Positions 1-64,000 of a stretch of DNA of 64,000 nt are shown in pieces. Made by a program: the position numbers and the translations under genes. Where the stretch lies: IMG/VR virus record IMGVR_UViG_3300037258_000368, positions 2,287 through 66,286 of that record. One strand, written 5' to 3'. Position 1 is the first letter of the stretch. Each line of letters begins with the position of its first letter. Source of the DNA: a virus. The notes under the pieces are model-generated. The model was given only the letters and a program-made list of their open reading frames with translations. It made no database searches and had not been told where the DNA came from.

Positions 1-363
1 ATTCCATGTGGCATCAACCGTCCACGGAGACGAACTCCCGGAGGTCAGCGCTACGGAGGTCATCGAGAATGGGAACAGCCACAGCACAATATCCGGGATA
101 GGCTCGTTCGGGTCCGGGCTCGACCAGACGATCGAACTCCAGTCCTTATAAAGCGGTCGCAATTCTTGGTCGTTCCACGGATCGGGCAGCCAGACGACCT
201 TGCCGTGATCGACGCCGTATTTTGCTTTGAGGAAGCCGGTGACCCAACCGATCTGCTTCGAGGCGTTGTAGTCGGGCTTCGGCAGGCCGAACATATGCCA
301 GTAGCTCGGCGCCTGCCCGATGTCGTTGAGAAGGACGATCTGCGTTCTAGGCGCGCGGATCAT
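1..363 (-). CDS. Partial virion/fibre-type protein, truncated by window start
   Basis: Hand-translated MIRAPRTQIVLLND...LTSGSSSPWTVDATWN; ATGA overlap with the upstream stop; open to position 1. Confidence 0.65.
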   Translation of the reverse strand, partial: MIRAPRTQIVLLNDIGQAPSYWHMFGLPKPDYNASKQIGWVTGFLKAKYGVDHGKVVWLPDPWNDQELRPLYKDWSSIVWSSPDPNEPIPDIVLWLFPFSMTSVALTSGSSSPWTVDATWN

Positions 364-1703
364 GCGCCGTCGCCCAACAGCGTGAACGTAGCGGCCGATC
401 CGGCGTTCGACTTCACCGTGATCGAGATGATCGCGTATTGGCCGAAGGTCTTGGTGTAGCTGTGCGGGTTCGCGTTGAACACCGCGCTCGCCCCCGCCGC
501 GATCGTGACCTGCCCCGATGCCGTCTCCTGCGACACGGCGATGTTGCACCCGGTCGGCAGGCTGTTCGGCACGGTGTACGTCGCTGCCGAGGCGCCGGTC
601 GCCAGGATCATCGTCCCGCAATCGGTCGCCGCAAACGTGTAGGCGCTGCTGCCGGTCCCGCTCTGCGAGGTTACGGTGCCAAGCACCTCACCAAAGGTCT
701 GCGCCCCCGAAAAGGTATTCGTGCCGTTCAGCAGCGGGATCGTCGCGCCGCTCGTGCCGACCGCTTTCCCGTTGAGGGTCGTGCATGTGACGTTGGGCGT
801 CGAGAATGTGCAGTCGCCGCCCAACGTGATCCCGGTGAACGAATTTGAGCTGTTGATCTGTATCTGCCCCGATGAACCGCCCGGCTTTGCCTTTGAATTG
901 AGCGCGGCCATCGAACCGATCGGCGACAGATCGACCACGTAGGTGCCCCCGCCTCCGTTCGTCGAGAGCACCTGGCCGAACACCGCGACCGCGGTCGGCA
1001 CCGTTGACCCTGCATCGTGGCAGTCGCCGGCCGTGGTAGTCGAGACGATCACAAAATCGCCGGCCGTGGTCGCCCCGTCGAAAACGCACGAAGCCTGTCC
1101 GGATATAGCGACAGAGGCATTCCCCGTCGTCCCGCAACTCGTTCCCGTGACGCCGGAGACGCAGATGCCTATCACCGAGCTGGTATCCGTCGTAGCGGCT
1201 TTCTTAACCGTCGCCCCCGTCGTGTAGACCACGAGCTTGCCGGCGGCGGTCCCGGTCGCCCCCTCGTTGACCAGCGTCTCGATCAGCGAGCTGGTGTTGA
1301 GCGTCACAGCCCCACTGCTCGTCGAGATTGGCGTGCCGTTGACCATGAATGTCCCGGAGATATTCACGTCTCCGGTAGACGCAGAGCCGGTCGGTGCCCC
1401 CGATGTCAAACTCGGGGCCGTCACCGCGCCACCCAAAGCTAAAGCCGCCGATCCGGCGCTCGTTGCAATGGCCTGCTGCGCAGCCGAGGTCGAGTTCGCC
1501 CCGTCCGTCGACATGCCGGAACCCGCACTGCAGGGCGCCCCGGCATCGACCAGCTGGCCGAATAGCGTTCCTGCGGCAAGGCAATGCCCAGCGGTGACCG
1601 GCGGAATTTCCCAGAGTTGCGACGGCGGGAGCTGCGCGCGCGCCAAGCCGGCGCCGAATAAACCAAGCACGAGGACCGCGACGAATAGAGAGCGCGCGCG
1701 CAT
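360..1703 (-). CDS. Cys/Gly/Thr-rich head- or tail-fibre-like protein with DUF2190-like segment and signal peptide
   Basis: Start MRARSLFVAV.. after GGAGG RBS and TGATG coupling; VIGICVSG..SVAISGQASCVFDGATTAGD..VFGQVL segment. Confidence 0.7.
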   Translation of the reverse strand: MRARSLFVAVLVLGLFGAGLARAQLPPSQLWEIPPVTAGHCLAAGTLFGQLVDAGAPCSAGSGMSTDGANSTSAAQQAIATSAGSAALALGGAVTAPSLTSGAPTGSASTGDVNISGTFMVNGTPISTSSGAVTLNTSSLIETLVNEGATGTAAGKLVVYTTGATVKKAATTDTSSVIGICVSGVTGTSCGTTGNASVAISGQASCVFDGATTAGDFVIVSTTTAGDCHDAGSTVPTAVAVFGQVLSTNGGGGTYVVDLSPIGSMAALNSKAKPGGSSGQIQINSSNSFTGITLGGDCTFSTPNVTCTTLNGKAVGTSGATIPLLNGTNTFSGAQTFGEVLGTVTSQSGTGSSAYTFAATDCGTMILATGASAATYTVPNSLPTGCNIAVSQETASGQVTIAAGASAVFNANPHSYTKTFGQYAIISITVKSNAGSAATFTLLGDGA

Positions 1704-2368
1704 CACGGCGTGTCCTCCTGGATCTCGATCGTGATGTCGAAAACTGCGCCGGTCGGGAGCGCCGCTCCGTTCATGTTGAGATACACAAACTCCGCGATGC
1801 CGCGCAGCACCGCCGCATTGATATCCAGTTCCCACACGAGTGGGGTGACGCCGAGTCCGGTGCCGTCGGCGCTGAGACACACATGCCCCGCCGCACCAAT
1901 GCCGCCCACTTGTGCCCCAAGGCTGTCGGGGTTGGCCGTGCCGATCGTGGAGACCACTGCGGCGGCCGCAGGGTAAGCCGTGTCGGTTGCGAACGCGGCA
2001 AGCGCGGTGCGCACAAGGTTCGTCGTGTCGGCGGCCGAGCGGCGGATCAGCTGCACCGGCATGTTGCCGGCTGCGGTCGCGACGCCCGTCAGGATGATCC
2101 TGCGGATACGTAGGGTCTTTCCGGCCGCGCCCTGGATTTCGAGGATATCGGTCGGTGTCGCGACTGGCGTGTAGCCGAGGACAGCGTAGCGGTATGTCGG
2201 CTTTACGCCTTCGGCTTGCACCGGCAGCGCGACAAGGCCCGGCGCGAGCGGGAATTTGACGCCGTTTTCATCGGCGAGAACCACGGTCGCGGCTTGGTTC
2301 GGGCCGACCGCGTTGATGTCCATACCAATCGGATTGCCGTCCCGGTCGGTGATCGCAAGAGCGCCCAT
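1703..2368 (-). CDS. Putative virion structural protein (221 aa)
   Basis: Coupled ORF in the structural cluster, beta-rich composition. Confidence 0.7.
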   Translation of the reverse strand: MGALAITDRDGNPIGMDINAVGPNQAATVVLADENGVKFPLAPGLVALPVQAEGVKPTYRYAVLGYTPVATPTDILEIQGAAGKTLRIRRIILTGVATAAGNMPVQLIRRSAADTTNLVRTALAAFATDTAYPAAAAVVSTIGTANPDSLGAQVGGIGAAGHVCLSADGTGLGVTPLVWELDINAAVLRGIAEFVYLNMNGAALPTGAVFDITIEIQEDTP

Positions 2369-2384
2369 AGGTCAGGTTTCCCAA

Positions 2385-2549
2385 TCAGGAGGCGACGAGC
2401 GGCGATTGCGGGACTCCGGTCAGGACGAGGAGACCCCAAGGCGTGAACTGGCTCGGCGTGTTGGCGACCAATCCGGGCAGGTTGATTTGCGGAAAGCCGA
2501 AGATCCCCGGCGACAGTTGCGGGCTCGGCGTCAAGCGGCCGCGGTTCAA
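2385..2549 (-). CDS. Small hypothetical protein (54 aa, TTG start)
   Basis: MNRGRLTPSPQLSPGIFGFP..; GAGGAG RBS; start overlaps upstream stop; fills the gap. Confidence 0.5.
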   Translation of the reverse strand: MNRGRLTPSPQLSPGIFGFPQINLPGLVANTPSQFTPWGLLVLTGVPQSPLVAS

Positions 2550-2905
2550 AGGCTCTCCTCGTCCGAAATCCGCTCGTGATGTGCGCCGACTTCGTGGTCG
2601 AAAAGGGCGACCCTGCTACCGGCCTTCAGGAGGAAGCCTTCATAGAGGCTATCGACGCGCGTCTTGTAGAAGCGCTTCTCACCATAATCGGCGGGATCGG
2701 CTGGCTTGGGCGGGGCGCCCGGCGCCGCTCCGGGCGAGGCGCCTGTCCCATCGGCCGGATTGCTGCCGGCGTTGATGCGCTCGATATGCGTCGCGGTATC
2801 GTACGGGTGCCGCGTCGGCGCCTCGACCGTCGTCGGGCGCCGGCTGCGCGCGTCCATTGACGTTGCCCGTTTCAGGTTTACCGAGTCTTCGATTTCAGCA
2901 GTCAT
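2546..2905 (-). CDS. Hypothetical head-cluster protein (start uncertain)
   Basis: Protein-like C-terminus YKTRVDSLYEGFLLKAGSRVALFDHEVGAHHERI. Confidence 0.55.
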   Translation of the reverse strand: MTAEIEDSVNLKRATSMDARSRRPTTVEAPTRHPYDTATHIERINAGSNPADGTGASPGAAPGAPPKPADPADYGEKRFYKTRVDSLYEGFLLKAGSRVALFDHEVGAHHERISDEESL

Positions 2906-3191
2906 CGGCCATATCCTCGATGGTCTCGATTTGCAATTCGACCCGGCAGGAGGGACCGCCCGGGCCGTCTCTTGTTTCGCGGTCGGTGACACGGCATCGC
3001 GCAACGATGTCGAGGCAATCGCCCCTCTCGCAGTCCGCGATATCCAGATGCAGCTTCGCGAGTTCGACGTGCGTCAGGCAGATGCGCAGGCCGTAAGGGA
3101 AATCCGGCTTGTCCGACATCTTGATCGGCTGCACCGCGTCGAATTTCTCCTCATCGTCGAGTTCCATCGACACGGGTTTGCTGAAGGCCAT
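2895..3191 (-). CDS. Capsid staple-like protein
   Basis: FPYGLRICL..LAKL..RVELQI pattern; GGAG RBS; head-cluster location. Confidence 0.7.
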   Translation of the reverse strand: MAFSKPVSMELDDEEKFDAVQPIKMSDKPDFPYGLRICLTHVELAKLHLDIADCERGDCLDIVARCRVTDRETRDGPGGPSCRVELQIETIEDMADDC

Positions 3192-3239
3192 CGGCCGTCT
3201 CCACAAATGCGAAGGGCGCCCCGAAGGGCGCCCCAATAA

Positions 3240-3671
3240 TCAGGCACCAGCGGCCATCGGTGCAGCAGCGGGAGCGCCGGCGGCGGGCATCGCCGGCACG
3301 GGTGCGGCGACAGGTGCGGGAGCGGGAGGACCGCCGGCAGCGGCGGCGGGCGCAGCGGCGGCGGCAGCGCCCTGCATCGCGGCCATCTCGGCCATGTGGC
3401 GCTGCTCCATGTTGCGGAGCTCCTCGCGCTGGCCGCCGTGCATGTCGCGGCGCGCGTCCTCGTGACGTTTCGCCGTGTTCGCACGCTCGGTGTGATGGCG
3501 CGCGATCATCTCCTTGCTGGGATCGGCGGCGGGCTTATCGCCTTCGGCCTTTGCCTCGGATTTCGATTCGGTGTGCTCTTCCTTGGACGAGCCCTCGGAA
3601 CCTTCCTTTTTGTCGTCATACATCCCGCCATGGCGGGGCTTTTTGGTCTCGGGCTTTTTCTCTTCGGCCAT
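3240..3671 (-). CDS. Charged low-complexity head-cluster protein with N-terminal KPRHGGMYD motif
   Basis: GGAG RBS; motif shared with scaffold C-terminus. Confidence 0.75.
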   Translation of the reverse strand: MAEEKKPETKKPRHGGMYDDKKEGSEGSSKEEHTESKSEAKAEGDKPAADPSKEMIARHHTERANTAKRHEDARRDMHGGQREELRNMEQRHMAEMAAMQGAAAAAAPAAAAGGPPAPAPVAAPVPAMPAAGAPAAAPMAAGA

Positions 3672-3810
3672 TCGATTTGCTCCCTAGTAGAATTGCCGCG
3701 CGGCGGCAGCGATGATGGATCAGCCGCTCATGCGGGTCGCGCTTTAGCGAGATAGAGCGTGCCGCGTCTCGGGGTGGGCCTAGCTGTCGCCGCAAAGGAG
3801 GATGAGAGGG

Positions 3811-4053
3811 ATGGGTGAAAAAAAGAGGCGAGTGCAACTCGGGCCAACCGGACAATTCCCCGGCGGAATGATCCGGCAGGATGATCAGGGTAGCATCAAC
3901 ATCGCTATTTCCGATATGGACAGCCACGGCAACATCCATATCGATTTCGGCACGCCGGTCGCATGGGTTGCGCTTCCAGCGGAGCAGGCCATAAACCTTG
4001 CTCGGCTGCTCTTGCGCAAGGCTGGCGCGAAGAGTGTGGAGATCACGCTGTGA
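3811..4053 (+). CDS. Small hypothetical phage protein (antisense islet)
   Basis: AGGAGG RBS; GPTGQFPGG..DDQG..IDFGTPVAWVALPAEQAINLA resembles a recurring phage family. Confidence 0.75.
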   Translation: MGEKKRRVQLGPTGQFPGGMIRQDDQGSINIAISDMDSHGNIHIDFGTPVAWVALPAEQAINLARLLLRKAGAKSVEITL

Positions 4054-4283
4054 TGGATCAGCTTCGGCACGACAGCGCGGCCTCGATGGAGGTCCGTTTT
4101 CTCCTTACGTCAAACGGCAGAGGCGGACAGCGGGAGATTACCCGTGCCGGATGGTACGTCGTGCGCACCTGCACCTGCCATAATGGCCACGCGATTACGG
4201 AGCCGTTCGATAATCGTGAGCGCGCGGCCCAGGCGCTTGCGGTGCTCGACGATGACGCGCGGCGCTACGCGATCCGCTCGTAA
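4053..4283 (+). CDS. Hypothetical protein
   Basis: TGATG-coupled to the upstream + strand gene. Confidence 0.55.
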   Translation: MDQLRHDSAASMEVRFLLTSNGRGGQREITRAGWYVVRTCTCHNGHAITEPFDNRERAAQALAVLDDDARRYAIRS

Positions 4284-4543
4284 CCGTCCTCGAACTGGCT
4301 GCGGGGCGAGATCGAGCGGTAGCCATCCGGTTTGTAGATCACGAGATAGTCGTCCACGACGGGCATATAGCGGCGCACTACGTCGTGATCGACCGTGATC
4401 GGTCCGAAATCCTCAAAGAGGAGCATCGCGCTACCATCGGCCTGCGGCGCGACGCCGGCAATCTTCAGCGCCCAGACCTCTTTGTGCGAGCGATAGCGCG
4501 GCGGTTCCGCTTCCTTGCCATCCGAGGTCGGAAATAGCGGCAT
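4265..4543 (-). CDS. Small protein with YxxDGYxSxSPxxxFExGY domain
   Basis: MPLFPTS..YLVIYKPDGYRSISPRSQFEDGY; TGATG coupling. Confidence 0.75.
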   Translation of the reverse strand: MPLFPTSDGKEAEPPRYRSHKEVWALKIAGVAPQADGSAMLLFEDFGPITVDHDVVRRYMPVVDDYLVIYKPDGYRSISPRSQFEDGYERIA

Positions 4544-4791
4544 CAGTCGTACATCCCCCCGTGGCGCTTCTTGCCTGCGGCCATCGCATTGAGAGCGAAA
4601 TTGGCTTCCTTGCCGAGTGTGCCGCCGGCGTGTTTTTTCTGCGCGGCGTACTCGCGCGTCGTCTCGCCGGCGGCCGTCGCCTTTGCGGCAAACCGGCCCG
4701 GGTGCTCGGCTGCGCCAGCTTTGATCCAGCCCTTTGACTTTGCCATGCCGGTGCTCCGCGATGCGAGATCGGCGAGGGTGGCGCTCGCCAT
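4543..4791 (-). CDS. Small basic protein ending KKRHGGMYD
   Basis: TGATG coupling at both ends; Lys/Ala-rich. Confidence 0.75.
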   Translation of the reverse strand: MASATLADLASRSTGMAKSKGWIKAGAAEHPGRFAAKATAAGETTREYAAQKKHAGGTLGKEANFALNAMAAGKKRHGGMYD

Positions 4792-4976
4792 CAGTCGTAG
4801 AAGCCGCCGTGCTTCTTGCGCACCGGCTTACCGTCCTTGACGGTCGCCGGCAATTTGCCACCCGGATCGGCGCCCGCGAACTCTTTGCCTACAGCTTGGC
4901 TCACGCCGCCGACACCGCCCTTCTTGGCGGCGGCGGCGAACATAAGCCTGCGCTGCGCTTCCGAAACTGCGGGCAT
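4791..4976 (-). CDS. Small basic protein ending RKKHGGFYD
   Basis: MPAVSEAQRRLMFAAA..VSQAVGKEF pattern; abuts upstream stop. Confidence 0.8.
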   Translation of the reverse strand: MPAVSEAQRRLMFAAAAKKGGVGGVSQAVGKEFAGADPGGKLPATVKDGKPVRKKHGGFYD

Positions 4977-6290
4977 TTACAGTTCGGCCGACGCCTGGAT
5001 ATTCGCGCCGCCGCCGGCGCCAACCAATTCGCAGGCAAAACCGGCCGTGGTCGAGGCGGTCGTGCCTTGAAGCGCGATCGTATCGACGGTATTGCCGATC
5101 ACCGCGTCCTGGATCAGATAGGTCGAGGCGAGTGCAACCGGGGTCGTTGTTTTCGACATCACGGCCCAGGTGCCGACACCTTCGGCCGTGCCGCCGATCG
5201 TGATCGTTGGTGCGACACGCATCGACACCGGCAACTTGATCGCGACATCGCAAATCGTGGCGGTCTCATAGGCGCCGCCCTGGCTGACGATCTTCGAGGC
5301 CGCGGGCTCGTTGATCTGGTAATAATAGCGCTGCTGCAATACCTGCTCTTGCGCAGTGAGCCGTCGCGCGAAGGCTTTGGCGGAAGGCGCCTGCTGGGCG
5401 TTGAGCAGCGTCGCGGTGCCGAGGGTCGTGCCGGCAACCGTGGTCAGAGCCGAATTGCGCACAAGCTGGCAGCCGGCCATCTTGAAGCCATCCGTCGCCG
5501 TGCCGGTACCGACCGGCGTGAAGCCGATCGCGGCGGCTACCTCGGTAGCGCCCGTGGGAATCGGCGCAACGATCGAATAGCGGCCCCAGCTCGTGGTGAT
5601 CGGGACAAGGACGCTCGCATTGATCTGCCCGGCCCAGGCCGTGGTGCCGGCGCCGCCGTGCGCATTGAGGCCGTAGGCGTAATCGGTCGATCCCTCATCG
5701 GTGCCGGTGCCATAGCTGATCGTCATCAGAACCTGGCTGCTGGCGGCCGAGAAGCCGCTGAGCGCCTTCAGATGGCAATCGAACTCGGCGGTCTGTCCCT
5801 GGAATTGCAGGGAATTGTCGCTCTCAACCTCCTGTGCGATCGTCACCGGCACGACACCGGTCAGCGATCCCTTGACGATTTGCAGCGAGTCGAGATAGCC
5901 GGCCGGCGCATCGGCCTGCTGGGTGATCGTCGCCGGCGTCGAGGTGCCTCCCCAAGCGAACCAGCGATCGGCTGTGTAGCCGACATAATAGGTCGCGCTG
6001 GCGAGCGCGACCGAGACGCCACGTTGCCACAAATTCTGCCCGGTCGAGAAGTCACCGCCGATGAGAGCGTTCTCGGGGTTGTTGCCCGGCTGGGTCTGCG
6101 GGTAGTTGCCGAAGAGAGTAGCGGGCATCCACTGGTCGCCGACCGCGGGATTGCCGCCCGGTACGATCTTGACGAGATCGTTCGGCCCGATCGATTGGAC
6201 CCGCGGGGGCGGATAGGATTGGGCCAGAGCAGCAGCGACGGCGCCAGCCAAGAGCGCGGCGGCCGCGAGGCCGACGGGGATTTTCTTCAT
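4977..6290 (-). CDS. Fibre/spike-like protein with carbohydrate-binding-like domain and signal peptide
   Basis: NALIGGDF..LWQRG..YTADRW motif typical of fibre CBM-like domains; N-terminus MKKIPVGLAAAALLAGAVAAALA-Q. Confidence 0.75.
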   Translation of the reverse strand: MKKIPVGLAAAALLAGAVAAALAQSYPPPRVQSIGPNDLVKIVPGGNPAVGDQWMPATLFGNYPQTQPGNNPENALIGGDFSTGQNLWQRGVSVALASATYYVGYTADRWFAWGGTSTPATITQQADAPAGYLDSLQIVKGSLTGVVPVTIAQEVESDNSLQFQGQTAEFDCHLKALSGFSAASSQVLMTISYGTGTDEGSTDYAYGLNAHGGAGTTAWAGQINASVLVPITTSWGRYSIVAPIPTGATEVAAAIGFTPVGTGTATDGFKMAGCQLVRNSALTTVAGTTLGTATLLNAQQAPSAKAFARRLTAQEQVLQQRYYYQINEPAASKIVSQGGAYETATICDVAIKLPVSMRVAPTITIGGTAEGVGTWAVMSKTTTPVALASTYLIQDAVIGNTVDTIALQGTTASTTAGFACELVGAGGGANIQASAEL

Positions 6291-6304
6291 GTGGAAAACT
6301 CCAA

Positions 6305-6357
6305 GGGGGACAAGGGGACATGAGGGGGACAGGGGGGTACATGTCCCCCCATTGTCC
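6305..6357. repeat. GGGGACA direct repeats plus an inverted copy; four G-tracts
   Basis: gggggacaaggggacatgagggggacaggggggtacatgtcccccc, intergenic. Confidence 0.7.
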
Positions 6358-6368
6358 GGACAGCGGGG

Positions 6369-6872
6369 CTAGTAGTGCAAGCGGCAGTAGACCCGGATAT
6401 TCGCCGTGGCTGCCGCACCCTGTCCTGTCGTCAGCGAGAAGTAGATCGTGCGCAGGTCGAATTTCGCGGTCGTGTTGTTGAGGGTCGCAGACAACACGCT
6501 GCCAGCGGCATTGGTGGCCGCAGCGGTCAGGCCCGAGTAGGCCTGGCTGCTTGCCACGATCGCCGTTCCGGCTTTTGCGGGCGCCGGATAAAAACCGCCT
6601 GCCGCGGTGGTCAGCGAGACGCTCGGCGAGGTGATGACGATGGCGTCGATCTCATAAGTCGCGCTTGGGAAAGAGATCGGGATTGGCTGGTCGGCCGTCG
6701 AATTCATATCCGCGCCGCGCAAGGTCCCGCATTGGATGCGAGATGGCGCGTAGCCGCCCCATGGCGCCGTCGGGAATTGCATCTGCGTCTGCGCGCGCGC
6801 GCCGCCGCTCAAGCCGCCGACGAGCGCCAAAATTGCGACACCCGCGAGGGCGCGCCTCAGAAGATTTCGCAT
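6369..6872 (-). CDS. Virion decoration-like protein with signal peptide
   Basis: MRNLLRRALAGVAILALVGGLSGGARA-Q; beta-sandwich-like body ending AATANIRVYC. Confidence 0.7.
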   Translation of the reverse strand: MRNLLRRALAGVAILALVGGLSGGARAQTQMQFPTAPWGGYAPSRIQCGTLRGADMNSTADQPIPISFPSATYEIDAIVITSPSVSLTTAAGGFYPAPAKAGTAIVASSQAYSGLTAAATNAAGSVLSATLNNTTAKFDLRTIYFSLTTGQGAAATANIRVYCRLHY

Positions 6873-6903
6873 GTTGAAGCCCTTTGCATTTGAGACGGCG
6901 GTT

Positions 6904-7332
6904 TCAGCTGACGGCCACCGACAGCGACATTGCCGCCTGCCCGTTCCCGGAAAAGCGCCAATTGACAGTCCCGACTGACAAATCGGTGAAATTGAGGCGG
7001 TAGAGGACGCCCTTTTCGCACTCGCCGGTGGTGAGCGAGACATCGGTGCCCGTTGCCCATACCGCCTGCTGGCCCCCGCCGCCGACGTTGCAGACAATCC
7101 AGGTCGTGCCTCCGTCGAAACTGCGTTCGAGCCGCCCGCTGCCGGTCCAGGCGCCGTTCGGGCCGCCGCTGCCGAAGATGACCAGGTTGAAGACGCCGAA
7201 AATCTCGACGCCGGCGGTATGTCCTGGGGCGGTAAATGGCGCGTTTCCGGCCTGCGCCGACGAAAAGACAAAGTTCGCCTTGTCGCTTGCCGGCGGCGTC
7301 GGAATGACGGGCGGCGTCGCGGGGATGCCCAT
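6904..7332 (-). CDS. Putative virion structural protein
   Basis: WTGSGRLERSFDGGTTW motif; TGATG coupling. Confidence 0.75.
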   Translation of the reverse strand: MGIPATPPVIPTPPASDKANFVFSSAQAGNAPFTAPGHTAGVEIFGVFNLVIFGSGGPNGAWTGSGRLERSFDGGTTWIVCNVGGGGQQAVWATGTDVSLTTGECEKGVLYRLNFTDLSVGTVNWRFSGNGQAAMSLSVAVS

Positions 7333-7751
7333 CAGTCTGCCGGGTTCTCGGCCGCCGCTGCGGCGCCCTGCTCGACGTCCGTCGGCGCGGGCGTTTCACG
7401 TGAAACGACACCGGTGTCGCCCTCGCCGATGCGGGCGACGAGCGCCAGCATCTCGGCCTCCTCGGCTTCGGTGCGGTGCTCATTCTCGCGCAATGCAAGG
7501 AGGCGTTGCTCCTCGGCGGCGTCCAAAGCTGGTTGGGCCGGCGGATCAAGCGGGGTGGCCGGGTCGACCTCAACCTCGACCTGCTTCATCGTCGGCCCGA
7601 CCTGGTGCGGAAGGAGATGCACGATCTCGCCCGCTCGACGGAAGATGCCACCGATAAAGCTCTTCTCGGTCAGCACGTAGGGCTGCGGGACCTCTTCGGG
7701 TGCCGCCGGCGGCTGCCCGCGGTCCTGTTTGCCTCGCGAATCGTCGGACAT
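7332..7751 (-). CDS. Hypothetical acidic head-cluster protein
   Basis: Start MSDDSRG after GAGG RBS. Confidence 0.65.
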   Translation of the reverse strand: MSDDSRGKQDRGQPPAAPEEVPQPYVLTEKSFIGGIFRRAGEIVHLLPHQVGPTMKQVEVEVDPATPLDPPAQPALDAAEEQRLLALRENEHRTEAEEAEMLALVARIGEGDTGVVSRETPAPTDVEQGAAAAAENPAD

Positions 7752-7803
7752 GAGTGGTTCCTCTCTAAAATTCACCTGAACCCCCCATTCAGGTGCAGCG
7801 GTG

Positions 7804-8631
7804 TTATCCGTTATAGGTAGTGGGGCGCGCCGGATCGGCGATCGTGCCAAGGATGTGAATCGGCTTCTGCAGCGCGTCGACCGGGTAGAGTTCGCCCAAT
7901 TCGATCGCGCCGTGGCTGCCCGCACCCTGCCCCGCACCGGTCTCGGGCCTGTTACCATCCTTGCCGATGACTTCGAAGCCGGCGACGAGCGGATCCTTTG
8001 CCGCCGGGGTGACCGAGGCGCCGATCGACTCGCAGAAGAGGCGATAGACCTCGCGGGCCATCTCGTTCTCCGGCCGCATCGCCTGGTTCGGGACGCCCGG
8101 CCATTTGACCCGGCGCGAGCGCTCGACATGATCGTTGGCGACCCAGGTCGGCTTGATCCACGTCTCGCTAAGATAGACCGCGGCCGTGAGGTGATATTCG
8201 GGGACGATGCCCCGTGCGCGCGCATTGAGCAGCAGTTCGACCATGCGTTCGCGGGCGCGCAGGCGCATCGCCAGAACGGCAGGCGCGACCGTGCGCTTGG
8301 CGCCGGGTCTACCCTGGTCGATCAGTTCGTTGATCGAAAGCGCGAGACTTTCGACGAAAGCGCGATCACCGCTGGGGTTCGGGATCTGCGCCGCCGGCTC
8401 GCCGCGCTCGTCGGCGAGTTTGGCGAGCATCGCGGCGACGGCTGCACCAGCTGCAGCGGAGGCTGCGGCGGCGATTGCCGCCTTGACCTCGGGTCGCTCC
8501 ATGAGATTCGAGAGATCGAGCGCCGGCGGTTCATCGAATTGGGCGGCAGCGACGGTTGCACCGCCAGCCAGGAGTGCGGCCTCACGCTCGGCCAATTCGG
8601 CCGCAGCACGTTCGGGGGTATTGCTTCGCAT
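7804..8631 (-). CDS. Hypothetical phage protein (275 aa)
   Basis: Long ORF co-oriented with the head operon. Confidence 0.7.
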   Translation of the reverse strand: MRSNTPERAAAELAEREAALLAGGATVAAAQFDEPPALDLSNLMERPEVKAAIAAAASAAAGAAVAAMLAKLADERGEPAAQIPNPSGDRAFVESLALSINELIDQGRPGAKRTVAPAVLAMRLRARERMVELLLNARARGIVPEYHLTAAVYLSETWIKPTWVANDHVERSRRVKWPGVPNQAMRPENEMAREVYRLFCESIGASVTPAAKDPLVAGFEVIGKDGNRPETGAGQGAGSHGAIELGELYPVDALQKPIHILGTIADPARPTTYNG

Positions 8632-8731
8632 TGAAATACTCGAGCGGTTGTGTCAGAAAAATTCCGGCGCCATTGGGCTGCGTGACACGGGGCCGCGGCG
8701 TGGGGTGCGTCGCGGCCCCAGATCGGCCGGA

Positions 8732-9292
8732 CTAGCTCACGCTGTAATTGCGCTGTGCGTTCTTGATGCTCAGATCGTCGCGATCGAGGGTCACCAGCGC
8801 GTAGGCGATCGTGCCGGCCGAGAGATTGGTGCCGGCTGGGACCTGCATCAGGAGCCGCGCATAACGCGGGCGCAGCGTCGACGGGAATGCCGGTGGCCAG
8901 TCGAACCGCGCGATGATGGCGTTGGCAGGGGCCAGCGCGACAGCCTGCGCCCCGGTCTCTTCGGCGGTGTACCAAGTGTCCGGCTGATAATTGCCCGCCG
9001 CGCCCAGATCGGCCGCGAGCTGGAACGCCAAGTTCCACGTCGCCGCATTGCCGGTGGCAAATGCCGTACCGACCGTGACGGCGAGCAACGGCTTCCTGAC
9101 GCCGATGCCGAAATCCGTTCCGAAGGTGGGAAAGCTGGTGCCGAAGATAATGGGCGGCGCTTCGCCGACGCCGGCGCCCAGAAGGTCGAGAGCGACGCCG
9201 CCAGGAGCGAGAACGATGGGGGCGCCCGCGGCGCCGACCATCGAGAGATTTCCCCCGATCGGCACGAAATTGAGAAGTGCGTCCGTGTACAT
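8732..9292 (-). CDS. Capsid cement protein (Bbp16-like)
   Basis: MYTDALLNF..RYARL..AGTI pattern directly after the major capsid; AAGGA RBS. Confidence 0.8.
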   Translation of the reverse strand: MYTDALLNFVPIGGNLSMVGAAGAPIVLAPGGVALDLLGAGVGEAPPIIFGTSFPTFGTDFGIGVRKPLLAVTVGTAFATGNAATWNLAFQLAADLGAAGNYQPDTWYTAEETGAQAVALAPANAIIARFDWPPAFPSTLRPRYARLLMQVPAGTNLSAGTIAYALVTLDRDDLSIKNAQRNYSVS

Positions 9293-9308
9293 GGGCGGGT
9301 TCCTTTAC

Positions 9309-9336
9309 GAAAAGAAAAAGCCGCCCGGAGGCGGCT
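9309..9336 (-). terminator. Rho-independent terminator after major capsid
   Basis: AGCCGCC-TCCG-GGCGGCT followed by TTTTCTTTTC on the minus strand. Confidence 0.75.
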
Positions 9337-9378
9337 CTTTCATTGATTGCGGGGGCGCGATGCGACGGCGCCGCGGAC

Positions 9379-9405
9379 CTTTAGGTGCTTTAGGTGCTTT
9401 AGGTG
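9379..9405. repeat. 9-bp tandem repeat x3 (ctttaggtg) spanning the capsid stop
   Basis: Minus strand reads ACC TAA AGC ACC TAA AGC ACC TAA. Confidence 0.85.
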
Positions 9406-10442
9406 ACCTGGCCTTCCGTGGTGAGCAGCTGGTCGCTGATGCCGACCTTGATGCCGCGGATGAAGTCGGTCACCCGACCCGCCGCGTCGGTCAGCGACAG
9501 CAGCACGTTGCGGTCGCGCATTCCCTGCACGTCGCACCAATGCCGCCCGGTGCGGCTCATGTACCAGACCGGCCGGATACCGGGCGCGGGCTCATCGGGC
9601 GCGTCGGTCTCGGTGATGCCGCTGGCTTCGCGGCTGAGCGTCGGCGGAAAGAGGACCGCCTCGGCGAAGAGCGCGAACAAATCCGCCGCATTCGGTCCGG
9701 CGAGGCCGGCGGCGGTCACATCGAGGTTTGCGATGCGCACGCCATAGCGCCAATCCTCGACGACGATTCCGGCTTCCTGGCGGAAATAGCTGGTGAGCGC
9801 GCGGAACGGATTGCCGAGCGCATCGAAGGCGGGCCATGTGTCGCCGAGGTTTTCCTGATTGAGGCCGGCTTTCGAGTTGCGCGGGAACAATCCCTTGATC
9901 GTCATATCGCCCCAGCAGATGAGCCAAGCGCTGAGGTTCGAGGAACCGGTGCCGCCGCCGTTGATGACGTTGGAACCGTTGGCGGCCGAGTTGCTGTCGG
10001 TGTTGTAGAACGGCGACAAGCCCATGAATTCGCCGGGCGTCGCGACCGTATTGCCATACCAGAGCGTGTTGCAGACCGTCTGCCCCATGCCCTCGATGAA
10101 GGATACATCCTCGCGATATCGGAAATTCTCGATATCGCCCGAGCGCTCGGCCAGCGTGCGATCGACCTGGCTCCAGCCGACGAGTTCGCCCAAACCAACG
10201 CGGGATTTGGCGGTCGTCGATTTGCCGAACGCGGTTCCGGCATTGATCTGGCGCCATGCACCTGCCGGGATCGAGGTACGATAGACGAATTCGTGCCCCG
10301 TCATTTCCGAGGCTTCCGCCCACGGCATGTCCTTCAGCGGGTCGTTGGTTTGGGACATCAGCTCCGCGATGCGGCGCTGTTTACCCATGGCATCGGTGCG
10401 GCTCGTCAGGTCGAGAAGGGTGGGCCATTGTCCGTTCGCCAT
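9399..10442 (-). CDS. Major capsid protein (BPP-1 Bbp17-like, HK97 fold)
   Basis: PTLLDL..IAELMSQTN..WYGN..EFMGLSP..DWRYGVRIANLD..LLTTE; GGAGG RBS; start at MANGQW. Confidence 0.93.
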   Translation of the reverse strand: MANGQWPTLLDLTSRTDAMGKQRRIAELMSQTNDPLKDMPWAEASEMTGHEFVYRTSIPAGAWRQINAGTAFGKSTTAKSRVGLGELVGWSQVDRTLAERSGDIENFRYREDVSFIEGMGQTVCNTLWYGNTVATPGEFMGLSPFYNTDSNSAANGSNVINGGGTGSSNLSAWLICWGDMTIKGLFPRNSKAGLNQENLGDTWPAFDALGNPFRALTSYFRQEAGIVVEDWRYGVRIANLDVTAAGLAGPNAADLFALFAEAVLFPPTLSREASGITETDAPDEPAPGIRPVWYMSRTGRHWCDVQGMRDRNVLLSLTDAAGRVTDFIRGIKVGISDQLLTTEGQVT

Positions 10443-10687
10443 TTTCTGCCTCCATAAAGACCGCCGCTCGCACAAGCGAGGTGAGCGGCGTTGTTGTTTT
10501 CTGGAGGTCAGCTTTTCGGGTACGCTTCACGCGCTTGGGATGTCCGAATAGCTGACCAAGCCTATTCGCCTCATTCGTGCATGCCTGGGGCGGGTTGATA
10601 GGGGCCGGCGGGACGTGTCGCGGATGGCGCGATCCTGCCGGCTCCGGTTGGGGTGCGCCGATCTGCGACGATCTTGCGACGATCCCT

Positions 10688-11566
10688 TTATTTGTTCGGG
10701 GCGGCGGGTCCCGGGCCGCTGCCGACCGTTTCGTAAAACCCGCCGTGCGCCCCGGCGGATGGGCGCCTGCCATTGTTGGGCGGCGGCTTTGGCGGATCGT
10801 GCATCGGCGCCGGCTCGTCGAAGAGACGTGCCGCGGCGTGGAATACGCGCAATATCTCGGGATGGTCGCCCGCCCCGGTCAGGTCCATTGCGCGATTGAA
10901 GGCTTCGCGGCGCGCGCTCGGTACAAGCATATCGCGCATGCGGGCGATCGCGTTCATCGCGGTCTGATGGCCGGCGCCGCCCAATTCCTCGTCGGCCATA
11001 ACTTCGGTGCGCCAGCCGCGCCGCATCTCGCCGAAGGCTTTGTGTTGGTCGGCGGCAATTCCCTCGGCGTAGCTCTGCATCGCATTGACGTGCATGTCGA
11101 CGAGCTGCTGGGCGCGCGCCTGCGGGGCGAGTTCGGTATTGCCGAGGAGCGCGGTGAATTCGTCGACGCGCTCGGGTTGCAACGTGACGCCTTCGGGCAG
11201 GGTGAAGGCTTCGTATTTGACCGGCTCGGCCGCGCCGACGACGGCGAGTGCGGCCGCCGGATCTGCTATCGGCGGATCGCCGGGCTTTGCCGCTGCCGCC
11301 GGATCGACTGCAGGCTTTGTCGCGAGCGGATCAGCGGCAGTAGCGATGAGGCTCGGCGTGTCGGTGTGGAGCCCGATGGCGGGTTTCGCCTCGCCCGGTG
11401 CGGGTGCTTCCGGGGCAGCCGGCGGCGCTTCGGCCGTCGGGGGGACGCCAGCCGCCGGCGCTGCGGCTGCCTCGGAAACGACTTCGGCCACCGCAGGGGT
11501 GGCCGATTGTTCGGGAACGACAGGGGACGCCGCCGGGGCGCCGCCGGTGTTATCTTCGGGCGGCAA
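10688..11566 (-). CDS. Capsid scaffolding protein (Bbp18-like)
   Basis: Pro/Ala-rich N-terminus, YEAFTLPEG..AQQLVD..W..DEELGG..GAGDHPE; immediately upstream of MCP; TTG start with GAGG. Confidence 0.8.
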   Translation of the reverse strand: MPPEDNTGGAPAASPVVPEQSATPAVAEVVSEAAAAPAAGVPPTAEAPPAAPEAPAPGEAKPAIGLHTDTPSLIATAADPLATKPAVDPAAAAKPGDPPIADPAAALAVVGAAEPVKYEAFTLPEGVTLQPERVDEFTALLGNTELAPQARAQQLVDMHVNAMQSYAEGIAADQHKAFGEMRRGWRTEVMADEELGGAGHQTAMNAIARMRDMLVPSARREAFNRAMDLTGAGDHPEILRVFHAAARLFDEPAPMHDPPKPPPNNGRRPSAGAHGGFYETVGSGPGPAAPNK

Positions 11567-11579
11567 TGGGGAACCTCAC

Positions 11580-11834
11580 ATGACCGATTTAGAAATGGCG
11601 CGTGCCGAAATTTCGGCGCATCTCGTCGACGTTGTTGTTCGCCTGTTCAAGCCGGGCATGAAGACGACGATCGTTGTGCGACGACCGGGCTCGCCCGAGC
11701 GAGAGTTCGTGATTACCAACGACCGGATCGACGACGTTATCGAGTGCCTTTCGCGCCGGCGCGAGGCTGGCGCTGCGGAACAGCAAGCGCCGGATCGTTC
11801 TCCCGCTCCATCAGGAAGACGCCCTCTGGCGTAA
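11580..11834 (+). CDS. Small hypothetical phage protein, antisense within the head operon
   Basis: MTDLEMARAEISAHL..LFKPGMKTTIVVRRPG..VITNDRIDDVIECLSRR. Confidence 0.6.
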   Translation: MTDLEMARAEISAHLVDVVVRLFKPGMKTTIVVRRPGSPEREFVITNDRIDDVIECLSRRREAGAAEQQAPDRSPAPSGRRPLA

Positions 11835-12162
11835 TAATCTGCCAGGATCGCTTTAGTCGTCGCGCAAGTACCTGCTGTCCGAGTTCGTACCAAGTCGCCT
11901 CGGGCTGCGGAAACCCGTTGGGTCCGCATGCAAAGCGCTCTTCATTCGGGTGGCCGGCCTCGAGGATTTCCCAACGCTCGCGCCGCCCAGCTGGCGTGCT
12001 GAAGGCGCGACGAACAATGTCTGCGATCTCTTCCCTGCGCAGCGTCGCACGGGCGCGCGCCCGCTTCAGTGAACGAGGTTCGGCCGCATTGACAGCTTCG
12101 GGCATAGCGGGGTCACCGTCGGAAGGCTCGTCCTCCGGCGTCTCGATGTCGTCATCGACCAT
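11737..12162 (-). CDS. Bbp19-like head-cluster protein
   Basis: AFSTPAGRRERWEILE..TWYELGQQ..MEREN; lies between portal and scaffold. Confidence 0.7.
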   Translation of the reverse strand: MVDDDIETPEDEPSDGDPAMPEAVNAAEPRSLKRARARATLRREEIADIVRRAFSTPAGRRERWEILEAGHPNEERFACGPNGFPQPEATWYELGQQVLARRLKRSWQIITPEGVFLMERENDPALAVPQRQPRAGAKGTR

Positions 12163-12169
12163 ATTGCGA

Positions 12170-12550
12170 TCAGGAGTCTTTCGGCTTGCGCAGTTCCGCG
12201 AGCGCGGTCCAATCGAAGCCGTCCTTGGACGACAGAAGCCCGCCGCGAGTTCTAAACGGATCTCGATCCGGCGGGGATGGTGGCGTGCTCGGTCCTGGCA
12301 TGTGCCAGTTTCCTGGGTCCGGATCGCGCACCGCGTTGTCGAGCACCTCTCGCTGTGCGATGGCTGCGGCGCCGATCAAGTTGATCTTGAAGCCGTTGTC
12401 GTAGGCCGTCAGGTGTCGCACGTCGCCGGTGCGCAGAACGATGGAGATCGACACCGCGCCTATTTCGTCGCGCGCGTAAAGGGCCGTCATCTCGTCGATA
12501 ATCGAAGCCATGCCCCGCTTGAAGCGCAGCGCGCCGTCTTCGTCTGGCAT
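12170..12550 (-). CDS. Hypothetical protein
   Basis: Coupled ORF on the operon strand. Confidence 0.65.
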   Translation of the reverse strand: MPDEDGALRFKRGMASIIDEMTALYARDEIGAVSISIVLRTGDVRHLTAYDNGFKINLIGAAAIAQREVLDNAVRDPDPGNWHMPGPSTPPSPPDRDPFRTRGGLLSSKDGFDWTALAELRKPKDS

Positions 12551-12729
12551 CAGGCGTTGCCCTGCGCCGGCATCACTGCCAGCAGTAGCGCGGCATGCGC
12601 CTCTTCGGCAGTCGCGAACGGCCCGGCGAAGAATTTCATGCCGGGTCGCATCGGAAGGATGTCAGCGCTACCCCGCTCGGCCCAGGCTTCTGGGGTGTAC
12701 CAAATGGATTTCTTGGGCCTGTCAGCCAT
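12550..12729 (-). CDS. Small hypothetical protein (MADRPKKSIWYTPEAW..)
   Basis: TAATG/TGATG coupling on both sides; GGAG RBS. Confidence 0.55.
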   Translation of the reverse strand: MADRPKKSIWYTPEAWAERGSADILPMRPGMKFFAGPFATAEEAHAALLLAVMPAQGNA

Positions 12730-13268
12730 TAGGCGGTTCTCCTCTGATCGCGGAACGCCGGCGGCAGCGCGATCCCGCCGGGCGTGATGACCGAAACCGG
12801 GCGCGTATCGCGGTGTGGACCTGGTCGGACCGGCGGGCGTAGATGCCCAGTTTTACCGGTCGCCATCGTGCGGCGCTGCTCGGCCTTGCGGTGGCACTCG
12901 CGCAAGACGCCGGCGAGCTTCAGAAATAGAGGCCGCGGATAGTGGCCGCGCAGCCAGTTGCCGGCGCGCTTGTGGCACTCGCCCATCATGTGCGCGATTT
13001 CGAGCCAGCCCGGGTCGCCCATGTCGCTCTTGAGCGCCTCGAAGCCGTGGGTGCCGGCAAAGCCGATCGGCGCACCGGCGCCGCCCGCATCATCGCGCCA
13101 ATAAGCCGCCTGCCGCGCCGCGCCCTCGATGAAGCCCAGCTCCTCGATGAGGAGCTGATAGGTCGGCCCACGCATCGGCAGGGTGGCCAGGAGATCGCAA
13201 TGCTCGGCGGCCAGTCGGAAATTCTCGGAGAGGCACGCAAAGATTTCGATCTCGGTAAGCTGGCTCAC
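12729..13268 (-). CDS. Hypothetical phage protein
   Basis: GTGA coupling; protein-like sequence. Confidence 0.7.
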   Translation of the reverse strand: MSQLTEIEIFACLSENFRLAAEHCDLLATLPMRGPTYQLLIEELGFIEGAARQAAYWRDDAGGAGAPIGFAGTHGFEALKSDMGDPGWLEIAHMMGECHKRAGNWLRGHYPRPLFLKLAGVLRECHRKAEQRRTMATGKTGHLRPPVRPGPHRDTRPVSVITPGGIALPPAFRDQRRTA

Positions 13269-14032
13269 CTGTCGCCGCCGATCCAGCGCGACGGCACGAA
13301 GGGACGCTCCTCCGGCGGCAGCGGCTGCGCGGGCAGCGGTACGAGCGGGCCGTCAGGGTCGGCGCCCAGCGCAGCGACGGGCGCATCGATGGACGCGCGA
13401 TGCTGCAGGCTCTCGATCACACGCCATTTTCTGAGCGCCTCCTGATAGCGGAACAGGCGCGCCTGTCGCGACGGGTTCCCCACCATTAGGTAGCGCTCCG
13501 GGACCATAAAGGCTTCGTTGATCTTGCGATCCACCTCGGCCAGCATTTCGGCTGTGACCGGTGGTGCCGGCTCAGGCGGCGCCATGATCATGAGCATCGC
13601 TTCGACCAGCTCCTCGATGATCCCGACCAGCATCATCTTTATCAGTTTTCCGCTCGCGTCCAGCGCATCACGACGTGCGGCGATGGGATAGCACAATGCA
13701 CAGTTCGGGTCGCCGCAGCTTATCGTCTTGCTCTCGTATGTCGGCAAAGCCGCCGTGAATATCGTTGAGCAGACACAGCGCGCGATTCCCGATGCCGGGC
13801 GCTGTATCGAGGCGCCACATTTCGGGCAAGTCATCGTCTCTCCGCGCGCCTTGGCGAGAATGGCGCGCGCCGCGAGCCAGTCTTCGCTAAAATCCCCTGG
13901 GTTTTCTTCCATTTGAGCATCCTGCTCCGGCGAAATGAGCCGAGCCAATGCCTCGTAAAGCTCCGGTGCCGCCGCGATCAGCGTGCTGGTGCTGGGCGCT
14001 CTCGCTACAGTTCTCGTCTTGCTCTCGTTCAT
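13265..14032 (-). CDS. Mosaic accessory protein (LIAAAPEL motif plus Cys clusters)
   Basis: ATGA coupling to portal; LIAAAPELYEAL..ARAILAKARG followed by CPKC and CGDPNCALC. Confidence 0.55.
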   Translation of the reverse strand: MNESKTRTVARAPSTSTLIAAAPELYEALARLISPEQDAQMEENPGDFSEDWLAARAILAKARGETMTCPKCGASIQRPASGIARCVCSTIFTAALPTYESKTISCGDPNCALCYPIAARRDALDASGKLIKMMLVGIIEELVEAMLMIMAPPEPAPPVTAEMLAEVDRKINEAFMVPERYLMVGNPSRQARLFRYQEALRKWRVIESLQHRASIDAPVAALGADPDGPLVPLPAQPLPPEERPFVPSRWIGGDR

Positions 14033-15870
14033 GCTCCCGCTCCTGTCTGTGCTCCGGCTTGGCCGCCGAGCATAGCAGCAACGGGGTTCTGGCCCCCCCC
14101 GATATCGATCTTGCTCGCGCCCTCGGCCGCTTGCACCGCCGCCGGGATCGCCTGCATCGCCTGCTGTTGCTGAGCGTGCTGATCGCGGATCTTGTCGGCG
14201 GCTTGGACCTGCTCATCGGTATAGAGGAGGCGCGCCGGGAAACCGTAGCGGTCGCCGATGAAGCGCAGCGTCTCGTCGAGGTTGATGATCCGCATCGGGT
14301 CGGGCAACTGTGCGCCACCCGGAACATGCGTCGCCATCGCGGCCTCGGAGAGCTTCGCCGCGGTGCCGACGGTCTGCTGCATGCCGCCGATCTCGGCGGC
14401 GCGCTGCGCCATCTTCATCATCGAAATGTATTCGATGCTGATCGGCACGCCGTGCAACGATTTGGGCGGCGGCTTCAGGAGACCGCGGCGGTAGGCGATC
14501 GAGATGACGCGCTGCAAGGCGGGCGACGCGACCTCGGTTTCGAATAGCTCAATGACCGGACCGAGCATCTGGATTTTCTCGCCTTTGCGCTCGGCGATTT
14601 CCAGCTCGTTGCGCGGCTGCACGCCCTCCATCTGCGAGATCATCAGGAAAACGTCGGTGAAGAAGCACCGATCGATGCGCTTCTGCACGCTCTCGATATC
14701 GGCGGTCAGCGGCGCCATACCCTGACCATTGATCTCGAACAGCGGCCAGAATCCCTCTTTGCGGCCCTGGCCGCCAATGGTGTAAGTGACTTCGCCCGGG
14801 AGGATCGAGGAGGGCCGGTGCTCCATTTCAAGGCTCGCGCCCATCGGCGGCCGGACCATCTTGTCGATGAATTCGCCCTTGCGGCGCTGCTCTTGCTGCA
14901 GCTGCTGGGTGTCCGGCAGCGCGTCCATGCCGGGACCGCGGCCGTAAGCGTCATTGCTCGTCTTGCTCCAACGCACGGCCATGAACGGGCGCTCGTGGAA
15001 GCCTTTGCGTGATAACTCGGCCTCGGTCTTGCGCCCGCGCAGCCAATAGACCTCGCGATAGGGGAACGAGCCGGGGACGACGCGAACCGTCTTCTTGCCA
15101 TTGCGCGCGGAGATCAGGAAATTGGGTTCGATTGCGTGCGCGACGATGACCTCGCGCTCGAGGAGCGCGCCGCCCTCTTCCCAGTTCGCCCGGATTTCCG
15201 CGGGGCAGGCTTCGAGCCCGAACCAATCGACGACCTGGGCGACGGTATAGGTGAACTCGCGATAGAGGCTGTCGACGGAGAGGCGCCCGCCGGTCGCGAG
15301 GAAATACTCACCGGCGCAGGGCACGTAGCAGCGGATTACGTCCTCGTGATCCTCGTAGATAATGAGCGGGGACGTACCGAACGTTGCCACGTCCTGAAAC
15401 AGCTGGCCCGCCTCGGTATAGAAATTGGACCCGCCAAGGATCGCATAGATGCGCTCCGCGGTGTCGTCGAGCCAGGCCTGTCCGTCAGCGTCCAGGTCGA
15501 AATTGGGCAGCGCGACGCCGAGCTTGAACCATGGGCGGCTTGGGGACATCAGCCCGGCCAGCATGCCCGAGGCGCAGACGCGCATCGCCAGCGTCGCGGT
15601 CGAATCGACGATCGACTCGTTGACCGGGTTGCCGCGGTTGGTCGTGTTCGCGGTGATGACCCAGTGGTAGCGGTAGGGCAGCAGGAACCGGGCGAGCGCG
15701 GCCCAGTGGACCCACCACGACCAGCGCCAGAGCCGCAGCATCCCGAGCCGCGCCTCGAGATGGGTAAAGATCGTCAGCCAGTCGGCGCCGGGCTTGCGAT
15801 CGCGGTCTATCGTGAGCGGTTGCGCGGCGAGCAGCGTTGCGCCGCCGTGGTCAATCGCGTTGTCGGACAT
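14029..15870 (-). CDS. Portal (head-tail connector) protein, T7 gp8/Bbp21-like
   Basis: IVDSTATLA..SPSRPWFKL..SNFY..FGT..YGRGPGMDAL..ERKGEK..LGPV. Confidence 0.95.
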   Translation of the reverse strand: MSDNAIDHGGATLLAAQPLTIDRDRKPGADWLTIFTHLEARLGMLRLWRWSWWVHWAALARFLLPYRYHWVITANTTNRGNPVNESIVDSTATLAMRVCASGMLAGLMSPSRPWFKLGVALPNFDLDADGQAWLDDTAERIYAILGGSNFYTEAGQLFQDVATFGTSPLIIYEDHEDVIRCYVPCAGEYFLATGGRLSVDSLYREFTYTVAQVVDWFGLEACPAEIRANWEEGGALLEREVIVAHAIEPNFLISARNGKKTVRVVPGSFPYREVYWLRGRKTEAELSRKGFHERPFMAVRWSKTSNDAYGRGPGMDALPDTQQLQQEQRRKGEFIDKMVRPPMGASLEMEHRPSSILPGEVTYTIGGQGRKEGFWPLFEINGQGMAPLTADIESVQKRIDRCFFTDVFLMISQMEGVQPRNELEIAERKGEKIQMLGPVIELFETEVASPALQRVISIAYRRGLLKPPPKSLHGVPISIEYISMMKMAQRAAEIGGMQQTVGTAAKLSEAAMATHVPGGAQLPDPMRIINLDETLRFIGDRYGFPARLLYTDEQVQAADKIRDQHAQQQQAMQAIPAAVQAAEGASKIDIGGGQNPVAAMLGGQAGAQTGAGA

Positions 15871-16012
15871 CGATCGGGTGCAGGTTGCGGCAGCGCGGGC
15901 AGAGCGCGAGATCGGGGGTGATCGAACGCTTGGGGTGCAGGATCACGCCGAGCATGGCTGCGCTCGCGGCCACCGTCAGGAGGACGATGCCGGCAAGCGC
16001 GAGGATGTTCAT

Positions 16013-16312
16013 TTAGAAAAGCAACGTGATCCAGGCTGCGACGCCCAGAATGATGCTGGCCCACGTCACCGGCGCGCAAAGGCGTCCCGGCCAGTTGTAT
16101 TGTACGAGATAGCTCAGATAGGTGATGCCCATCGCGGCAAGGGCGAGACGCCAAGCGGCGGGCCGTTCCAAGATGATGCCGGCCCCGAAAGCGCTCACGA
16201 GATAGAGCGCGCTGTTGAGCTGCAGCCCATCGATGATCCGATCGGTTGCGTCGCAGTTGCAAAGGCAGTTGCGGCTTGGTTGCGCGGTTGCGGCGCCGGC
16301 ATCGTCATCCAT
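16013..16312 (-). CDS. Small membrane protein
   Basis: Three hydrophobic segments; GAGG RBS. Confidence 0.6.
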   Translation of the reverse strand: MDDDAGAATAQPSRNCLCNCDATDRIIDGLQLNSALYLVSAFGAGIILERPAAWRLALAAMGITYLSYLVQYNWPGRLCAPVTWASIILGVAAWITLLF

Positions 16313-16374
16313 GCTCGCCTCTGTCAAGTCGGCACTTCTGCCACTTTGCGACTTGGCCGAAGTGGCGAGGGGTC

Positions 16375-16599
16375 TCATTGCCCCGTCAGCTGCTTTTGCG
16401 CCGTGGTCGGGCTCGCTGTGCCCTGGCCGCCGGTGAGGATCGTGCCGTCGGCGCCAAGGCCGCTTGCGGCAGCGGCCGCCGCGCGTTCGGCTGAGCCTGC
16501 CTGGGCGACGCTCGCGTCGGCCGCGGTCGGGGGCGCGGGTGGCGGTGGCGGCGGCGGGGGCGGCGCCGGTATCTTGGGGGAGCCGAAGAGCATGCCCAT
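16375..16599 (-). CDS. T7 gp7.3-like small virion protein
   Basis: MLFGSPKIP-polyPro..GTILTGGQG..KQLTGQ, typical of genes upstream of the portal. Confidence 0.8.
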   Translation of the reverse strand: MGMLFGSPKIPAPPPPPPPPPAPPTAADASVAQAGSAERAAAAAASGLGADGTILTGGQGTASPTTAQKQLTGQ

Positions 16600-16642
16600 C
16601 AGGGGATCGATTCCAATTTCTCAGGGCCGAAACCGGGCCAAA

Positions 16643-16669
16643 AGGTTGCGCAGGTTGCGCAGGTTGCGC
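16643..16669. repeat. 9-bp tandem repeat x3 (aggttgcgc)
   Basis: Directly visible, intergenic. Confidence 0.85.
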
Positions 16670-16745
16670 CTGGAATGCGTGAGGTTCATTGGGGTCAATG
16701 GTCCTCCTATGAGCCCAACGGTCCTCCCCCCGACGGCGGGAGGGT

Positions 16746-16982
16746 TCAAGCGGGCTCGCGCAATGATTCGGCGGCCGCCAGGACAAGGTCGACCCCGATT
16801 TCGGTCGTTTGCGCGCATCGAAGCCGCACCAGCGTCCGCTTCTCGCCGGTGATGTCGATCGCATGCCGCACGCCCTGCGCCATCGCCTCGCCTTGAGTAC
16901 GGGCGACGGTGAAGATGCTGGTCAGATACATGCCATCGGTCGGGTGCTCGGTCAGGACCGCGACGGCCCAGGCTCTCATCAT
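16746..16982 (-). CDS. Hypothetical protein
   Basis: Coupled ORF downstream of terL. Confidence 0.55.
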   Translation of the reverse strand: MMRAWAVAVLTEHPTDGMYLTSIFTVARTQGEAMAQGVRHAIDITGEKRTLVRLRCAQTTEIGVDLVLAAAESLREPA

Positions 16983-17161
16983 CGGCGCGCCTCGGGGGCT
17001 CTTATCAGGGTCTTAAGGTCCGCCATCTGGGTAGCACGGCTATGGGGACCGGTCGGCGCCGGCTGCGGCGGGCAGCCGGTCAGCCAGTGCCGGATCGCGG
17101 CCACAGAGCCCATCTCGCGGCTCAGCTCGCGCAGCAGGGGGCGAAGCTCTTGCGGCGTCAT
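16979..17161 (-). CDS. Hypothetical protein
   Basis: ATGA-coupled to terL. Confidence 0.5.
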   Translation of the reverse strand: MTPQELRPLLRELSREMGSVAAIRHWLTGCPPQPAPTGPHSRATQMADLKTLIRAPEARR

Positions 17162-18576
17162 CGTGCGTCCTTATAGGGGTCGTAATCGGATCGATGCTGC
17201 GAGCGGCCCGGCTGGCCGGAGAAACCGCGGGGGAGGACCGGCTGCGCGAACGTCAGCATCAATCCGTCCATGTGATCCGGGCTGTACCCGAGCTTGATCT
17301 TGACCAGATCCTTCGGCTCCAACAGCAGCGCATCGCCTTTGAACGTATAAGTGGTTTTGGTCAGCGCCGCTGCAAGCTCGGGGCAATCGGGGATCTGGCC
17401 GCCGGCCTTGATCCAGGCGACGCATTCGAACGCCATCTCGGATCGCTTGTTGTAATAGCGCCGGTCATTCGGCTCGCCGGAGAACGGCACGCCGATCGGC
17501 GAACGGCCGAGCTGGCGCAGGCAATCGATGACGCCTACGGCCCAGCCACCGGTGTCGTCGATGAAGGTGGCGTCGGCGTTCCAATCCCCCCATTTGCGGG
17601 CGATCGCCCCAGCCATCTGAAAGCTGTTGATGTTGCGGTATTGCAGCGGGTTGAAGGCGATCAGGCCCTGCCGCGGGAAGATGATGTTCGAGTCGTCGCC
17701 GAACCGGGCGACGTCGACACCGAGCACCTTGGCCGCGTGGGCGATCTGGTCTTCTTTGTATCCGCGGCGCGTGGCGGCTGATACCTCGTCCGGGCCGATC
17801 AGCGTATTGATCGAGGATGGCGGGAAGCGGCCGAAGACGTTGACCAGCACCCACGGATTGTCGCGGCCGTACTTCTCGATCTGCTCGCGCGCCCATTCCG
17901 CTTTGACCCGGGGCGAGCGTTTCGGATCATCCGGATCGCCGGTAATTTCGACGATGAACCAGAGGCGGCGCTCGGTCGTGCACGCCGCGTAGAGCGGGCC
18001 GTCGAGCATGATCGGGTTGCCGGCCTGAACGATATGCGCCTCGATGCCGGTCGAGAGCGCGGCTTCGGCCGAGGCCATGACGGCCGACGGAATGCCGCCC
18101 GACTCGTCGAGGATGAACAGCACATAGTCGGCGTGCAGCCCGGCAAGCGTATCGGCCTGCTGCTGCGGGTCGGCACCTTGGCGCCAGCTCCGCGCGCTCA
18201 TCCACCAGGTCTCGGGGTGGTCGCGGCTGATGATCCGCGTCTTCTGCCACTCGAAAGTGCCCTTCAGCAGCTCCGATTTGGCCTGCCACTTCGCCATCTC
18301 GGTCCAGAGATTATCGGCGAGGTTCTCGCGCGTGATGCTCGTAGCGGCGATTTTCGGATGCGGCCGGGTCAGAAGGAAATTCCACGCCAGCCAGCTTTCG
18401 AGTGCGGTTTTGCCCGGACCCTTGCAGGCTTTCATCGCGATCCGCTGATGGTGCGGAAAGGCGGCGAGCACGTCGTCCTGCCAGGCGTCGGGCGTGACGC
18501 CGAACACCTCGCGGACGAAAACTTGGGGCTTCTCCCACCACTCGAGGATCTTGTCTTCGGCGAGAGCGACCGTCAT
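17158..18576 (-). CDS. terL: Terminase large subunit
   Basis: Walker A CKGPGKT, Walker B FILDES, AGNP, nuclease motifs GVDVARFGDD and SPDHMDGL. Confidence 0.95.
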   Translation of the reverse strand: MTVALAEDKILEWWEKPQVFVREVFGVTPDAWQDDVLAAFPHHQRIAMKACKGPGKTALESWLAWNFLLTRPHPKIAATSITRENLADNLWTEMAKWQAKSELLKGTFEWQKTRIISRDHPETWWMSARSWRQGADPQQQADTLAGLHADYVLFILDESGGIPSAVMASAEAALSTGIEAHIVQAGNPIMLDGPLYAACTTERRLWFIVEITGDPDDPKRSPRVKAEWAREQIEKYGRDNPWVLVNVFGRFPPSSINTLIGPDEVSAATRRGYKEDQIAHAAKVLGVDVARFGDDSNIIFPRQGLIAFNPLQYRNINSFQMAGAIARKWGDWNADATFIDDTGGWAVGVIDCLRQLGRSPIGVPFSGEPNDRRYYNKRSEMAFECVAWIKAGGQIPDCPELAAALTKTTYTFKGDALLLEPKDLVKIKLGYSPDHMDGLMLTFAQPVLPRGFSGQPGRSQHRSDYDPYKDAR

Positions 18577-19109
18577 TACGTCCTTTTCGCGACGGCTCCC
18601 ATCACGAGCTGCTCCAAGGTGAGCTTGCCGGTCAATTCGAGCTTGTCGTTGAAGATACCGAGGTGGCGGCCGAGGCTGTTGAGCGCGGCCAGCTTGTCGG
18701 CCAGCTTGAACTTCACCCGCTTGACGCCGAGTGCTTCCTCGCCGTGCCCGTCGGTGTATTCCTCGACCGTGACCTCGCTCAGCGCCGCGGCCTGATCGCG
18801 CGTCAGAGCGCTGAAATCGAGCGTCGGATTGCCACCGTGTCCGACCCGCATGTAGTCGAGCATGTTGGCGAAGCTGAGCTTTGCGAGTTCGGCGACCACG
18901 CGATCGGCGCTGATTTCGAGCCGCTCGCTGCGTTTCTCCATCTCGACGGCGATCGCGGCAGCGATTACGGGTTTTCTCAGGTTTTCCCAGCCGATGTCGT
19001 GCGCGGTCTTGGCGCTGTATCCGGCGCGGATGGCCGCTTGCGTAGCGTTCAGGTCTTGCAGGTATTCCTTGACGAACAGGGCCTGCTTTTTTCCGAGTTT
19101 AGATGGCAT
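18576..19109 (-). CDS. terS: Terminase small subunit
   Basis: KQALFVKEYLQDLNATQAAIRAGYS..DKLAALNSLGRHLGIF. Confidence 0.95.
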   Translation of the reverse strand: MPSKLGKKQALFVKEYLQDLNATQAAIRAGYSAKTAHDIGWENLRKPVIAAAIAVEMEKRSERLEISADRVVAELAKLSFANMLDYMRVGHGGNPTLDFSALTRDQAAALSEVTVEEYTDGHGEEALGVKRVKFKLADKLAALNSLGRHLGIFNDKLELTGKLTLEQLVMGAVAKRT

Positions 19110-19347
19110 CTCTCTGCTGGGGCTGCGCGTCTGGGCCGAGTAACTTGCGCAGGCGCTTTATGGGCTCGGCCATCGAGGGCATTTCGATGAGCGCGAGCGT
19201 CTCGCTGATTATCGTGGCCGCCGCGCGCTGGTCGCCTTCGCCGGCGAGCTGTGCCGCTCGCTGGCGCAAGCGTCCGGTCAATTCGGCGAGTTCGACCGCT
19301 GTTGCGTGTGTGACGTTTGTTGCACGGCCGAATTTATCGCGATACAT
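19099..19347 (-). CDS. Hypothetical protein
   Basis: MYRDKFGRAT..; overlaps terS start; TTGACA just upstream. Confidence 0.45.
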   Translation of the reverse strand: MYRDKFGRATNVTHATAVELAELTGRLRQRAAQLAGEGDQRAAATIISETLALIEMPSMAEPIKRLRKLLGPDAQPQQRDAI

Positions 19348-19386
19348 GACGTGCTCTACCCCTCTGTCAAAAAGGAAAAGCACGCC

Positions 19387-19827
19387 ATGCCATCAGCGAC
19401 TCTCACCAAAGCCGATTGCCTTTGGCTCGCCGCGCTGCAGCCGCCGCATTACAGCGCCGTGGAGTGGAAGGCCAAGCTGCTCGACATGATCGTTGCGGGC
19501 GATGTCTACGACGAAGGCTCGACGAGTGCATCGCAGCCGGCGCCCGCCATCAGCAAATTCTCGACCGAGTTGCTCGCCTTGATTCAGCAGGGCGGCGGCA
19601 ATAGCGGGATGAACCTCGACCAGCTCAAGCAGAAAACCGGGCGGGCGGGCAATATCATCGGTCGCGCGCTCGCGAGCCTGAAAGGTCAGAACCTCATCAA
19701 CGAGACCGCCGGCGGCGCCTATCTGGCCGTCGGTGCGAGCAACGTGCAGGGCATCGGCACCGGTCCGACGCCGGCAAGGCGCGGTCGGCGCCCCGGTACG
19801 CGGCAGGCCGCGGCGAACGCGGCCTAG
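19387..19827 (+). CDS. Putative winged-helix DNA-binding protein with basic tail
   Basis: AAGGA RBS; LLALIQQ..GMNLDQLKQKTG..IIGRALASLKGQNLI..GAY. Confidence 0.65.
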   Translation: MPSATLTKADCLWLAALQPPHYSAVEWKAKLLDMIVAGDVYDEGSTSASQPAPAISKFSTELLALIQQGGGNSGMNLDQLKQKTGRAGNIIGRALASLKGQNLINETAGGAYLAVGASNVQGIGTGPTPARRGRRPGTRQAAANAA

Positions 19828-20615
19828 AACGAGCCAGTACGAGCGCCGTCTAAGGCGGCGGCTGCTCGTGCGAGCACCCGGCGCACCTGGGTGCTATTCC
19901 AGCCAAAATTGCCGGCCGGAGTTTCTATCCCGCGCGCCGTAAGCGCCCTTGCCACATCGCCGAGCGAGCGGCATCCGGCCTTGCGAGCGGCCTCGATCAG
20001 CGGCAGCACGTCGCCGGCGTATTGATCGGCTTTGGCGGTGCGCGCCTTGCGCGCGACACGGGCATCGCCGAAACGATCGCCGCGGCGAAGATTAGGATTG
20101 CCCAGCTTGTCGATACGCTCGCCGGATCGCCGGGAGATCCAGCCGCGGCCTGCCGCCAGCTCGGCCTTGACGACCGCGAGCGCCGCGGTTGTGCGGCCCG
20201 AGATCGCCTCGGCTTCGTATTCCGCGAACGCGGCCATGATGTGCACGAGGATCTTCGTGGCGTGCGGGTTGTCGCATGCCACGAACTCGACGCCGGACTC
20301 CATGAGCCCGCTGATGAAATGAACATTGCGCGCGAGCCGGTCCAGCTTCGCGATTATCAAGATCGCACGCCGAAGGCGGCAGCTGCTCAGCGCTTCGGCC
20401 ATTTGGGGCCGGTGTCGCTTATTGGTCCCCGTCTCGATCTCGGTGTATTCGGCAATGACCGTGCCGCCGGCGCCGGTCACATGCTGGGTGACAGCCTGTC
20501 GTTGAGCCTCAAGACCGAGCCCGGAGACACCTTGTTTGTCCGTCGAGACCCGAAAATAGGATACGAAAAGCGGCCCTGCGCCGGCGCGTGTCGCGCTGCG
20601 GCGGGCGGTCCTCAT
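19824..20615 (-). CDS. Serine recombinase (resolvase family with short recombinase-type C-terminal domain)
   Basis: YFRVSTDKQGVSGLGLEAQ, AKLDRLARN, C-terminal ALTARGIETPAG..W..VRRVL. Confidence 0.92.
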   Translation of the reverse strand: MRTARRSATRAGAGPLFVSYFRVSTDKQGVSGLGLEAQRQAVTQHVTGAGGTVIAEYTEIETGTNKRHRPQMAEALSSCRLRRAILIIAKLDRLARNVHFISGLMESGVEFVACDNPHATKILVHIMAAFAEYEAEAISGRTTAALAVVKAELAAGRGWISRRSGERIDKLGNPNLRRGDRFGDARVARKARTAKADQYAGDVLPLIEAARKAGCRSLGDVARALTARGIETPAGNFGWNSTQVRRVLARAAAALDGARTGSF

Positions 20616-20658
20616 GGGCTGTCACTCTGATGCGCTCGTATGACCAGAGCGACATGGT

Positions 20659-21228
20659 TCAGTGGGGACGTGCGGCGCCCGCGCGCCGGTCGACCTCATC
20701 GAAATAATCGTGCAGCAGGTCGAGCCCTTCGCGGATCTTCTCGAGCCGCTGCGTCGTGCGCGGCACGTGGTCGTAAATGACGAGATCGTCGACCGCCATC
20801 GCGACGGCGGCGCCGTGCCGGCCGAGCGCCTGGCGGGCGGCGAGGTAATCGCTGCGATCGGCAGCACCCCGTTCCCCGTCGCTCATCTGGTCGAGCGCGG
20901 CCATTGCAACCTGGAAGCCGCCACTGGCTACCAAGTTGCCGAGAATCGAGGGGAGGACGAGAGGGCGTACCGCGCGCTTGAACAGCGCCGCATAGCGCAG
21001 GCCGGTGTAATGCTGAGCCGAGCTGATGTCGCGTTTCTCGCCGGGCTTTGGGTCGCGGACGTAAAGCACCCCGAGCGCATAGGAGGCATAGCGCTGCTTG
21101 CGATCGTCTGTGCCTACGAGAGCATGACGCCGTTCCTTTTGTTCATCGGTCGGGCCGTCATTTGTCGGGCGCAGCTTACCACATGGGTAACGCTCGCCGG
21201 GTCGTGGGCGGGGACCATGCTTAGCCAT
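20659..21228 (-). CDS. Putative late transcription activator (alphaproteobacterial phage type)
   Basis: GERYPCGKL..ALGVLY..ISSAQHYTGLRY..REGLDLLHDYF; sits between replication and packaging genes. Confidence 0.6.
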   Translation of the reverse strand: MAKHGPRPRPGERYPCGKLRPTNDGPTDEQKERRHALVGTDDRKQRYASYALGVLYVRDPKPGEKRDISSAQHYTGLRYAALFKRAVRPLVLPSILGNLVASGGFQVAMAALDQMSDGERGAADRSDYLAARQALGRHGAAVAMAVDDLVIYDHVPRTTQRLEKIREGLDLLHDYFDEVDRRAGAARPH

Positions 21229-21283
21229 TGGTTTCCCGCGCAAAGACGACAAATCCGCCTCGGCCAGAGACCGGGCGGACAAC

Positions 21284-21435
21284 ATTCTTGACGCTATGTA
21301 CTCGGAAGCTGCGCGCATTTTCGCACCCTGTCAAGAATCTTTCAAAGATTCATGCCATTTGTAGGAGTGTTACCCTGTAGATAGCACGCAAAATCGGAAT
21401 CGATGCGTTTTATGAACTATATCAATCTATTAAAA
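21284..21435. promoter_or_regulatory. AT-rich regulatory region with opposing TTGAC boxes and a palindrome
   Basis: attcttgac...gtcaagaat inverted pair; gaatcttt-c-aaagattc at 21335-21351. Confidence 0.55.
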
Positions 21436-22332
21436 TCACGCTGCTTCCGTTTCGCGCTTGTCATCCCAACCCTCCAACCGCATCCGTTTGTCGACTAGAT
21501 CGAAGACTTGGCGGGCTTCCTCGGGATCACCCATCTGCGTGGCCAGGTACGCCGACAATTCGCCGGGGCGGCCGGTCGCCTGAAGGTATCTCATGTGTTT
21601 GGCCCGCAGCGCCTCGCGTATCTGCTCGGCCGAGGGCTTTCCTCCTCTCATCGAGGCGCAACGGTCCAATGGGAAAGTCGTGTCAAACGTGTCCCGACGC
21701 GGCATCCGGCATGTCTGACGCACCTGCTCGACGCAGGTATCGACATGGAGGAGATCGTCGGCTGACCTGCCTTCGAAAGGCGCGGAGCGCACCTGATCCC
21801 CTTTTGCAGACTCCTTTAATCTTGAATCTCTCTCTTTCTCTTTCTCTGTGTCGCGCGCAACGCCCTGCGCAACGCTTGCAACGCCCCGCGCAACGCTTTG
21901 TGAGAGGCCTCCGGGCAGCTCCATGAGGAGTTCGCCTTGCCGCCGATCGCGACCATGGACCTCGCGGAACCGGCGCGATCGTCGAGCCGCCGAAGTTTCG
22001 GAGCGCGCGCCGGTTGCAGCGCTGGTCGGTAATTCCTGGCGCTTTGCCCATGCAGCGATGCGGTCTCCGACGATTTTGCCGAACTGTATAAAAACCGCGA
22101 CGATCCGCTTTACCTCGTCGAGCGGGACCCGGTTGAACGAGGCGATCACCGGGAGCAATCGCTCATATCCGGCGACCGAGCCGCGGTCGTCGCGTTCATT
22201 GGCGTACTCAAGGAGCGCGAAATAGGTCTGCGCTGCCACCGCTGGACTAGATCCGGATAGGTCCGCTACGGCTGGGAAAATCGGATCAGTGTGGGCGCCG
22301 TTCCACAGCTTGAGCCACATAAACGGTGTCAT
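21436..22332 (-). CDS. Phage replication initiator (replisome-organizer type)
   Basis: WLKLWNG..DP..W.KRQ..SAARRSRRFRE N-terminal domain followed by an iteron-bearing linker and EKEKE tract. Confidence 0.75.
   Translation of the reverse strand: MTPFMWLKLWNGAHTDPIFPAVADLSGSSPAVAAQTYFALLEYANERDDRGSVAGYERLLPVIASFNRVPLDEVKRIVAVFIQFGKIVGDRIAAWAKRQELPTSAATGARSETSAARRSRRFREVHGRDRRQGELLMELPGGLSQSVARGVASVAQGVARDTEKEKERDSRLKESAKGDQVRSAPFEGRSADDLLHVDTCVEQVRQTCRMPRRDTFDTTFPLDRCASMRGGKPSAEQIREALRAKHMRYLQATGRPGELSAYLATQMGDPEEARQVFDLVDKRMRLEGWDDKRETEAA
21815..21896. repeat. Probable replication origin: four GCAACGC iterons beside an AT/pyrimidine tract
   Basis: GCAACGC at 21857, 21869, 21878 and 21890 inside the initiator gene (lambda-O-like layout). 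Confidence 0.7.
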
Positions 22333-22564
22333 GGAATTCCCCCCTTTTGGGTCAGGTACGAAAAGCGAAGCATGTGCGCGGTGATGGAGATCCAGCCGTG
22401 AGGCGGCTTGCCGCTGTTGCCCAAAGCGGCCCATGCCATTTTCGCGGACACGCCGGTAGCGCGCCAAACCAGGATCGTCGCTTCGATGTCGAGAAGAGCA
22501 GCATCGGGCAGCAGCGGGAGCGAATTATCCCCACGTTGCACAGACTAATCCACAAGGGCCGGCC

Positions 22565-23083
22565 TCACGGCTCAAGCCCCGCGAAAAGGTCTCCCATATA
22601 CGATGGCGCGCGCCCAGCAGCTTTCTCTCGGGCGTTGGCTGTGTCGACCGCGGGCGTCAGCGGCCAGACCGTGATGCGCAACATCGGCTTCTCACTGTAC
22701 CGTTTGACGACACAGCCTTCCGCGATCTGTTTGTCATCTTTCCAGATCAGCGTATTGCAGCCGTCGCAAATTTTCCCGATGTTGTCCCAATCTGGCTTAA
22801 CGGTCGGCCGGATGATGCCGAGGAGCGCCTCGCGCTGGCGCTTCATCGACCAGCTCGTCGGGATTGGGAAATCCGCCTCGATGAAGACGCGCAGCGGGAT
22901 CCCGTCGGCGATGAGTGTGCGGCCTTCCATCGCCTTAGCGGCGGCAATCCGGAGGTTTCCCTCGTATTGCTCGCTTGCTGGATGGGAGTGCGTGACAAAC
23001 GCGCCGTTTTTCATGCGGTCGCGCCGCACCGAGCCCTTGCCGCGAGGATGTCCAAGCATCGTCACGACGATCGGGAAAGTCAT
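22565..23083 (-). CDS. rusA: RusA-family Holliday junction resolvase
   Basis: GHPRGKG..PTVKPDWDNIGKICDGCN..WKDDKQI. Confidence 0.9.
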   Translation of the reverse strand: MTFPIVVTMLGHPRGKGSVRRDRMKNGAFVTHSHPASEQYEGNLRIAAAKAMEGRTLIADGIPLRVFIEADFPIPTSWSMKRQREALLGIIRPTVKPDWDNIGKICDGCNTLIWKDDKQIAEGCVVKRYSEKPMLRITVWPLTPAVDTANAREKAAGRAPSYMGDLFAGLEP

Positions 23084-23175
23084 CGCCGCGGTCGGCCGCG
23101 GCGTTTCGCTGGAGGCTCGACATGCCCGCCGTTGTTTCCCGGCTCGGGCGCGGTCCAGCCAGCGCGACCCATTGC

Positions 23176-23787
23176 TCATATTGAGCACGTTCGGTTGTGG
23201 CGCTGAAAGGATTGCTCTCTTCCGGCTCTTGCGCCTTTACCCGCGACCGCGCCCAGCTCTAGGGCTGTTGCGAGCAGCGCTGCGCGCTCATTATTGCCGA
23301 GCGCGCGTCCGATCTCATAATCGGCATGGCCGTATTCCGGATAGGCGGCCGCATGGTCGCGGTCACCGCGCAGTCCGTCCTCCTTGCCGATCCTGCGCGC
23401 CTTCTTGTCAGGAGGCGTGGGCGCCCGAGGGATGGGCGCCCGATTTGCAGGCCGCGCCAGGTCCAGATTGACGGCGAGTGCCGGGAAGTCGTGGGCGGCA
23501 ATCAGGACGACAGCGCGGCTGACGACGGTGCGCATCGCGTCCTGGACAAAGGTGGCGAAATAGACCTGCTGTTTCTCGGACAGCTTATGCCAGGGCTCGC
23601 GCAACTCGCGCAGGATGTCGAGCACCAAGTCGCGCATGTCGCCGGCGAGCGTTTCGGCGTCAAGCTCCGGCCGATAGTTCGCCATCCAGTCAGGTAGGGC
23701 CTCTTCGGCTTGCCCGAGGATCTCGTCCTCCAAGGCATGCCCCTTACCAGAGTTGACTTCTGCGGCGCTCGCGGTATTTTTGCTCAC
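23176..23787 (-). CDS. Hypothetical phage protein
   Basis: ETLAGDMRDLVLD..PWHKLSEKQQ..AVVLIAA pattern of alphaproteobacterial phages. Confidence 0.7.
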   Translation of the reverse strand: MSKNTASAAEVNSGKGHALEDEILGQAEEALPDWMANYRPELDAETLAGDMRDLVLDILRELREPWHKLSEKQQVYFATFVQDAMRTVVSRAVVLIAAHDFPALAVNLDLARPANRAPIPRAPTPPDKKARRIGKEDGLRGDRDHAAAYPEYGHADYEIGRALGNNERAALLATALELGAVAGKGARAGREQSFQRHNRTCSI

Positions 23788-23852
23788 CCAAATACCCTCT
23801 TATTTTGTGCCCACGCCCGGCAGCTTGTAGCGAAGCTGCCGGGTCGCTCACG

Positions 23853-24053
23853 TTATGCAGCGGTCTCGTCCAGGAGCCGCTCGTCGAGAGCCACGCCCTC
23901 GGCCTCGCAGATTTTTATCAGTCGGCGATGTAGCCGCGCCGGGAAGCGATTTTCCCTACGCCAATTACTGACGGCGCTGGGCACGAGCCCGAATCGCGCT
24001 GCGACCTTAAAGGTGCCCCCGAGGGCCTCAACGACATCGTCTACGGTCATCAT
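23853..24053 (-). CDS. Cro-like HTH regulator
   Basis: VDDVVEALGG..VAARFG..SAVSNWRR..FP; first gene of the leftward operon. Confidence 0.85.
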   Translation of the reverse strand: MMTVDDVVEALGGTFKVAARFGLVPSAVSNWRRENRFPARLHRRLIKICEAEGVALDERLLDETAA

Positions 24054-24059
24054 CCCACC

Positions 24060-24152
24060 AAGCTATTCAGCGCAACTGACTCTTGTCAAGCGGCACGATT
24101 CAACCACCCTGCATATTCCCCATTGACAGAGACTTGGGGCAACATTCATTAT
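24060..24152. promoter_or_regulatory. Divergent sigma70-like promoters
   Basis: Minus-strand TTGACA (24084-89) with TAGCTT just before the cro ATG (near-leaderless); plus-strand TTGACA (24123-28) with CATTAT. Confidence 0.7.
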
Positions 24153-24202
24153 CTGTGAAGCGTTGGGCAGGGCAATCGTGCCGGCCGATAGGAGATCCTG
24201 AG

Positions 24203-24424
24203 ATGACACAGACTGCAAAATATATCGCGGAAATCGGCGGATCGAGCTGGGCGCGCGGCCCGCGTCTTGAGTGCGCGACCATCCGCGAGGCGCGCAAGAC
24301 GGCGGAGGAATACGGCACCACGGCCGATTACTGCTACATCTACAACGCCAAAGGTCGGCTGGTCGGGTCGCACCATCGCGACACATCCGGTGATGGCACA
24401 CGCTGGTTCCGGGCTGTCGCCTAA
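24203..24424 (+). CDS. Early hypothetical protein
   Basis: AGGAG RBS; MTQTAKYIAEIGG.. Confidence 0.7.
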   Translation: MTQTAKYIAEIGGSSWARGPRLECATIREARKTAEEYGTTADYCYIYNAKGRLVGSHHRDTSGDGTRWFRAVA

Positions 24425-24488
24425 CTCGCGGCTCCAATCCCTCCCATCATCAGCCCGCTCCTACAGAGGCAGCAGGGGAGACATTTTG

Positions 24489-24674
24489 ATGCCGCCGACC
24501 TACGACGAATACGACGACGAAGAAGAGAGCTTCGGCGAGGGCGAGTGTACCTGCCTGAGAATCGGTCGCGGAGGCAACGATCCCGACGCGGGATGGCGGC
24601 GCGACCGCAACTGCCCCGTCCACGGCGAAGACCCGGACTATGCGCTTGAGCGCAGGAGGGACGACGAGCGATGA
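24489..24674 (+). CDS. Small Cys/His metal-binding hypothetical protein
   Basis: CTC..NCPVHGEDPD; GGGGAG RBS. Confidence 0.65.
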   Translation: MPPTYDEYDDEEESFGEGECTCLRIGRGGNDPDAGWRRDRNCPVHGEDPDYALERRRDDER

Positions 24675-24729
24675 CTGAGATGTTGATCCGGCTGGGGCTG
24701 GCGTGGCTGGCAATTAATGCTTTGGTGGT

Positions 24730-25035
24730 GTGTGTCCTGTTGATGGGAGCGAAGCGGTGAGCGCGCTATTTGGTGAGTCCAACCGTGTTCCCCGCCTATC
24801 GGGGCAGGAAGAGATAGTCCTGACGTACCTGATGCGTGGCATCACTAATAAGTCGATCGCCCGAGAACTCGGAATCGCCGAAGCGACTGTGAAGGTTTAC
24901 GTCAAGAATTTGTTGCACAAGCTCCGGGTACAGAACCGCACACAGGCGGCTATTTGGGGCATTAACCGATCCGCAGTGATGACGGTGATCGGGAGCGCCA
25001 GCGCGGTTGGGGGAGGATTGAGCGATGGCGATTGA
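24730..25035 (+). CDS. LuxR-family HTH regulator (stand-alone; start uncertain)
   Basis: LSGQEEIVL..GITNKSIARELGIAEATVKVYVKNLLHKL..NRTQAA. Confidence 0.85.
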   Translation: MCPVDGSEAVSALFGESNRVPRLSGQEEIVLTYLMRGITNKSIARELGIAEATVKVYVKNLLHKLRVQNRTQAAIWGINRSAVMTVIGSASAVGGGLSDGD

Positions 25036-25177
25036 TCGCAGCGAGATCAACCGGGCGCTGGCGAAAGCCATTGCCTATAAGCAATGCGGCAAGCAACGCG
25101 AAGCCGAGAATTGGGCGCGCGTGCTGGTGCGATTGCTGGAATGTCACGAAATCCTTGTGGGGACAGGCCCACTCTAA
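25025..25177 (+). CDS. Small hypothetical protein (50 aa)
   Basis: Hand-translated MAIDRSEINRALAKAIAYKQCGKQREAENWARVLV..; GGAGG RBS. Confidence 0.7.
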   Translation: MAIDRSEINRALAKAIAYKQCGKQREAENWARVLVRLLECHEILVGTGPL

Positions 25178-25196
25178 CGCGCGTGAAGGAACGAAA

Positions 25197-25565
25197 ATGG
25201 CTACAAAGTTCTCCCGGCATATTGAAGGCGCATGCGGGCTATTGCGGCAGGACGTTCCTCCGACGGAGGAATACCTCGCCTCTATCGCGATCAGCCTCAA
25301 GCGGCTCGCGGACGCGGAATGCGATGATATTCTTCAAAGCCGAGGCGTCCGCCCTTCGATACCGCCCCCCATTCCCTGGAAGGTCACGGCTATCCTGGAC
25401 CAAGCGCACGTCGCGCTGCGGACGATAGATGCGGAGGTTGTGGTTATCGAGCTAGACAAAGCCGTCGTAACCCGGCCGGCGCTCGACCGCGTTGGGAACG
25501 CCATCGCCGCCATCGAGGAGTTCGCCCGCGAGCACGGGATCACGCTAACGGAATTCAGGCAATGA
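25197..25565 (+). CDS. Hypothetical protein
   Basis: AAGGA RBS; YLASIAISLKRLAD motif. Confidence 0.6.
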   Translation: MATKFSRHIEGACGLLRQDVPPTEEYLASIAISLKRLADAECDDILQSRGVRPSIPPPIPWKVTAILDQAHVALRTIDAEVVVIELDKAVVTRPALDRVGNAIAAIEEFAREHGITLTEFRQ

Positions 25566-25759
25566 CTGCGACATCCGATTACCTCAACCGCCCGCTGCGC
25601 GGCCTCGATGAGGTATTGCGCCAACGCGCCCGCAAGCTGGTCGTCGATATCGCCGAGGAGGCTGGGCTGCATCGCTGTCCCAACGCGACCGTTCCCGGTC
25701 CGGCCGTGCTGTGCGGCTGCGGGCCGGGGAAATGCGCCAGCAAGGAGACGAAGCGATGA
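25562..25759 (+). CDS. Hypothetical Cys-rich small protein
   Basis: ATGA coupling at both ends. Confidence 0.55.
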   Translation: MTATSDYLNRPLRGLDEVLRQRARKLVVDIAEEAGLHRCPNATVPGPAVLCGCGPGKCASKETKR

Positions 25760-26019
25760 AGATGCAGCCGGTGGCATCATCGACGATCGCCAAGATCGGC
25801 CACGAGAACGGCACGCTCGCCGTGCGCTTTGTCAATCGCACCAGGAAGGACGGAACCAACATTCCCGGCGCGCTCTACGAATATGACGGGGTGCCAGCCT
25901 CTTTGTATCGAACGCTGCTCGCCGCCGATCGCAATCCGAAGCAGAGCGTCGGACAGGCATTTGACCGGTTCGTGAAGAACGCGAAGCCGCCCTATCCTTA
26001 CCGAAGGATCGACCAATGA
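25756..26019 (+). CDS. KTSC-domain protein
   Basis: PVASSTIAKIGH..LAVRF..YEYDGVP..SVGQAF. Confidence 0.88.
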   Translation: MKMQPVASSTIAKIGHENGTLAVRFVNRTRKDGTNIPGALYEYDGVPASLYRTLLAADRNPKQSVGQAFDRFVKNAKPPYPYRRIDQ

Positions 26020-26261
26020 AAATCACGCTCGAAAATACCGACAAGATCATCGAGGCCGAGGTCGATTGCGCCCTGGTCAATGCCCGAGTTTGGGAAGGTA
26101 CGACCGAAAGCGGTATCCCGGTTGTCGCCTTTATCGTTCGGATTTCGCCGCAGACGCATGACCCCGAGGCCAATGCCCTCTTCGCCCGCGAGCTGATCGA
26201 GACACGCAAGGCGACTATCAAGCCGTTCGCAGGCGGCATTTCGCTCCGCTACATCCTCTAA
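26016..26261 (+). CDS. Hypothetical protein
   Basis: ARVWEGTTESGIPVVAFI; coupled. Confidence 0.75.
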   Translation: MKITLENTDKIIEAEVDCALVNARVWEGTTESGIPVVAFIVRISPQTHDPEANALFARELIETRKATIKPFAGGISLRYIL

Positions 26262-26273
26262 AAGGGCGACCAA

Positions 26274-27671
26274 ATGAAAATCATCGAATTCTCAGCCTCG
26301 AACTTCAAGCGGCTGCGTGCCGTCGATATCACGCCCAACGGCCATATGGTCGAAATCAAGGGAAAGAACGGGCAGGGGAAGTCGAGCGTGCTCGACGCGA
26401 TCGAGGCGATTTTCGCCGGTGCGCTGCCGAAGCGGCCGGTCCGCGACGGCGCCGAGCGCTCGGTCCTGCGCGCCAGCGTTGGCGAGGAGGCGGTCGAATA
26501 CATCCTGACCCGGCGGATCAGCGCCGCCGGCGGCAATCCTCCTCTCATCATCGAGGCGCCGTCCGGTGCACGTTATCAGCGGCCGCAGGAATTTGTCGAT
26601 CGGCTCATCGGCGCGATCAGCTTCGACCCGATGGAGTTCGCCCGGCAGAAGCCCAAGGCGCAGTTCGAGGAGCTGCGCAAGATCGTCACCCTCGACGTCG
26701 ATGCCGATGCGCTCGATGGCCAGAACAAGCGCGACTTCGAGACCCGCACCGAGATCAACCGGGATGCGGCCCGCGCGCGCGGGCAGGCGGCAGGAATCCA
26801 GGTCAGCGCCGATCTTCCGCAGCAGCCGATCGACACTGCGGCGCTGATCGCCGAGATGCAGGCCGCAGGCGAGCACAACCGGGCGCTCGACCGCGCCGCC
26901 ACGGCGCGCCAGCAAAGCGACGAGATCATCGCTGCTGATCTGCGCAAGGCTATCGAGCTTGAGAATCAGGCAGCCGAGCTGCTGCGGGAGGCCGAGCGGC
27001 TGCGCAAGCGGGCAAAGGACGGGCGTGAGACGCTCGCCGCGGCGCCGGCGCCGGCCGAGGCGATCGACACCGCGGCGCTCGCCGAGACCCTGCGAAAGGC
27101 ACAGGCGACCAACAGTATGGTCACCGATCGAGACCGGCGGGCGATCCTCGAGGCCGAGGCCACGACGCTCGAAAAACGCGCGACGGCGCTAACCGAGGCG
27201 ATGGACGCGCGCAGCCTCGCGAAGGCCGAGGCGCTGGCCCGCGCCGTCTTCCCGGTGCCCGGGCTCGCCTTCGGCGACGGCGAGATCCTCTATCAGGGCG
27301 TTCCCTTCGAACAGGCGAGCCAGGCCGAGAAGATCCGGGTCAGCGTCGGCGTGGCGATAGCCGCCAATCCGAAGCTGCGTGTGCTCTGTGTACGCGACGG
27401 CTCTCTCCTCGACAGCGACAGCAAGAAACTCCTGTCGGAACTCGTCACGGCTGCCGACTATCAATGCTGGTTCGAGGTGACCGAGGACGACGGGGAGATC
27501 GGCATCATCATCGAGGACGGCGCGGTGCGCGGCGCGCCACCGCCAGCAACAGAATCCCCCGTCGCGGCGGTCCAAACGTCGCCGGAGGCTCAGCCCGCCG
27601 CTCCGCTTCCTGCCGCGCCCGAGGGCAAGACGGTGCGGCGCGCGCGGCCGAAGCCGGGAGGTTTGCTATGA
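26274..27671 (+). CDS. SMC/Rad50-like coiled-coil ATPase
   Basis: GKNGQGKSSVLD Walker A, long coiled coil, degenerate ASQAE signature and RDGSLLD. Confidence 0.88.
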   Translation: MKIIEFSASNFKRLRAVDITPNGHMVEIKGKNGQGKSSVLDAIEAIFAGALPKRPVRDGAERSVLRASVGEEAVEYILTRRISAAGGNPPLIIEAPSGARYQRPQEFVDRLIGAISFDPMEFARQKPKAQFEELRKIVTLDVDADALDGQNKRDFETRTEINRDAARARGQAAGIQVSADLPQQPIDTAALIAEMQAAGEHNRALDRAATARQQSDEIIAADLRKAIELENQAAELLREAERLRKRAKDGRETLAAAPAPAEAIDTAALAETLRKAQATNSMVTDRDRRAILEAEATTLEKRATALTEAMDARSLAKAEALARAVFPVPGLAFGDGEILYQGVPFEQASQAEKIRVSVGVAIAANPKLRVLCVRDGSLLDSDSKKLLSELVTAADYQCWFEVTEDDGEIGIIIEDGAVRGAPPPATESPVAAVQTSPEAQPAAPLPAAPEGKTVRRARPKPGGLL

Positions 27672-28030
27672 CCCTGCCTATCATCGACCGCCGCAGCTTT
27701 CTGGTCATCCGCACCGACGGTTCGGAGGAGACTGTGACCCTTGAGAAAGGAAGCCTTCTCCTCCCGCATGTGCGCGCGGCACTCGGCTTCGACACCCTCG
27801 ATTTTGTGTACATTGGGAACCCAAACTCCGACCTGATAATGGCCGTCGACGATAACGGTTGGGAATTCGATGTGGTGGAGCATGGCGCGCACCATCATGA
27901 GCACGTTCCGACCAAAGCAAAAAAGCCGGTCAACGCCAAAGCGACCGCCTATTACCACGCAATCTGTGTTCCGGGCACCACGCACCAGATCGTAGGCGAT
28001 GTGGCGATCTTTCACGATGGAGACAGGTGA
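27668..28030 (+). CDS. DUF3846-like hypothetical protein
   Basis: MAVDDNG..PVNAKAT..IVGDVAI. Confidence 0.65.
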   Translation: MTLPIIDRRSFLVIRTDGSEETVTLEKGSLLLPHVRAALGFDTLDFVYIGNPNSDLIMAVDDNGWEFDVVEHGAHHHEHVPTKAKKPVNAKATAYYHAICVPGTTHQIVGDVAIFHDGDR

Positions 28031-28230
28031 TGTTTACCGCGACACTTGCCGAACAGGTCGCCTGCGTGCGCCGCGAGATCGCGCTGCGCGAGCGCGTCTA
28101 TCCCAATTGGGTAGCCGCCGGGAGAATGAAGCAGACAGAGGCAACCTGCCAGCTTGAGACAATGCGCGCGGTCCTCGAAACCGTAATCAAGGTCGAGCGG
28201 TTCGCGGGCAGGCTAGGACAACACCAGTGA
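28027..28230 (+). CDS. Hypothetical protein
   Basis: QVACVRREIALRERVYPNWV..MRAVLET. Confidence 0.75.
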   Translation: MMFTATLAEQVACVRREIALRERVYPNWVAAGRMKQTEATCQLETMRAVLETVIKVERFAGRLGQHQ

Positions 28231-28589
28231 GCCCCAACATAGCCCGCGATGAGGAAATCGTCAGGTTGCGCTCACAGGGAAAGACGCTTGCCAAAATCGG
28301 CGACCAGTTCGGAATCGGTCCGGAAAGGGTCAGGCAAATTGTCGCCAAAGCTGAGCGGCGCGCCAAACGCATCCTCACATCCACGGGGGAGGCACCCCAA
28401 ATGACATCGCCGGATAAAGAGTTCGAGGACCTGCAAGGCCTAACGCGTCAGATTGACGATAGTGATCTGCGCAGCAGGATTACCCTCGCTGCGATCGCCT
28501 ATGGTTCGGCATGCGCTCTGAGAGCAATCGACCGCATGGGAAAAGCCTGGGATGAGTCGATAAAGAAATTGGAGCGTAATAATGGCTGA
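28227..28589 (+). CDS. Sigma-70 region-4-like HTH protein (possible second start at 28401)
   Basis: RDEEIVRLR..GKTLAKIGDQFGIGPERVRQI. Confidence 0.65.
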   Translation: MSPNIARDEEIVRLRSQGKTLAKIGDQFGIGPERVRQIVAKAERRAKRILTSTGEAPQMTSPDKEFEDLQGLTRQIDDSDLRSRITLAAIAYGSACALRAIDRMGKAWDESIKKLERNNG

Positions 28590-29358
28590 CACCGAAATCG
28601 CCGTCCGCGAGGACGCCTTGCCGGCGACGCTCGCCGCCTCGACGATCCTACAGGTAATCGCGAGAGCCGCCGCCGATCCGAATGTCGACATCACGAAAAT
28701 GCAAGCTCTCATGGACATGCAAGAACGGCTGATGGCGAGCCAAGCCGAGCAGCAATTCAATGCCGCGATGGCCCGGTTGCAACCCAAGCTCCCGCGCATC
28801 AAAAAGAAGGGCGACGTTAAATATCCGGTCAACAAGAACAATCCCGATGGCCCCACGAAACACGCCTTCTCGTTTGCGCGCATCGAGGATATCGACGATG
28901 TGATCCGCCCTCTCCTCAACGAGGAGGGCTTCAGTCTCTCGGGCGACACGATCGTGCAGCCCGATGGCCGGATTATCGTGACGACGACGCTGCAGCACTG
29001 CGGCAACCACCGGAAGACGGTGCAGATTGGTCCTCTCCCGCTCGATACCTCGGGCGGCAAGAACAACGTCCAGGCGCTGGGCAGCACGTTTAGTTACGGC
29101 TATCGCTACGGGCAGCGTGCGCTCCTCAATTTGGTCTACGAGGGCGAGGACGACGACGGGATGCGCGGCGGCCAGGAATTCATCAGCGCAGAATGCGTCA
29201 AGACGCTGAGCGATCTATTGATCGAGACGAAATCCGATCTCGGCCGCTTCTGCGCCCTGTTCAGCGTCGGCGGACTGCCTGATATCGAGGTCAAGGATTA
29301 CCCGGCCGCGGTCAATGCGCTGCTCGACAAAAGGAAAAGGCTTGGAGGAAATCCATGA
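28582..29358 (+). CDS. erf: ERF-family single-strand annealing protein
   Basis: FNAAMARLQ..FARIEDI..QALGSTFSYGYRY..EDDDG. Confidence 0.9.
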   Translation: MADTEIAVREDALPATLAASTILQVIARAAADPNVDITKMQALMDMQERLMASQAEQQFNAAMARLQPKLPRIKKKGDVKYPVNKNNPDGPTKHAFSFARIEDIDDVIRPLLNEEGFSLSGDTIVQPDGRIIVTTTLQHCGNHRKTVQIGPLPLDTSGGKNNVQALGSTFSYGYRYGQRALLNLVYEGEDDDGMRGGQEFISAECVKTLSDLLIETKSDLGRFCALFSVGGLPDIEVKDYPAAVNALLDKRKRLGGNP

Positions 29359-30257
29359 CGCATGCAGAAATGGCCGCGCTCCTGGGGATGGACGACAACT
29401 ATCGGGTGCTGCGCCGCCTCGCTCCTGCGCCAGCTTATTGCACGCCGACCGATGGGGTGGAAAAGCGCATCGCCGCTCTCGTTGATGTCGAGACGACCGG
29501 GCTCGATCCCGCGCATGACAAGATCATCGAGTTGGGGATGTTGCTCTTCGAGTATGGCCCCGACGGCCAGATTTACGAGGCGCTGAGCCCTCACTCGCAA
29601 TGGTTTGAAGATCCTGGCGTACCAATCTCAGCGGAGATCACGAAAATCAACGGGATCACCGACAGTATGGTCGCCAGCTGCCGGATCGACGACGCGGAAA
29701 TAGACCGCCTGCTGCCCTCGGTCAGCGTCGTCATTTCCCACAACGCCGCGTTCGACCGCCCCTTTCTCGAAAAGCGCGTTCCTGGCTTTGAGCGAAAAGC
29801 GTGGGGCTGCTCCATGAGCGCGATCGATTGGCGGGCAGAGGGCTGCACCTCTCGCTCCCTCGAATTTATCGCCTTCAAATCCGGTGTTTTCTATGACGGA
29901 CACCGGGCCATTGTGGATTGCCAAGCACTGCTGCACGTCCTGGCCCAGCCGCTGCCGGTAAGCGGGCGCCGCGCGCTCGCCGCGCTCCTCGATGCGGAGC
30001 GCGTGCCGACTTGGCGAATTTGGGCGCGTGGCGCACCCTTTGAGGCAAAGGACATTCTGAAGGCGCGCGGCTGCACTTGGAGTTCCGGCGAGAACGGGCG
30101 CCCGAAAAGCTGGTTTCGGGACGTGCCGGACCCTGCCTACCTCGACGAAGCTGCGTGGATGCGAGCGAATGCCGGCGTGCGCGAGGTCTGGGGTTTGCCC
30201 TTCACCGCGAGCAAGCGATATTCCGATCGCTGTTGGGACTGGGGGAAGCGGCTATGA
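29355..30257 (+). CDS. DnaQ-like DEDDh 3'-5' exonuclease
   Basis: DVETTG, HNAAFDR, HRAIVDC. Confidence 0.92.
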   Translation: MTHAEMAALLGMDDNYRVLRRLAPAPAYCTPTDGVEKRIAALVDVETTGLDPAHDKIIELGMLLFEYGPDGQIYEALSPHSQWFEDPGVPISAEITKINGITDSMVASCRIDDAEIDRLLPSVSVVISHNAAFDRPFLEKRVPGFERKAWGCSMSAIDWRAEGCTSRSLEFIAFKSGVFYDGHRAIVDCQALLHVLAQPLPVSGRRALAALLDAERVPTWRIWARGAPFEAKDILKARGCTWSSGENGRPKSWFRDVPDPAYLDEAAWMRANAGVREVWGLPFTASKRYSDRCWDWGKRL

Positions 30258-31003
30258 TTATCCACCGCATGCCACAGGGATCGCTCGCGTGGCTTGAGGT
30301 TCGTCTCGGCCTGCCGACCGCAAGCGAGTTCGACAAGATCGTCGACAACGATGGCAATCTACGCCGGAACCGCAGCGACAAATCGCAATGGTCGCAACAG
30401 ACCCGGAAGTACGCCTTCACCCTCGTCGCCGAGGCCGTGCTAAACCGCAGCCTCGAAACGCTGACTGGGATCGAGTGGATCGAACGCGGCAAGGAACTCG
30501 AACCGCAGGCTGCTAAGGCCTATGAATTCAGCCAGGAGGTCGAGACGCAGCCGGTCGGCTTCGTCACCACCGACGACGGCGAGATCGGCGCAAGCCCAGA
30601 CCGGCTCGTCGGTGATAACGGACTCCTCGAAATCAAATGCCCCGCGCCGCAGACTCATATCCGCTACATGGTCGATGGCTTTGACGAGGGGTACAAAGCC
30701 CAAGTCCAGGGCCAGCTTTATGTCAGCGAGCGCGATTGGGCCGATTGGATGTCCTATAGCCCCGAAATGCCGAAGTGCGTCATCCGAGCCGTCCGCGACG
30801 AGCGTTATATCCAAGCGCTCGCTGATTCGCTCGACGCCTTTCTCGACATGAAGGCGGGCCTCTTGGAGCAGGTTCGCGCGGCCGGCTACTTCGCCGAGCA
30901 CGCCCGCATGTTGACGGCGGTCGATGATCAGCGCGCCGCCCTCGAACTGTCGCAAGAAGCACTCGAAGACCCCTTCGGATTGCCGCCGCTGAAAGGATTT
31001 TGA
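30254..31003 (+). CDS. YqaJ/lambda-exonuclease family protein
   Basis: QGSLAW..PTASEF..RGKELEP..GASPDRLV..LEIKCP..QVQGQL. Confidence 0.92.
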   Translation: MIIHRMPQGSLAWLEVRLGLPTASEFDKIVDNDGNLRRNRSDKSQWSQQTRKYAFTLVAEAVLNRSLETLTGIEWIERGKELEPQAAKAYEFSQEVETQPVGFVTTDDGEIGASPDRLVGDNGLLEIKCPAPQTHIRYMVDGFDEGYKAQVQGQLYVSERDWADWMSYSPEMPKCVIRAVRDERYIQALADSLDAFLDMKAGLLEQVRAAGYFAEHARMLTAVDDQRAALELSQEALEDPFGLPPLKGF

Positions 31004-31122
31004 GCGATGGACGCCTGGACGCACACAGATCCTTCGCAGCTGCTCGCTTTTCTTTTCCTGATCGGGATGGTCGCGGCTGGCGTGAAGTGGTGCTGTTTCC
31101 CACCGCGCCGGGAGCGCGGACC

Positions 31123-31539
31123 ATGAACGGCCGGATGAGTGCCGTTCTCGGCGGCATCGTCCTGGTCGGCGCCTTTGTCGCTCTCGCGGTGCCCGAACCG
31201 CACGCCGGCGACGCGCGCATCGCCTCAACCAGCGAGATCGAGGTTTGCGCCACCGATGGTCTGCCGGGCAGCAGCTACAGCCGCGCCCACCGTGTCGTGC
31301 GCCGCCGCGGGGTGGCGGGACACGAGATCGATCATATCGTGCCGCTCTGCCTCGGCGGGGCCGATGTCGACGCCAATATCCAAGTCGAGCCGATCGATGA
31401 AGCGCTGCGGAAGGATGCGCTTGAACGCGAGGCCTGCATCCGGGTCTGCCGCTACCACACCCTTTCCCTGATCGAGGCGCAGTCGTGGTTCATCGGGAAT
31501 TGGACTGTTGCGTATCGGCGCGAAATCGAAGGCCGCTAG
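31123..31539 (+). CDS. HNH-family protein with signal/TM N-terminus
   Basis: EIDHIVPLCLGG..N..KDALE; hydrophobic N-terminus. Confidence 0.75.
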   Translation: MNGRMSAVLGGIVLVGAFVALAVPEPHAGDARIASTSEIEVCATDGLPGSSYSRAHRVVRRRGVAGHEIDHIVPLCLGGADVDANIQVEPIDEALRKDALEREACIRVCRYHTLSLIEAQSWFIGNWTVAYRREIEGR

Positions 31540-31606
31540 CTCATCCTGGTAGAGCGCCGGCCTTTGAAGCCGGAGGCACGAGGTTCGAGTCCTCGGCGGC
31601 CTGCCA
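31530..31606 (+). tRNA. tRNA-Gln (UUG)
   Basis: Acceptor AGGCCGC/GCGGCCT, anticodon loop CT-TTG-AA, T loop TTCGAGT, G73 and encoded CCA. Confidence 0.93.
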
Positions 31607-31608
31607 AA

Positions 31609-31682
31609 GCCGGGTTCGTTCAACGGTAGGATGCCGCGTTCTGAGCGCGGTGATCGAGGTTCGATTCCTCGCCCCGGTGCCA
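31609..31682 (+). tRNA. tRNA-Gln (CUG)
   Basis: Anticodon stem CCGCG/CGCGG, loop TT-CTG-AG, T loop TTCGATT, G73 and CCA; G1-U72 and a 7:66 mismatch. Confidence 0.88.
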
Positions 31683-31687
31683 GACAC

Positions 31688-31721
31688 AAAAAAAGCCGCC
31701 GCGGGATCGCTCCCGGGCGGC
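31688..31721 (-). terminator. Hairpin with A-tract (terminator, minus-strand or bidirectional)
   Basis: aaaaaaa-gccgcc..ggcggc right after the tRNAs. Confidence 0.5.
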
Positions 31722-31952
31722 ACCGGCCCGCTCCTTTAGCGGGCTTGAGAGGATAGGAGATCCTGAGGTAAATGGCCGCCAAAATGAGATATTGCGCATA
31801 TTGCGGAGATGAACTCGGAATGATCGAGGATCGCCATTACGAGAGAGGGGACACCTGCGGAAAAAGAGAATGCGATCAAGACGCCCGCGACCGCGGGCAG
31901 GAGGAACGGGATGATCGCCATCGCCAACTCGACGAAGATATGGGGTATTGAG

Positions 31953-32387
31953 ATGACGACCTACAGCAACCCGCGCATGGAAGCCACTCTCGCCACTTGG
32001 ACTAGAATCAGCACCATTCCCAATTGGACTAGAGTCAGACCAAATCTCGGTGCAGTCCACCTCGCCGTCGAAACGGTCGAAGGCAAAGGCCAGCGCGCCA
32101 CCCGCTACACGCTAGGCGATTGGCCCGATGCCAAGCCCAGCGCAACGAAGCGCGACACCTACAACCTGCGCACCCGCATCGTCGATGGCGACGACGGCAA
32201 AACCTACATCATCGGCATGACGATGTACGGCTTCGTCAACGTCACCCGCAGCGACCTCAAGACCCAGCAGGAGACAGTGTGGCCGAAAGATGAGCGCTGG
32301 GCCTCGCTGGTCGCGATGTTCGACTATTCCGCCGACGAGATCGCCCGGCTTAATGCCCGGCTGCTCGCGCAGGAGAGCCGGAGATGA
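31953..32387 (+). CDS. Hypothetical phage protein
   Basis: MTTYSNPRME..RIVDGDDGKTYII. Confidence 0.75.
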   Translation: MTTYSNPRMEATLATWTRISTIPNWTRVRPNLGAVHLAVETVEGKGQRATRYTLGDWPDAKPSATKRDTYNLRTRIVDGDDGKTYIIGMTMYGFVNVTRSDLKTQQETVWPKDERWASLVAMFDYSADEIARLNARLLAQESRR

Positions 32388-32938
32388 CACAGGAGACCCC
32401 GCTCCCATCTTCGTCCACCACGGCGTTCTTCGATCAGAGTCGCCCGTTGCCAGCCGCGGCACAGCAACCAGTGATCGCAATGATGGAAGACCATTTCGTC
32501 GTGAACATGGTCGTCCGCACTCGGGAAAAGGCTCGGGCGCTGAGGCGCATGATCGAACTGAGTGAGCAGCTATTACCCGAAACAGACGCCCCAGAGAAAG
32601 CGCCAGTAAGCGTGAGCGCGATCGAGCGAGCAAGGAGCGCCGTCACCGAGATCCTCACCGTACACCAAAATCTTGGCGATACAGTTCACTCTCATCCCGA
32701 TGTCGATTGGTCCGTTATCGCCGGCGAGATCGAGGCCGCCGAGCGCCGGGGCCGCGAGCAAATGCGGGAGGCGCTTAACGAGGGCATCCGCGCTCTACAA
32801 GACATTGGCGGGGGCAATTTAGACTATGGAGACGAGCCACTGGCGGCAACTGCGTTACATGCTCTTGGTGCACTTGACCGGATCAACCGCGCCCTCTCGC
32901 TCGACCCTCCGATCATGCAGGAGAATTCAGATGGCTGA
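32384..32938 (+). CDS. Hypothetical protein
   Basis: ATGA coupling; GGAG RBS. Confidence 0.6.
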   Translation: MTQETPLPSSSTTAFFDQSRPLPAAAQQPVIAMMEDHFVVNMVVRTREKARALRRMIELSEQLLPETDAPEKAPVSVSAIERARSAVTEILTVHQNLGDTVHSHPDVDWSVIAGEIEAAERRGREQMREALNEGIRALQDIGGGNLDYGDEPLAATALHALGALDRINRALSLDPPIMQENSDG

Positions 32939-33123
32939 ACATCTAATCGACGGAGAATTCCAGAGCGATGAACAACGGCCTGTCAACTTCCGGCACTCGG
33001 TCGCGCGCCAGATCAGCCAGGAGAACATCCGGCCCGGCGTCATGCGTATGGCGCACAGGTTGCGGCGCTCGACAGGTCGGCTCACCTCACCAACGGTGCC
33101 GCCCCTGCAATTGTCGCGAGAGG

Positions 33124-33300
33124 TCATTTTGACCAATCGATCGCTGCTGCCCAACCCACCACGAGCACAATGAGCGACGTTATCACGCTCAATGTTTCAA
33201 GTGCGGCGAACCAGAACGTATCAACCTCGCCAAAATGATAGAGCGCGATCGGAACGGCCTGCCAGGCAAGCACGGCAAGAGCGGAATAGAGAAACGGCAT
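33124..33300 (-). CDS. Small membrane protein
   Basis: Two hydrophobic segments; end of the lysis operon. Confidence 0.5.
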   Translation of the reverse strand: MPFLYSALAVLAWQAVPIALYHFGEVDTFWFAALETLSVITSLIVLVVGWAAAIDWSK

Positions 33301-33305
33301 TAGGG

Positions 33306-33512
33306 TCACCCGAACCAATGCACGCAGAGCGCCACCGCGACGCCCCACACCACCATCGGCAGCCAGTGGTGCGCCTTGGCCCAGCGGCGGATCGTGTCGC
33401 TGAGGGTCCATTGCGCGCCGCCGGCGAAGTACCAGGATAGCGCCTCGGCCGGCAGGAAGGTGATGGCGATCGTCAAAAGCCAATAAAACCAGAAGGCGGT
33501 CCAGAAGGTCAT
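33306..33512 (-). CDS. Small Trp-rich two-TM membrane protein
   Basis: MTFWTAFW..EAL..TLSDTIRRW..HWFG; ATGA coupling. Confidence 0.7.
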   Translation of the reverse strand: MTFWTAFWFYWLLTIAITFLPAEALSWYFAGGAQWTLSDTIRRWAKAHHWLPMVVWGVAVALCVHWFG

Positions 33513-33931
33513 GCAGCGACCTCGCCAATCGCGTGCCGCCCCCAGAGGTTCGCCAGCCAAAGCCGGTGATCGAGTGGCACGGCGGCATCGTTCCAGTTCT
33601 CGTAAAGATCAGTAGGCCCGCAATCGAGATGGAATTGCCCGGCGCGCTTGACCGTGGCAAGCAACTCGACAAGGCCGCTCGGTTGCAGCCAATAGGCATT
33701 CCAACACCAATTCCCGTACCCCCCTTTGGCCGCGAGGATGGGCCAATTACGGCGACATAGACGGATCGCGCCCGTCAATTCGGAAAATCGCGGGGCCGGG
33801 GCGCGCGCGCTCATAAATTCGATGCTCTCGCCGTCCCATGTCTCCACCTGGAGAGCTTCCGCCCGGCCAGCGAAAATGCCGTTGTCGGGATCGTTGCAAC
33901 ACACGTCGAGGCGAACTCTCGCAAGGCCCAT
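33509..33931 (-). CDS. Hypothetical protein
   Basis: CNDPDNGIFAGRA..GNWCWNAYW. Confidence 0.7.
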   Translation of the reverse strand: MGLARVRLDVCCNDPDNGIFAGRAEALQVETWDGESIEFMSARAPAPRFSELTGAIRLCRRNWPILAAKGGYGNWCWNAYWLQPSGLVELLATVKRAGQFHLDCGPTDLYENWNDAAVPLDHRLWLANLWGRHAIGEVAA

Positions 33932-33932
33932 C

Positions 33933-34301
33933 TCACCCCCCGCGCACCTGCGCCACGGCAGCCCGCAGCGTCACCGGCAGGCCGGTCAGCCACGCGATCG
34001 TGCTCGGATCGTTGACCGCCTTCGTCGTCAGCGCCGCGATCGCCTGCGCCCCGACGCAGCTGCCGGTGATGAACGTCAGCACGCCGGCGACCTGCGGGAT
34101 CGCAGCAAGGGGGGTCATGCTCACGCCGGCAGCCGCCGTGTTTGCGATGCCGCAGCCCTCGACGATCTTCGCCTGGATCGCGGCCTGATCCGCCTGGACC
34201 GTCGTCACGACGCCGGCCGGGATAATCCCAGCGCAGGCTCCCAACAGCAGCGCCGCACCAAAGCCGGCGCCGACAAACCACCGCATTCTGTTTCTGATCA
34301 T
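33933..34301 (-). CDS. Lipoprotein in the lysis cassette (spanin candidate)
   Basis: AAGGAG RBS; lipobox LGA-C. Confidence 0.65.
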   Translation of the reverse strand: MIRNRMRWFVGAGFGAALLLGACAGIIPAGVVTTVQADQAAIQAKIVEGCGIANTAAAGVSMTPLAAIPQVAGVLTFITGSCVGAQAIAALTTKAVNDPSTIAWLTGLPVTLRAAVAQVRGG

Positions 34302-34348
34302 GGTCGACTCCTTGAGTACCCTAATGCGCAGCGAGATATCGCTGCCTT

Positions 34349-35398
34349 TCAGTTGAGCGAGAGCGCCGATTGCGGCACCCAGCCATCGCACCCCGAGGCG
34401 AACACGACGAACCAGTATGTGACGCCGTTGACTGTGCGCGGCCCGGCGACGATCGTGCCGTTAACGCCGATCGCTTGGGTGCAGAGCGTGCCGCCCCGCC
34501 CCGCGCGGCTCATGACGGCAATGGAGCCGGCCGTGATCACGGCGGCGCCGAGTAGCCACAGCGTGTCAGCCGGGACAGGCTGCGGCGGCGGCGCAACGAC
34601 AACCGGCGCCAATTGGTAGACCTGCACGTCGGCAACCGCCATCTCGAAAGGCCCTGGATGGTTCACCGGATCGGCAACCGTGTGCCACCCGGCCGTCTTC
34701 GCCCCGGCCATCTCAAGCTCGATGATCAGCTCGTAGGACGCGTTGGTCGAGACGCCATCGGTCCAGGTGAACATCAGCTTGCCGTCGAGGAACACCTTCC
34801 ACGACTTACCGGGAACGTACTCGACGCCATAGGTGTGATATCCGGCCGAGAGATCGACGCCAGCATCGGCTAAGTGCTGCGTTTTATTGCCTCCCCACCA
34901 ATGCGAGGCCAGGATGTGGTTCGCCGTCAGGCTGCCCGTGGTGCCGTAGTTGCCGCCCTCTTGCAGGTCGAATTCCTTGCCGTCCGATCCCGCACTTGGC
35001 AGCAGCCACAACGAAGGCCACGCGCCGTAGCGGCTGTCCGGCATCTTGGCGCTGATCTGGAGATAGCCGCCGGCCGCCGGAATATGGAACTTGCCGCCGT
35101 AGGTCGAGACTCCCCCTGAAACCCACGTATAGCCAGCTTTCGTACCATCCGGCTTGGCCGTCAGCAGCAACCCCGCCGATCCCGTGGTGATCTGCCCCGG
35201 CGCTTCCCATTGGATCTGATAGCTGCCCGAGTTCTCGCCGGAATCGGGCGCCGGCAGCGCGCCGCGGTTGGTCCACCGCCCAAAGGCGTCATCCCCCATG
35301 CCGGGGTTCCACTTCGTCGTGTCGAGCGTCGGGCCGAGAAAAGTGTCCTCGAAGATCAGCTGCGAGGCGACGTATCCGGAAGGCGCCGACAATGTCAT
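34349..35398 (-). CDS. GH16 glycoside hydrolase with SH3-like C-terminal tail
   Basis: LIFEDTF..LDTTKW, GAWPSLWLL, catalytic EFDLQE, YHTYGVEY, VQVYQ; tail GVTYWFV..DGWV. Confidence 0.88.
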   Translation of the reverse strand: MTLSAPSGYVASQLIFEDTFLGPTLDTTKWNPGMGDDAFGRWTNRGALPAPDSGENSGSYQIQWEAPGQITTGSAGLLLTAKPDGTKAGYTWVSGGVSTYGGKFHIPAAGGYLQISAKMPDSRYGAWPSLWLLPSAGSDGKEFDLQEGGNYGTTGSLTANHILASHWWGGNKTQHLADAGVDLSAGYHTYGVEYVPGKSWKVFLDGKLMFTWTDGVSTNASYELIIELEMAGAKTAGWHTVADPVNHPGPFEMAVADVQVYQLAPVVVAPPPQPVPADTLWLLGAAVITAGSIAVMSRAGRGGTLCTQAIGVNGTIVAGPRTVNGVTYWFVVFASGCDGWVPQSALSLN

Positions 35399-35412
35399 CG
35401 AATCATCTCCTT

Positions 35413-35889
35413 TTAGAGGGGGGATTGGGCGCGCGCTCCTGCTGATCCGACCACGACAACCGGTGATGCAGATTCCGGCACGACGCGCGGCGTCGGGTCG
35501 AGGGGCGTCACGACGATGGGCGCGGGACTCGCGGACAGCGCAAGGTTTGTCTTGATGTGTTCGAGACCGATCTTCGCTTCGATTTTGGCGGCGATTGCAG
35601 CCGGGGTAATGCCAAGCCGCGTCGTTTCCGGGCCAGCCTGCTCCAGAACATAACGCACGCCGACGGCGAGGCTGGCGGGAACGCCGGTGACTTGCGGGTG
35701 CAGCGCCACGATGCCGCCGTCTGCCGCCTGCTGAATAGCGCCAAGGCTATTCTGCACCGCCGCCTCGACGGTCGCGGCCGCCGTCTGATTCTTGATATGC
35801 GCGGTCAGCCACGCCGACACGACGAGGGCAAGGATCGAAAAGCCGCCCCCGATAACGGATACCGCGATGCCAGTCAGGTCCACCGTCAT
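35413..35889 (-). CDS. Holin-like membrane protein
   Basis: Single N-terminal TM and ..IAAKIEAKIG; ATGA-coupled to the endolysin. Confidence 0.65.
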   Translation of the reverse strand: MTVDLTGIAVSVIGGGFSILALVVSAWLTAHIKNQTAAATVEAAVQNSLGAIQQAADGGIVALHPQVTGVPASLAVGVRYVLEQAGPETTRLGITPAAIAAKIEAKIGLEHIKTNLALSASPAPIVVTPLDPTPRVVPESASPVVVVGSAGARAQSPL

Positions 35890-36539
35890 GAGATTTGTCC
35901 CACGTCCTCGGAGTAGATCAGATTTGGGTCGTAATCGAGGCCGTCGATTTCCGGCCAGTCGATCCCCATCCACGTCCCGCCGCGCCCGATGATGCCCTGC
36001 ACGATGTCGGGATTGCCGCTGCCGAGCATCGCCTTTGATCCGTCCCATCCGGTCGCACCGGCGAGCCATTCGAAATTGAGGCCATCGGCGTGCAGCTTCA
36101 TCAGCTCGGTGCCGTCGGCATAACCGCCGATCCGAAAACCGGCCGCGAAAATCTCCGCATCGGCTGCCGCGAAGTATTCCTCGACCAGCAGAAGATCCGC
36201 CTCGCCGATATCGGTATCGCTCGTCAGGTAGACACCCGCGCCGTCCGGCACTCCCAATGCTTTCATCTGGTTGACACAACGCTCGCCGTCGACAGTCCCC
36301 TGCCCGCTGCCCCCGAGCGAGTTCCGGGCGCCGACCTCGAAGATCAGCGCCACCGGAAAGCCGGCCGCCTTATAGGCCGCCAGGTGCGCGGGGGTGATGA
36401 TCTTCGTGTAGCAGAGGAGAAGCGGTTTCGGATATCCGAGCGCCCCGAACATTTCCCCAATATCGTCGAGGAAAGGCGTAAATGGCGCGTCGGCGTCGAG
36501 GCCCAAATTGATGATCGTGCGCGGCGGTCTGTCACTCAT
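35886..36539 (-). CDS. Endolysin, DUF1906 (Rv2525c-like) glycoside hydrolase
   Basis: GLD..K.IT..VALIFE..G..DG..LGVPDGAGVYLTSDTD..IGGY..WLA..DYD. Confidence 0.8.
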   Translation of the reverse strand: MSDRPPRTIINLGLDADAPFTPFLDDIGEMFGALGYPKPLLLCYTKIITPAHLAAYKAAGFPVALIFEVGARNSLGGSGQGTVDGERCVNQMKALGVPDGAGVYLTSDTDIGEADLLLVEEYFAAADAEIFAAGFRIGGYADGTELMKLHADGLNFEWLAGATGWDGSKAMLGSGNPDIVQGIIGRGGTWMGIDWPEIDGLDYDPNLIYSEDVGQIS

Positions 36540-36604
36540 TTTGGGTTCCTTTTCGCCGAGAAGAGGATTGTCAGAGCAGTGAAGGCGAAACCATTATTAA
36601 CACG

Positions 36605-37111
36605 CTACGCCGCTCGGTCGCGAGGAGTCGGAAGTTGCGTCAGCAAGATTTTTGCCGGTCGCAGCGCCATCGCCTCGGCCTGCGCCCGCCTTACGACCAT
36701 CATCAGCATGCGAGCCGCGTCGCGTTCGAGATCGTCCACTGTTTCGTCTGGCTCGTCCGCCCGCGCGGCAAGTTCGGAATTGAGCAAAACCTCCTCTTTT
36801 TCCGTCAAAACCCATGGCGGCCCAATTTTTTCGAGGAGTTTATCGAGCACGATCGCATGAGGGTGAGTCAGTTCCTTGATCAATATCGCCTGCATTACCG
36901 CCGTGACGGGAAGCGCTTGTTGGCGCAGCAGCGCCTGGCCCTCTTCAAGCTCGACGATGCGCTCTACCAGACGGTCATTGGCGAGTGCGATCCGTTCGGC
37001 GCTTTTGACCCTTTCCGATTTCACGAACCAATAATGCGAGGCAAAGAAACTGAGGAGTGCACCAAGCGTGACACCGACGATCAGCGGGAAGAGTCCCGAA
37101 ACTGCTTCCAC
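36605..37111 (-). CDS. Membrane-anchored coiled-coil protein heading the lysis cassette
   Basis: N-terminal TM; GAGGAGG RBS. Confidence 0.65.
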   Translation of the reverse strand: MEAVSGLFPLIVGVTLGALLSFFASHYWFVKSERVKSAERIALANDRLVERIVELEEGQALLRQQALPVTAVMQAILIKELTHPHAIVLDKLLEKIGPPWVLTEKEEVLLNSELAARADEPDETVDDLERDAARMLMMVVRRAQAEAMALRPAKILLTQLPTPRDRAA

Positions 37112-37126
37112 CGGACGCCTCCTCAG

Positions 37127-37160
37127 AAAAACAAAAAAGGCGCCCCGAAGAGGGCGCCCC
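37127..37160 (-). terminator. Rho-independent terminator after the ejection genes
   Basis: GGCGCCC-loop-GGGCGCC followed by TTTTTTGTTTT on the minus strand. Confidence 0.7.
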
Positions 37161-37190
37161 GTTCACGGCGACTTGATCCGAGCCTCGGGC

Positions 37191-39983
37191 TTAATGGTGA
37201 CCGAAGAGACCACCCGATTCGGACCTTGTCGCCGTGTAGATGCCGGGAACGCCCCAAGGAACGCCCCCGCCGGGCTCATAGCCGAGCATCGTGCGGCCCG
37301 TCTCGCGCGCCAGGCGCCGGTTTGTCCGCTCCCACCAGCCGGGCGAGGCGGCATCGTAGAGGTGATACCAGACCAAATAATCGAGGGCGCCCTTCAGATA
37401 GATCAGGTTCGCGAACGGCACATGGCCGCTGGCGAACCGCGCGAGATCGGGCCACAGATGCGAGAGCGCTTTCTCGGGATGGTCCCTCAATTCGATCTTG
37501 AAATCGGTGTACATCCGATAGAGCCGATCGATATCGGACCCGATCGGCCCGACCATCGTCGCGATGCCGCCGCCGCCGAGCCGGCTCGTCTCGCCGAAAA
37601 GGAAATCGCCGTAAATCCCGAGGCCACCGCCTTGCGCCAGCGCGGCGAGCAGCGTCACCGGATTGCGGTAATCGCGCTGCGCGTTACCGGTCACAGCGTC
37701 ATTGACGGCCATCCGCAGCATACCGCCGGCGGTTGCCAGAGCGATCAGCGCGCCGATGTTGGACGCCATCTCCTTGCCCGATAGCGACAGCGCGATCTCG
37801 CGGCCCATGATCTGATTGGCCGCGGCGAGCGGCCACATCTTGAACTGCAACAGCGCCCGGGCGACCATGTAATAGGGGTCACCCGGTCGCAGACCACGCA
37901 GCGCCATCGCCTGCTCGCGCACGCCCGACGTGACGGCGCCACGGTCGGCTGCATCGTTCAGATACATCCCGAGCCGGTCGGCCATCTCCCATTGCTTTTT
38001 CTGTACCGCCGACAGGATGCGCGCAATCAGCGCCTCGCGCTGTGCGTCGGAAAGCGCCGGGTCATCGGGTGTCACGTTCGGCAGGAGGCCCTGCCGGCGC
38101 AGGAGCGCAGCGACCTCATCCGGGTCCGAGGCTATCGCATCGTGCGGCGTCACCCAGCGACGATCGCCGACGACCGCCGGGTTGGCCGCGCCGCGCACCA
38201 GATCCCATTCGTCCGGCCCGATCCCATAGCTGGTGAGAACGGTGCGCTGGTGGATCTCCATCTGCTCGAGTGGTGCATTGGCCGCGCGCCCGAGCCGATC
38301 CATCAGAACGCCTTTGACGCCGCCGGCCTGGAACCTGTCGAGCACCGTCGGGAGTCCGGTGACGCGCATGAATTGCGCCGCCCAGTAAGAGACAAAGCCC
38401 GGGACGCCAGCTCCGTGCATGCCGGCGTCACGCGCCAGCATATTGCTCCAGCCGTGCGCGTAGGCGCCGGCGTCGGCCATTGCTTCCTGTTCGACCGCGC
38501 CGCCGCGCCCGTGCACCAAGGCGCCGGTGAGGTTGCGTATCGTTTCCCAGCGTCCGACGCCATGATGCGCCATCTCCGACCCGAAGGTTGCCGGCGCCGC
38601 CGACATATGGGTGAGCGAGATTGCCCCGAGATGGGAAGCGGCCTCGATGCTCATCACTGCCTCGAAGGCTGCGGCATGGTCGGCGTTGACCGGCATGTTG
38701 AGCGAGCCATCGAGCCGCCCCATGACGTTGCGCAGCCCCTCGGCCTGGGCATCGAACCGTTGCAGCCCTTCATGGTCAGTCCTGAATTCCTCGCGCACCT
38801 TTTTGATGACGAGGTTGAGATTGGCCTCGGGATTGGTCCCGAAATAGCGCATCAGCGCGGTGCGCCGCGCGCCAGCGTCGATCGTGCGGTTGACCTGCGC
38901 CAGGAGCCCATCGCCACCGCCGAACTCGCGCATGTGGTCGAGCCAATCGCCTGAATTGTTCCAGTGCCAGATCCGCGGATGCGACACCGAACGCGCGATA
39001 TTGTGCGTACCCATGAACGCCGGCGGGATGAAACCGCCTTCATCGGCCGCCATGCCGGCCATGCCGGATTGCCGCAGATGGACGCCGCTCGATGTGGCAT
39101 CGAACCAGGAGCGCAGGAAACGCGTGCGCGCGTCGGCCATGCTCTCGCCTTCCTCGGGCACCAGGTTATTGAAGGTTTCGGCCGCGGCACGCGGCTCTTC
39201 CTTCGCTCGCCAAGCGCGGAACGCCGCGTCATGGGTGGCGCCCGGTCCCGCCGCGAGCTGCAGCTGCCGCGGATCCCAGTTGGTGTGGCTGACATAATCG
39301 GTTGCCGTGCCGATCCGGGCGCCTTCAGCGTTCTGGCGGCGCTTGATGGTGTCGACCGCCGGGTAGAGCGCATCGGCGATCGTCTGTCCGGCCGTCGATA
39401 TGGTGATCCGGGCGTCGGGCGCCCCGCCATTTCGGCGCCAGAAGGCCTCGGCGACCTCGCGTTCGAGCGAGGTCCCCTTCATTTCGCGGGCCGCGCCGAG
39501 CAGGCCCTCCTGCCGCAGGCGGTTGACCATCGCGGCGCTTGTGGCGCGGTACATGGTGTGCCACCGCGACTGGGCGTTGTCCTTCTGCTTGGCGCCGGCG
39601 ACCCAGTGCATCTGTGAGGCGATCCCGTCGGCGATCCCCAGATCCTTCGAGCCGCCGACGAGGGTATGGCCGATGCGCTGGGCAAGGTTGCGATCGGGCG
39701 CAAGCTGGCCACCCGATTCGGCCTTCGCCCGTGCGATCATCCCGACCCGACGGTCGGCATTGCGGATCGCGTCGACCAGGTCGGCGCGGGCCTTTTCCTT
39801 GATCCCCATCGCGGCGGCGCCGGCGGCCGCGACGATCGTGTCGAATTCTCCGGTGGCGCGCATCTGCTCGGCGCGGACCGCAACGTCTTCGAGGAGCTGC
39901 GCCGCCTCGGATTGCGTGATCGCGCCGCGCGCGGCGACCCGGGCGATGCAGGCTTCGATGTTTCTGCCGGTGCGTGCCATCAA
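37191..39983 (-). CDS. Internal virion (ejection) protein, T7 gp16-position
   Basis: 930 aa; LLQFKMWP..GGGLGIYGDFLF..PFANLIY..SPGWWER C-terminal pattern. Confidence 0.85.
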   Translation of the reverse strand: MMARTGRNIEACIARVAARGAITQSEAAQLLEDVAVRAEQMRATGEFDTIVAAAGAAAMGIKEKARADLVDAIRNADRRVGMIARAKAESGGQLAPDRNLAQRIGHTLVGGSKDLGIADGIASQMHWVAGAKQKDNAQSRWHTMYRATSAAMVNRLRQEGLLGAAREMKGTSLEREVAEAFWRRNGGAPDARITISTAGQTIADALYPAVDTIKRRQNAEGARIGTATDYVSHTNWDPRQLQLAAGPGATHDAAFRAWRAKEEPRAAAETFNNLVPEEGESMADARTRFLRSWFDATSSGVHLRQSGMAGMAADEGGFIPPAFMGTHNIARSVSHPRIWHWNNSGDWLDHMREFGGGDGLLAQVNRTIDAGARRTALMRYFGTNPEANLNLVIKKVREEFRTDHEGLQRFDAQAEGLRNVMGRLDGSLNMPVNADHAAAFEAVMSIEAASHLGAISLTHMSAAPATFGSEMAHHGVGRWETIRNLTGALVHGRGGAVEQEAMADAGAYAHGWSNMLARDAGMHGAGVPGFVSYWAAQFMRVTGLPTVLDRFQAGGVKGVLMDRLGRAANAPLEQMEIHQRTVLTSYGIGPDEWDLVRGAANPAVVGDRRWVTPHDAIASDPDEVAALLRRQGLLPNVTPDDPALSDAQREALIARILSAVQKKQWEMADRLGMYLNDAADRGAVTSGVREQAMALRGLRPGDPYYMVARALLQFKMWPLAAANQIMGREIALSLSGKEMASNIGALIALATAGGMLRMAVNDAVTGNAQRDYRNPVTLLAALAQGGGLGIYGDFLFGETSRLGGGGIATMVGPIGSDIDRLYRMYTDFKIELRDHPEKALSHLWPDLARFASGHVPFANLIYLKGALDYLVWYHLYDAASPGWWERTNRRLARETGRTMLGYEPGGGVPWGVPGIYTATRSESGGLFGHH

Positions 39984-42900
39984 ACCTCGCTCTCTCCGAT
40001 GCAGGCGGCGGCCTCATCGACGGCATCGCCGGTCCGGGCTTTCGCGGCGTCGATCGCCGCCTGTTCCTCCGGCAGGAGCTGGTCGCCGATCGTGTCGAGC
40101 CGCTGCAGCGCGGCGGTCAGATCGGGTTCCTGTCCCCAGAGACGCAAGAGCGCGGGATCTCGCGAGACCATCGTGCCCTCAGGGCCGATCGACGTCGTCT
40201 GCCCCGGCGCCAGGGGCGCGGTGCCGCCGGCGGCCGCCGGGGCTGCCGCCGCCGCTTGCGGTCCGGGCGGCGCATCTTCTGCGACCGGCGCCTGCTTGCC
40301 GCTGAGCGAGGCTTCAAGCGCGGCGACCTGCTGGCGCATCGGCGGGATCTTCGCCTCATCGACGAAGGTCTTGCCGATCTCGCGATTGCTCGATTCGGCG
40401 CGCAGCTCGGCGTTGCGGGCGCGCTCCTGGGCTCCCTTGAGGTAGTCAGGCAGGAGCCGCAACAAGCTGGAGGCCGAGGCGATCATGTTGGGCGCGGGGA
40501 CCATGCCGAGAGGGCGATCCTCGCCCGGCCAGAACTGGAGATAAAAATGGGGCGCATCGTCTTTTAGGGTGACGAGAAGCCCGGTAGGCCCCTTCACGAA
40601 ATGGCCTTCCGCATCGAGGGCATAGTGATTCTGTGCGGAGATCAATAGCGGGAAGCCGCCGATCTCGCCGATCTGCTGGGTCTTGCCAACATCGAGGCCC
40701 GGGTAGGTCGCGGCGACCGCCTTGTCGATCGCCGCTACAGCCTCCTCGCGTGTCGTCAGCACCTGGTCGCCGACCGTCACCTTGAAATTCTCGCCGGTGA
40801 TCTGATGGCTGCGCCCGATCGCCTCCTGCAACGCCGCTGCCGTGGCATGTTCCTTGGCGGCTTCCGTCGCGCCGCGTTGAGAGTCGATCTGGTAGCGGTA
40901 CTGCTCGCTGCGATGGGCGCTTTGCCGGCGCTCCAGCTTCTTCAAATCCTGCTTGAACTGCGCCAGCTGCATGACGCGCGGATCCGAGGTCGTCATCGCG
41001 GCGAGTTGGCTGTAGGTATCAGCTTCGCCCAGATCCTCCATTTCGCGCAGGTTCGGGTCGCCGCGGAAGAACTGCTCGATGAAACCGGCCTTCTTCGCCA
41101 TCAGGTTCCACATGAATTCGTCGAGCGAGCCCATCGTCGAATAATCGTGAATGTCGAGCGTGGGGTTGTGGTTGCCCTGCCGGAAGCCCCGCCCGTTGCG
41201 CTGCTCGTCGTCGGCCGGATACCACAAGGGATCGAGGTTATGGATTGCCCGCAGGCGCCGCTGCACGTTGACGCCGGTCCCCATCTTCTGAACCGAGCCG
41301 ACGAGGAGGCGCACCTTGCCCTCGTTCACATCGTTGAAGAGGCGCAATTTGGCGACCGGGTTCTCGAAATCCTTGATGAAGGCGATTTCGCTCGCCGGGA
41401 TGCCCATGCGGATCCACTCGCGGCGCATCCATTGATAGGAGGAAAAGACCGGCTCGCCCTTGCTGTTGCGCGTCCCGATGCCGCTATTGGCGAAGACCAG
41501 CTGCGTCGCCGGGCCACGAAATGACTCGTTCTTGAAATCTGTGGCTGGATCGTAGAATTGTGTGTCCCTGGTTTCGTCCCAAATGCGATGAACATTGGCG
41601 ATCATCATGTTGAGTTTGCTCGGGTCGCCAGCTGTCGCCGCATGCATGTCGACAAGGCGAGGATCGATCGCAGCCTTGCGGCCGTCGGAAAGGATCGAGA
41701 AGAGAATGTCATCTCCCTTTCCCGGCGGTCCCTTGCGGGTTTTGATCGCCTCGGCGCGGCGGGTAATATCGGCGCGGAAATCCTGCAGCCAATTGGTGAG
41801 CGGCGCCAGCCAGGGCGGCAGCCGGTTGTAGGCTGGCCGCGTCACATACTGCGCGAGATCCTTCGAGGTAACCACGTCCATCGCCGACCCGACCATCTTG
41901 TAGAGTTCGGGCATGTTGACGAAGGTGTCGAATCGGGTGGCATTTTTGTATTCGTTGGTAACAGTCGGTTCGAGTTTTGTCGTCGTCGTGCCGAATGCCT
42001 GTTTCCAGGCGTCGAAATGCTGGAGACCACGCTCGGCCAGCGCCTTCGGCTGGATATAGCGCGAGATCGAATAGAGTTCGCCCATCGTGTTGGTGACCGG
42101 CGTTCCCGATGCCATAACCAGCGAACGGCCGGGGTTCTGCTGATCGAGATAGCGGGACTTGGTGTAAAGATCCCACGCCATATCCGAGCCACCGCTCGAA
42201 TCGATGCCCTTCATCGGTGTGATTGTGGTGATCGGGAGTTTTCGGAACTGGTGCGCCTCATCGACGAAGAGGAAATCGACACCCAGCTCTTCGAACGTAT
42301 TGACCTCATCCTGCCGCGCTCGTGCAGCCAGCAGCTTCTGTTCGAGGCGCTGCTTCTGTGCCTGGAGCCGCTTTACGGTGAAACGGTCGTCGGGGTTGAC
42401 GCCCTTGGTGACCTTCTTCAGCTCGTCGGGGTTCTGACCAAGCTGTGCGAATGCCTCGTCGATCTCGTCGGTTGCCTCGCGGATCATCTGTGCGCTGAAT
42501 TCACCGCTGATCGGGATCAGTCCGAAGGCGGAATTGGTGATGACGACGCCATCGAGATCCTGCTGCGCGATGTTGGCGACGAACTGCTTTCTGACGCTTG
42601 TGTGGAAATTGCTGGTGTCGGCGACCATGATGCGGGCGGTCGGGTATTGCTCGTAGAATTCCTTGGCGAATTGCCCGAGCATGTGGTTCGGCACCACGAA
42701 CATCGGCTTTGCGACGAGGCCAAGCCGACGCATCTCCATCGCTGATCCGATCATGGCGCTGGTTTTGCCGGCGCCGACCGCATGCGCCATGTAGGTATTG
42801 CCGTCCTGGATGATGCGCGCGACGACGCGGGTCTGATGCGGGCGCCAGGACCAGTTGCTCGACACTCCCGGCGTCGTCAGATAGCCGCCGTCCCACTGGC

Positions 42901-45900
42901 GCAGCACGACACGGTTGAATTTGGCGTTGTAGAGTGTGGCGAGATCAACCGCCCGGGCCGGATCGGCCATTGTCCAGTCGGTGAAGGCTTCCTTCAGCTT
43001 GGAGACAACCTCCTGCGCCGCCTCCGTGGCTTCCTGGTTGACGTAAGTTGTCGTCGGCGGCCCGGGGTCGCGGTCGCGAATGACCGCCGACTTGCCGTTG
43101 AGGGCGAGTTCCAGCAACTCATGGGCGCCGAGCCGTTCGGTGCTCCACTCGGCCTGGCGCGGCCCATATTTTCCGTCTTTGTCGACCAGCCATTGCCCGA
43201 GAATTTCGGAAAATTGCAGGTTCGTGCGGCCCATGCCGATGTCGTCGAGGAAATTCAGAATGTGGCTGACCGGTATCCACGACATACCGAGGTTCATCGT
43301 GATCTCGCCCGGCGGCAATGGCGGCGGTTGCACCGCTTCGAGAGCCGACACATTGCGTTGTAGCCGCGGGTCGGCTTCGACCGCGGCACGGGCTTCCTCC
43401 AGTTTGGTGACAACATCGCCCGAGAGATAGGCATCGCGTATCACGTAGCTGTCCTGGGTGCCGGGCAGCCGCATGACCGCATCGCCTAATTCCTCGATAA
43501 CCTGGGGGCGCGTCACGCCGAGTTTCTTGGCGATGGCGTCGACATCGAGGCGACCGTGCTTATTCATCGACCACATCACGCCGTCATTGGCCGATTTCAG
43601 CTCCGGTTCGATGTAGCGGGTGAGGTTGTTCTCGAAAAAGATCCGGCGCTTCTCGGCAAGCCCAGTCTCCGCGTCGTAATCCTCGGCGGCGCTCAGGACG
43701 TAGCTCTGCTGATCCGCGCGCAGCGGGTCGAGGTTCGGCTGCTTGCGGGTCTCGATATCCGGCATGCCCGCCGGATCGAAGGTGCCCTCATCGAATTCGC
43801 GGCCGGCTTCTTTGGCGAGGCCGCGCGCTGTCTCGCGGGCACGAGCGATCTCATTCGCCTTCGATCCCATCGCGATCATGACGCCAGGATCGAAATCGCC
43901 CTCGTCAAAGTGCTCGCCGGCCGCGCGGGCTTCTTCGCGCGCCGCGGTGCGGGCGTTCTCCTGCTGTACGACATTGGGACGCCGGTATGTGAATTCGGTC
44001 TTATTGACCGGACCGTTCTTCGCAACAAAGGCGTCGTAGACCCGGCCCAACTGTGCGCGCGCAGCGGCGCCCGCCACCTCGTCGCCGGCAAGATTGGCGC
44101 GATAGACCTCGCGCATCGCATCCCGCAAGGGGACGAAATCGCGGATCAGATGGATTTCGGCGGCCGTCTTGCCGCCCTCGACGCCGGCACCGCGCTCGGG
44201 AACCGGCCGGCCGGCGCCCTGCGAATACTGCATGAGCCGGCCGTCCGGTGCGACGTAATAGGAGCCGTCCACTTTTTCGGTCGATGAGAAATCGATCGCC
44301 GCCTTTTCTTCGGGACTCAGCGGCGGGTCCATGACGCCCTCGGGCAACCGCGCCATTGCCTCGCGCAGCCGATCGGAAAGCACGGTGCCGGGTGTCTCGC
44401 CGACGGTGTATTCGTCTCTGCCAGAATTCATCTTGCCGGCGAAACTCTCGTTGCCGAGCACCATCTCGGGATGCTCGGTGAAGTAGCGGTTGACCGGCCC
44501 GGTAGCCGGTTCGCCGTTCTTGTCGGGGAGTTCGCGCAGCGCCGATTGGGTCCATTCGGGCAGCTCGTTGCCAAGATCGACCGGGGCGGCCCGCTTTTTG
44601 AAAAAGAGGATGTCGGTGGTGACCTCGGTGCCGGCATTGGCCTTGAAGGCGGTGTTCGGCAATCGCACGGCGCCGAGAAATTCCGCGCGCTCGGCAAGAA
44701 AGCGGCGTGCGTCGCCGTCCATCGAATCCATCGTGAAATGGCTCGTGATGAACGCGAGGAGGCCGCCAGGGCGCACGGAGTCGATCGATTTGGCGAAAAA
44801 GAAATTGTGGATCGAAAAGTTGCGGGCCGCATAGCGCGGATCGGCCTTGATCGCGATATTGCCGAAGGGCGGGTTGCCAATCGCCATGTCGAAATGGTCA
44901 AGCGGGACCTTGACGCGCGAGAAATCGCCCTGCCGGACCCCGCTCTCGGGGTATAGCAATTTTGCGATCTGCGCAGTGATGGCGTCGCGTTCGATGCCCT
45001 GGTAGCGCGAGGCCGCGGCGAGGTCACCCGGCATCAGACCGAGAAAATTGCCGATACCCATGCCCGGCTCGAACACCGAGCCACCCTTGAAGCCAAGGCG
45101 TTCGACCGCCTGCCACATCGAGCGGACAACCACCTCGGAAGTGTAGTGGGCGTTGAGGACGGAGGCGGCGGCGGCGCGATGCTCGTCGTCGGTGAGGATT
45201 TCTTTGAGCCGCGCACCGATCTTGTCGAGGCCGCCGCGGAAATTTCCCTTGGCATCAGGGAGAGCACCGGAGAGGCCGCCCCAGCCGACATAGCGGGCAA
45301 GGATCGCCTGCTGTTCTTTCGTCGCGGGCAAACCTGCGGCGGTCAGCGATTTGGCGAGTTCGATCGCGGCGATATTGTCGTTTGCCTTGACCCGCGGCGA
45401 GCGCGCTTCGGCGAGCGCGCCGGGTTCTATGACGTAATTTGCGCCTTTGACATCGGCATCTGGCGCGCGCTCGCCGGGTTCCCCGTTCCGCTCCCCGGCA
45501 GGTCGTCCGGTGACTCCAGGTGATCCGGGTCCGGCTTCCCCTCCGGCGGGAATGTTATCAGGGTGTCGAATACCAGCTCCCGCGCCCGCACCCTCTCCGC
45601 TGGATCCGGGTCCGGGTTCCCCTGCAGGATTTGGTTCAGCAGTTCCCGCGCCCGGCTGCTCACTTCCTTCAGGTGCTGTTGCCACTGGCCCGCGCGTTGC
45701 AGCGCCGCCACCATCTTCGGTGCCCTCTCCATTGCCGCCTGTGCGTAGGGTTCCCGGATGTTGAGTAGCATTTGCCGCGTCCTCGATTGCCCGGTCGATT
45801 TCCTCGGGCGTGGACATATTACGCGCTGGCTCGAAATCAGGATAGTGGCGCGCATTTTCGTAAAAGCCGCGGAGGTACGGTCGGATCGCCTCGCCGAAAT

Positions 45901-48900
45901 CGGCAACCATCTCATGCGCAAAATCGGCGAATTTATGTGCGCCCGCCTCGATATGATAGCCGGCGAGCGTCAATCCTGCTGCTGCGATTTCCGGGTCAAA
46001 CCCGGCATTGAGTTGCGAGCCGCCGAGTTTGGCGCGCAGGATCGCACGCGCTTTATCGGCGGCATCCTTGGTGAAGATTTTATTGCTCTCGCCGTAGCCG
46101 GCTTTTTCAGAAGCGAGCGGTCCCGCATCGGCAATACGGCGGCGGGCTTCGGCGATTGCCCTTTCGATTGTTGCCTTCTCGCTCGGCCCAACTTCGCGTT
46201 CTCGCAGTTCCTGCTCTAACGTATTGATCCGATCCTGTTCGCGGCGCGCGATGTCCGCTGGTTCGGATGTTGGGATAGCGGCGAGGCCCGGGTGTTCTGG
46301 CGAAGCAAGCGCAATCTCCCACTCGCCTTCCGTCAAATCGGTCAGACGCTGGATGCGGCTTAGATTTACCTGCGCCACGCCCTCCGGAATTGCGCCCTCT
46401 TTTACGAGGCGAGCGAGACCCGCAACAGCTTGCTGCGGCGTGACCTCTCCATTCAGGGCGTCGACCGCCCACTTGTTCGCTGATCTTTTCCCCGGATCTT
46501 CGAAATCCGCATACTCGTAGCGCGGTGTGACGCCTTCGGGCGCGATCTTGTATTCGGGATGCGCGTCGCGATCGATGCTCAGTTTCACCCCGTCGCGCGT
46601 CGGGGTCATGCCGACCGGCTCGGTCGTGCGCACGCCATTTTCCACGGTCGAGCGCACGCCGCGCTCGTCTTCGTAAAGGGTCTGGCCGAGAGAATTTTTG
46701 CCGATCTCTTTCGGCTCAGGCCGCGGAGCCCGTACCGCGGCTCCCGTGACGAATGACGGCAGCACGTATTTCGTGCCGGCGGGCGGTTCCATGACCTGCG
46801 GTGTCGGCGCTTTTGGCTTGGGCGGCGCCTTCGCCTTCCCTTCTGCTTCGCCTTCCGGGGGTTCCGGCGGCGCCGGCGGTGGCGGTGGCTTCGCTGCCTC
46901 GGCTTCGGGCTCGGGCGGCCCATAGATTTCGGCGGTCGCCTCGCGCAACTCCTCGGGCGGCACGCCGGCGACAAAGCCGTCGCGGCGCATCTCGGCTTGC
47001 TTCGCCGCGATCTCGGCCGGCGTCGGCGCTCGACCGTCCGGTGTCGGGAAGAACGCCTCGGTATCGACGGGTCGGCCATCGGCCAATTCCGCGACGCTGG
47101 CGCTGATCGCGGCGTGCTGGGTCTGCGCGTCGGCGTGGACGATCGGCGCGGCGGCAGCGGCTTTTCGTATCTCGTCCTCGAAGGTTATGCCGAGCCGTTC
47201 TTGTGCGGCTATGAAGGCGGCCTCGTTTTCTGGATTGTGGAAAAACGGAATTTGCCCGCCGATCGATTCCACACCGCTTTGTCGGGCGTATTCCTCGAAA
47301 AACTCTTCCTCGGTGACGCCCCGCGTCGGGATGCCCCGCTTTTCGCCGATCTCCTGCGCTTCTGCGTCGGGCTGCCACATGCGGGTTGTGGTCGACTCGG
47401 CTGCCGGCGAGCGCCGGATCGCCATCTCTGTCGAGACCTTTTCGGAGTGGCCTTGGGCGAGCAGGTAGGCTTTGACCTGTTCCTGCTCCGGGGTCAGCGG
47501 TACGGTCTCGGCGGCCGGGAGGGGGGGTCCACCCGCAGTCATGCTTGCCCGCCACTCCGCGGCTTGCCGCTCGAAATCCGCGACATCGTTGGACTCGATG
47601 ACGGTGCGCTGGCCGTTGATCTCGATGGTCGTGCGGAAGGATCTCGCCGGCGGGGCTGGTTCCGGTGCGGGCGGCGTGGTGGCCGGCGCTCCTTGGCGAG
47701 CATTCTTCCAAGCGTTGAATTCCGTCATATTGTCCATCGACGGAATACCGAGCGCTATCCTGGCCTCACGCACGAATTGAGCTGCGGCCTGTCGTTCCGA
47801 GTCGCCATTGGCACGCGCAACTGCCCGCACTTGATCGAGCCGGGGACCAAGTGCCTCCGCAATTTGGCTAGCGGTTTTGCCTTCGGCAGCAAGTCCTTCA
47901 ATGTTGCCAACGATATTGAGCCGGGTTGCTGTTGCATAAGAGCGCGCAACGTTCTCACGAACGAGATCGGCAACGGGGCCTGTGCCCGCCGGGATCACAG
48001 GCTGGCGGACCGCAGCAACGATGGGCGGCGGGGCGCCAGACGGGGGAGGAGGCGGCGCTCCTCCTGGCGGCGCTCCTCCTGGCGGCGCTCCTCCTCCTGG
48101 CGGCGCTGGCGGCGGCGCCGGCGCCCGCGCGACGTGCCAAAGATCCTTGATCGGTCCGGTGATCCCGGCATGGGTGAGCGCGGCCAGGCCGGCGCCCATC
48201 GCAGTGTCGAGGAGCGCCTCGCGCAAACCGTAGTCGCTGGCTTCCTCTTGGCCGAGGCCGTACTGCAGCGCGGCGACCGGCGCCATCGCCAGCGCGCCGC
48301 TTGCCGCACCGGCGCCCAGCCGCGCGACGGTGCGTCCGATGATCCCGGCCCCGGTCCGGGCCATGATCGCCTCTTCGCCGATGCCCGGCACAAAGATCGT
48401 GGCGGCCCGCAGCGGGTCGAGCATGAAGCCGAGCGAGCCGACGGCAAAATTGGTCGGCCAGGAATGAGCGTTTTCGAAGCGAGCGGTCACGTTGTCGCGT
48501 TCGATTTCCTCGCGCTTTGCTTCACCGATCAGCTTGGCGACCGCCTCGGGCAGCGGACCATCGCCAAGCGAGACCGGTTTGCCGTCATTGCCGAGTGGGG
48601 CGTAACGCTGCTGGTATTCCTCGTGCGGTAGCATCGGTGTCGGCTCGGAGCCGGGCGGCGGCATCTGGTCCGTGGTGCCAAAGGGCGCCGCGGCTTCCTC
48701 CTGCTCTCGGGTCATGCCGTAGAGCATCTGCGGAAGGATGCCGCTGCCCCGGTAGAGGCCTTGTGTCGCGACGCGGCCTGCCGAACGCAGGGTCGAACCG
48801 ACCTGCTCGCCGATCGACTCGCCGGCGGTCGAGGGGATGTCCTGGTAGGCGATATCCGCGGCCGCTTCGGGATCTTCGACCGGTTTCCCGTCCGGGATGA

Positions 48901-48919
48901 TATCGAAACCGCTCATCAA
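39980..48919 (-). CDS. Giant polyvalent ejection protein with DarB-like N6-adenine methyltransferase and SF2/SNF2 helicase
   Basis: MTase FEPGMGIGNF and GNPPF; helicase AVGAGKT, VDEAH, SGTPVTN, GTGVNVQ, QRNGRGFRQGN; ejection-protein-like termini. Confidence 0.93.
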   Translation of the reverse strand: MMSGFDIIPDGKPVEDPEAAADIAYQDIPSTAGESIGEQVGSTLRSAGRVATQGLYRGSGILPQMLYGMTREQEEAAAPFGTTDQMPPPGSEPTPMLPHEEYQQRYAPLGNDGKPVSLGDGPLPEAVAKLIGEAKREEIERDNVTARFENAHSWPTNFAVGSLGFMLDPLRAATIFVPGIGEEAIMARTGAGIIGRTVARLGAGAASGALAMAPVAALQYGLGQEEASDYGLREALLDTAMGAGLAALTHAGITGPIKDLWHVARAPAPPPAPPGGGAPPGGAPPGGAPPPPPSGAPPPIVAAVRQPVIPAGTGPVADLVRENVARSYATATRLNIVGNIEGLAAEGKTASQIAEALGPRLDQVRAVARANGDSERQAAAQFVREARIALGIPSMDNMTEFNAWKNARQGAPATTPPAPEPAPPARSFRTTIEINGQRTVIESNDVADFERQAAEWRASMTAGGPPLPAAETVPLTPEQEQVKAYLLAQGHSEKVSTEMAIRRSPAAESTTTRMWQPDAEAQEIGEKRGIPTRGVTEEEFFEEYARQSGVESIGGQIPFFHNPENEAAFIAAQERLGITFEDEIRKAAAAAPIVHADAQTQHAAISASVAELADGRPVDTEAFFPTPDGRAPTPAEIAAKQAEMRRDGFVAGVPPEELREATAEIYGPPEPEAEAAKPPPPPAPPEPPEGEAEGKAKAPPKPKAPTPQVMEPPAGTKYVLPSFVTGAAVRAPRPEPKEIGKNSLGQTLYEDERGVRSTVENGVRTTEPVGMTPTRDGVKLSIDRDAHPEYKIAPEGVTPRYEYADFEDPGKRSANKWAVDALNGEVTPQQAVAGLARLVKEGAIPEGVAQVNLSRIQRLTDLTEGEWEIALASPEHPGLAAIPTSEPADIARREQDRINTLEQELREREVGPSEKATIERAIAEARRRIADAGPLASEKAGYGESNKIFTKDAADKARAILRAKLGGSQLNAGFDPEIAAAGLTLAGYHIEAGAHKFADFAHEMVADFGEAIRPYLRGFYENARHYPDFEPARNMSTPEEIDRAIEDAANATQHPGTLRTGGNGEGTEDGGGAATRGPVATAPEGSEQPGAGTAEPNPAGEPGPGSSGEGAGAGAGIRHPDNIPAGGEAGPGSPGVTGRPAGERNGEPGERAPDADVKGANYVIEPGALAEARSPRVKANDNIAAIELAKSLTAAGLPATKEQQAILARYVGWGGLSGALPDAKGNFRGGLDKIGARLKEILTDDEHRAAAASVLNAHYTSEVVVRSMWQAVERLGFKGGSVFEPGMGIGNFLGLMPGDLAAASRYQGIERDAITAQIAKLLYPESGVRQGDFSRVKVPLDHFDMAIGNPPFGNIAIKADPRYAARNFSIHNFFFAKSIDSVRPGGLLAFITSHFTMDSMDGDARRFLAERAEFLGAVRLPNTAFKANAGTEVTTDILFFKKRAAPVDLGNELPEWTQSALRELPDKNGEPATGPVNRYFTEHPEMVLGNESFAGKMNSGRDEYTVGETPGTVLSDRLREAMARLPEGVMDPPLSPEEKAAIDFSSTEKVDGSYYVAPDGRLMQYSQGAGRPVPERGAGVEGGKTAAEIHLIRDFVPLRDAMREVYRANLAGDEVAGAAARAQLGRVYDAFVAKNGPVNKTEFTYRRPNVVQQENARTAAREEARAAGEHFDEGDFDPGVMIAMGSKANEIARARETARGLAKEAGREFDEGTFDPAGMPDIETRKQPNLDPLRADQQSYVLSAAEDYDAETGLAEKRRIFFENNLTRYIEPELKSANDGVMWSMNKHGRLDVDAIAKKLGVTRPQVIEELGDAVMRLPGTQDSYVIRDAYLSGDVVTKLEEARAAVEADPRLQRNVSALEAVQPPPLPPGEITMNLGMSWIPVSHILNFLDDIGMGRTNLQFSEILGQWLVDKDGKYGPRQAEWSTERLGAHELLELALNGKSAVIRDRDPGPPTTTYVNQEATEAAQEVVSKLKEAFTDWTMADPARAVDLATLYNAKFNRVVLRQWDGGYLTTPGVSSNWSWRPHQTRVVARIIQDGNTYMAHAVGAGKTSAMIGSAMEMRRLGLVAKPMFVVPNHMLGQFAKEFYEQYPTARIMVADTSNFHTSVRKQFVANIAQQDLDGVVITNSAFGLIPISGEFSAQMIREATDEIDEAFAQLGQNPDELKKVTKGVNPDDRFTVKRLQAQKQRLEQKLLAARARQDEVNTFEELGVDFLFVDEAHQFRKLPITTITPMKGIDSSGGSDMAWDLYTKSRYLDQQNPGRSLVMASGTPVTNTMGELYSISRYIQPKALAERGLQHFDAWKQAFGTTTTKLEPTVTNEYKNATRFDTFVNMPELYKMVGSAMDVVTSKDLAQYVTRPAYNRLPPWLAPLTNWLQDFRADITRRAEAIKTRKGPPGKGDDILFSILSDGRKAAIDPRLVDMHAATAGDPSKLNMMIANVHRIWDETRDTQFYDPATDFKNESFRGPATQLVFANSGIGTRNSKGEPVFSSYQWMRREWIRMGIPASEIAFIKDFENPVAKLRLFNDVNEGKVRLLVGSVQKMGTGVNVQRRLRAIHNLDPLWYPADDEQRNGRGFRQGNHNPTLDIHDYSTMGSLDEFMWNLMAKKAGFIEQFFRGDPNLREMEDLGEADTYSQLAAMTTSDPRVMQLAQFKQDLKKLERRQSAHRSEQYRYQIDSQRGATEAAKEHATAAALQEAIGRSHQITGENFKVTVGDQVLTTREEAVAAIDKAVAATYPGLDVGKTQQIGEIGGFPLLISAQNHYALDAEGHFVKGPTGLLVTLKDDAPHFYLQFWPGEDRPLGMVPAPNMIASASSLLRLLPDYLKGAQERARNAELRAESSNREIGKTFVDEAKIPPMRQQVAALEASLSGKQAPVAEDAPPGPQAAAAAPAAAGGTAPLAPGQTTSIGPEGTMVSRDPALLRLWGQEPDLTAALQRLDTIGDQLLPEEQAAIDAAKARTGDAVDEAAACIGESEV
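45427..45771 (-). CDS. Nested alternative-frame gene, TnpV-like helical protein (114 aa)
   Basis: GAGGA-8nt-ATG; amphipathic helical sequence; host frame is low-complexity over the same interval. Confidence 0.65.
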   Translation of the reverse strand: MLLNIREPYAQAAMERAPKMVAALQRAGQWQQHLKEVSSRARELLNQILQGNPDPDPAERVRARELVFDTLITFPPEGKPDPDHLESPDDLPGSGTGNPASARQMPMSKAQITS

Positions 48920-51900
48920 AATTGCCCCTGCTGATAGTCAACCGGGGCGTCTGGCACCTTGTCGGGCTTCGCGTTGAACGGCACTTCGATGAATCCGCCG
49001 TTGGCCTGTCGCACGAAACGGCCGCCGCTGTCCATGAGGCGGATCGATTGACCGACCGTGATCCAGTTCGGCGCCGCCTTGAGGATGCGCAGCCAATCGT
49101 CGCCGCTCACGGCCCCGGCGATGTCGGGCCGGTTAGCCAGGGAGAGTGGCTGCTGAACATCGTTGAGCGTCAGAGAATTGACGTATTGCTGGGCTGCGGC
49201 GCTGATCGCATCGACGTTGGAGCGCGGCACGCGGGCGCCGCCGTTCGGCATGAATTCCCATTTGCCGATCGCGCTCTCGACCGCATGATCGGCCGCCGCC
49301 GCCGGATCTTCGCCGTGGTAGAGCGCCTTCGCTTTCGCAAGGAGGCCGATCGCGGAGATGATGCCATCGACCTGGCGCGGCGACGCGCCGGAATTGAGCA
49401 TCGAGCGCTCGTATTGTTTGATGCTGTCGTCGCCGGCGATGCGCGTCGCGATCGTCATCGAGGGCTTTAGGGCGCCGGCGACTTTGGCGTCGAGCAGATC
49501 GTCGAGGGACTTGTTGACGCCGGCCTTGTTGGCTTCCGCCAAACCACGCGCGAGGAGCGCGCCGTCGCCCTCGTTGTCGAGCGCGCCGACCATCTGGTAG
49601 GCCGGCGGCAGTTTGCCGACGCTGACGATATCCCGCCAGACTTCCGGCCATGCTGTACCCCAGCGCTCTTGCATCGCTTTCAATGCCGCTGGTGCGTGTT
49701 CAGGGTCGGCCATGATCTGCTGCGTCGCTGACTGGGCCTGTGTGTTGCTCAGAACGTGGCGGCTGTCGGCGGGCACCTGAAGCCGCTCCTGTTCGCCAAG
49801 AAGCTTTGCGGCAAAGCTCTCGACGGCATCGGGGATGCCCTGACCGCGCAATTCGGCTGACTGCTCGAGCGTTTCTTTCGCCGTCGCCTCGCGCGCCGCC
49901 TCGACATCGGGGTTGGTCGCCAGGACGTAGGAGGCCGGATCTTCGCCCAGGGCTTTGATGTGCTGTTCGACGGCTTTGTCAAAAGCGTCGGCGAGCTTTT
50001 TCTGCTTCACGTAGCCCGGGCCGGCGCTGCGGGCGAGCACCGCTTGGTTGGCGGCGTGCTGCGTCGCGATTTCAGTCAGCGGCATGCCGCGCACCGCCTG
50101 CACCTGTTGACCGATCGTTCGGGCGTCTTCAAGATCGCCGATCATCTGATCGGCGTTTTCCTTCGGGAACAACCGGCGATAGGTGTTCGGGTCGTAATTG
50201 AACTCGCGGCCGTCTTGCAGCATCGCGACGCCGCCCTTGTATTGCGCCAGCGCCTGTGAGCGATCGGCCGAAGTCGTCTGCACCATGCGGCCGTAGCGTT
50301 GATTGGCCATGCCGTAGACGCGGCTGTATTGCTCTTCCGACAGCCCTTCGGGGATGCGGGCGAGATATTCCTCGCGGGTCGGGAAATTGGGCACCGGCGC
50401 CGTCATCGGGGTCGCCGGCGCTGCCGGCTGGCCGACAAGCTGATCGGGCGGTGGCGCTGCCTTCGGGTTGCCGTGGGCGTCGTACATCGACGCCTGCGCG
50501 TTGTGGAGCAGTGTCGCATAGGCATCGGCCGCGGCCGGCGTCGAAAACGTGCCGAGGTTCTCACCGGTCGCCTTGAAATGCGCTATCGCGTCCTCGTTGC
50601 TCAATCGGCCCGCCGGGTGACCCATCACGGTCGGAATCAGCACCTCGCCGGCGCCCGTGCCGATCGACATCGAACTCGTAGTGCTGTAGCTGCCATCTGG
50701 GTTATGCAGAACCGCCCGGTTCCAGGGATCGACATTCCCCGGTTTCACCATTCCGGCGGCATGCTGGGTGTCGAAAACCGGCGGGTTGACTTTTCCCGCT
50801 GCCGGTGCTGGCGCGGCGGTTGTCAGCGCGCGGATCTTCTCGCCCATCGAACTGTAGCCGTGTGGGCTCGGGTGCACGCCCTCGGTCGCGCCGACATCCT
50901 CAGCCGCAATTACCGGGACGCCCTGCCGCTTGGCGATATCAGCGAGCTCCGCGTTCTTCTCGGGGAATTTGGGGCCGTATCCGACCGCGATCACATTGGC
51001 GCCGTGCGCCTTCAGGTAATCGATCGTCTGCTCAACGACCGGCATCTGCTGACCGTTCGAGCCGGACGGCAGCACCACGGTCTTGCCCTGCCAATGATCC
51101 TCGGGCTGGCCCTTGATCGTGTCGAAGATGGTCTGCGGCGTGTCGCCGCCGTGGACATGCCCCGGCGCGCGCAGCGGTACATTGAGCCCGACGCCGAGGC
51201 TGTCGCCCCAGACTTCGAGATTTTGTGCACCGCCTTGGGCGCCCGGTGCAACATTCGGGGCTCCTGGCGCAACGCCCCGGTCCAACGCGTCGGCAAGCTG
51301 CGGAACGCCAGCGCGCGTGTAGGAGGCATCCTTGTGTGGGTCGCCACCAAGGTATCCGCGCAATGCGGCATTCCAGGTGCCCCCTGTCGCCTTCAGATCG
51401 GCGAGATAGCGCGCCGCCTGCGGGATTGCCTGTGTCGGATCGTCTGGGTCGAAGCCGCCGCGACTGGCGGCAGTCGAGGGCAGAAATTGGGCTATCCCCC
51501 GCGCGCCTTTCGGCGAGACCCCGGTCGGCTTAAAGCCGTTCTCGGCAAAAAGCACCCGCGTCAGCAATTCCTCGGGCACGTCGTATTGGGTCGCTGCACC
51601 GTTGATGAGCGGGGCATATTGCGCCGGCGCCTGCGGGAGCGCCGGAAGCGGGCCGGTTGTCGTGCGGGGACCCGTCGTGCCCGGAACCGCGCCGCCGGAC
51701 ATGCGATCGACGATCGCGGCCGCCTGCGCGCGATCGGCGTTGCGCTGCGCGGTAGCTGCGTGGCCGGCGAGACTGTACCCGAGCGAATCGTAATTCTTCG
51801 AGGTCGACAGGATGTCGGTGTGGTCGGTGTAGAGCTTCGTCGCAAGCGCCGGATTGCTGATCGCGGCCGCCTTAATGCGGGCCTCGGTGACATCGGTCAA

Positions 51901-52557
51901 CGCCTGGCGCTGCTCGCGCGCCATCAGCGCTGCCTGATCCGGCGTCAGTTGCGAGACATCCCGTGGCAATAATCCCGCGAGTTGCATTTTTTGGATGCGC
52001 GCGGAATTGGCTGTTGCCAAAGCCTGCGTCGCTGCCCCCTCGTCCTCGGGGTGCGTCGCGGCATCGGCAATCGCGTTCTGGTACCGCGTTTCACTGACCT
52101 GGGTACCCCAGCCTTTCGATTCGGTATCGTAGTGGGTGCCAATCTCTCCCTGCTGGCGGGCCATGAGATAGCGGGTCTGCTGGTTGAATTCGATCTGGCT
52201 GTCGGTGGTCATCCCCATGCCGGCATATTTGTCGCGTAGCGCTTTCAGCGCCGCGATGACTCCAGGCTGGGCGTCCATTGCCTCCTGGTTGTGCTTGCCC
52301 AGGTAGTCGGTCATTACCTGCTGGGATTCGTCCATATAGCCGGATGCAGCCTGTTGCCCGGAGAGCTGGCCATAGACGTGGCCGACCTTGAGGACATCCT
52401 GGCCGACCTTTTCCTCGGCCGCGCCGACCTGCGCGCCGAAATCCGCTCCGGACGACGCGATCCGCTCGTAATCTTCGGGCGGCCTGGATTGCGGCTCAAC
52501 ATTGGGGATGCCGCTCGCCGCCGGAATGCGCGAGGGTATGGTAAGAATCTGGGCCAA
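48916..52557 (-). CDS. Ejection protein with lytic transglycosylase (SLT), SGNH-like and a third inserted domain
   Basis: AENGF..SPKGARGIAQFLPSTA..AARYL..ALRGY; WGDSLG..GSN..EGVHP. Confidence 0.88.
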   Translation of the reverse strand: MAQILTIPSRIPAASGIPNVEPQSRPPEDYERIASSGADFGAQVGAAEEKVGQDVLKVGHVYGQLSGQQAASGYMDESQQVMTDYLGKHNQEAMDAQPGVIAALKALRDKYAGMGMTTDSQIEFNQQTRYLMARQQGEIGTHYDTESKGWGTQVSETRYQNAIADAATHPEDEGAATQALATANSARIQKMQLAGLLPRDVSQLTPDQAALMAREQRQALTDVTEARIKAAAISNPALATKLYTDHTDILSTSKNYDSLGYSLAGHAATAQRNADRAQAAAIVDRMSGGAVPGTTGPRTTTGPLPALPQAPAQYAPLINGAATQYDVPEELLTRVLFAENGFKPTGVSPKGARGIAQFLPSTAASRGGFDPDDPTQAIPQAARYLADLKATGGTWNAALRGYLGGDPHKDASYTRAGVPQLADALDRGVAPGAPNVAPGAQGGAQNLEVWGDSLGVGLNVPLRAPGHVHGGDTPQTIFDTIKGQPEDHWQGKTVVLPSGSNGQQMPVVEQTIDYLKAHGANVIAVGYGPKFPEKNAELADIAKRQGVPVIAAEDVGATEGVHPSPHGYSSMGEKIRALTTAAPAPAAGKVNPPVFDTQHAAGMVKPGNVDPWNRAVLHNPDGSYSTTSSMSIGTGAGEVLIPTVMGHPAGRLSNEDAIAHFKATGENLGTFSTPAAADAYATLLHNAQASMYDAHGNPKAAPPPDQLVGQPAAPATPMTAPVPNFPTREEYLARIPEGLSEEQYSRVYGMANQRYGRMVQTTSADRSQALAQYKGGVAMLQDGREFNYDPNTYRRLFPKENADQMIGDLEDARTIGQQVQAVRGMPLTEIATQHAANQAVLARSAGPGYVKQKKLADAFDKAVEQHIKALGEDPASYVLATNPDVEAAREATAKETLEQSAELRGQGIPDAVESFAAKLLGEQERLQVPADSRHVLSNTQAQSATQQIMADPEHAPAALKAMQERWGTAWPEVWRDIVSVGKLPPAYQMVGALDNEGDGALLARGLAEANKAGVNKSLDDLLDAKVAGALKPSMTIATRIAGDDSIKQYERSMLNSGASPRQVDGIISAIGLLAKAKALYHGEDPAAAADHAVESAIGKWEFMPNGGARVPRSNVDAISAAAQQYVNSLTLNDVQQPLSLANRPDIAGAVSGDDWLRILKAAPNWITVGQSIRLMDSGGRFVRQANGGFIEVPFNAKPDKVPDAPVDYQQGQF

Positions 52558-52558
52558 A

Positions 52559-53137
52559 TCAGATCACTGCGCCATTGGTGTTCTGGTAATAGCCGGAATT
52601 GCTGGTATCGGCGGTTGTACCGAGCCCGGACCATTTGAGGCCGATATTCGACGCGCCCGCCAGGAGCGAGCCACCGGCGCTGGCAAAGCCGGCCGTCGTG
52701 TCGAACCCGGCCTGAGCTTTAAGGAGCTGGGCTTGCGCAGCATCATTCGTTGATTCCGTGCGGTAGCCATAGGCTGTCAGCGCCGCGGCCTGCCGCGTCG
52801 TCTCGGTATCCAATTGGCCCTTTTCGGCGGCGCTGGTTCGCAGATCGACCGCGGAGCCGCTGTTGACATCGATCCCGTTGGCCGCGATCTCGGCCTTCAA
52901 ATGCTGCTCCTCGGCCCGCGCTTTAAACGCCTCGTTCGTCGCCTGCTGCTCTCCGGCCTTGATCGCGTAGGCGGCATTCTGATTCGCGGTGATCTGGTTA
53001 TTTGCAGCGACTTGGGCTTGATAGTTCGCCGAGGCAGCATTCGCTTCGCCGGTGCTGATCGCGCCGAGCGCAGATATGCCGCTGCCCGCGATGCCCGCAA
53101 CGGCAGATACAAGACCAAGATCAAGTCCCACGTTCAA
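52559..53137 (-). CDS. Internal virion protein (T7 gp14-like)
   Basis: Ala/Gly-rich; AANGIDVNSGSAVD; hydrophobic ends. Confidence 0.8.
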   Translation of the reverse strand: MNVGLDLGLVSAVAGIAGSGISALGAISTGEANAASANYQAQVAANNQITANQNAAYAIKAGEQQATNEAFKARAEEQHLKAEIAANGIDVNSGSAVDLRTSAAEKGQLDTETTRQAAALTAYGYRTESTNDAAQAQLLKAQAGFDTTAGFASAGGSLLAGASNIGLKWSGLGTTADTSNSGYYQNTNGAVI

Positions 53138-53591
53138 TCCTCAATTCTCGGTAGACGGCGCCGGCGATTAGCTGGGGATCGCCAACGGAGAAACCCGCCA
53201 ACGAAAAAAACCGGATGGCGCACTGGTAGGAGCAGGCGACGTGCGCGCGCAACACCTGGCGCGAACCGAGCATCATCCTGACTTCCTTTCGGGTCTCGCG
53301 CAGGAAAGCCAGTGGCAATCGGGCGACCGGCGCCGCCGTAAATGCCCATAGCGATCCGGTATCGCTCAAGAGCTGCGCGGTGTCGCCCCAGGCTGCCGCA
53401 ACTTCGCCATCGACGATCGCCACCCGCGGCGCGATCGACGCCCGCCACAGCGCGATCAGCGCATGCCGCGGCACGAGCCCGACCGCCTCGATCTCGGCGC
53501 GGTCCTCGGCACGCAGCGTCGCGCAAAGCGCGCGCACATGGGCGAGAGTACAAGGGCGGATTTCGTATCGCACCGGATCGGATGCTATCAT
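53121..53591 (-). CDS. GNAT-like internal virion protein A (T7 gp13-like)
   Basis: LRAEDRAEI..AAWG..W..V..Y..AIRFF..GF; position after nozzle. Confidence 0.8.
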   Translation of the reverse strand: MIASDPVRYEIRPCTLAHVRALCATLRAEDRAEIEAVGLVPRHALIALWRASIAPRVAIVDGEVAAAWGDTAQLLSDTGSLWAFTAAPVARLPLAFLRETRKEVRMMLGSRQVLRAHVACSYQCAIRFFSLAGFSVGDPQLIAGAVYRELRIERGT

Positions 53592-53629
53592 AGACTGCCT
53601 GCACACACGGGTCAGGGTAGGAGGGAAAG

Positions 53630-54118
53630 ATGGACGAGAATTCGATCGGACATATCGATTCGGTAATTGCGCATATGACCGTCTGGGCGCCGTGGCGGCT
53701 TCCCCTTTATCGAGCGGTCAAAGCGAAGACGATCAGTCTCGTCGAATTTTTCCCGGGAGGAAACGCGGACCCCATATTTCTCGGCAGCCTACCTGCCCCC
53801 ACGGTGGCGATTATTGCCGACGATATTGGAAGCCCCGTCGGGCCGGATGGTTTTCCCTGCGCCCAATACCTGTTGTGTAACTGGGCGCAGGGTCTATTGG
53901 TTCATTCGGCAGGCGGCGAGACTTGGCATTACGACGAGGCTGTGCGCGGTGCTATCATTGTTCGGCACCTCGTCCTTATTGAAACCGGCAGCCGCGACCA
54001 TGACAAATGGATCGTAGCAGCCGGCATCGATCCTACCCCCTTAGCGGCCACTCGCATTCCTGTGTTGAGCATTATCGTCTCCCCATCTTCCCCTCCGCAC
54101 CCGCTTCCGCCGAATTGA
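53630..54118 (+). CDS. Hypothetical protein (antisense islet)
   Basis: AGGAGG RBS; IIADD..GPDGF..VLIET..W. Confidence 0.7.
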   Translation: MDENSIGHIDSVIAHMTVWAPWRLPLYRAVKAKTISLVEFFPGGNADPIFLGSLPAPTVAIIADDIGSPVGPDGFPCAQYLLCNWAQGLLVHSAGGETWHYDEAVRGAIIVRHLVLIETGSRDHDKWIVAAGIDPTPLAATRIPVLSIIVSPSSPPHPLPPN

Positions 54119-54261
54119 CGCCCCGGGCTCGGCCTCCGATGAGCGTCTGCCACTGCGAGCAGCTTGGTCGTGAATACGATGAAACGGCGGGCGTAAAATG
54201 CCGAGGTTGCGGCAAAATCCAACCACACCGCGCCGCCCTCGATCGCCGACAGGAGGAAGCC

Positions 54262-54606
54262 ATGGCCAACAAGCCGCCGTCCGCTGAGACCTACGCCCCG
54301 ATGGCTGACCGCTTTATTTCCCCATCACCCCCGATGGAAGGTTATGCACGCGAGATCCTGACGATCCTCGTTGAGGAATGCGCCGAAGTGCAGCAGCGCG
54401 CCACCAAGGCGATGCGGTTCGGCGTTGGCGAGACGCAGCCAGGACAGCCCTTCTCAAACGCCCAGCGGCTCGCAGCCGAAATTGGCGATCTTCTTGAGAT
54501 GGTTGATCGCGCGATTTCGATCGGGCTTATCAACCAAGACGACATCGATATGGGGCGCCGACACAAGCGACAGCAACTCGCGATCTACATGCAGTTTAAG
54601 CCATGA
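54262..54606 (+). CDS. MazG-like NTP pyrophosphohydrolase
   Basis: EECAEV..KAMRFG..EIGDLL (ExxE..ExxD); AGGAGG RBS; possible in-frame Cys-rich extension from 54139. Confidence 0.8.
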   Translation: MANKPPSAETYAPMADRFISPSPPMEGYAREILTILVEECAEVQQRATKAMRFGVGETQPGQPFSNAQRLAAEIGDLLEMVDRAISIGLINQDDIDMGRRHKRQQLAIYMQFKP

Positions 54607-54693
54607 TCCCCGCCATGCGCGACGGCGTCCTCGCCGGCATCGTCCTCGTGTTCGCGGTATCCGCTCGGCTCGCTGTAGTCGCGCAGCTCGGGC

Positions 54694-57600
54694 TCATCGG
54701 CCGCGCTGCGCGATTGCCGCCATTTCCTGATCGGTAAGACTGGGGGCACGCGACCGGGCAGCCGGAGCGCCGGAGCCGCCGCCGTCGGGCCGCGCCCCGC
54801 CGCCGCCGCCGCGCGCCTGTTGCGCGTATTCCAATTCCGGAATATCGCCGGGCAACATCTCGGGGACCAGCGCCAGCACGTTTAGCGGCAGCGGATTTAC
54901 CTGCTGAATCGCGATCTGTCCGTTGGTCTGCCAATTTGCCGGAAGGGTCACACGCTCGTCGCCGGTAAAGAGCGGCACCACCGTACCGCCTCCGGGCGTC
55001 GTGTAGGGCGTACCCTTGTCTTTCACCGTAGCGAGGGCCGGCCATGGGACGGCGAACGGCGTCGGCGTCAGGGTTGAGGCGTCGACCTGGTTCGCTCCGG
55101 CCTGCAACCGGCAACTCGCTTCGATCCGCGCGGTGACTGCGGTGATCGCCTTACGGCGCCCCTGGATCGTCGGTTGGCCGGTATCGGCATAGACGCTCTG
55201 CAGCTGCGCGGTGAAGCCGAGCCCGACGGTAACCTGCGAAGCTGGAAAGGGAAGCGGTATTGTCCCATCGGCCGCCGCGATCTGCGCAGGGATCACGATT
55301 CCGTCGGCAAGCCCGGTGATGATTTTTCCTGCGAGGTGCGGCGCCTTGACGGTCGTCACCATAGGGGCGATCGACCACTTCCCGGGCAATTGCACGATCG
55401 GCGCGTTGCTCGGATCGTTCGGATAGGTCTGCTGGCAGGGGTAGAACCAAGTTCCGGTAACCTGTGTGGGCGAATTATAGCTGGTGACCTGTGCGATGCC
55501 GCCGCCCAGCCGGATGACTTGGCCGACCGCGGCTGCGCTAAAGATTCCTGGAAAGCTCGTGAAGATCGCGCCGGCCCCGCTCGCCTTGTCGGCCGAAAGC
55601 GATGCGTTGGGCGTCGCGAGCGGCAGCGTCAGACCGCAATCGACCGCCCATACCTCTTCGGTCGCCTGCCAGAGGCGGTTATCCATTCGCTCGATGAAAT
55701 ACCGCGTGCCGCCAGCTGCAACCGGGCGCTCGACGACCAGATAGAGCGCATCGACCGGCAATTCGGTGACGCTGCACAGCGAGCGCACGAGGCCTTGCGT
55801 GTCATGCCGCGCCCAGCCCCCGACCTCCTGTTCTTTTAGATAGGTGAGGCTGAGGAGAACGCCGTCGTCGCGCGCGGACCAGAGGATGCGATAGGGTTCT
55901 TCCGCCCAAGCCCACTCGGCGATCCCGTGCCCGATCAGCAGATGCGAGGATTGCCAGGAGGCGTCGGTCCCGGTGTAGATGTTGAAAAACAGCTGGTAGG
56001 AAAGATCGCGGACCGTGAAGCCGTGCGATTGCAGATAGAGGATGTCCCAGTTGATCTTGATCGGCGGGACCGTTGAAGAGGAACCGATCGAGGATTGCGG
56101 CGCGGCGATCTGGTTGGCCGGGGTGATCGCCTGCGGCGAGGAGGCGAACGAGCCGGGCGCACCGATCTGCCAAACCCCGGCACCATTGAAGGTGACGAGG
56201 CCCAACGGCATCTGCACCATCCATTGGATGCCGTTGACTTGTTCTGACCAGGGCGTCGCGGTGATCGCATCGGCGTCGCCAACCGGGATCGAACTGTCCA
56301 TGTTGGTAAAGGCGCCCGGCTGCGACGCCCAATAGGTGTCCGGGTTGTTGTCCGAATCGGCGTAGAACCGGCGCTCTTGGAAATAGGAGACGACACCCGG
56401 GTTGACGCCCGTCAGCGGTCCGACGTTGAGCGTCCCGGACGCGCTGGAACCGTCCCCGGTGAAGACGAGTGTATCGCCGGATCGGTAATCTATGCCCGCA
56501 TCGAGCACGATAACGTCGGCGATCCCGCCGGTCGGCGTCGGACTGATGACGCATTCACCGATAAAGCCGCTGCCTGTCGCACTGACGATCGAGGGGGTCG
56601 CGACCGACCAATCGTTGCTGCTCGCGCCCATTGTGACGCCGACAATTTGTCCCGGCGCAAAGGGGTTCTTGTGGGTCGGCGGCGAAATCGCGAGATCGGT
56701 CGTGATATTGGTGTCGATGAACTGGTTGCCGAAACTTGATCCGACAAAGCCGAAGAACGCGCCGACCGGCACCGGCAATGCGTTCGAGGTGTTCCCCGGC
56801 AGCGTGTTATAGGAGGCCGGCGCACGGTAGATGTTGTAGTAGCCCGCGCCGGCGACGGCCGACCAGGACACGATTTCCGAGCCGGCGGTGACGCCCATAT
56901 CCACCGAATCGGTGACGTTGGCGATCGGTGAGGCGATCGATTCTTCCCCGGTCTTCGGGTCGACCGCGGTGACGACATAGGCGTAGGCGCAGGGCAGGGT
57001 CGGCGGGGTCGATCCGGTGGAGGGATGGACCGTCGCATTGACGCTCGTGCTCCCCGGCGCCGCGATCATCGCACCGAAGCTGGTGGGACCGATCGTCCAA
57101 GCCGTCGGCCCGAGCCGCTTCAAATCCTGCGGCGGATAATCGGGGTGCGTCAGCGAGATAACATCGGCCGATTCTGCGAATTTGAGGAGCGCCAGGTCGA
57201 CCGCTGCGTAGGGCGTTGCGATCGTATAGATCCTCGATGCCGTCCCGCCGCCCGTGTAGGCGCCAAAGAGGCTGGCATCGATGTCGTTGCCGTCGAGATC
57301 CTGAAGGGTGAAATCGTCGAGGGTGGCGCCGGCGACGATATAGGTGTTGCCGTTTAGCTCGGTCGTTCCCCTTATCGCGGCAAGCGCGACCCAATCGCCA
57401 TTCGCGAAGGTATTGGGGGCGGTGACGACGCAGGGATCGGTAGGGCTGATCCCGGTGATCACGACGGGGCTCTCGACGACCTGGCCCCCGTTGCTGATAA
57501 AGCGCAGATAGTGGTCGCCGAATTCGAGAACGATCGTCTGCGATTGCGAGAATTCGAATGAGATGAGGCGTGGCTTGGTCTCACCGAAGAGCGGGTTCTG

Positions 57601-57777
57601 CCGCGAGCGTCCGACATAAGCCGTTCCGGCGCGCGAGTAGGCGCCGCCGCGGAACCCGACATAGAGGTTCCGCATTGTGGCTGCGGCGGTATGGAATTTG
57701 GCGACGTCGACTCGACCATAAAGCGCCGGCGCAATCTCTCCCCATGTAAAGGCGGGTTCTAGGAACGGGGCTGACAT
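54694..57777 (-). CDS. Tail tubular protein B / nozzle (T7 gp12-like)
   Basis: FTWGEIAPALYGRVD..RLISFEFS..LEFGDHYLRF..FQERRFY..EQEVGGWARH..YFIERM. Confidence 0.93.
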   Translation of the reverse strand: MSAPFLEPAFTWGEIAPALYGRVDVAKFHTAAATMRNLYVGFRGGAYSRAGTAYVGRSRQNPLFGETKPRLISFEFSQSQTIVLEFGDHYLRFISNGGQVVESPVVITGISPTDPCVVTAPNTFANGDWVALAAIRGTTELNGNTYIVAGATLDDFTLQDLDGNDIDASLFGAYTGGGTASRIYTIATPYAAVDLALLKFAESADVISLTHPDYPPQDLKRLGPTAWTIGPTSFGAMIAAPGSTSVNATVHPSTGSTPPTLPCAYAYVVTAVDPKTGEESIASPIANVTDSVDMGVTAGSEIVSWSAVAGAGYYNIYRAPASYNTLPGNTSNALPVPVGAFFGFVGSSFGNQFIDTNITTDLAISPPTHKNPFAPGQIVGVTMGASSNDWSVATPSIVSATGSGFIGECVISPTPTGGIADVIVLDAGIDYRSGDTLVFTGDGSSASGTLNVGPLTGVNPGVVSYFQERRFYADSDNNPDTYWASQPGAFTNMDSSIPVGDADAITATPWSEQVNGIQWMVQMPLGLVTFNGAGVWQIGAPGSFASSPQAITPANQIAAPQSSIGSSSTVPPIKINWDILYLQSHGFTVRDLSYQLFFNIYTGTDASWQSSHLLIGHGIAEWAWAEEPYRILWSARDDGVLLSLTYLKEQEVGGWARHDTQGLVRSLCSVTELPVDALYLVVERPVAAGGTRYFIERMDNRLWQATEEVWAVDCGLTLPLATPNASLSADKASGAGAIFTSFPGIFSAAAVGQVIRLGGGIAQVTSYNSPTQVTGTWFYPCQQTYPNDPSNAPIVQLPGKWSIAPMVTTVKAPHLAGKIITGLADGIVIPAQIAAADGTIPLPFPASQVTVGLGFTAQLQSVYADTGQPTIQGRRKAITAVTARIEASCRLQAGANQVDASTLTPTPFAVPWPALATVKDKGTPYTTPGGGTVVPLFTGDERVTLPANWQTNGQIAIQQVNPLPLNVLALVPEMLPGDIPELEYAQQARGGGGGARPDGGGSGAPAARSRAPSLTDQEMAAIAQRGR

Positions 57778-57806
57778 CTGATCGTGCCGGCTGCTATTCT
57801 GGCGTC

Positions 57807-57971
57807 ATGAGCGAATTCACCTGCGTTGTGTGTCGCAAGACGTTTACCGAGGGCTGGTCAGAGGAAGAAGCCATGGCCGAGTTGGCCAAGAACTTCCCCG
57901 ACGTTCCTCTTTCGGAATGCGAGATCCTGTGCGAGGATTGCTATAGGGCGATGGGATTTGGCGATGCGTAG
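57807..57971 (+). CDS. Small Zn-finger protein (54 aa), antisense islet
   Basis: Hand-translated MSEFTCVVCRKTFTEGWSEEEA..ILCEDCY. Confidence 0.75.
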   Translation: MSEFTCVVCRKTFTEGWSEEEAMAELAKNFPDVPLSECEILCEDCYRAMGFGDA

Positions 57972-58062
57972 AGACCTTCTCGATGGCCTCAATTCAGAGC
58001 AGCGTATCCGGCATGAACGCGCGTCCATGTCTGCTGCGCCGCGCGACGTGCAGGGGAGAGAA

Positions 58063-58315
58063 AATGAAGGCGCCGAGAGATGGGATCTATTACGGAACCC
58101 GCAAAGTGTCAGACGGATTTAACGGGGCAATCTTCTGCTACGAAAACGGCCGCCGAACGCGGAGATATTCGGTTTACCCCAGTTTCCCCACGGCAGCGGA
58201 AGCAGCGGACGTGGCCAAGTTCGAGGCAGAATACATAGCGATGGAAGGCCAAAGGGTGGCGCCGATGAATCAAAAGACTGAGCCATCGGCCCAGCCCGAC
58301 GCCTCCCAGCCGTAG
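58063..58315 (+). CDS. Hypothetical protein, antisense islet
   Basis: GGGGAG RBS; MKAPRDGIYYG..FPTAAEAA. Confidence 0.55.
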
Positions 58316-59151
58316 CGCAATACGCCGGGGCCTTCGGCGCCGCCCCAACCGAGCCCATAGCCGGGCGAGCGCGCCCTGATCCAATCGGCGACATGATCGA
58401 TCGACTGCGGGAACCCCGCCTCGTTGGCGTTTTTCAGCCGGGCGAGCGCGATGGCCCCTTGAGCAATCGAGATTTGCTGGGCGCGGTAGGAAAGAACCGC
58501 CTTCGGATCGGAAATCGCAACGGGCGCGAGTTTTGTGCCCAAGGCGTTGATGAACGCCTCGGCGAACATCGGGTCCCATTGCTCGATTTCGGCGACGAGC
58601 TTGGTATAGACCAGATGCGCGTTGGTGACGTTCGTGAGAACGATGCGGCGGGCGGTCAGGCCGACGCCTTCGGTCCCGGAGAAATCCGGCAGGCTGTCCC
58701 AATCGATCTCGCCGCTCATCAGCGGGAAATCTTCGCTGGTCGCCACGAGGAACCGCGCCGGCACTGAGCGCTGCCCGGGCCAACTCGTTTGCATATTGGT
58801 CATGATCGGCGGCGTCGGGGGCGAACCGACGAGCTGCTGCGGGAGCCAGCGCGCCGCGATGCCGTCGATCGGCCATGCATAGGCAAAGCACCAGGGCGGC
58901 TCGACCGCCTTCGAGATCGGCAACCCGGTTGCAGCGTCAAGCGTGTTGCCGGTGGCATCGGCGAGGAGTTGCAGAGGGGCGATTTTGCGGGCGAAGTTCC
59001 AATGTGCTGCACGTAGTATCTGACGCAGGACAGGCCCGTATTGGCGCCGCGCCGCTTCGCTGATCCGGCTTCCGTCGTAGATGTCCCCGATCGGCGGTTC
59101 GCCGAAGGCGTCGAGCGATCGGTTGACCATATCGGCCGCGATCTGGAACAT
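58270..59151 (-). CDS. Tail tubular protein A / adaptor, paralog 3
   Basis: DMVNRSL..HWNFARK..AYAWP..VLTN..WDPMF. Confidence 0.85.
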   Translation of the reverse strand: MFQIAADMVNRSLDAFGEPPIGDIYDGSRISEAARRQYGPVLRQILRAAHWNFARKIAPLQLLADATGNTLDAATGLPISKAVEPPWCFAYAWPIDGIAARWLPQQLVGSPPTPPIMTNMQTSWPGQRSVPARFLVATSEDFPLMSGEIDWDSLPDFSGTEGVGLTARRIVLTNVTNAHLVYTKLVAEIEQWDPMFAEAFINALGTKLAPVAISDPKAVLSYRAQQISIAQGAIALARLKNANEAGFPQSIDHVADWIRARSPGYGLGWGGAEGPGVLRYGWEASGWADGSVF

Positions 59152-59411
59152 CAGGAAGTGAGTTCCTTGACGTTCCACATGACGGCCTCTTCCAGCGCCG
59201 TGACGGATAGCGCTCTGTAGCGGCCGGGCTTGACCTGCTCGAAAAGGGCAAGGAGTTCCTCGGCCTTCTGCTTGATCGCGTCGTGCAGCGCTTTTTCCTC
59301 GGGCGTCATCGCTCGATAGCGCGGGCGAAACCGGCTGACAGCGATATCGCCGCCCTGCCGGTCATCGGGCTTGCCATCGAAGACATTTTCGGTTCGGCGG
59401 TCGTCGGCCAT
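59151..59411 (-). CDS. Acb2/Tad1-like helical-hairpin protein (putative immune-signal sponge)
   Basis: YRAMTPEEK..IKQKAEEL..GRYRALSVTALEEAVMW; AAGGA RBS. Confidence 0.75.
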   Translation of the reverse strand: MADDRRTENVFDGKPDDRQGGDIAVSRFRPRYRAMTPEEKALHDAIKQKAEELLALFEQVKPGRYRALSVTALEEAVMWNVKELTS

Positions 59412-59425
59412 CGGAATTTCCTTTC

Positions 59426-60067
59426 TCAGCCTCTGTGTCTTTCAGCAATCGCGGCGGCCTGTGCCGAATCCTGGGACAGCATCCTTTGCTGATCCGGGTT
59501 GGCGAGCTGCGGCGACGCGGCGAGTTTTTCCCCCAGCCGGTCGACCAGCACGGTGACAAAACCCGGCTCCCACAACGCGGGGTTTGTCACCCGGCGCCGG
59601 TAGACCGCGACAGCCCCCGTCTGATTGGTGAGGATGACGCGTTGCGGCGGCCCGGCGGCCACAGGCGGATTGCCGCCGACAGTGGGCAACAGGTCGTTGC
59701 TGATGCGCTTGGGCATCGGCGTCGGCAGGAGCACCGGCAGCGCGGATGGCGGCGGCACGATCGCGAGCAATTCGACGCAATCGACGGGGTAAGCATATTC
59801 GTAGAGGTAGCCAGGGGGCGGAAAGAGCGTCGTCCAGGGGCTCAGCGGCGTATAGCCGCCTGGTGGCGGCGGCCCCTTCAAGAGCGTGAGCGGCACGCTG
59901 CCAAGAGCGAAGGGCCATTCGCCGCTGCGCAGCACCTCGTCGCGCGTCTGCCCGTAGATTTCGAGGGCAGCGCGCGCTGCAGCCGAACCTTCGTAGATCG
60001 AAGCGATCATGCGGCTGAAGCCGATGCCACGCAGCGCCTGATTGACGATTTCCTCGATGGCCGTCAC
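59426..60067 (-). CDS. Tail tubular protein A / adaptor, paralog 2
   Basis: EIVNQAL..WPFA..YEYAYPVDC..ILTNQ..WEPGF. Confidence 0.85.
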   Translation of the reverse strand: MTAIEEIVNQALRGIGFSRMIASIYEGSAAARAALEIYGQTRDEVLRSGEWPFALGSVPLTLLKGPPPPGGYTPLSPWTTLFPPPGYLYEYAYPVDCVELLAIVPPPSALPVLLPTPMPKRISNDLLPTVGGNPPVAAGPPQRVILTNQTGAVAVYRRRVTNPALWEPGFVTVLVDRLGEKLAASPQLANPDQQRMLSQDSAQAAAIAERHRG

Positions 60068-60654
60068 ATCAGATCCTCATTCGACATAGCGAGCTGGGCG
60101 TATTTCTCGCTCTCGGCGAGGAGTTCGCGAGCGAAGTCCGGGCGCCCGGCGAGTGCCATCGCGAGTGGGCTGGATAGCCGGCGCGACATGGCCTCGGAAA
60201 ATCCCGGGTCCCACAAGTTCTCGATGATCGAATTCGCGGTGTAGGCGAGGAGCGCGTTCTGCTGGTCCGTGAGGATGACGCGCTTTGTTATTCCCGCTCT
60301 CGGGTCGAAGGGCGCCATGCCGCGCACCGGCTGCGGGTCGAAGGGATCGGCGAGCGCCCCGGCACCGGTCGCCGGCGGTCCTATCTGGCGCGCTCGCACG
60401 CAATCGGCGGGATAGACGTATTCGTATTGCCAGGGGACGATCGGCGCACCGGCGACAGGCGTCAGTGGCGCAGCGACGATCCAGGCAAATTCGGGGTCGA
60501 TCTCGCGCAGCAAAAGGTCACGGCAGATTGGATAGAGCACCCCGGCTGCGAGGCCAGCCGGCGTCCCGTCGAAATTGGGCAATGTGCCGGTGACCTGCTC
60601 CTGATTGACGCTTAACTCGAGCGCTCGGTTTACAATATCGGCGGCTGTCGTCAT
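60064..60654 (-). CDS. Tail tubular protein A / adaptor, paralog 1
   Basis: DIVNRAL..EFA..YEYVYPADC..ILTDQ..WDPGF. Confidence 0.85.
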   Translation of the reverse strand: MTTAADIVNRALELSVNQEQVTGTLPNFDGTPAGLAAGVLYPICRDLLLREIDPEFAWIVAAPLTPVAGAPIVPWQYEYVYPADCVRARQIGPPATGAGALADPFDPQPVRGMAPFDPRAGITKRVILTDQQNALLAYTANSIIENLWDPGFSEAMSRRLSSPLAMALAGRPDFARELLAESEKYAQLAMSNEDLM

Positions 60655-60687
60655 AAACGGACGCGCCTTTCAGAGAGGAATTAAGGA

Positions 60688-61278
60688 ATGAAATTCAGAT
60701 TTTTGGCGACGGCGATCGCGCTATCGCTATCGACCTGTCTTCTGTCACCGGTTCCGGCACAGACCTTGAGATTGCCGACAGGAGGCGAGGATACGATCGA
60801 GCCTCCGCAGGCTAAAAACGTCCTGACGTTTCAGCAGATCGAGGATCTTACATCTGCGCTACGGGCCGTGGACGCCGGGAGCGCTGATCAATGCACCGAG
60901 GCGCCGAAGCCAGCGACGTCCCCGCCAGCGGCATTGGCAACGCCGCCGCCGCGATCCTGTCCTTTCCACAAATCGCCGTCGCTGCTGCGCGCGATGGCGC
61001 AAGACATGGTGGCGCTGCAGCCGCTCGATGCCGAGTTCAAGATCCGGCAGAATGCTGTCCGCCTCGAAGTGCTCGACGAATCGAAGCTGACCACCGCTCA
61101 ACAAGATGCCAAATTTCTGGCGAAGATGGCACCGATTACCGCCGAAAAGCGGACGCTCCCGCTGCTGGCGCGGATCAAGATGGCCGAACTAAACCTCGGC
61201 GATCCGCCGGATCACAACCGCATCCCTGCGATGTGGATCGCGGCGCTGTCACCGATCATCGACGATCTGACGCCCTAA
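60688..61278 (+). CDS. Secreted hypothetical protein (possible fibre chaperone), inverted
   Basis: Signal peptide MKFRFLATAIALSLSTCLLSPVPA-Q; GAGG RBS. Confidence 0.7.
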   Translation: MKFRFLATAIALSLSTCLLSPVPAQTLRLPTGGEDTIEPPQAKNVLTFQQIEDLTSALRAVDAGSADQCTEAPKPATSPPAALATPPPRSCPFHKSPSLLRAMAQDMVALQPLDAEFKIRQNAVRLEVLDESKLTTAQQDAKFLAKMAPITAEKRTLPLLARIKMAELNLGDPPDHNRIPAMWIAALSPIIDDLTP

Positions 61279-61441
61279 GATTCGGCGCGGATGTTGGCGG
61301 CGCCGGCGGCGGCGGCGGTGGTTTATAGGCCGGCGGGATTGGTCGCTGGTGCGATGCCGCCGCCGGCGGTGTGGGCGGGAGCTGCGCCGCCTCGGCAGAC
61401 AGCCCGGCGAATAGCAGGAGGAAGATCAGGATCAGGGGCAT
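61256..61441 (-). CDS. Short Pro-rich peptide with signal sequence
   Basis: MPLILIFLLLFAGLSAEAA-Q; overlaps upstream stop. Confidence 0.4.
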   Translation of the reverse strand: MPLILIFLLLFAGLSAEAAQLPPTPPAAASHQRPIPPAYKPPPPPPAPPTSAPNLRASDRR

Positions 61442-63123
61442 AGGGTCACCACACCGGCGTTGCTGTACCAATCGCCGGTCACTGCCCCGGCGCAATCTGT
61501 CGGGATGGTCAGCCGCAGATGGCCAGGCTCCAGCGACACCATAAGGGTGCCCCCGACCGTCGTCTGCAACTGGCCGGTAACGATCTGCATGTAGTTGTTG
61601 CCGTCCCATTTGATCGCCGAGCCGAGCGCCGTCGTGTTGAGGACGATCGCGGCGTCGGTTATCGTGGCGCTGGCGAGGTTGAGGCCATCGGCCCAGCTGC
61701 CGACAGCGCCGAAGGCAACGCCGCCGCTGCCTGAGGCCGGGGTGGCAAAATAGCCATCGCTGCCCGAAGCCGGGTAGAGGTTCATCCCGCCGCTCGACAA
61801 CGTGCCGACCGCGACTCCACTATCGACCCAGGCATAATTGCCGGTCGAGCAATCCCAATAGCTGAAAGACCCGCCGGCCGGATTGCCATTGCCGGCGCCA
61901 TAATCGATGATCGTCGAAACCGCGCTGCCGCAAGATCCGTCGGCCATCGATTTCGGCATGACGAAGGCCGAGCTGCTGACGAGCGCGTTTTCGCCTGCGA
62001 TCAGCGTGCTGGCCGTGCCGGCGCCGCTCGTTCCGAGCAGCGCGTTGATGTTCTTCGTGCTGATATTGGTGAGGATCAGCCCATAGGCGGTGTGGCTGCT
62101 GTCGACATCGGCATATTCGGCGTCGATCACCAGTTGCAGCGAGGCCAGCGACACCGATTGCGCGACGCTGCCGCCGCCAGCACTCGGGTTGATCGCCCAC
62201 AACTCGTTGTCGCCGATGCCGCCGCCGAACTGCGCGCTAACGCCCTCGATCGCACCGCAGCCGGGCGCCGCGCTCGGCGTCGGCGTCGCGCTCGTCGCGG
62301 CATAGCAATAGCTCGTCAAACCGAGGATGTTCTTGTAGCTCTCGACATAGCCGCTGCTGTAGGGACCGAACGCAGCGAACCGGCCGGCGCTGTTGGTATG
62401 TGACTGGCCGTAGACCGTCGTGTCGCTGTCGCTGCTCTCGGCGTAGAGGGTATCGATGTAGCTGCCGGTCGAATCGGAAATGGGACTCGACAGGTCGAGG
62501 ATATCGCGCGTGCCGGCCAGTTGGGTGAAGGTCGGGAAATAGCGGGCATTGAGGCTCGACAGGGCGGCGGTAGGCGGCGCCATGTCGACATCCCCGGTCA
62601 CCAGGAGGCTGCCGGTGTGGGCGATCGAGACGCCTGCGCCGTCTTTGGCGAGCGTGCCGGTCGTGTTCGCCCAGACCATCGGCTCGTTGATTGTCGTGGT
62701 GTTGGGGCCGAGGATGTTGCCCTGGCCGTTGCCCGGGAACTGGTAGAGCTGCCCGGCAATTTCGAAATTGAGGACCGGATTGCCGCCGCCGACCGCATCA
62801 AGCGCTATGATGCCGTTGCCGTGTCCGTCAAAGCCGCTGCACAGGAAACTGTAGGGGCTGCCGGCGTAGCCGCTGAACTGGCAGATCCCGAGCCCCGAAT
62901 TGACGATCGCGATACCGGAGAGGCGAGTACCGGGCAGGTTGCTGTTGGTCGGCATGAGCCCGGGGCCGGTTGAGCCGCCAGCGTCCATGATCCTGCCATT
63001 GGCGGCCCACATCGGCGGGTGACCCGCGACCACGGGGCCGAGCTGCTGCACGACGCCCTGCGCCTGCGCCACCTGGAGCGCCGCGAAGAGCAGAAGCGCG
63101 CCCCACAGCAAGCGGCCCATCAT
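61432..63123 (-). CDS. Tail fibre/spike-like protein with signal peptide
   Basis: Gly/Ser/Thr/Cys-rich; VVQQLGPVVAGH N-terminal motif; ends GDWYSNAGVVTLCP. Confidence 0.75.
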   Translation of the reverse strand: MMGRLLWGALLLFAALQVAQAQGVVQQLGPVVAGHPPMWAANGRIMDAGGSTGPGLMPTNSNLPGTRLSGIAIVNSGLGICQFSGYAGSPYSFLCSGFDGHGNGIIALDAVGGGNPVLNFEIAGQLYQFPGNGQGNILGPNTTTINEPMVWANTTGTLAKDGAGVSIAHTGSLLVTGDVDMAPPTAALSSLNARYFPTFTQLAGTRDILDLSSPISDSTGSYIDTLYAESSDSDTTVYGQSHTNSAGRFAAFGPYSSGYVESYKNILGLTSYCYAATSATPTPSAAPGCGAIEGVSAQFGGGIGDNELWAINPSAGGGSVAQSVSLASLQLVIDAEYADVDSSHTAYGLILTNISTKNINALLGTSGAGTASTLIAGENALVSSSAFVMPKSMADGSCGSAVSTIIDYGAGNGNPAGGSFSYWDCSTGNYAWVDSGVAVGTLSSGGMNLYPASGSDGYFATPASGSGGVAFGAVGSWADGLNLASATITDAAIVLNTTALGSAIKWDGNNYMQIVTGQLQTTVGGTLMVSLEPGHLRLTIPTDCAGAVTGDWYSNAGVVTLCP

Positions 63124-63434
63124 GGCGAAGTCACAATCGGCGCAACCTTGGCCGCCCGCGCCGCCTGTTCGCGCTCATATCCTTGGGTCCTCATCGAGGC
63201 CCGCCGAAACGCATCGCTGACGATCTTTGCCACGACAGCCTGATCGGTCAGCGAGCCCGCGCCTGGGCGCCTGGTAAAATAGACCCGATTTGCCGTCACG
63301 ATCCGTGCGAGGTCCGCATCGGAAACCGTGATGCTGCTCGTCGTCGTTCCCGCCGCCGTCGTCGTCGTGACGGCTACGGTTCCGGCGTTAGCCGCCAGAG
63401 GCAGAAGGGCCAGAAGAAAGGCAGTCGCTCTCAT
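63120..63434 (-). CDS. Small secreted fibre-associated protein
   Basis: MRATAFLLALLPLAANA-G; ATGA coupling at both ends. Confidence 0.65.
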   Translation of the reverse strand: MRATAFLLALLPLAANAGTVAVTTTTAAGTTTSSITVSDADLARIVTANRVYFTRRPGAGSLTDQAVVAKIVSDAFRRASMRTQGYEREQAARAAKVAPIVTSP

Positions 63435-64000
63435 GGACATTGCACCAATACTCCGGTCCCCGTGGTTGCGATGACTGAGCCGCTCGGCTGCCCTGAGCAG
63501 TTGGCGGCCGATGTAGCTGTTGGCAACGTAAGTACGCCGGTGGACCCGCTATAGATCAATACATTGCCAATGTTGATGTAATTCGCGGGGCTATTATTCG
63601 TGATGAAGATGGCATTGCTGGTGCTGTTGGCGATGCCGCCAGCCCCGTTGCCGATCGCAATAACCCCGGTCCCGGTATTGTTCTCAAGGACGCCATCGCC
63701 GATCCCGATCGTGTCATCTCCCGTATTCCCAACGCATGCCCCGTCGCCTGCGCAAACCACGTCATCGGCGGTTTGATTTTGTCCGGTTGCCGTCCCCATC
63801 AGGATTACCTGGTTCCCGCTCTGCCCGCTCCCGGTGCCCTCACCGATAGTAATGAGGTCATTTCCAGAAGCCATCTCGCCGGCGGCATCGCCAAGAGCAA
63901 TATGTTCCACCGCTGACGTTTCAAAGGCAGCGTCGATCCCCAGAGCCACAATCGAACCAAATCCGGTAAACCCCTGTGCTGCCCCCTCGCCAAACGCAAC
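63431..64000 (-). CDS. Partial tail fibre with YadA-head-like beta-roll repeats (5' truncated)
   Basis: About 14-aa repeats (N.G..VIAIG..A); open to 64000; ends GVLVQCP. Confidence 0.75.
   Translation of the reverse strand, partial: VAFGEGAAQGFTGFGSIVALGIDAAFETSAVEHIALGDAAGEMASGNDLITIGEGTGSGQSGNQVILMGTATGQNQTADDVVCAGDGACVGNTGDDTIGIGDGVLENNTGTGVIAIGNGAGGIANSTSNAIFITNNSPANYINIGNVLIYSGSTGVLTLPTATSAANCSGQPSGSVIATTGTGVLVQCP

Follow-up and report, generated by a model that had tools for sequence, protein, structure and literature searches.

The C-terminal tip of a phage scaffolding protein recurs on unrelated small head-module proteins as a putative address label for the capsid interior

RESULTS

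Organization of the head module

The window, meaning the whole 64,000-base stretch of phage DNA analyzed here, carries its head module on the minus strand. The major capsid protein (MCP; 9399..10475) has the HK97 fold and is of the epsilon15 gp7/BPP-1 Bbp17 type (PF20911, 1.2e-88; PDB matches 3j4u_A, 2e-56, and 3j40_A, 8e-51). Between it and the portal gene (14029..15870; PF12236, 2.9e-118) lies the gene of a scaffolding protein of 292 residues (10688..11566; phrog_458, 1.5e-19) that matches Bbp18 of BPP-1. The small protein encoded upstream of the scaffold (11737..12162) is the positional counterpart of epsilon15 gp5/Bbp19; it matches phrog_528 (2.6e-05) and, weakly, Bbp19 (BLASTP, E 0.007). 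Three further small proteins are central to this work: p61 (4791..4976; phrog_16759) and p82 (4543..4791), which are basic proteins of 61 and 82 residues, both with a pI of 10.1, and p143 (3240..3671; 143 residues). The ATG of p82 overlaps the stop codon of p61 by one base (TGATG), and p143 lies directly upstream of a homologue of epsilon15 gp10/BPP-1 Bbp20 (2895..3236). This gp10-like protein, which probably starts at Met 16 of its open reading frame (ORF), matches phrog_825 and PDB 3j40_N (gp10; E 0.00099), and its score against PF21628 ("Gp10-like") is 24.5 bits, under the cut-off of 27. A scan of 20 head-module ORFs against Pfam and PHROGs brought up no protease family.

One motif on four proteins

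A six-frame scan of the whole window returned four instances of HGG[FM]Y[DE], each on the minus strand; approximately 0.0006 matches are expected from the six-frame residue frequencies. None of 100 triplet shuffles contained a match, and four looser patterns led to the same four sites and to no other. In the scaffold the motif spans residues H274 to E279 of 292 (H-G-G-F-Y-E; 10730..10747), 13 residues before the C-terminal end. It forms the last six codons of both p82 (4546..4563; ending GKKRHGGMYD-stop) and p61 (4794..4811; ending RKKHGGFYD-stop), and stands near the N-terminal end of p143, at residues 14 to 19 (3615..3632). Against the scaffold-derived matrix described below, these three copies score 20.0, 15.2, and 11.7 bits, respectively.

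The original prediction had placed the motif at these four positions, had pointed to differing synonymous codons, and had described its carriers as otherwise unrelated, and all of this was borne out. The copies alternate between CAC and CAT, GGC and GGG, TTT and TTC, and TAC and TAT, and the DNA around them is dissimilar. Comparison of the family alignments of p61, p82, p143, and the gp10-like protein with hhalign gave probabilities of at most 7.3% outside the tag, and the only other BLAST similarity among the carriers is in Ala/Pro-rich low-complexity sequence.

A tag found across the family

The exact HGG form is rare, occurring as a single copy in one (L001) of 38 viral relatives. Relatives carry a broader tag at the same positions, so what the first reading of the window had caught is a local variant of a wider pattern. 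On sequence comparison, HGG[FM]Y[DE] is the local form of a tag found across the epsilon15/BPP-1-like family, in which a basic run leads to a hydrophobic residue and then Tyr, most often with D-H-P-R-S behind them. Within the clade of the window, two to four Lys/Arg are separated by one to four variable residues from a hydrophobic residue and Tyr, and Asp-His-Pro-Arg-Ser usually comes next. The version in the window, HGG-[F/M]-Y-[D/E], is a derived form in which the part after the Tyr-acid pair is lost or replaced.

In relatives the tag occupies the disordered C-terminal tail of the scaffold and the C- or N-terminal end of small head-module proteins. A position-specific scoring matrix (PSSM) was trained on 37 distinct scaffold tails alone and scanned across 64 non-redundant loci with the scaffolds left out. 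The coding strand gave 41 matches of at least 14 bits in 291,594 positions, and the opposite strand none in 243,612 positions. Nearly all matches lie within 18 residues of the C-terminal end or near the N-terminal end; the relatives' tags sit 4 to 17 codons ahead of the stop. The 45 tagged ORFs represent 12 unrelated families, often lineage specific, with three to five carriers per genome. In T7, no comparable sharing of the tip was found.

The scaffold tip and its structural setting

The scaffold consists of an Ala/Pro-rich disordered N-terminal part, a helical core (residues 131 to 250), and a disordered C-terminal tail (251 to 292). In the AlphaFold2 model the helices of the core have a pLDDT above 90 and the tail has no secondary structure; the tag is placed 24 residues past the last predicted helix, in a 10-residue block with a mean pLDDT of 54. 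The model has no match in a PDB fold search at E ≤ 0.001, and the scaffold contains no Pfam protease family. Among 90 distinct scaffold C-terminal tails drawn from 102 HMM matches, the hydrophobic-Tyr pair is present in 74 and a Tyr within the last 18 residues in 82; the remaining 8 have LH, LF, MF, or KF. Y278 of the window's scaffold is nearly invariant (at least 90% of 45 aligned scaffolds). Conservation extends to the helical C-terminal domain (T230, G231, G233, P236, and E251). The contact with the coat may really be made by that domain, and the tip would then be free for another partner, such as the portal, the scaffold core, or the gp5-like protein.

Carriers of the tag

In p61 the tag follows a conserved N-terminal module of 45 residues. 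Alignment identified homologues in 21 other loci, and no Pfam family was found in any of the 22 members. The homologues of p82 in relatives have tagged C-terminal ends, and the atlas clusters nearest to p82 are viral hypothetical proteins. In p143 the tag is followed by a Lys/Glu-rich linker, a conserved His/Arg-rich helical region, and an Ala/Pro-rich tail; its homologues are also tagged near the N-terminal end, several of them at residues 3 to 8.

The gp10-like family connects the tag to known phages. Eight of these were examined, and in all six that have a gp10-like gene (epsilon15, phiV10, BPP-1, BcepC6B, Jess A, and CP2) the protein ends in the tip of its own scaffold. Of 28 distinct lineages of this family, 12 have the tag; the window belongs to the other 16, whose members have an acidic C-terminal tail and no tag, and here it is other small proteins that are tagged. 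Proteomics of infectious epsilon15 virions identified gp10, an identification that the paper itself terms putative (PMC9207676). According to the same source, the outer shell density formerly assigned to gp10 fits a 130-residue protein instead, which leaves gp10 without a designated position in the shell, and the published role of gp10 as a "capsid staple" has since been questioned (PMC9207676).

Co-variation of scaffold and carriers

The original prediction held that the motif of the small proteins should co-vary with the C terminus of their own scaffold in related phages, and it does. Lineage-specific versions of the tag (for example R-R-Y, L-x-Y, Y-K, N-P-L-[HY]-D, and Y-D-N-D-R-S-P) are common to scaffold and small proteins. 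For tags defined by the PSSM in 14 lineages, the within-genome similarity was 25.8, versus 17.8 ± 1.8 in shuffles, and none of 5,000 shuffles reached it. The analysis was repeated on 22 lineages below 85% MCP identity, with tails defined by homology alone and the anchor Tyr excluded; similarity was 8.8 versus −1.2 ± 1.5, reached by none of 10,000 label shuffles. The observed similarity was reached by 1 of 10,000 shuffles within the clade of the window (13 lineages), and by 2 of 10,000 with the window left out of the homology-defined test. These counts are not true probabilities because the lineages are related, and the anchoring of tails in the 22-lineage test is heuristic, with a few visibly mis-anchored rows (L075, L083, and L113). 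The coupling is not strict: the genome's own scaffold ranks only 12th, 11th, and 11th of 14 in L006, L051, and L054, and 12th of 22 in L116. Scaffold and carrier genes lie 4 to 7 kb apart and may be passed on or swapped jointly, as a single module.

At identical residues, the codon was also identical in 51 of 113 cases within genomes (45%) and in 644 of 1,504 between genomes (43%), which gives no signal of gene conversion or other DNA-level copying. Together with the dissimilar flanks, this supports the earlier view that conservation acts on the protein and not through DNA duplication.

DISCUSSION

The tag recurs far beyond chance, is conserved at the protein level, is terminal and disordered, and sits on unrelated families, co-varying with the scaffold tip within genomes. 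Since the scaffold tip is copied onto unrelated small proteins and changes together with them, it is probably an address label, one that would dock small proteins inside the young capsid without a protease. We hold this reading with moderate confidence, on the basis of sequence comparison. We infer that, as the procapsid assembles, the tip of the scaffold enters a pocket on some part of the head, and the HK97-fold coat protein, at its inner face or N-arm, is the most likely partner. The MCP would be the candidate receptor, the portal an alternative candidate, and the gp5/Bbp19 counterpart a further possible partner. The tagged mini-proteins (p61, p82, and p143 in the window; in other lineages also the gp10-like protein and eight or more other families) would use the same pocket, with the tag in an unstructured tail at either end of the carrier, depending on which one is free, and would therefore be built into the procapsid. 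Pocket and tag would have to fit, which would explain why each lineage has its own version common to scaffold and cargo. The carriers would remain inside on scaffold exit, or help displace the scaffold. DNA binding is a possible function of the two basic carriers, and the tagged set may be injected, as T4 internal proteins are.

Scaffold C-terminal tips bind coat protein in P22 and 80alpha. Encapsulins, which have an HK97-fold shell, dock their cargo to the luminal face through a short terminal cargo-loading peptide on a flexible linker. The proposed label shares with these the fold of the shell and the short terminal peptide on a flexible linker, luminal docking being putative here; the peptide sequence is different, and encapsulins have no scaffold, portal, or DNA.

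The solved precedent closest to the sharing of a scaffold tip is CpmB of the satellite SaPI1, which copies the C-terminal tip of the 80alpha scaffold, an amphipathic helix plus hook with an RIIK motif, and as a second protein uses the scaffold's docking site on an HK97-fold coat (PMC5644958). There the copy is on a satellite protein that hijacks capsid size (PMC5644958), whereas here it is on the phage's own genes, in three to five copies per genome, on unrelated families, at either end, and in a tail predicted to be unstructured, with docking inferred. In T4, a short N-terminal targeting sequence on IPI-III and Alt, the sole common part of a diverse and fast-changing set of head-loaded proteins, guides them to the scaffolding core and is cut off by the prohead protease (PMC3012670). 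The 12 unrelated tagged families match this picture of diverse internal proteins with only the targeting sequence in common (PMC3012670). Here, however, the tags are mostly C-terminal and equal the tip of the scaffold itself, and the head-module scan revealed no protease. The N-terminal packaging signal of P1 DarB is likewise a short terminal peptide for head loading (PMC9024508). The capsid-loading signal of the original prediction is strengthened in part, by the disordered terminal tail, by the spread over at least 12 unrelated families, and by the report of epsilon15 gp10 in virions (PMC9207676); loading as such, and any role in DNA condensation or co-injection, would be putative.

The tagged proteins may instead be competitors or helpers of the scaffold that take over its docking site, govern the timing of its release or the geometry of the capsid, or nucleate assembly, and then exit with it, as CpmB-like proteins on the phage's own genes; or the tag may dock on the scaffold core or portal rather than the coat. 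The PSSM matches and the co-variation apply equally to such roles, CpmB is described as a competitor and not as cargo (PMC5644958), the T4 sequence leads to the scaffolding core (PMC3012670), and the gp10-like gene adjoins the portal gene in several phages. We nevertheless consider these roles unlikely, if the most serious of the alternatives: epsilon15 gp10 is reported in mature infectious virions, so at least one carrier stays (PMC9207676), and three to five carriers per genome from 12 unrelated, often lineage-specific families look like a variable payload and not like a fixed machine.

A short, terminal motif shared by head-module proteins also resembles a protease code, and the tag could be the recognition or cleavage site of a maturation protease, from the host or encoded by the phage and unrecognised, that trims scaffold and small proteins, much as a host protease trims the 80alpha coat and scaffold and gp21 the T4 internal proteins. 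The scaffold family has historically been labelled "protease" (phrog_458; annotations), and elsewhere the p61 module occurs in fusion with head maturation proteases. The scaffold model, however, is all-helical and without a PDB match at E ≤ 0.001, and the BPP-1 coat and cement proteins are reported to be uncleaved (PMC3863775). Lineage-specific tags would need a fast-evolving phage protease, and none was seen; a host protease cannot explain differing versions among closely related phages. Two of the window's carriers stop right after Y-D, as if pre-trimmed, where relatives run 4 to 9 residues longer; nothing is then left to cut off, and removing 4 to 9 residues has no obvious purpose. This alternative, raised in the original prediction, is weakened by the carrier ends and by the lack of a protease family in the 20 head-module ORFs scanned, and appears doubtful.

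Far less probable is a terminal degron, or other regulatory signal, by which host proteases or chaperones would clear the scaffold and the small late proteins at a defined time, with no capsid targeting. Degrons typically have a basic run with hydrophobic and aromatic residues after it in a disordered terminus, and such a signal would work at either end, but host machinery would not impose lineage-specific versions matched between scaffold and carriers, the tip is kept in 82 of 90 scaffolds across hosts of several phyla, and one carrier, epsilon15 gp10, is reported in virions (PMC9207676).

That the recurrence is a by-product of DNA, through gene conversion or a ribosome-binding or coupling signal for the next gene, is largely refuted and barely credible: p61/p82 and p82/next gene do overlap as TGATG, with the GGN-GGN codons of p61 and p82 9 to 14 bases upstream of the next start codon, but no start codon comes after the copies in the scaffold and p143, relatives' tags precede the stop by several codons, and codon identity is no higher within genomes.

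As for the address label, a Tyr tag ends only 18 of 66 short representatives of the p61 family, which counts against it. The N-terminal module of p61 also occurs elsewhere inside large proteins; of 10 that were scanned, 8 contain NUDIX, 6 contain DUF2213 (head maturation protease by its PHROGs name), and 1 an Alt-like ADP-ribosyltransferase. These settings are head-interior contexts and speak for the label.

A terminal peptide common to the scaffold and three small head-module proteins

The minus strand of the window's first 16,000 bases encodes an epsilon15/BPP-1-type podophage head module. The genes for the portal (14029-15870, minus strand; PF12236, 2.9e-118) and the major capsid protein (MCP; 9399-10475, minus strand; PF20911 "GP7", 1.2e-88; PDB relatives 3j4u_A of BPP-1 and 3j40_A of epsilon15) flank that of the scaffold (10688-11566, minus strand), a phrog_458 protein that matches BPP-1 Bbp18. 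ORF 2895-3236 (minus strand) encodes a weak homologue of epsilon15 gp10, hereafter gp10-like: it scored 24.5 bits against PF21628, under the curated cut-off of 27, and matched PDB entry 3j40_N (E value of 0.00099) and phrog_825, and an HMM built from its relatives reaches epsilon15, BPP-1 and Jess A. The MCP is present in 103 deposited phage records and more than 467 metagenome stretches. The G+C content of the window is about 64%, and its closest genome-derived relatives are Acetobacteraceae and Rhizobiales assemblies.

Six-frame translation of the window revealed exactly four HGG[FM]Y[DE] sites, at the places given in the original prediction: the C-terminal tail of the scaffold, the C-terminal ends of p61 (4791-4976, minus strand) and p82 (4543-4791, minus strand), and the N-terminal end of p143 (3240-3671, minus strand). 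Four looser patterns added no further site. Residue frequencies predict 0.0006 chance occurrences, and the motif appeared in none of 100 triplet shuffles. As that prediction had also stated, synonymous codons differ between the four copies; the flanking DNA is unlike as well. The carriers, that is, the non-scaffold proteins bearing the tag, were likewise found to be unrelated outside it and some Ala/Pro-rich low-complexity sequence (hhalign probability of at most 7.3% between family alignments). The Ala/Pro-rich C-terminal tail of p143 does resemble the Ala/Pro-rich N-terminal part of the scaffold (BLAST E value of ∼4e-5 with composition correction off), a likeness that is probably one of composition only.

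The tag in related phages

The exact HGG form is absent from 37 of the 38 viral loci found through the MCP and present in one. This rarity was considered as a refutation and dropped, given that the homologous protein ends in relatives carry a broader tag. Many of the 38 loci encode homologues of p61, p82 and p143, and there a basic run is followed by hydrophobic-Tyr-Asp-His-Pro-Arg-Ser at positions that match those of the window (C-terminal ends of the scaffold, p61 and p82; N-terminal end of p143). Judged from these alignable ends, the tag extends across the family, HGG being one local variant of it.

A scaffold HMM, applied to these 38 loci plus 8 from genomes and 80 from metagenomes, yielded 102 ORFs with 90 distinct complete C-terminal tails. 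The last 18 residues contain hydrophobic-Tyr in 74 of the 90 tails and Tyr in 82, the remaining eight having LH, LF, MF or KF instead; Y278 (window numbering) is at least 90% conserved in 45 aligned scaffolds. In the AlphaFold2 model the N-terminal part is disordered and five helices lie within residues 131 to 250 (pLDDT above 90). The tail of residues 251 to 292 has no secondary structure (pLDDT ∼50 to 70; mean of 54 for the tag block). A peptide may adopt its fold only once bound.

Many deposited genomes, and phrog_458, label members of this scaffold family "protease," "endoprotease," or "peptidase" (loci L039, L048, L049, L050, L131, L132, and L134). No Pfam family was found on the scaffold of the window, and a fold search with its model gave no PDB match at an E value of ≤0.001 among 121 weak matches. 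The gene lies between those of portal and coat, and the protein is helical with disordered ends and shows no catalytic fold, as is usual for scaffolding proteins. This suggests that the label is wrong; it appears to have been inherited from an old similarity note.

Scaffold tails identify further carriers

To build a position-specific scoring matrix (PSSM), only the window's clade was used (37 distinct scaffold tails), and the matrix was run against all non-scaffold ORFs of 64 non-redundant loci. In 291,594 coding-strand positions, 41 matches reached 14 bits or more, 34 of these 16 bits or more; 243,612 positions on the opposite strand gave none at either threshold. Nearly all matches lie within 18 residues of the C-terminal end or near the N-terminal end. 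When the tag was removed, the 45 ORFs with terminal matches of at least 12 bits fell into 12 BLAST families (p61, 11 ORFs; p143, 11; p82, 8; two unnamed families with 5 and 3; and seven singletons), with two to five carriers per genome.

One of the 41 matches, with 20 bits, is a fifth match in the window, in a 38-residue ORF (2268-2384, minus strand) whose peptide resembles the scaffold tip of one relative (L001). This ORF comes in frame after the stop codon of a conserved 54-residue ORF (2385-2549) and overlaps, in another frame, the start of ORF 1703-2368. Its peptide is not conserved in L001 or in a second relative, L051, and for this reason and because of the overlap with the start of the next gene it was set aside as a carrier; the likeness may be due to chance or be the remnant of a lost carrier.

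Tag versions of scaffold and carriers co-vary

The tag differs from lineage to lineage, and scaffold and carriers share the version of their lineage. Three loci of one clade (L083, L086, and L113) have Arg-Tyr in the scaffold and in p61, p82, p143 or the gp10-like protein, and locus L075 has Leu-x-Tyr in all four proteins. Tyr-Lys is found in L054, L057 and L072, Asn-Pro-Leu ahead of the aromatic residue in L022, and Tyr-Asp-Asn-Asp-Arg-Ser-Pro in L018. In the small clade to which the window belongs, an aromatic residue precedes the Tyr, and only the window has HGG throughout the four proteins. In a quick MCP tree the local versions fall in several separate clades.

The original prediction had proposed that the motif of the small proteins should co-vary with the C terminus of their own scaffold, and across relatives it does, with exceptions. 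The similarity was assessed by shuffling genome labels among lineages of less than 85% MCP identity. With PSSM-defined tags (14 lineages), none of 5000 shuffles reached the observed scaffold-carrier similarity, and with tails defined by protein-body homology only, anchored on the last Tyr, which was itself excluded, it was reached by none of 10,000 shuffles for 22 lineages (z of 6.5; three rows of this test are mis-anchored), by 1 of 10,000 for the window's clade alone (13 lineages) and by 2 of 10,000 with the window left out, counts that cannot be read as true probabilities, given the relatedness of the lineages and the possibility that the genes move together as one module. By homology-defined tails, the scaffold of the same genome ranks first in 7 of the 22 lineages and among the top three in 11, with L116 as an exception (12th of 22); by PSSM-defined tags, the own scaffold ranks only 11th to 12th of 14 in L006, L051 and L054.

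The gp10-like family in known phages

Eight deposited relatives were examined, and in all six that have a gp10-like gene its product ends in the tip of the phage's own scaffold. These pairs, scaffold first, are Bbp18 and Bbp20 in BPP-1, gp6 and gp10 in epsilon15, gp48 and gp52 in Jess A, gp15 and gp13 in CP2, p09 and p13 in phiV10 (seven of nine tip residues identical), and gp07 and gp06 in BcepC6B. The stretches examined of phages AF and Ab31 contain no gp10-like gene, and gp9, gp6.7 and gp7.3 of T7 have no tip in common. Across the loci surveyed, the gp10-like protein bears the tag in 12 of 28 distinct lineages; in the other 16, the window included, it ends in an acidic (Asp/Glu) tail. Directly upstream of such an untagged acidic gp10-like gene (2895-3236 and its relatives), most genomes have a gene of the p143 type whose tag is N-terminal, which suggests that the two proteins may act as a pair.

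The available text of a 2022 paper, which re-analyzed the epsilon15 map, assigns the outer "staple" density to a 130-residue protein and not to the 111-residue gp10, and argues that the staple in PDB 3j40 was built with the sequence of gp10 instead of that of the 130-residue gp8; gp10 had originally been picked because it was identified by proteomics of infectious particles (PMC9207676). On that text, gp10 has thus been reported from virions and no longer has an assigned position in the shell, and the PF21628 name "Gp10-like, major coat protein-like" may mislead. The proposed mix-up concerns 6971-7363 and 7705-8040 of the epsilon15 locus (L048), and a RefSeq note ties epsilon15 gp8 to the BPP-1 cement protein Bbp16. 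In the available part of the BPP-1 report, the abundant head proteins are Bbp17 and Bbp16, both reported uncleaved, and Bbp20 is unmentioned (PMC3863775). A full-text literature search for Bbp20 returned nothing relevant, and the available text of the articles on A1002 and PhiXacm4-11 is silent on these small proteins.

Properties of the small carriers

Predicted isoelectric points are basic for p61 and p82 (∼10), near neutral for p143 and acidic for the gp10-like protein. Pfam gave no family for p61, p82 or p143, only a sub-threshold DEC-1_N match on low-complexity sequence, and no match in any of 22 p61-family members. A likeness of p61 to DUF3008 was considered and not used, being a weak atlas lead only (rank 25, score of 0.88, 14% of members). 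A search for longer p82 homologues found none.

The N-terminal module of p61 (45 residues) is an unnamed domain of wide distribution: 3270 library representatives match it at an E value of ≤0.001. Among the best 150 of these, 66 have at most 110 residues, and 18 of the 66 end in a Tyr tag. Ten larger proteins with the module were scanned and contained NUDIX in eight cases, DUF2213, for which the PHROGs name is head maturation protease, in six, and an Alt-like ADP-ribosyltransferase in one. From these domain associations, the module elsewhere may ride on polyproteins anchored inside proheads, which would fit a role of the free-standing tagged form in the head interior. When the MCP and p61 were modeled as a complex, without controls (alignments of 71 and 22 rows, respectively), both runs scored 0.00, the mark being 0.32, which by the rule of the method weighs neither for nor against such a complex.

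Possible role of the tag in head assembly

We lean, by a modest balance of confidence, toward reading the tag as a docking peptide that would occupy the procapsid site of the scaffold tip, and the docked proteins would be built into the head without a protease. The scaffolds of P22, 80alpha and herpesvirus are an established basis for placing the site of the tip on the coat protein, and by analogy with them the coat would be the most likely docking site here. The original proposal of a capsid cargo-loading signal is partly supported: co-variation holds, and the signal itself stays putative.

As far as comparison of sequences can tell, the tag would serve for capsid targeting by mimicry of the scaffold tip, and both capsid-targeting tags and tip mimicry were known before. 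Precedents, as described in the available portions of the reports, are the T4 capsid targeting sequence (PMC3012670), the P1 DarB signal (PMC9024508), and the C-terminal helix-and-hook common to the 80alpha scaffold and SaPI1 CpmB (PMC5644958). The likeness to T4 lies in a short terminal peptide on otherwise unrelated phage proteins; the T4 peptide, which alone loads a foreign protein into the head, is N-terminal and is cut at a consensus site by the prohead protease, whereas the tag is mostly C-terminal and no protease family was found among 20 head-module ORFs. As in 80alpha, the same C-terminal motif occurs on the scaffold and a second protein, and a scaffold PSSM finds the carriers. The 80alpha motif, which binds the coat N-arm in the procapsid, is an amphipathic helix followed by a hook; the model of the scaffold tail shows no secondary structure, and such structure may form only on binding. 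The closer match of scaffold and carrier variants within than between genomes resembles co-evolving docking peptides in general. Encapsulins have in common the HK97-fold shell protein; they use another peptide and a shell without a portal, whereas portal and scaffold are both present here. A literature search, outside which most subscription journals and supplements lay, found no published description of this tag.

In the main rival reading, the docking would hold and the carriers would act as competitors or helpers, or the site would lie on the portal or the scaffold core, a variant to which we give a minor share of belief. A protease code, named as an alternative in the original prediction, is possible and poorly supported, and we regard it as improbable: no protease family was found among the 20 head-module ORFs (Pfam, PHROGs), the scaffold as modeled is all-helical and matches no PDB entry at the threshold used, and a partner encoded by the phage would account for lineage-specific tag versions better than an enzyme of the host. 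A degron fits the data worse and seems very improbable. DNA-level explanations also fit worse and deserve next to no credence; codon identity at identical residues is equal within genomes (51/113) and between them (644/1504), so recent gene conversion does not explain the similarity.

Docking at the scaffold tip's site would provide a concrete criterion by which a large, widespread family of podophages may select the proteins carried inside its capsid. It would also offer a possible explanation for epsilon15 gp10, reported in the virion and, on the available text, withdrawn from its shell position (PMC9207676). A short transferable peptide could load reporters, enzymes or foreign proteins into BPP-1- or epsilon15-type particles, and the lineage-specific versions are natural swaps for mapping the receptor. 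Tentatively, and with more doubt than confidence, these points may be joined: epsilon15/BPP-1-like podophages would run protease-free address labels, in which the scaffold's Tyr tip, once acquired at either end of any small protein, leads to loading via the scaffold's coat pocket, retention at scaffold exit and delivery with the DNA. The payload of fast-changing mini-proteins would comprise basic DNA binders, the orphan virion protein gp10 of epsilon15 and possibly anti-defense factors. Tag and pocket would co-evolve into lineage versions that stop co-infecting relatives from loading each other's cargo.

Other genes of the head module

The protein p186 (8732-9292), in the position of a cement protein, was considered as a Bbp16 homologue and rejected, there being no sequence match to Bbp16; its sole match is a weak one to a nodavirus capsid protein (E value of 0.0023). 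The N-terminal stretch of ORF 7332-7754 (minus strand), for which Pfam and PHROGs gave no family match, resembles by eye epsilon15 gp9, Jess A gp45 and Ab31 gp09. Three ORFs of the structural module (4977-6290, 6369-6794 and 360-1880, minus strand) matched no Pfam or PHROGs family of known function, and their translations begin with hydrophobic stretches resembling signal peptides, followed by A-x-A. TGATG stop/start overlaps link p61 to p82 (together 4543-4976, minus strand) and p82 to the ORF that follows it (4265-4546), an arrangement that points to translational coupling.

Follow-up and report, generated by a model that had tools for sequence, protein, structure and literature searches.

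The virus record from which this DNA was taken is complete (66,286 bp, with direct terminal repeats), and the window, that is, the whole stretch of 64,000 nucleotides that was analysed, covers most of it. The minus strand of the window carries a giant gene for a DarB-like polyvalent protein, and inside it, in another frame of the same strand, lies a candidate small gene resembling tnpV of mobile elements. The features considered below are the following, with positions counted from the first nucleotide of the window.

48919..39980, minus strand: DarB-like polyvalent methylase/SF2-helicase virion protein, 2,979 codons (phrog_10089, E 0)
45788..46171, minus strand: conserved domain just upstream of the linker, residues 917-1044 of the giant protein (phrog_938, E 1.9e-26)
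45784-45780, minus strand: Shine-Dalgarno-like GAGGA, followed by an 8-nt spacer (45779-45772) and the nested ATG
45771..45427, minus strand: nested tnpV-like ORF, 114 codons plus TAG, frame +1 of the giant gene
45559..45756, minus strand: predicted four-helix core of the nested protein, residues 6-71 (AlphaFold2 with alignment A5)
45464..45787, minus strand: low-complexity linker, residues 1045-1152 of the giant protein, the host-frame reading over the nested gene
44900..45463, minus strand: N-terminal part of the methylase region, the anchor for collecting relatives and the query for alignment A4

The giant protein has the organization of the DarB-like family. An N6-adenine methylase module is followed by an SF2/SNF2 helicase in one polypeptide, and the gene belongs to a virion module, its neighbors on the same strand encoding internal virion proteins and a virion structural protein. 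The match to PHROG 10089 ('DarB-like antirestriction', E 0) spans residues 1082-2886, whereas the individual Pfam domains are more narrowly placed, the Eco57I methylase at about residues 1341-1411 and ResIII, SNF2 (SNF2-rel) and Helicase_C at residues 2024-2582. Both flanks of the linker resemble those of the closest relative, P0004: the domain at residues 917-1044 is 88% identical to it, and identity from residue 1153 on is 77%. Between these flanks, 67% of residues 1045-1152 are Gly, Pro, Glu, or Ala, in agreement with the Gly/Pro/Glu low-complexity linker described in the original prediction. The possibility that the linker is an insertion peculiar to the source phage was considered and rejected, since all 101 giant homologues that were measured have a spacer of 65-750 aa at this site, which in most of them is of low complexity and 85-130 aa long.

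The nested ORF extends from the ATG at 45771-45769 to the TAG at 45429-45427 on the minus strand. It lies as a whole inside the larger gene, on the same strand but in frame +1 of the 2,979-codon ORF, and both frames are open, as the original prediction had it. The minus-strand sequence in front of it reads exactly as reported, GAGGA-8nt-ATG, and the peptide quoted earlier is identical to the program translation (P0001, 114 aa). Its stop codon is located 34 nt inside the conserved methylase region, which starts at residue 1153 (position 45463), so that the ORF does end at the beginning of that region. The expectation that gene callers would miss such an ORF is borne out by the protein collection, where P0001 is missing and the giant protein is present, and by the named phage records discussed below, which annotate the giant gene alone. 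A promoter scan around the nested ORF detected no sites. The AlphaFold2 model of P0001, made with an alignment of 78 sequences of the nested family (A5), has four predicted helices at residues 6-16, 18-27, 30-50, and 57-71, with a mean pLDDT of 77 and values of about 87-93 over residues 11-70, and a disordered Pro/Asp-rich tail. Residues P18, L24, G28, A41, E65, and F74 of P0001 are conserved in the family.

In the source genome taken alone, the length of the nested ORF is within chance. The giant gene has a GC content of 64% and contains other stop-free off-frame runs of 201 and 192 codons in frame +1 and of 349 and 298 codons in frame +2, and the nested region was still open in 32% of 500 synonymous-codon shuffles. 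As judged from sequence comparisons, it is the inverted codon signature, the existence of homologues, and the in-frame and positional conservation in relatives that go beyond chance. At codon positions 1, 2, and 3 the nested frame has GC contents of.70/.46/.81 over 45427-45771, similar to the.68/.49/.75 of the whole giant gene, whereas the host frame has.80/.70/.46; the host-frame GC3 over the linker is thus 0.46, versus 0.75 gene-wide.

A phmmer search with P0001 against 1.84 billion representatives yielded 35 matches at E<=1e-3, of which six reach E<=1e-10; the best one (111 aa, E 7e-26) is 56% identical end to end. The lack of homologues, which the original prediction had named among the findings that would refute it, was therefore not encountered. 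Nearly all matches are proteins of 77-160 aa aligned from about their own residue 3, and several of them share similar C-terminal ends. None of the 35 is a DarB-like giant, which rules out the reading that P0001 is an in-frame domain of the giant protein displaced by two compensating frameshifts; moreover, the relatives are equally out-of-frame. Standalone relatives of the nested branch were found in bacterial MAGs, one of them adjoining a tyrosine integrase. Other searches were negative: tblastn with P0001 gave a best E-value of 0.09 among GenBank phages, which is at chance level, and nothing among plasmids; tblastn with the copy from locus L030 gave nothing among phages; and related-locus searches returned nothing for P0123 and P0126 in viral contigs and for P0004 in genome contigs.

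Assignment to the TnpV family depends on profiles rather than on the single sequence. P0001 itself has no match to Pfam TnpV (PF14198; gathering score 27 bits) at E<=10, and none among the PHROGs. In the P0001 family, 19 of the 34 members match Pfam TnpV at E<=1 (best 1e-4), below the gathering score, and the nested and related copies score 14.8-26.5 bits (15-26.5 for the family; cut-off 27). The hhalign comparison of A5 with an alignment of 19 canonical TnpV proteins (A6) yielded a probability of 91.5% and an E-value of 8.4e-7 over 74 columns that include the entire helical core, and the iterated HMM of the nested family matches the bona fide TnpV of an AT-rich phage contig (L002) at E 1.7e-16. 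Like TnpV proteins, P0001 is small and helical (114 aa, four predicted helices) and carries the core motifs. From these profiles the nested family is demonstrably a remote branch of TnpV. The likeness noted in the original prediction thus stands as a remote relationship, and bona fide TnpV proteins are likewise nested in other elements; of the two kinds of search it had proposed, the profile-profile comparison was positive, but the fold search with the P0001 model found nothing significant (best E 3.6 in PDB and 0.41 in BFVD). In the aligned sequences, recurring motifs of the host linker, for example D-x-G-A-G-A-x-D-V and R-D-x-D-R-V-P-A-G-G, prove to be the conserved TnpV motifs spelled one base out of register, and the odd conservation of these linker motifs would be explained as a shadow of the TnpV frame.

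Relatives of the locus were gathered solely through the N-terminus of the methylase (A4), and therefore the nested frame had no part in their selection. The viral set consists of the best 80 of 174 matches and the bacterial set of the best 80 of at least 597 genomic matches; since both sets include close relatives, the counts given here do not represent independent events. An HMM constructed from the small-protein phmmer matches without P0001 recognizes the ORF of the window at E 5e-30. The same HMM matched 43 of the 80 viral loci (best 80 of 174), always on the same strand and in frame +1, with the host frame open throughout, and these matches end between -118 and +140 nt from the methylase start. 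The original prediction had proposed to look for the same nested frame upstream of other DarB-like methylases, and with the iterated HMM it was found in 69 of the 80 viral loci (best 80 of 174), there being no matches in other frames, strands, or places. In the 11 viral loci without an HMM match, frame +1 is likewise open at this place, over 98-167 codons. In a positional control, the 270 nt 5' of the methylase start were stop-free in frame +1 in 49 of the 80 viral loci, in frame +2 in none, and in the host frame in all 80, whereas in 20 other windows along the gene frame +1 was stop-free in 0-16%. Unannotated nested ORFs of this kind (E about 1e-14 with the iterated HMM) are present in Burkholderia phage Bcep22 (gp75; L085, 1802-2212), Ralstonia phage Gervaise (gp28), and Pseudomonas phage Itty13 (L088, 1836-2216). 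A search of P1 darB, the archetypal gene, for a nested TnpV-like frame found no match, and the idea that this gene carries a nested copy was rejected.

The bacterial loci come from Pseudomonadota, Bacillota, Planctomycetota, and others. The nested frame was matched in 52 of the 80 (best 80 of at least 597), in all cases in frame +1; among the 28 without a match, three lack upstream DNA. For 25 of the 52 nested bacterial copies, canonical TnpV is the best match, and their genomes have a GC content of 34-59%. At two loci, L090 and L091, giant methylase-SNF2 ORFs contain bona fide TnpV genes in their frame +1 (137.6 and 141.4 bits; cut-off 27), so that with these two and the 25 bacterial loci the setting of P0001 is also that of bona fide members of the family. 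A related arrangement is found in L002, where a standalone gene for a bona fide TnpV (130 bits) immediately precedes an LPD16-methylase-helicase gene, overlapping the first possible start of the latter by at most 73 nt, again in the +1 relation. Comparison of these sequences establishes the two-frame layout as common to many phages and to bacterial mobile elements across phyla. Its retention in relatives argues that the nested ORF is a real gene missed by annotation pipelines.

Annotation of such loci is inconsistent. The phage records contain the giant gene only, and the RefSeq record of a Monoglobus plasmid contains an annotated TnpV together with a late-started giant gene, the giant ORF being called only from 3 kb downstream.

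Constraint on the two frames was compared in 31 distinct strong copies (E<1e-12), using alignment columns with under 20% gaps. Pairwise amino-acid identity averages 39% for the nested frame, 27% for the host frame, and 30% for the third frame, and the nested identity exceeds the host identity in 453 of the 465 pairs. Nucleotide diversity is lowest at the second position of nested codons, which is the third position of host codons. For a substitution test, 20 disjoint pairs with 60-98.5% nucleotide identity were used. Of the nucleotide differences, 418 alter the host residue but leave the nested one unchanged and 230 do the opposite, against mutational opportunities of 7,521 and 9,894, respectively; the resulting rate ratio of about 2.4 means that the nested frame is spared, and the nested-silent class is the larger one in 19 of the 20 pairs, with one tie. 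The test for frame-specific selection suggested beforehand therefore came out in favor of the nested gene across pairs of relatives; a search for DNA-level relatives close enough for a selection test on the source phage's own copy found none. GC3 averages 0.79 for the nested frame, whereas host sequence averages 0.38 within the overlap and 0.72 downstream of it, and the codon choice of the nested frame is the better fit to the phage in 52 of 63 distinct loci. These comparative data reveal that selection keeps both frames open and constrains the nested frame more strongly, that codon usage in the nested frame is that of the genome, and that the host reading is a fast-evolving spacer.

Translation start signals point in the same direction. 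Of 58 distinct nested starts, 40 have an SD-like motif in front of them and 49 are ATG codons; the motif is found at 9.8% of the other candidate starts and at 20.9% of the local positions. In the Bacillota, AAAGGAG-N7-9-ATG was detected in 18 of 22 distinct copies, a count that is descriptive only, because the choice of starts favored SD-bearing candidates. Both the start codon and the putative ribosome-binding motif of the nested ORF are conserved among the aligned copies. Together with the homologues, the layout in relatives, the substitution asymmetry, and the codon usage, the enrichment of SD motifs upholds the original claim of a real second coding frame as against a chance ORF.

The alternatives differ in what they make of these data. 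If the ORF had arisen by chance and its similarity to TnpV were spurious, reflecting the low-complexity composition of the host linker, the unremarkable ORF statistics of the single genome would be accounted for. However, homologues exist as standalone genes without an overlapping ORF (L003, L004, L002, and L093), HMM matches are confined to frame +1 and to one position in a six-frame translation of roughly 1 Mb, and the layout is also found in genomes with 34-47% GC, where long off-frame ORFs are rare; the comparative data effectively refute this reading. Another explanation retains the relationship to TnpV but regards the frame as a fossil: tnpV would have been swallowed when the giant gene was formed and would no longer be translated here, staying open through inertia and GC-richness. 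Consistent with this, off-frame ORFs of such length do arise by chance in a GC-rich giant gene, and P0001 deviates at several positions that are conserved in the family, to whose members it is 13-57% identical. Yet its start codon, SD sequence, full length, and stop position are intact and family-like, purifying selection in the relatives acts more strongly on the nested than on the host frame, an open frame +1 is far commoner at the nested place than elsewhere, and the pattern persists over divergences sufficient for a fossil to decay. We regard the loss of translation as improbable.

A third possibility is that the TnpV-like sequence is translated, but as a product of programmed +1 frameshifting from the giant frame, by which the upstream domains would be fused to TnpV in addition to the full-length protein. 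The frame relation, which is always +1, agrees with this, and in phage PBC5 the TnpV-like sequence is in frame with the C-terminus of the upstream gene, the methylase frame being separate, although the latter case may be due to a 1-nt error or mutation in an old record. The N-terminal part of the family is less compatible with it. An ATG or GTG is located at the family N-terminus, SD motifs are enriched there, the AAAGGAG-N7-9-ATG signals of the Bacillota copies are strong, standalone homologues start at the same residue, and at many loci frame +1 has a stop about 7-37 codons upstream of the nested start. Frameshifting as the source of the product thus seems highly improbable.

The explanation that we favor, with a probability of about 0.85, is that 45771..45427 is a genuine protein-coding gene under selection, which belongs to a remote branch of TnpV and is contained entirely in the DarB-like gene. 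Ribosomes would initiate internally on the mRNA of the giant gene, at GAGGA-N8-ATG, to make a protein of about 12 kDa, which would consist of a four-helix core and a Pro/Asp-rich tail. Those that started at the giant gene's own initiation codon would read the overlap as a flexible Gly/Pro/Glu linker from the upstream domain to the methylase module. We suggest that ancestrally tnpV stood just upstream of a methylase-helicase gene, as in L002, and that upstream polyvalent modules were later fused to the methylase by reading across tnpV in the other frame. The original prediction had described the TnpV-like gene as overprinted on the giant gene. From the codon usage, the substitution asymmetry, and the occurrence of standalone TnpV elsewhere, the direction is probably the reverse: the TnpV frame looks older, and the host linker would be the novelty laid over it.

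The function of the small protein is a more tentative matter. Its constant linkage to the methylase-helicase module suggests that it could be a co-expressed partner of this module, as the original prediction had imagined, and we consider this possible, at somewhat less than even odds; candidate roles might be a helper in assembly or packaging or, within the producing cell, a brake on the enzyme. A complex prediction for nested residues 1-80 with residues 1153-2020 of the giant protein gave a score of 0.00, which weighs neither way. A bolder version, to which we give only about one chance in three or slightly less, makes TnpV an obligate small subunit of the DarB-like methylase-helicases, or their safety catch, the linker having come from read-through of an ancestral tnpV, with one mRNA serving both proteins; the arrangement would predate the split between the carrier elements of Bacillota and Pseudomonadota and have been retained ever since. 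Were it true, this would provide the first function for TnpV, and few long same-strand overlaps in prokaryotic mobile elements would be as widely conserved as this pair.

Bacteria and phages have few long same-strand gene overlaps that are conserved at great evolutionary distance, and annotation systematically removes them. Here, a gene of about 100 codons would be hidden in very many sequences of phages, plasmids, and integrative elements, where pipelines either drop the nested gene or shorten the giant gene to fit. The layout ties TnpV to the DarB-like anti-restriction machinery, a link that is directly testable, and the linker may be a clear natural example of a new protein segment obtained by overprinting an existing gene.

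Among known systems, the small protein is closest to TnpV of the Tn4451/Tn4453-type clostridial transposons (PF14198). Both are small (about 110-130 aa), all-helical proteins of mobile elements, and they share the core pattern G-x-L-x-x-H-L ... A-E-E-x-V-x-x-x-L-I. P0001 differs in its Pro/Asp-rich tail (EPPDDLP-like), which is absent from the canonical alignment, and in falling below the Pfam threshold. The settings are also different: classical TnpV is encoded beside a large serine recombinase (L093, L094, and the plasmid entries), whereas P0001 is encoded inside another gene. One paper states that TnpV was 'postulated to be involved in excision', from its likeness to lambda Xis (PMC3158075). 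The host protein resembles P1 DarB and the DarB-like polyvalent proteins (Iyer et al. 2017, PMC5512222) in its pair of methylase and SF2/SNF2 helicase and in its place in a virion-protein module, but P1 darB is without the TnpV-like frame. The main text of the polyvalent-protein paper (PMC5512222) does not contain the words 'TnpV', 'overlapping', 'frameshift', or 'linker'. A literature search, mostly outside subscription journals and supplements, returned no description of tnpV nested in a DarB-like gene.

Embedded out-of-frame genes are themselves a known kind, represented by Rz1 of phage lambda inside Rz (frame +1) and by comS inside srfAB. As in these pairs, a complete small gene with its own start, here a predicted one, is contained in a larger gene on the same strand in another frame. 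The present case differs from them in that the embedded gene belongs to a widespread and probably older family that also occurs standalone, in that the host reading is a low-complexity linker, and in that the layout is conserved across bacterial phyla. Thus the kind of embedded gene, the TnpV family, and the DarB-like polyvalent proteins are all known, and what appears to be new, from the literature searched, is the nested pair formed by tnpV and the DarB-like gene.

The giant DarB-like methylase-helicase gene lies in a tightly coupled late operon. At its TTG start there is a 4-nt overlap with the stop codon of the internal-virion-protein gene upstream (window 48916-48919), and at its own stop codon a 4-nt overlap with the start of the virion structural gene that follows (window 39980-39983).

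The linker of the giant protein, in whose coding region the TnpV-like ORF is nested, was compared in the host frame with that of the closest relative, P0004. Identity there is 60.6%, compared with 88% in the flanking domains. In P0004, an additional, helical-looking segment of about 80 amino acids (residues ~847-930) also separates the linker from the start of the methylase; this segment is absent from the window protein.

A second low-complexity stretch of the giant gene, consisting of Ala/Pro/Gly repeats with GC content up to 0.76, is observed at window 48000-48300 (giant-protein residues ~265-300). Long antisense and off-frame ORFs occur in this region, for example the 544-codon ORF at 46997..48631 on the plus strand. 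The sliding-window control, which reached at most ~2.7 kb in the 5' direction from the methylase start, identified no second conserved off-frame ORF within that range; the stretch at 48000-48300 lies at the edge of this control, since it is located ~2.5-2.8 kb upstream of the methylase start.

In the record of Sinorhizobium phage PBC5 (NC_003324.1, locus 3001-5300), the DarB-like gene is split into two annotated CDS, gp22 and gp21, separated by a gap of ~1.6 kb without annotation. The TnpV-like sequence shares its frame with the C-terminus of gp22 (aa 1120-1182, with the stop at 3633), the methylase frame stays open from 3060 onward, and a frame change of one base is found immediately ahead of the nested start. 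This change could reflect an error in the sequencing behind an old record, or the split could be natural. In Pseudomonas phage Itty13 (NC_070969.1), an ORF of >1,720 codons matches the DarB-like gene; three 'hypothetical protein' CDS are annotated on the strand opposite to it, and the region seems to have been annotated on the wrong strand.

Monoglobus pectinilyticus plasmid NZ_OY725736.1 (locus 6160-13839) contains a 2,559-codon ORF with its first start at 6175, and an annotated 'TnpV protein' (7022-7354) lies inside this ORF in frame +1. In the PLSDB gene table, which leaves out pseudogenes, the 'SNF2-related protein' begins only at 9271, and ~3 kb of the giant ORF has no listed gene.

Finally, in two IMG/VR contigs (L093 and L094) and three plasmid matches (H31-H33), a bona fide TnpV gene is located directly 3' of, and slightly overlaps, the gene for a large serine recombinase (Resolvase, Recombinase and Zn ribbon domains, with or without DUF4368). 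TnpV genes are thus recurrently paired with two kinds of partner: serine recombinases as well as methylase-helicases.

Follow-up and report, generated by a model that had tools for sequence, protein, structure and literature searches.

The window analysed here, a stretch of 64,000 nucleotides of viral DNA (IMG/VR record IMGVR_UViG_3300037258_000368, positions 2,287 to 66,286), codes for a large phage protein that carries a lytic transglycosylase domain of the SLT family and, behind a short linker, a compact domain with the SGNH fold and the conserved catalytic residues of SGNH esterases. The 1213-aa protein, referred to as P0001, is encoded on the minus strand (positions 48916 to 52557, TTG start codon) and was assigned from the ORF list, its translation and its PHROG matches as a putative internal virion (ejection) protein of a podophage. 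We tentatively propose that the SGNH domain acts as an Ape1-like esterase, which removes 6-O-acetyl groups from MurNAc and thereby aids the SLT cutter, a reading we regard as plausible, if still short of probable. From the sequence and the predicted models, we infer that the SLT-SGNH unit is probably catalytically active, that O-acetylated peptidoglycan is a candidate substrate and that ester removal would precede the cutting of the glycan strands.

Gene context and the lytic transglycosylase domain

The gene for P0001 is part of a complete phage genome of 66 kb with terminal repeats, whose portal protein shares no more than about 34% identity with its counterparts in epsilon15-like and Caulobacter podophages. 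In the PHROG comparison, P0001 matched phrog_342 ("internal virion protein with endolysin domain", E 5.2e-20) over residues 309–411 only, as well as phrog_2013 ("lytic tail protein", E 3.6e-18). Two small genes on the same strand are located directly upstream (52559–53137 and 53121–53606), and their products matched phrog_418 (E 1.8e-21) and phrog_308 (E 2.3e-17), both of which are annotated as "internal virion protein". The neighbourhood also contains a tail tube protein, the PHROG families recorded for the neighbours being phrog_418, phrog_308 and phrog_376. The family match and the position behind small internal virion and tail tube genes both point to a podovirus ejection protein, as judged at the sequence level. 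On the downstream side, the gene for a 2979-aa protein with methylase and helicase motifs (39980–48919, minus strand; Pfam Eco57I, E 2.8e-06, and ResIII, E 1.1e-05) overlaps with its start the stop of the P0001 gene. The pairing of a P0001-type gene with a methylase/helicase gene recurs in locus L007.

The SLT domain (family 1, GH23-type) covers residues 317–408 (positions 51334–51609, minus strand) and was recognised by Pfam model PF01464 with an E-value of 1.3e-12 and a score of 47.7 bits against a cut-off of 21.3. The catalytic Glu339 (codon 51541–51543) is part of the motif AENGF starting at residue 338, the motif GIAQF follows at residue 354, and the glutamate is conserved in at least 90% of 17 homologues. 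In agreement with this, the fold of the SLT half of the predicted model matched MltE, MltC and MltF in a Foldseek search. A preliminary description of this DNA had placed a fusion of such a domain with an SGNH esterase-like domain at positions 50823–51618, which correspond to residues 314–578 of P0001; every motif that it quoted is present, and its assignment of the SLT domain is borne out by the Pfam match and the conserved glutamate. Elsewhere in the phage genome, the SLT model found no match. An endolysin was sought in the genome with the models GH24, Amidase_2 and Peptidase_M15_4, none of which gave a match; GH19 and GH108 gave no match either, but the control genomes were equally negative for these two. 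Searching 50,697 phage records with the SGNH domain by tblastn gave no match, and scanning bacterial genome contigs with a 17-protein alignment and with the portal protein yielded no confirmed relative.

Fold and catalytic residues of the SGNH domain

The SLT domain is connected to the SGNH domain via a Gly/Ala/Pro-rich, presumably flexible linker of about 13 residues (residues ~434–446, positions 51220–51258, minus strand), which shows low pLDDT values in the AF2 model of the two-domain piece (below 50 at model residues 138–146, corresponding to residues 434–442 of the protein). A rigid two-domain enzyme was considered and rejected because of this disordered segment, the pTM of 0.62 for the two-domain model, compared to 0.87 for the SGNH domain alone, and the lack of any PDB chain spanning both halves, the best chain found by Foldseek reaching a TMq of 0.43. 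We therefore treat the two domains as probable beads on a string, placing no confidence in their relative orientation in the model.

The SGNH domain itself, delimited from AF2, Foldseek and its homologues, comprises residues 447–580 (positions 50818–51219, minus strand). Its model has a pLDDT of 90.9 and alternating strands and helices, and together with the Foldseek result it is consistent with the three-layer α/β/α architecture of SGNH enzymes. The search of the PDB with this model gave 71 matches at E ≤ 0.001. The best 40 of these 71 are GDSL/SGNH esterases, TesA, PAF acetylhydrolase, OatA-C and PatB, save for one designed scaffold and two entries with uninformative names. Among these 40, OatA-C of Staphylococcus aureus (6vjp) ranks top on both normalisations (TMq 0.70, TMt 0.67), whereas the lowest E-values belong to the lipolytic enzymes EstL5 (5.8e-06) and TesA/thioesterase I (1.4e-05). 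The preliminary description had staked its reading on an SGNH fold, and AF2 and Foldseek both returned that fold. It had suggested a comparison with Ape1, OatA-C and PatB, of which the latter two were matched, but Ape1 is absent from the best 40 of the 71 Foldseek matches as well as from the 30 rows (E ≤ 10) that a profile search gave on PDB sequences.

Four signature blocks of SGNH enzymes follow one another in their usual order, at the secondary structure positions expected of them. They are represented by WGDSLG at residues 450–455, GG at residues 470–471, GSNG from residue 499 and EGVHP from residue 559, and their conservation was assessed in a family of about 100 representative clusters, containing 95 representative homologues at E ≤ 0.001 and spanning 24–75% identity. 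The clusters looked up for 10 of the homologues carry no informative protein names. The putative nucleophile of block I, Ser453 (51199–51201, minus strand), is located at the start of helix 1 behind strand 1 in the AF2 model, and the Gly, Asp and Ser of this block are conserved in 99, 98 and 99 of 100 homologous domains. Gly471 of block II, the putative oxyanion-hole glycine (51145–51147, minus strand), is conserved in 91 of the 100 and aligns with the GIGGDS block of PAF acetylhydrolase (PAF-AH), whose block III can likewise be aligned with that of P0001. In block III, Gly499 is conserved in 99 of the 100 domains, and an Asn corresponding to Asn501 (51055–51057, minus strand) is found two or three residues behind it in 98. 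Block V (E559-G-V-H562; 50872–50883, minus strand) provides the putative catalytic His562, which is conserved in 99 of the 100, and a Glu in the position of the usual Asp. Three positions before this His, 54 of the 100 domains have Asp and 20 have Glu, nine more members have the acid two positions before it, and neither position is acidic in 16 of 99. Conservation in 91–99 of 100 homologues removes chance as an explanation for the four blocks noted in the preliminary description, and the replacement of Asp by Glu that it had pointed out recurs within the family. Because the conservation of Ser, His, Gly and Asn over 24–75% identity is hard to explain otherwise, it argues for catalysis. The sequence and the model thus suggest an SGNH domain with a complete catalytic set, which is probably active and much more likely a hydrolase than a transferase.

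The domain is poorly visible to sequence profiles. All Pfam models of the SGNH type stayed below their curated cut-offs, both on the window domain (Lipase_GDSL_2, E 0.041, 14.8 bits vs. 32.9; Lipase_GDSL, E 0.062, 13.9 bits vs. 23.6; SGNH, E 0.14) and on 39 family members, 12 of which were touched by Lipase_GDSL_2 (best E 8.3e-06) and 10 by Lipase_GDSL at E ≤ 0.1. The window domain even scored better on PucR (E 0.008) than on the GDSL families, NCBIfam returned just scattered unrelated families for the 39 members, Pfam run on the whole of P0001 gave no significant match of the SGNH type either, and a phmmer search against PDB sequences gave nothing significant, the best entry being an alcohol dehydrogenase (E 0.13). 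In the profile search of the PDB sequences, the best 13 of the 30 rows belong without exception to the SGNH type, including PAF-AH (E 0.0064), Bacteroides acylhydrolases and 5ufy/5ug1, the former of which represents OatA-C (PMC5697884).

Possible functions of the SGNH domain

The homologous modules occur predominantly in the company of glycan-cutting domains. Pfam recognised SLT in 35, Phage_lysozyme2 in 16 and SLT_2 in 5 of 100 full-length relatives, with Transglycosylas (3), SLT_3 (1) and Amidase_2 (1) as rarer partners. According to a local HMM, an SLT-like domain adjoins the SGNH module in at least 56 of the 100, either upstream (49 cases, 2–263 residues before the module and at most 111 residues in 48 of them) or downstream (7 cases, 2–110 residues behind it). 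Glycan cutters make up most of the virion-associated wall enzymes when the phage host is Gram-negative, and this tally may therefore partly reflect a base rate. A prophage of Helicobacter pametensis contains the SGNH module from residue 527 on, followed by a GH24 lysozyme domain at residues 674–800, and in Synechococcus phage S-H38, the carrier protein has just one wall enzyme recognised by Pfam, an M15 peptidase at a distance of about 290 residues. The module is also present in a protein at the tape-measure position and in the vicinity of baseplate genes. The latter applies to a 141-aa protein of the Salmonella Kuttervirus SeF6a, which is encoded between baseplate genes, has a signal-peptide-like N-terminus, is annotated as "putative lipase" and was linked to the family by hhalign (98.9%, E 1.4e-17). 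An E. coli phage record matches the family as well.

In the reading we favour, P0001 would be delivered into the host periplasm at infection, where its middle part would serve as a two-enzyme unit for opening the wall, consisting of the SLT lytic transglycosylase and a tethered minimal SGNH serine esterase. In the putative esterase site, Ser453 would act as the nucleophile, Gly471 and Asn501 would provide the oxyanion hole, and His562 would be polarised by Glu559. The esterase would hydrolyse the 6-O-acetyl ester of MurNAc, which presents a block to lytic transglycosylases, and the tethered SLT cutter would then make a local opening in the wall for the DNA channel. A precedent is provided by Ape1, which is described as stripping 6-O-acetyl groups so that lytic transglycosylases can act, and as forming a complex with LtgA in which both enzymes enhance each other (PMC7083599). 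The preliminary description had arrived at the same order of deacetylation and cleavage. Its structural part, comprising the SLT domain, the SGNH fold, the catalytic set with its Glu and the ejection context, stands, while 6-O-acetyl-MurNAc as substrate is suggested by analogy, from the fusion partner and the Ape1/LtgA precedent. We also considered the wider proposal that the compact SGNH module, which escapes Pfam, commonly assists phage wall-penetration devices as a MurNAc de-O-acetylating accessory, be it in ejection proteins of podoviruses or in proteins of the tape-measure position and the baseplate region. We regard this generalisation as rather doubtful.

Instead of peptidoglycan, an active SGNH esterase may attack another ester of the envelope, which we take seriously as a possibility without considering it probable. 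Candidates are phospholipids or lysophospholipids of the outer or inner membrane, acyl chains of lipid A or lipoproteins, and O-acetyl groups of polysaccharides other than peptidoglycan, whose cleavage would make way for the ejection channel by loosening a layer of membrane or glycan. Such targets are conceivable because a secreted member of the SGNH family, the "putative lipase" of the Kuttervirus, occurs in phages of Salmonella and E. coli; the latter species is named among those without O-acetylated peptidoglycan (PMC7083599). The lipolytic enzymes with the lowest Foldseek E-values, EstL5 and TesA, point in the same direction. Known phage SGNH domains, e.g., that of G7C gp63.1, deacetylate surface polysaccharides, but as far as PMC6027278 describes them, they reside in external tailspikes and not in internal ejection proteins. 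The pairing of the module with a peptidoglycan glycan cutter in more than half of the relatives would be unexpected for a membrane lipase, and judging from its size of about 134 residues, the domain would leave no room for the usual insertions forming an acyl-chain pocket. A role as an O-acetyltransferase like OatA-C or PatB, which would acetylate peptidoglycan, e.g., for protecting the wall of the infected cell or excluding other phages, appears extremely unlikely, although OatA-C is the best size-matched structural neighbour among the matches listed and PatB was also matched. The AT3-fused SGNH model PF19040 was touched by 2 of the 39 family members at E ≤ 0.1, and block II reads V-G-R in 5 of the 100 members, which fits the (V/I)(G/S)(R/V) motif given for OatA in PMC5697884. 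In the window domain, however, block II departs from that motif and has the G-G-D of the hydrolase PAF-AH, and a virion protein in the periplasm would have no obvious acetyl donor. Moreover, a search of the complete phage genome, run alongside positive controls, detected neither of the acetyl-supplying partners AT3 (PF01757) and MBOAT (PF03062), which are also absent from P0001 itself in the Pfam search. Because the phage encodes no such partner, hydrolysis is favoured over transfer.

Two further explanations dispense with an esterase altogether. The module may be catalytically silent and act within the ejection protein as a spacer or for binding, which would accommodate the 16 of 99 members lacking an acid at both positions before the His. 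These members count less because SGNH enzymes with Ser-His dyads and no acid are known, and since the Ser, the His, the Gly of block II and the Asn of block III are retained in 91–99 of 100 members despite the wide range of identities, a silent module is very unlikely. It is scarcely credible that the domain is another Rossmann-like α/β domain, e.g., of the VWA type, with coincidental motifs. Pfam VWA was indeed found at E ≤ 0.1 in 8 of the 39 members (best E 6.2e-04), and the PucR score of the window domain and the noise obtained with NCBIfam fit such a view. Nevertheless, the Foldseek matches are consistently of the SGNH type, the signature blocks are in their proper order and structural positions, and the two GDSL lipase models were found in 12 (Lipase_GDSL_2, best E 8.3e-06) and 10 (Lipase_GDSL) of the 39 members.

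O-acetyl groups on peptidoglycan are known to protect bacteria from lysozyme and to keep the lytic transglycosylases of the cell itself in check. A full-text search of the literature gave no paper on a fusion of a lytic transglycosylase with an SGNH domain in a phage virion protein, and O-acetylation as an obstacle to phage entry and the phage response to it were not addressed in the papers searched. If the SGNH domain of P0001 acts on O-acetylated peptidoglycan, an extra step would have to be added to the model of genome ejection, and the enzyme may become a partner for lysin cocktails against bacteria with muramidase-resistant walls. Should the wider proposal hold, O-acetylation of peptidoglycan would represent a barrier to phage entry and the SGNH module the counter-measure, whereas a lipase would point to remodelling of membranes by ejection proteins. 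The two-domain piece of P0001, with about 290 residues, soluble-looking and easily mutated, offers a convenient test object, and the approximately 100 representative clusters form a family in which the pairing of glycan cutter and SGNH module recurs.

Comparison with known systems

P0001 resembles the T7 gp16-type ejection proteins of phrog_342 in its SLT domain and in the small internal virion and tail tube genes in its neighbourhood, but the appended SGNH domain is not part of the description of that type. A 2018 review of phage enzymes acting on cell barriers contains no occurrence of the terms SGNH, O-acetyl or deacetyl. SGNH esterases that are carried by virions and used in infection are represented by tailspikes such as G7C gp63.1; these are external, receptor-binding proteins acting on surface polysaccharides (PMC6027278), whereas the domain of P0001 is located in an internal protein beside a peptidoglycan cutter. 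The same fold is shared with TesA/TAP of E. coli and PAF acetylhydrolase Ib, the latter being the top profile match and agreeing in the G-G-D of block II. In contrast to P0001, these are cellular lipid or thioester hydrolases of 178–232 residues with no link to wall enzymes.

Among the Foldseek matches listed, the closest structural neighbour of matching size is OatA-C (PDB 6vjp, 6wn9 and 5ufy; 155-residue target), at a sequence identity of 18–20%. This domain is reported to be a minimal SGNH fold whose active site is shallow, to handle the 6-O-acetyl group of MurNAc and to be 45- to 252-fold weaker than Ape as an esterase (PMC5697884). It differs from the domain of P0001 in being fused to a membrane AT3 domain and in transferring acetyl groups onto peptidoglycan. 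Ape1 of Neisseria and Campylobacter, a periplasmic SGNH serine esterase with a Ser-His-acid triad, would be matched by P0001 in all of these properties if the modelled active site is correct. It is bimodular and carries a CBM35 module, unlike P0001, for which Pfam gave no CBM35 match at E ≤ 1 over the 1213 residues. The putative esterase of P0001 is further distinguished by its small size of about 134 residues and by Glu as the acid. In our favoured reading, the phage unit would parallel the Ape1/LtgA pair, in which de-O-acetylation at C6 of MurNAc allows a lytic transglycosylase to cut (PMC7083599), with the difference that both putative activities are combined on a single phage virion polypeptide.

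Genomic setting of the ejection-protein gene

The virus record around the window comprises 66,286 bases with direct terminal repeats and is rated 100% complete; the phage gene set includes a major head protein, a portal, the large terminase and tail proteins. The ejection-protein gene (48916-52557, minus strand) is a 1213-aa open reading frame with a TTG start, and positions 50823-51618, where the preliminary description had placed a lytic transglycosylase fused to an SGNH esterase-like domain, correspond to residues 314-578. The gene is immediately preceded by two genes for small internal virion proteins (phrog_418 and phrog_308) and by one for a 1027-aa tail protein (phrog_376), and the 1213-aa protein itself matched phrog_342, 'internal virion protein with endolysin domain' (E 5.2e-20), over residues 309-411 only. 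Because of these family matches and the gene order, rather than proteomics, we regard the protein as a probable ejectosome component, as had been proposed.

The 3' neighbour (39980-48919, minus strand) overlaps the gene by four bases, starting ahead of its stop, and codes for a giant protein of 2979 aa. This combines motifs of Eco57I-type methylases and of ResIII helicases with extended Pro/Ala/Gly-rich stretches and resembles a DNA-modifying or anti-restriction protein that would be ejected together with the 1213-aa protein. A search of the whole genome for endolysins with six common Pfam families matched only the SLT domain of the ejection protein; for GH19 and GH108, whose control genomes were silent as well, the negative result carries no weight. 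Elsewhere, the window contains two tRNA-Gln genes with the anticodons TTG and CTG, two bases apart (31530-31682, plus strand). Three open reading frames succeed one another within 58270-60654 on the minus strand (58270-59178, 59426-60067 and 60064-60654), each matching tail-protein family phrog_394, which suggests tandem paralogues.

The transglycosylase and SGNH domains

The pairing of an SLT with an SGNH domain was confirmed, and all motifs quoted for it were found, namely AENGF (E339), GIAQF (354), WGDSLG (S453), GG (470-471), GSNG (N501) and EGVHP (E559, H562). The Pfam SLT domain covers residues 317-408 (E 1.3e-12; 47.7 bits vs. a cut-off of 21.3) and is the only one in the phage genome. 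At least 90% of 17 homologues retain Glu339, and the SLT half of a two-domain AlphaFold model matches lytic transglycosylases of E. coli and Pseudomonas (MltE, MltC and MltF).

The sequence of the window's SGNH domain (residues 447-580) stayed below the Pfam thresholds (Lipase_GDSL_2, E 0.041; Lipase_GDSL, 0.062; SGNH, 0.14), was outscored there by the unrelated family PucR (0.008) and gave no significant match in a single-sequence search of PDB sequences; its identity was settled by its homologues. A word-based search yielded 17 proteins, exhaustive HMMER of 1.84 billion representatives yielded 95 (E<=0.001), of which 27 reached E<=1e-10 and 21 reached E<=1e-30, and the domain HMM found the SGNH domain in all 100 proteins of the family set. 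Among these 100 homologous domains, the G, D and S of block I are kept in 99, 98 and 99 cases, the Gly of block II in 91, the Gly of block III in 99 (with Asn at +2 or +3 from it in 98), and the His of block V in 99. His-3 is occupied by Asp in 54 domains and by Glu in 20; in nine others the acid is found at His-2, and 16 lack one at either position. Because Asp and Glu both occupy His-3 across the family, the Glu previously noted in place of the usual Asp is a variant of the canonical residue that belongs to a subclade. When a profile of 39 diverse members was compared with PDB sequences, the best 13 rows were all SGNH structures (PAF acetylhydrolase at 0.0064, Bacteroides acylhydrolases and OatA-C entries), every one with an E-value weaker than 0.001. 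In Pfam, 12 of the 39 matched Lipase_GDSL_2 at E<=0.1 (best 8.3e-06) and ten Lipase_GDSL, and eight also touched VWA.

The AlphaFold2 model from the 39-domain alignment (pLDDT 90.9, pTM 0.87) alternates strands and helices, and Ser453 lies where its first helix begins. Foldseek returned 71 matches in the PDB (E<=0.001), and the 40 listed are GDSL/SGNH esterases, TesA, PAF acetylhydrolase, OatA-C, PatB and similar proteins, except for one designed scaffold and two entries whose names are uninformative. Model and matches point to an SGNH fold, as originally assigned, and not to another one. With about 134 residues, the domain is among the smallest SGNH domains. In the two-domain model (residues 297-585), the domains are confident (mean pLDDT 89.6), the overall pTM is 0.62, and the linker at residues 434-442 falls below a pLDDT of 50; no PDB chain spans both halves (best TMq 0.43). 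Because of the pTM, the linker and the lack of such a chain, we read the model as two flexibly tethered enzymes.

A third region (GNVDPWNR ... IPTV ...) follows the esterase domain (50443-50802, minus strand; residues 586-705). It has no match in Pfam and shows no conservation across the 17 closest homologues; its look-alikes in the protein atlas, a lead only, are exclusively hypothetical viral proteins of small size (94-121 aa; score 0.88).

Relatives and fusion partners

Six related IMG/VR loci were found, in one of which (L007) the module lies in a 1934-aa protein followed by a giant methylase-type protein, as in the window. Searching phage records with named hosts with P0083, a more typical family member, gave five matching records. 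In a Mu-like prophage of Helicobacter pametensis, the tape-measure position is occupied by an 892-aa protein (L009:4429-7107), whose mini-SGNH domain starts at residue 527 and is directly followed by a GH24 phage lysozyme (674-800); the wall of Helicobacter is O-acetylated. In two records of Synechococcus phage S-H38, the protein with the module is 1196 aa long and encoded close to baseplate hub genes; an M15 peptidase lies about 290 residues from the module. The remaining matches were Salmonella Kuttervirus SeF6a and one E. coli phage record. The SeF6a member (L010:4941-5366) is a stand-alone 141-aa protein with a signal-peptide-like N-terminus, annotated as 'putative lipase' and flanked by genes for a 'baseplate tail tube cap' and a 'baseplate wedge subunit'; profile comparison identified it as a clear family member (98.9%, E 1.4e-17). 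No paper combining 'Kuttervirus' and 'lipase' was found in the full-text literature searched.

Pfam analysis of 100 full-length relatives (E<=0.001; one protein may count in several families) revealed SLT in 35, Phage_lysozyme2 in 16, SLT_2 in five, Transglycosylas in three, and SLT_3, Amidase_2, PG_binding_1, PhageMin_Tail and Tape_meas_lam_C in one each. An iterated local HMM seeded with the window's SLT detected an SLT-like domain in 56 of the 100 and none in the other 44. It lies upstream of the SGNH domain in 49 proteins, with a gap of 2-263 residues (at most 111 in 48 of them), and downstream in seven, starting 2-110 residues past the SGNH end. The SGNH domain of 17 relatives begins no later than residue 66; these proteins may therefore be fragments or stand-alone forms. 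In phages that infect Gram-negative bacteria, most wall enzymes carried by the virion cut glycan anyway, so the partner tally may partly mirror this base rate and is weaker evidence for a peptidoglycan substrate than it appears.

Possible role of the esterase domain

The protein, of a class that podoviruses eject into the periplasm, joins by a tether a lytic transglycosylase and a serine esterase that looks intact. According to PMC7083599, 6-O-acetylation of MurNAc blocks lytic transglycosylases, Ape1 strips this acetyl group, and Ape1 and the transglycosylase LtgA form a complex, each boosting the other (also 10.1101/2021.09.23.461501). Because of the esterase-transglycosylase tether in a class of ejected proteins and the Ape1/LtgA literature, we tentatively favour the reading that the esterase would first deacetylate peptidoglycan and the tethered transglycosylase would then cut it, on a single polypeptide. 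The preliminary description had proposed the same and is partly supported: the transglycosylase, the SGNH fold, the intact-looking catalytic set and the ejection setting held up. Against it, Ape1 was absent from both the profile search of PDB sequences and the Foldseek matches listed. This absence also speaks for the main rival, an esterase acting on another envelope ester, which we consider possible, if rather doubtful. The rival is favoured, too, by the lipolytic enzymes that have the best E-values among the Foldseek matches listed, and by the hosts of the family members in the Kuttervirus and the E. coli phage. Salmonella is not known to have O-acetylated peptidoglycan. E. coli is named as lacking it in PMC7083599. 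S. aureus OatA-C was the best of the Foldseek matches listed on both normalisations (TMq 0.70, TMt 0.67); a role as an O-acetyltransferase like OatA or PatB is unlikely, because neither an AT3 nor an MBOAT donor is encoded in the phage genome and because block II of the window's domain has G-G-D, as hydrolases do, instead of the OatA motif.

No paper on such a transglycosylase-SGNH fusion was found in the full-text literature searched, and a 2018 review of phage cell-barrier enzymes contains no occurrence of SGNH, O-acetyl or deacetyl. In databases, automatic annotation has already given proteins of uncultured phages names like 'SGNH_hydrolase domain containing protein'. SGNH esterases, Ape1, OatA-C, transglycosylase-bearing ejection proteins and the SGNH deacetylase domains of phage tailspikes (the last described in PMC6027278) are already known; new are the compact SGNH subfamily missed by Pfam cut-offs and the observation that, in penetration proteins of phages, it repeatedly sits next to glycan-cutting domains.
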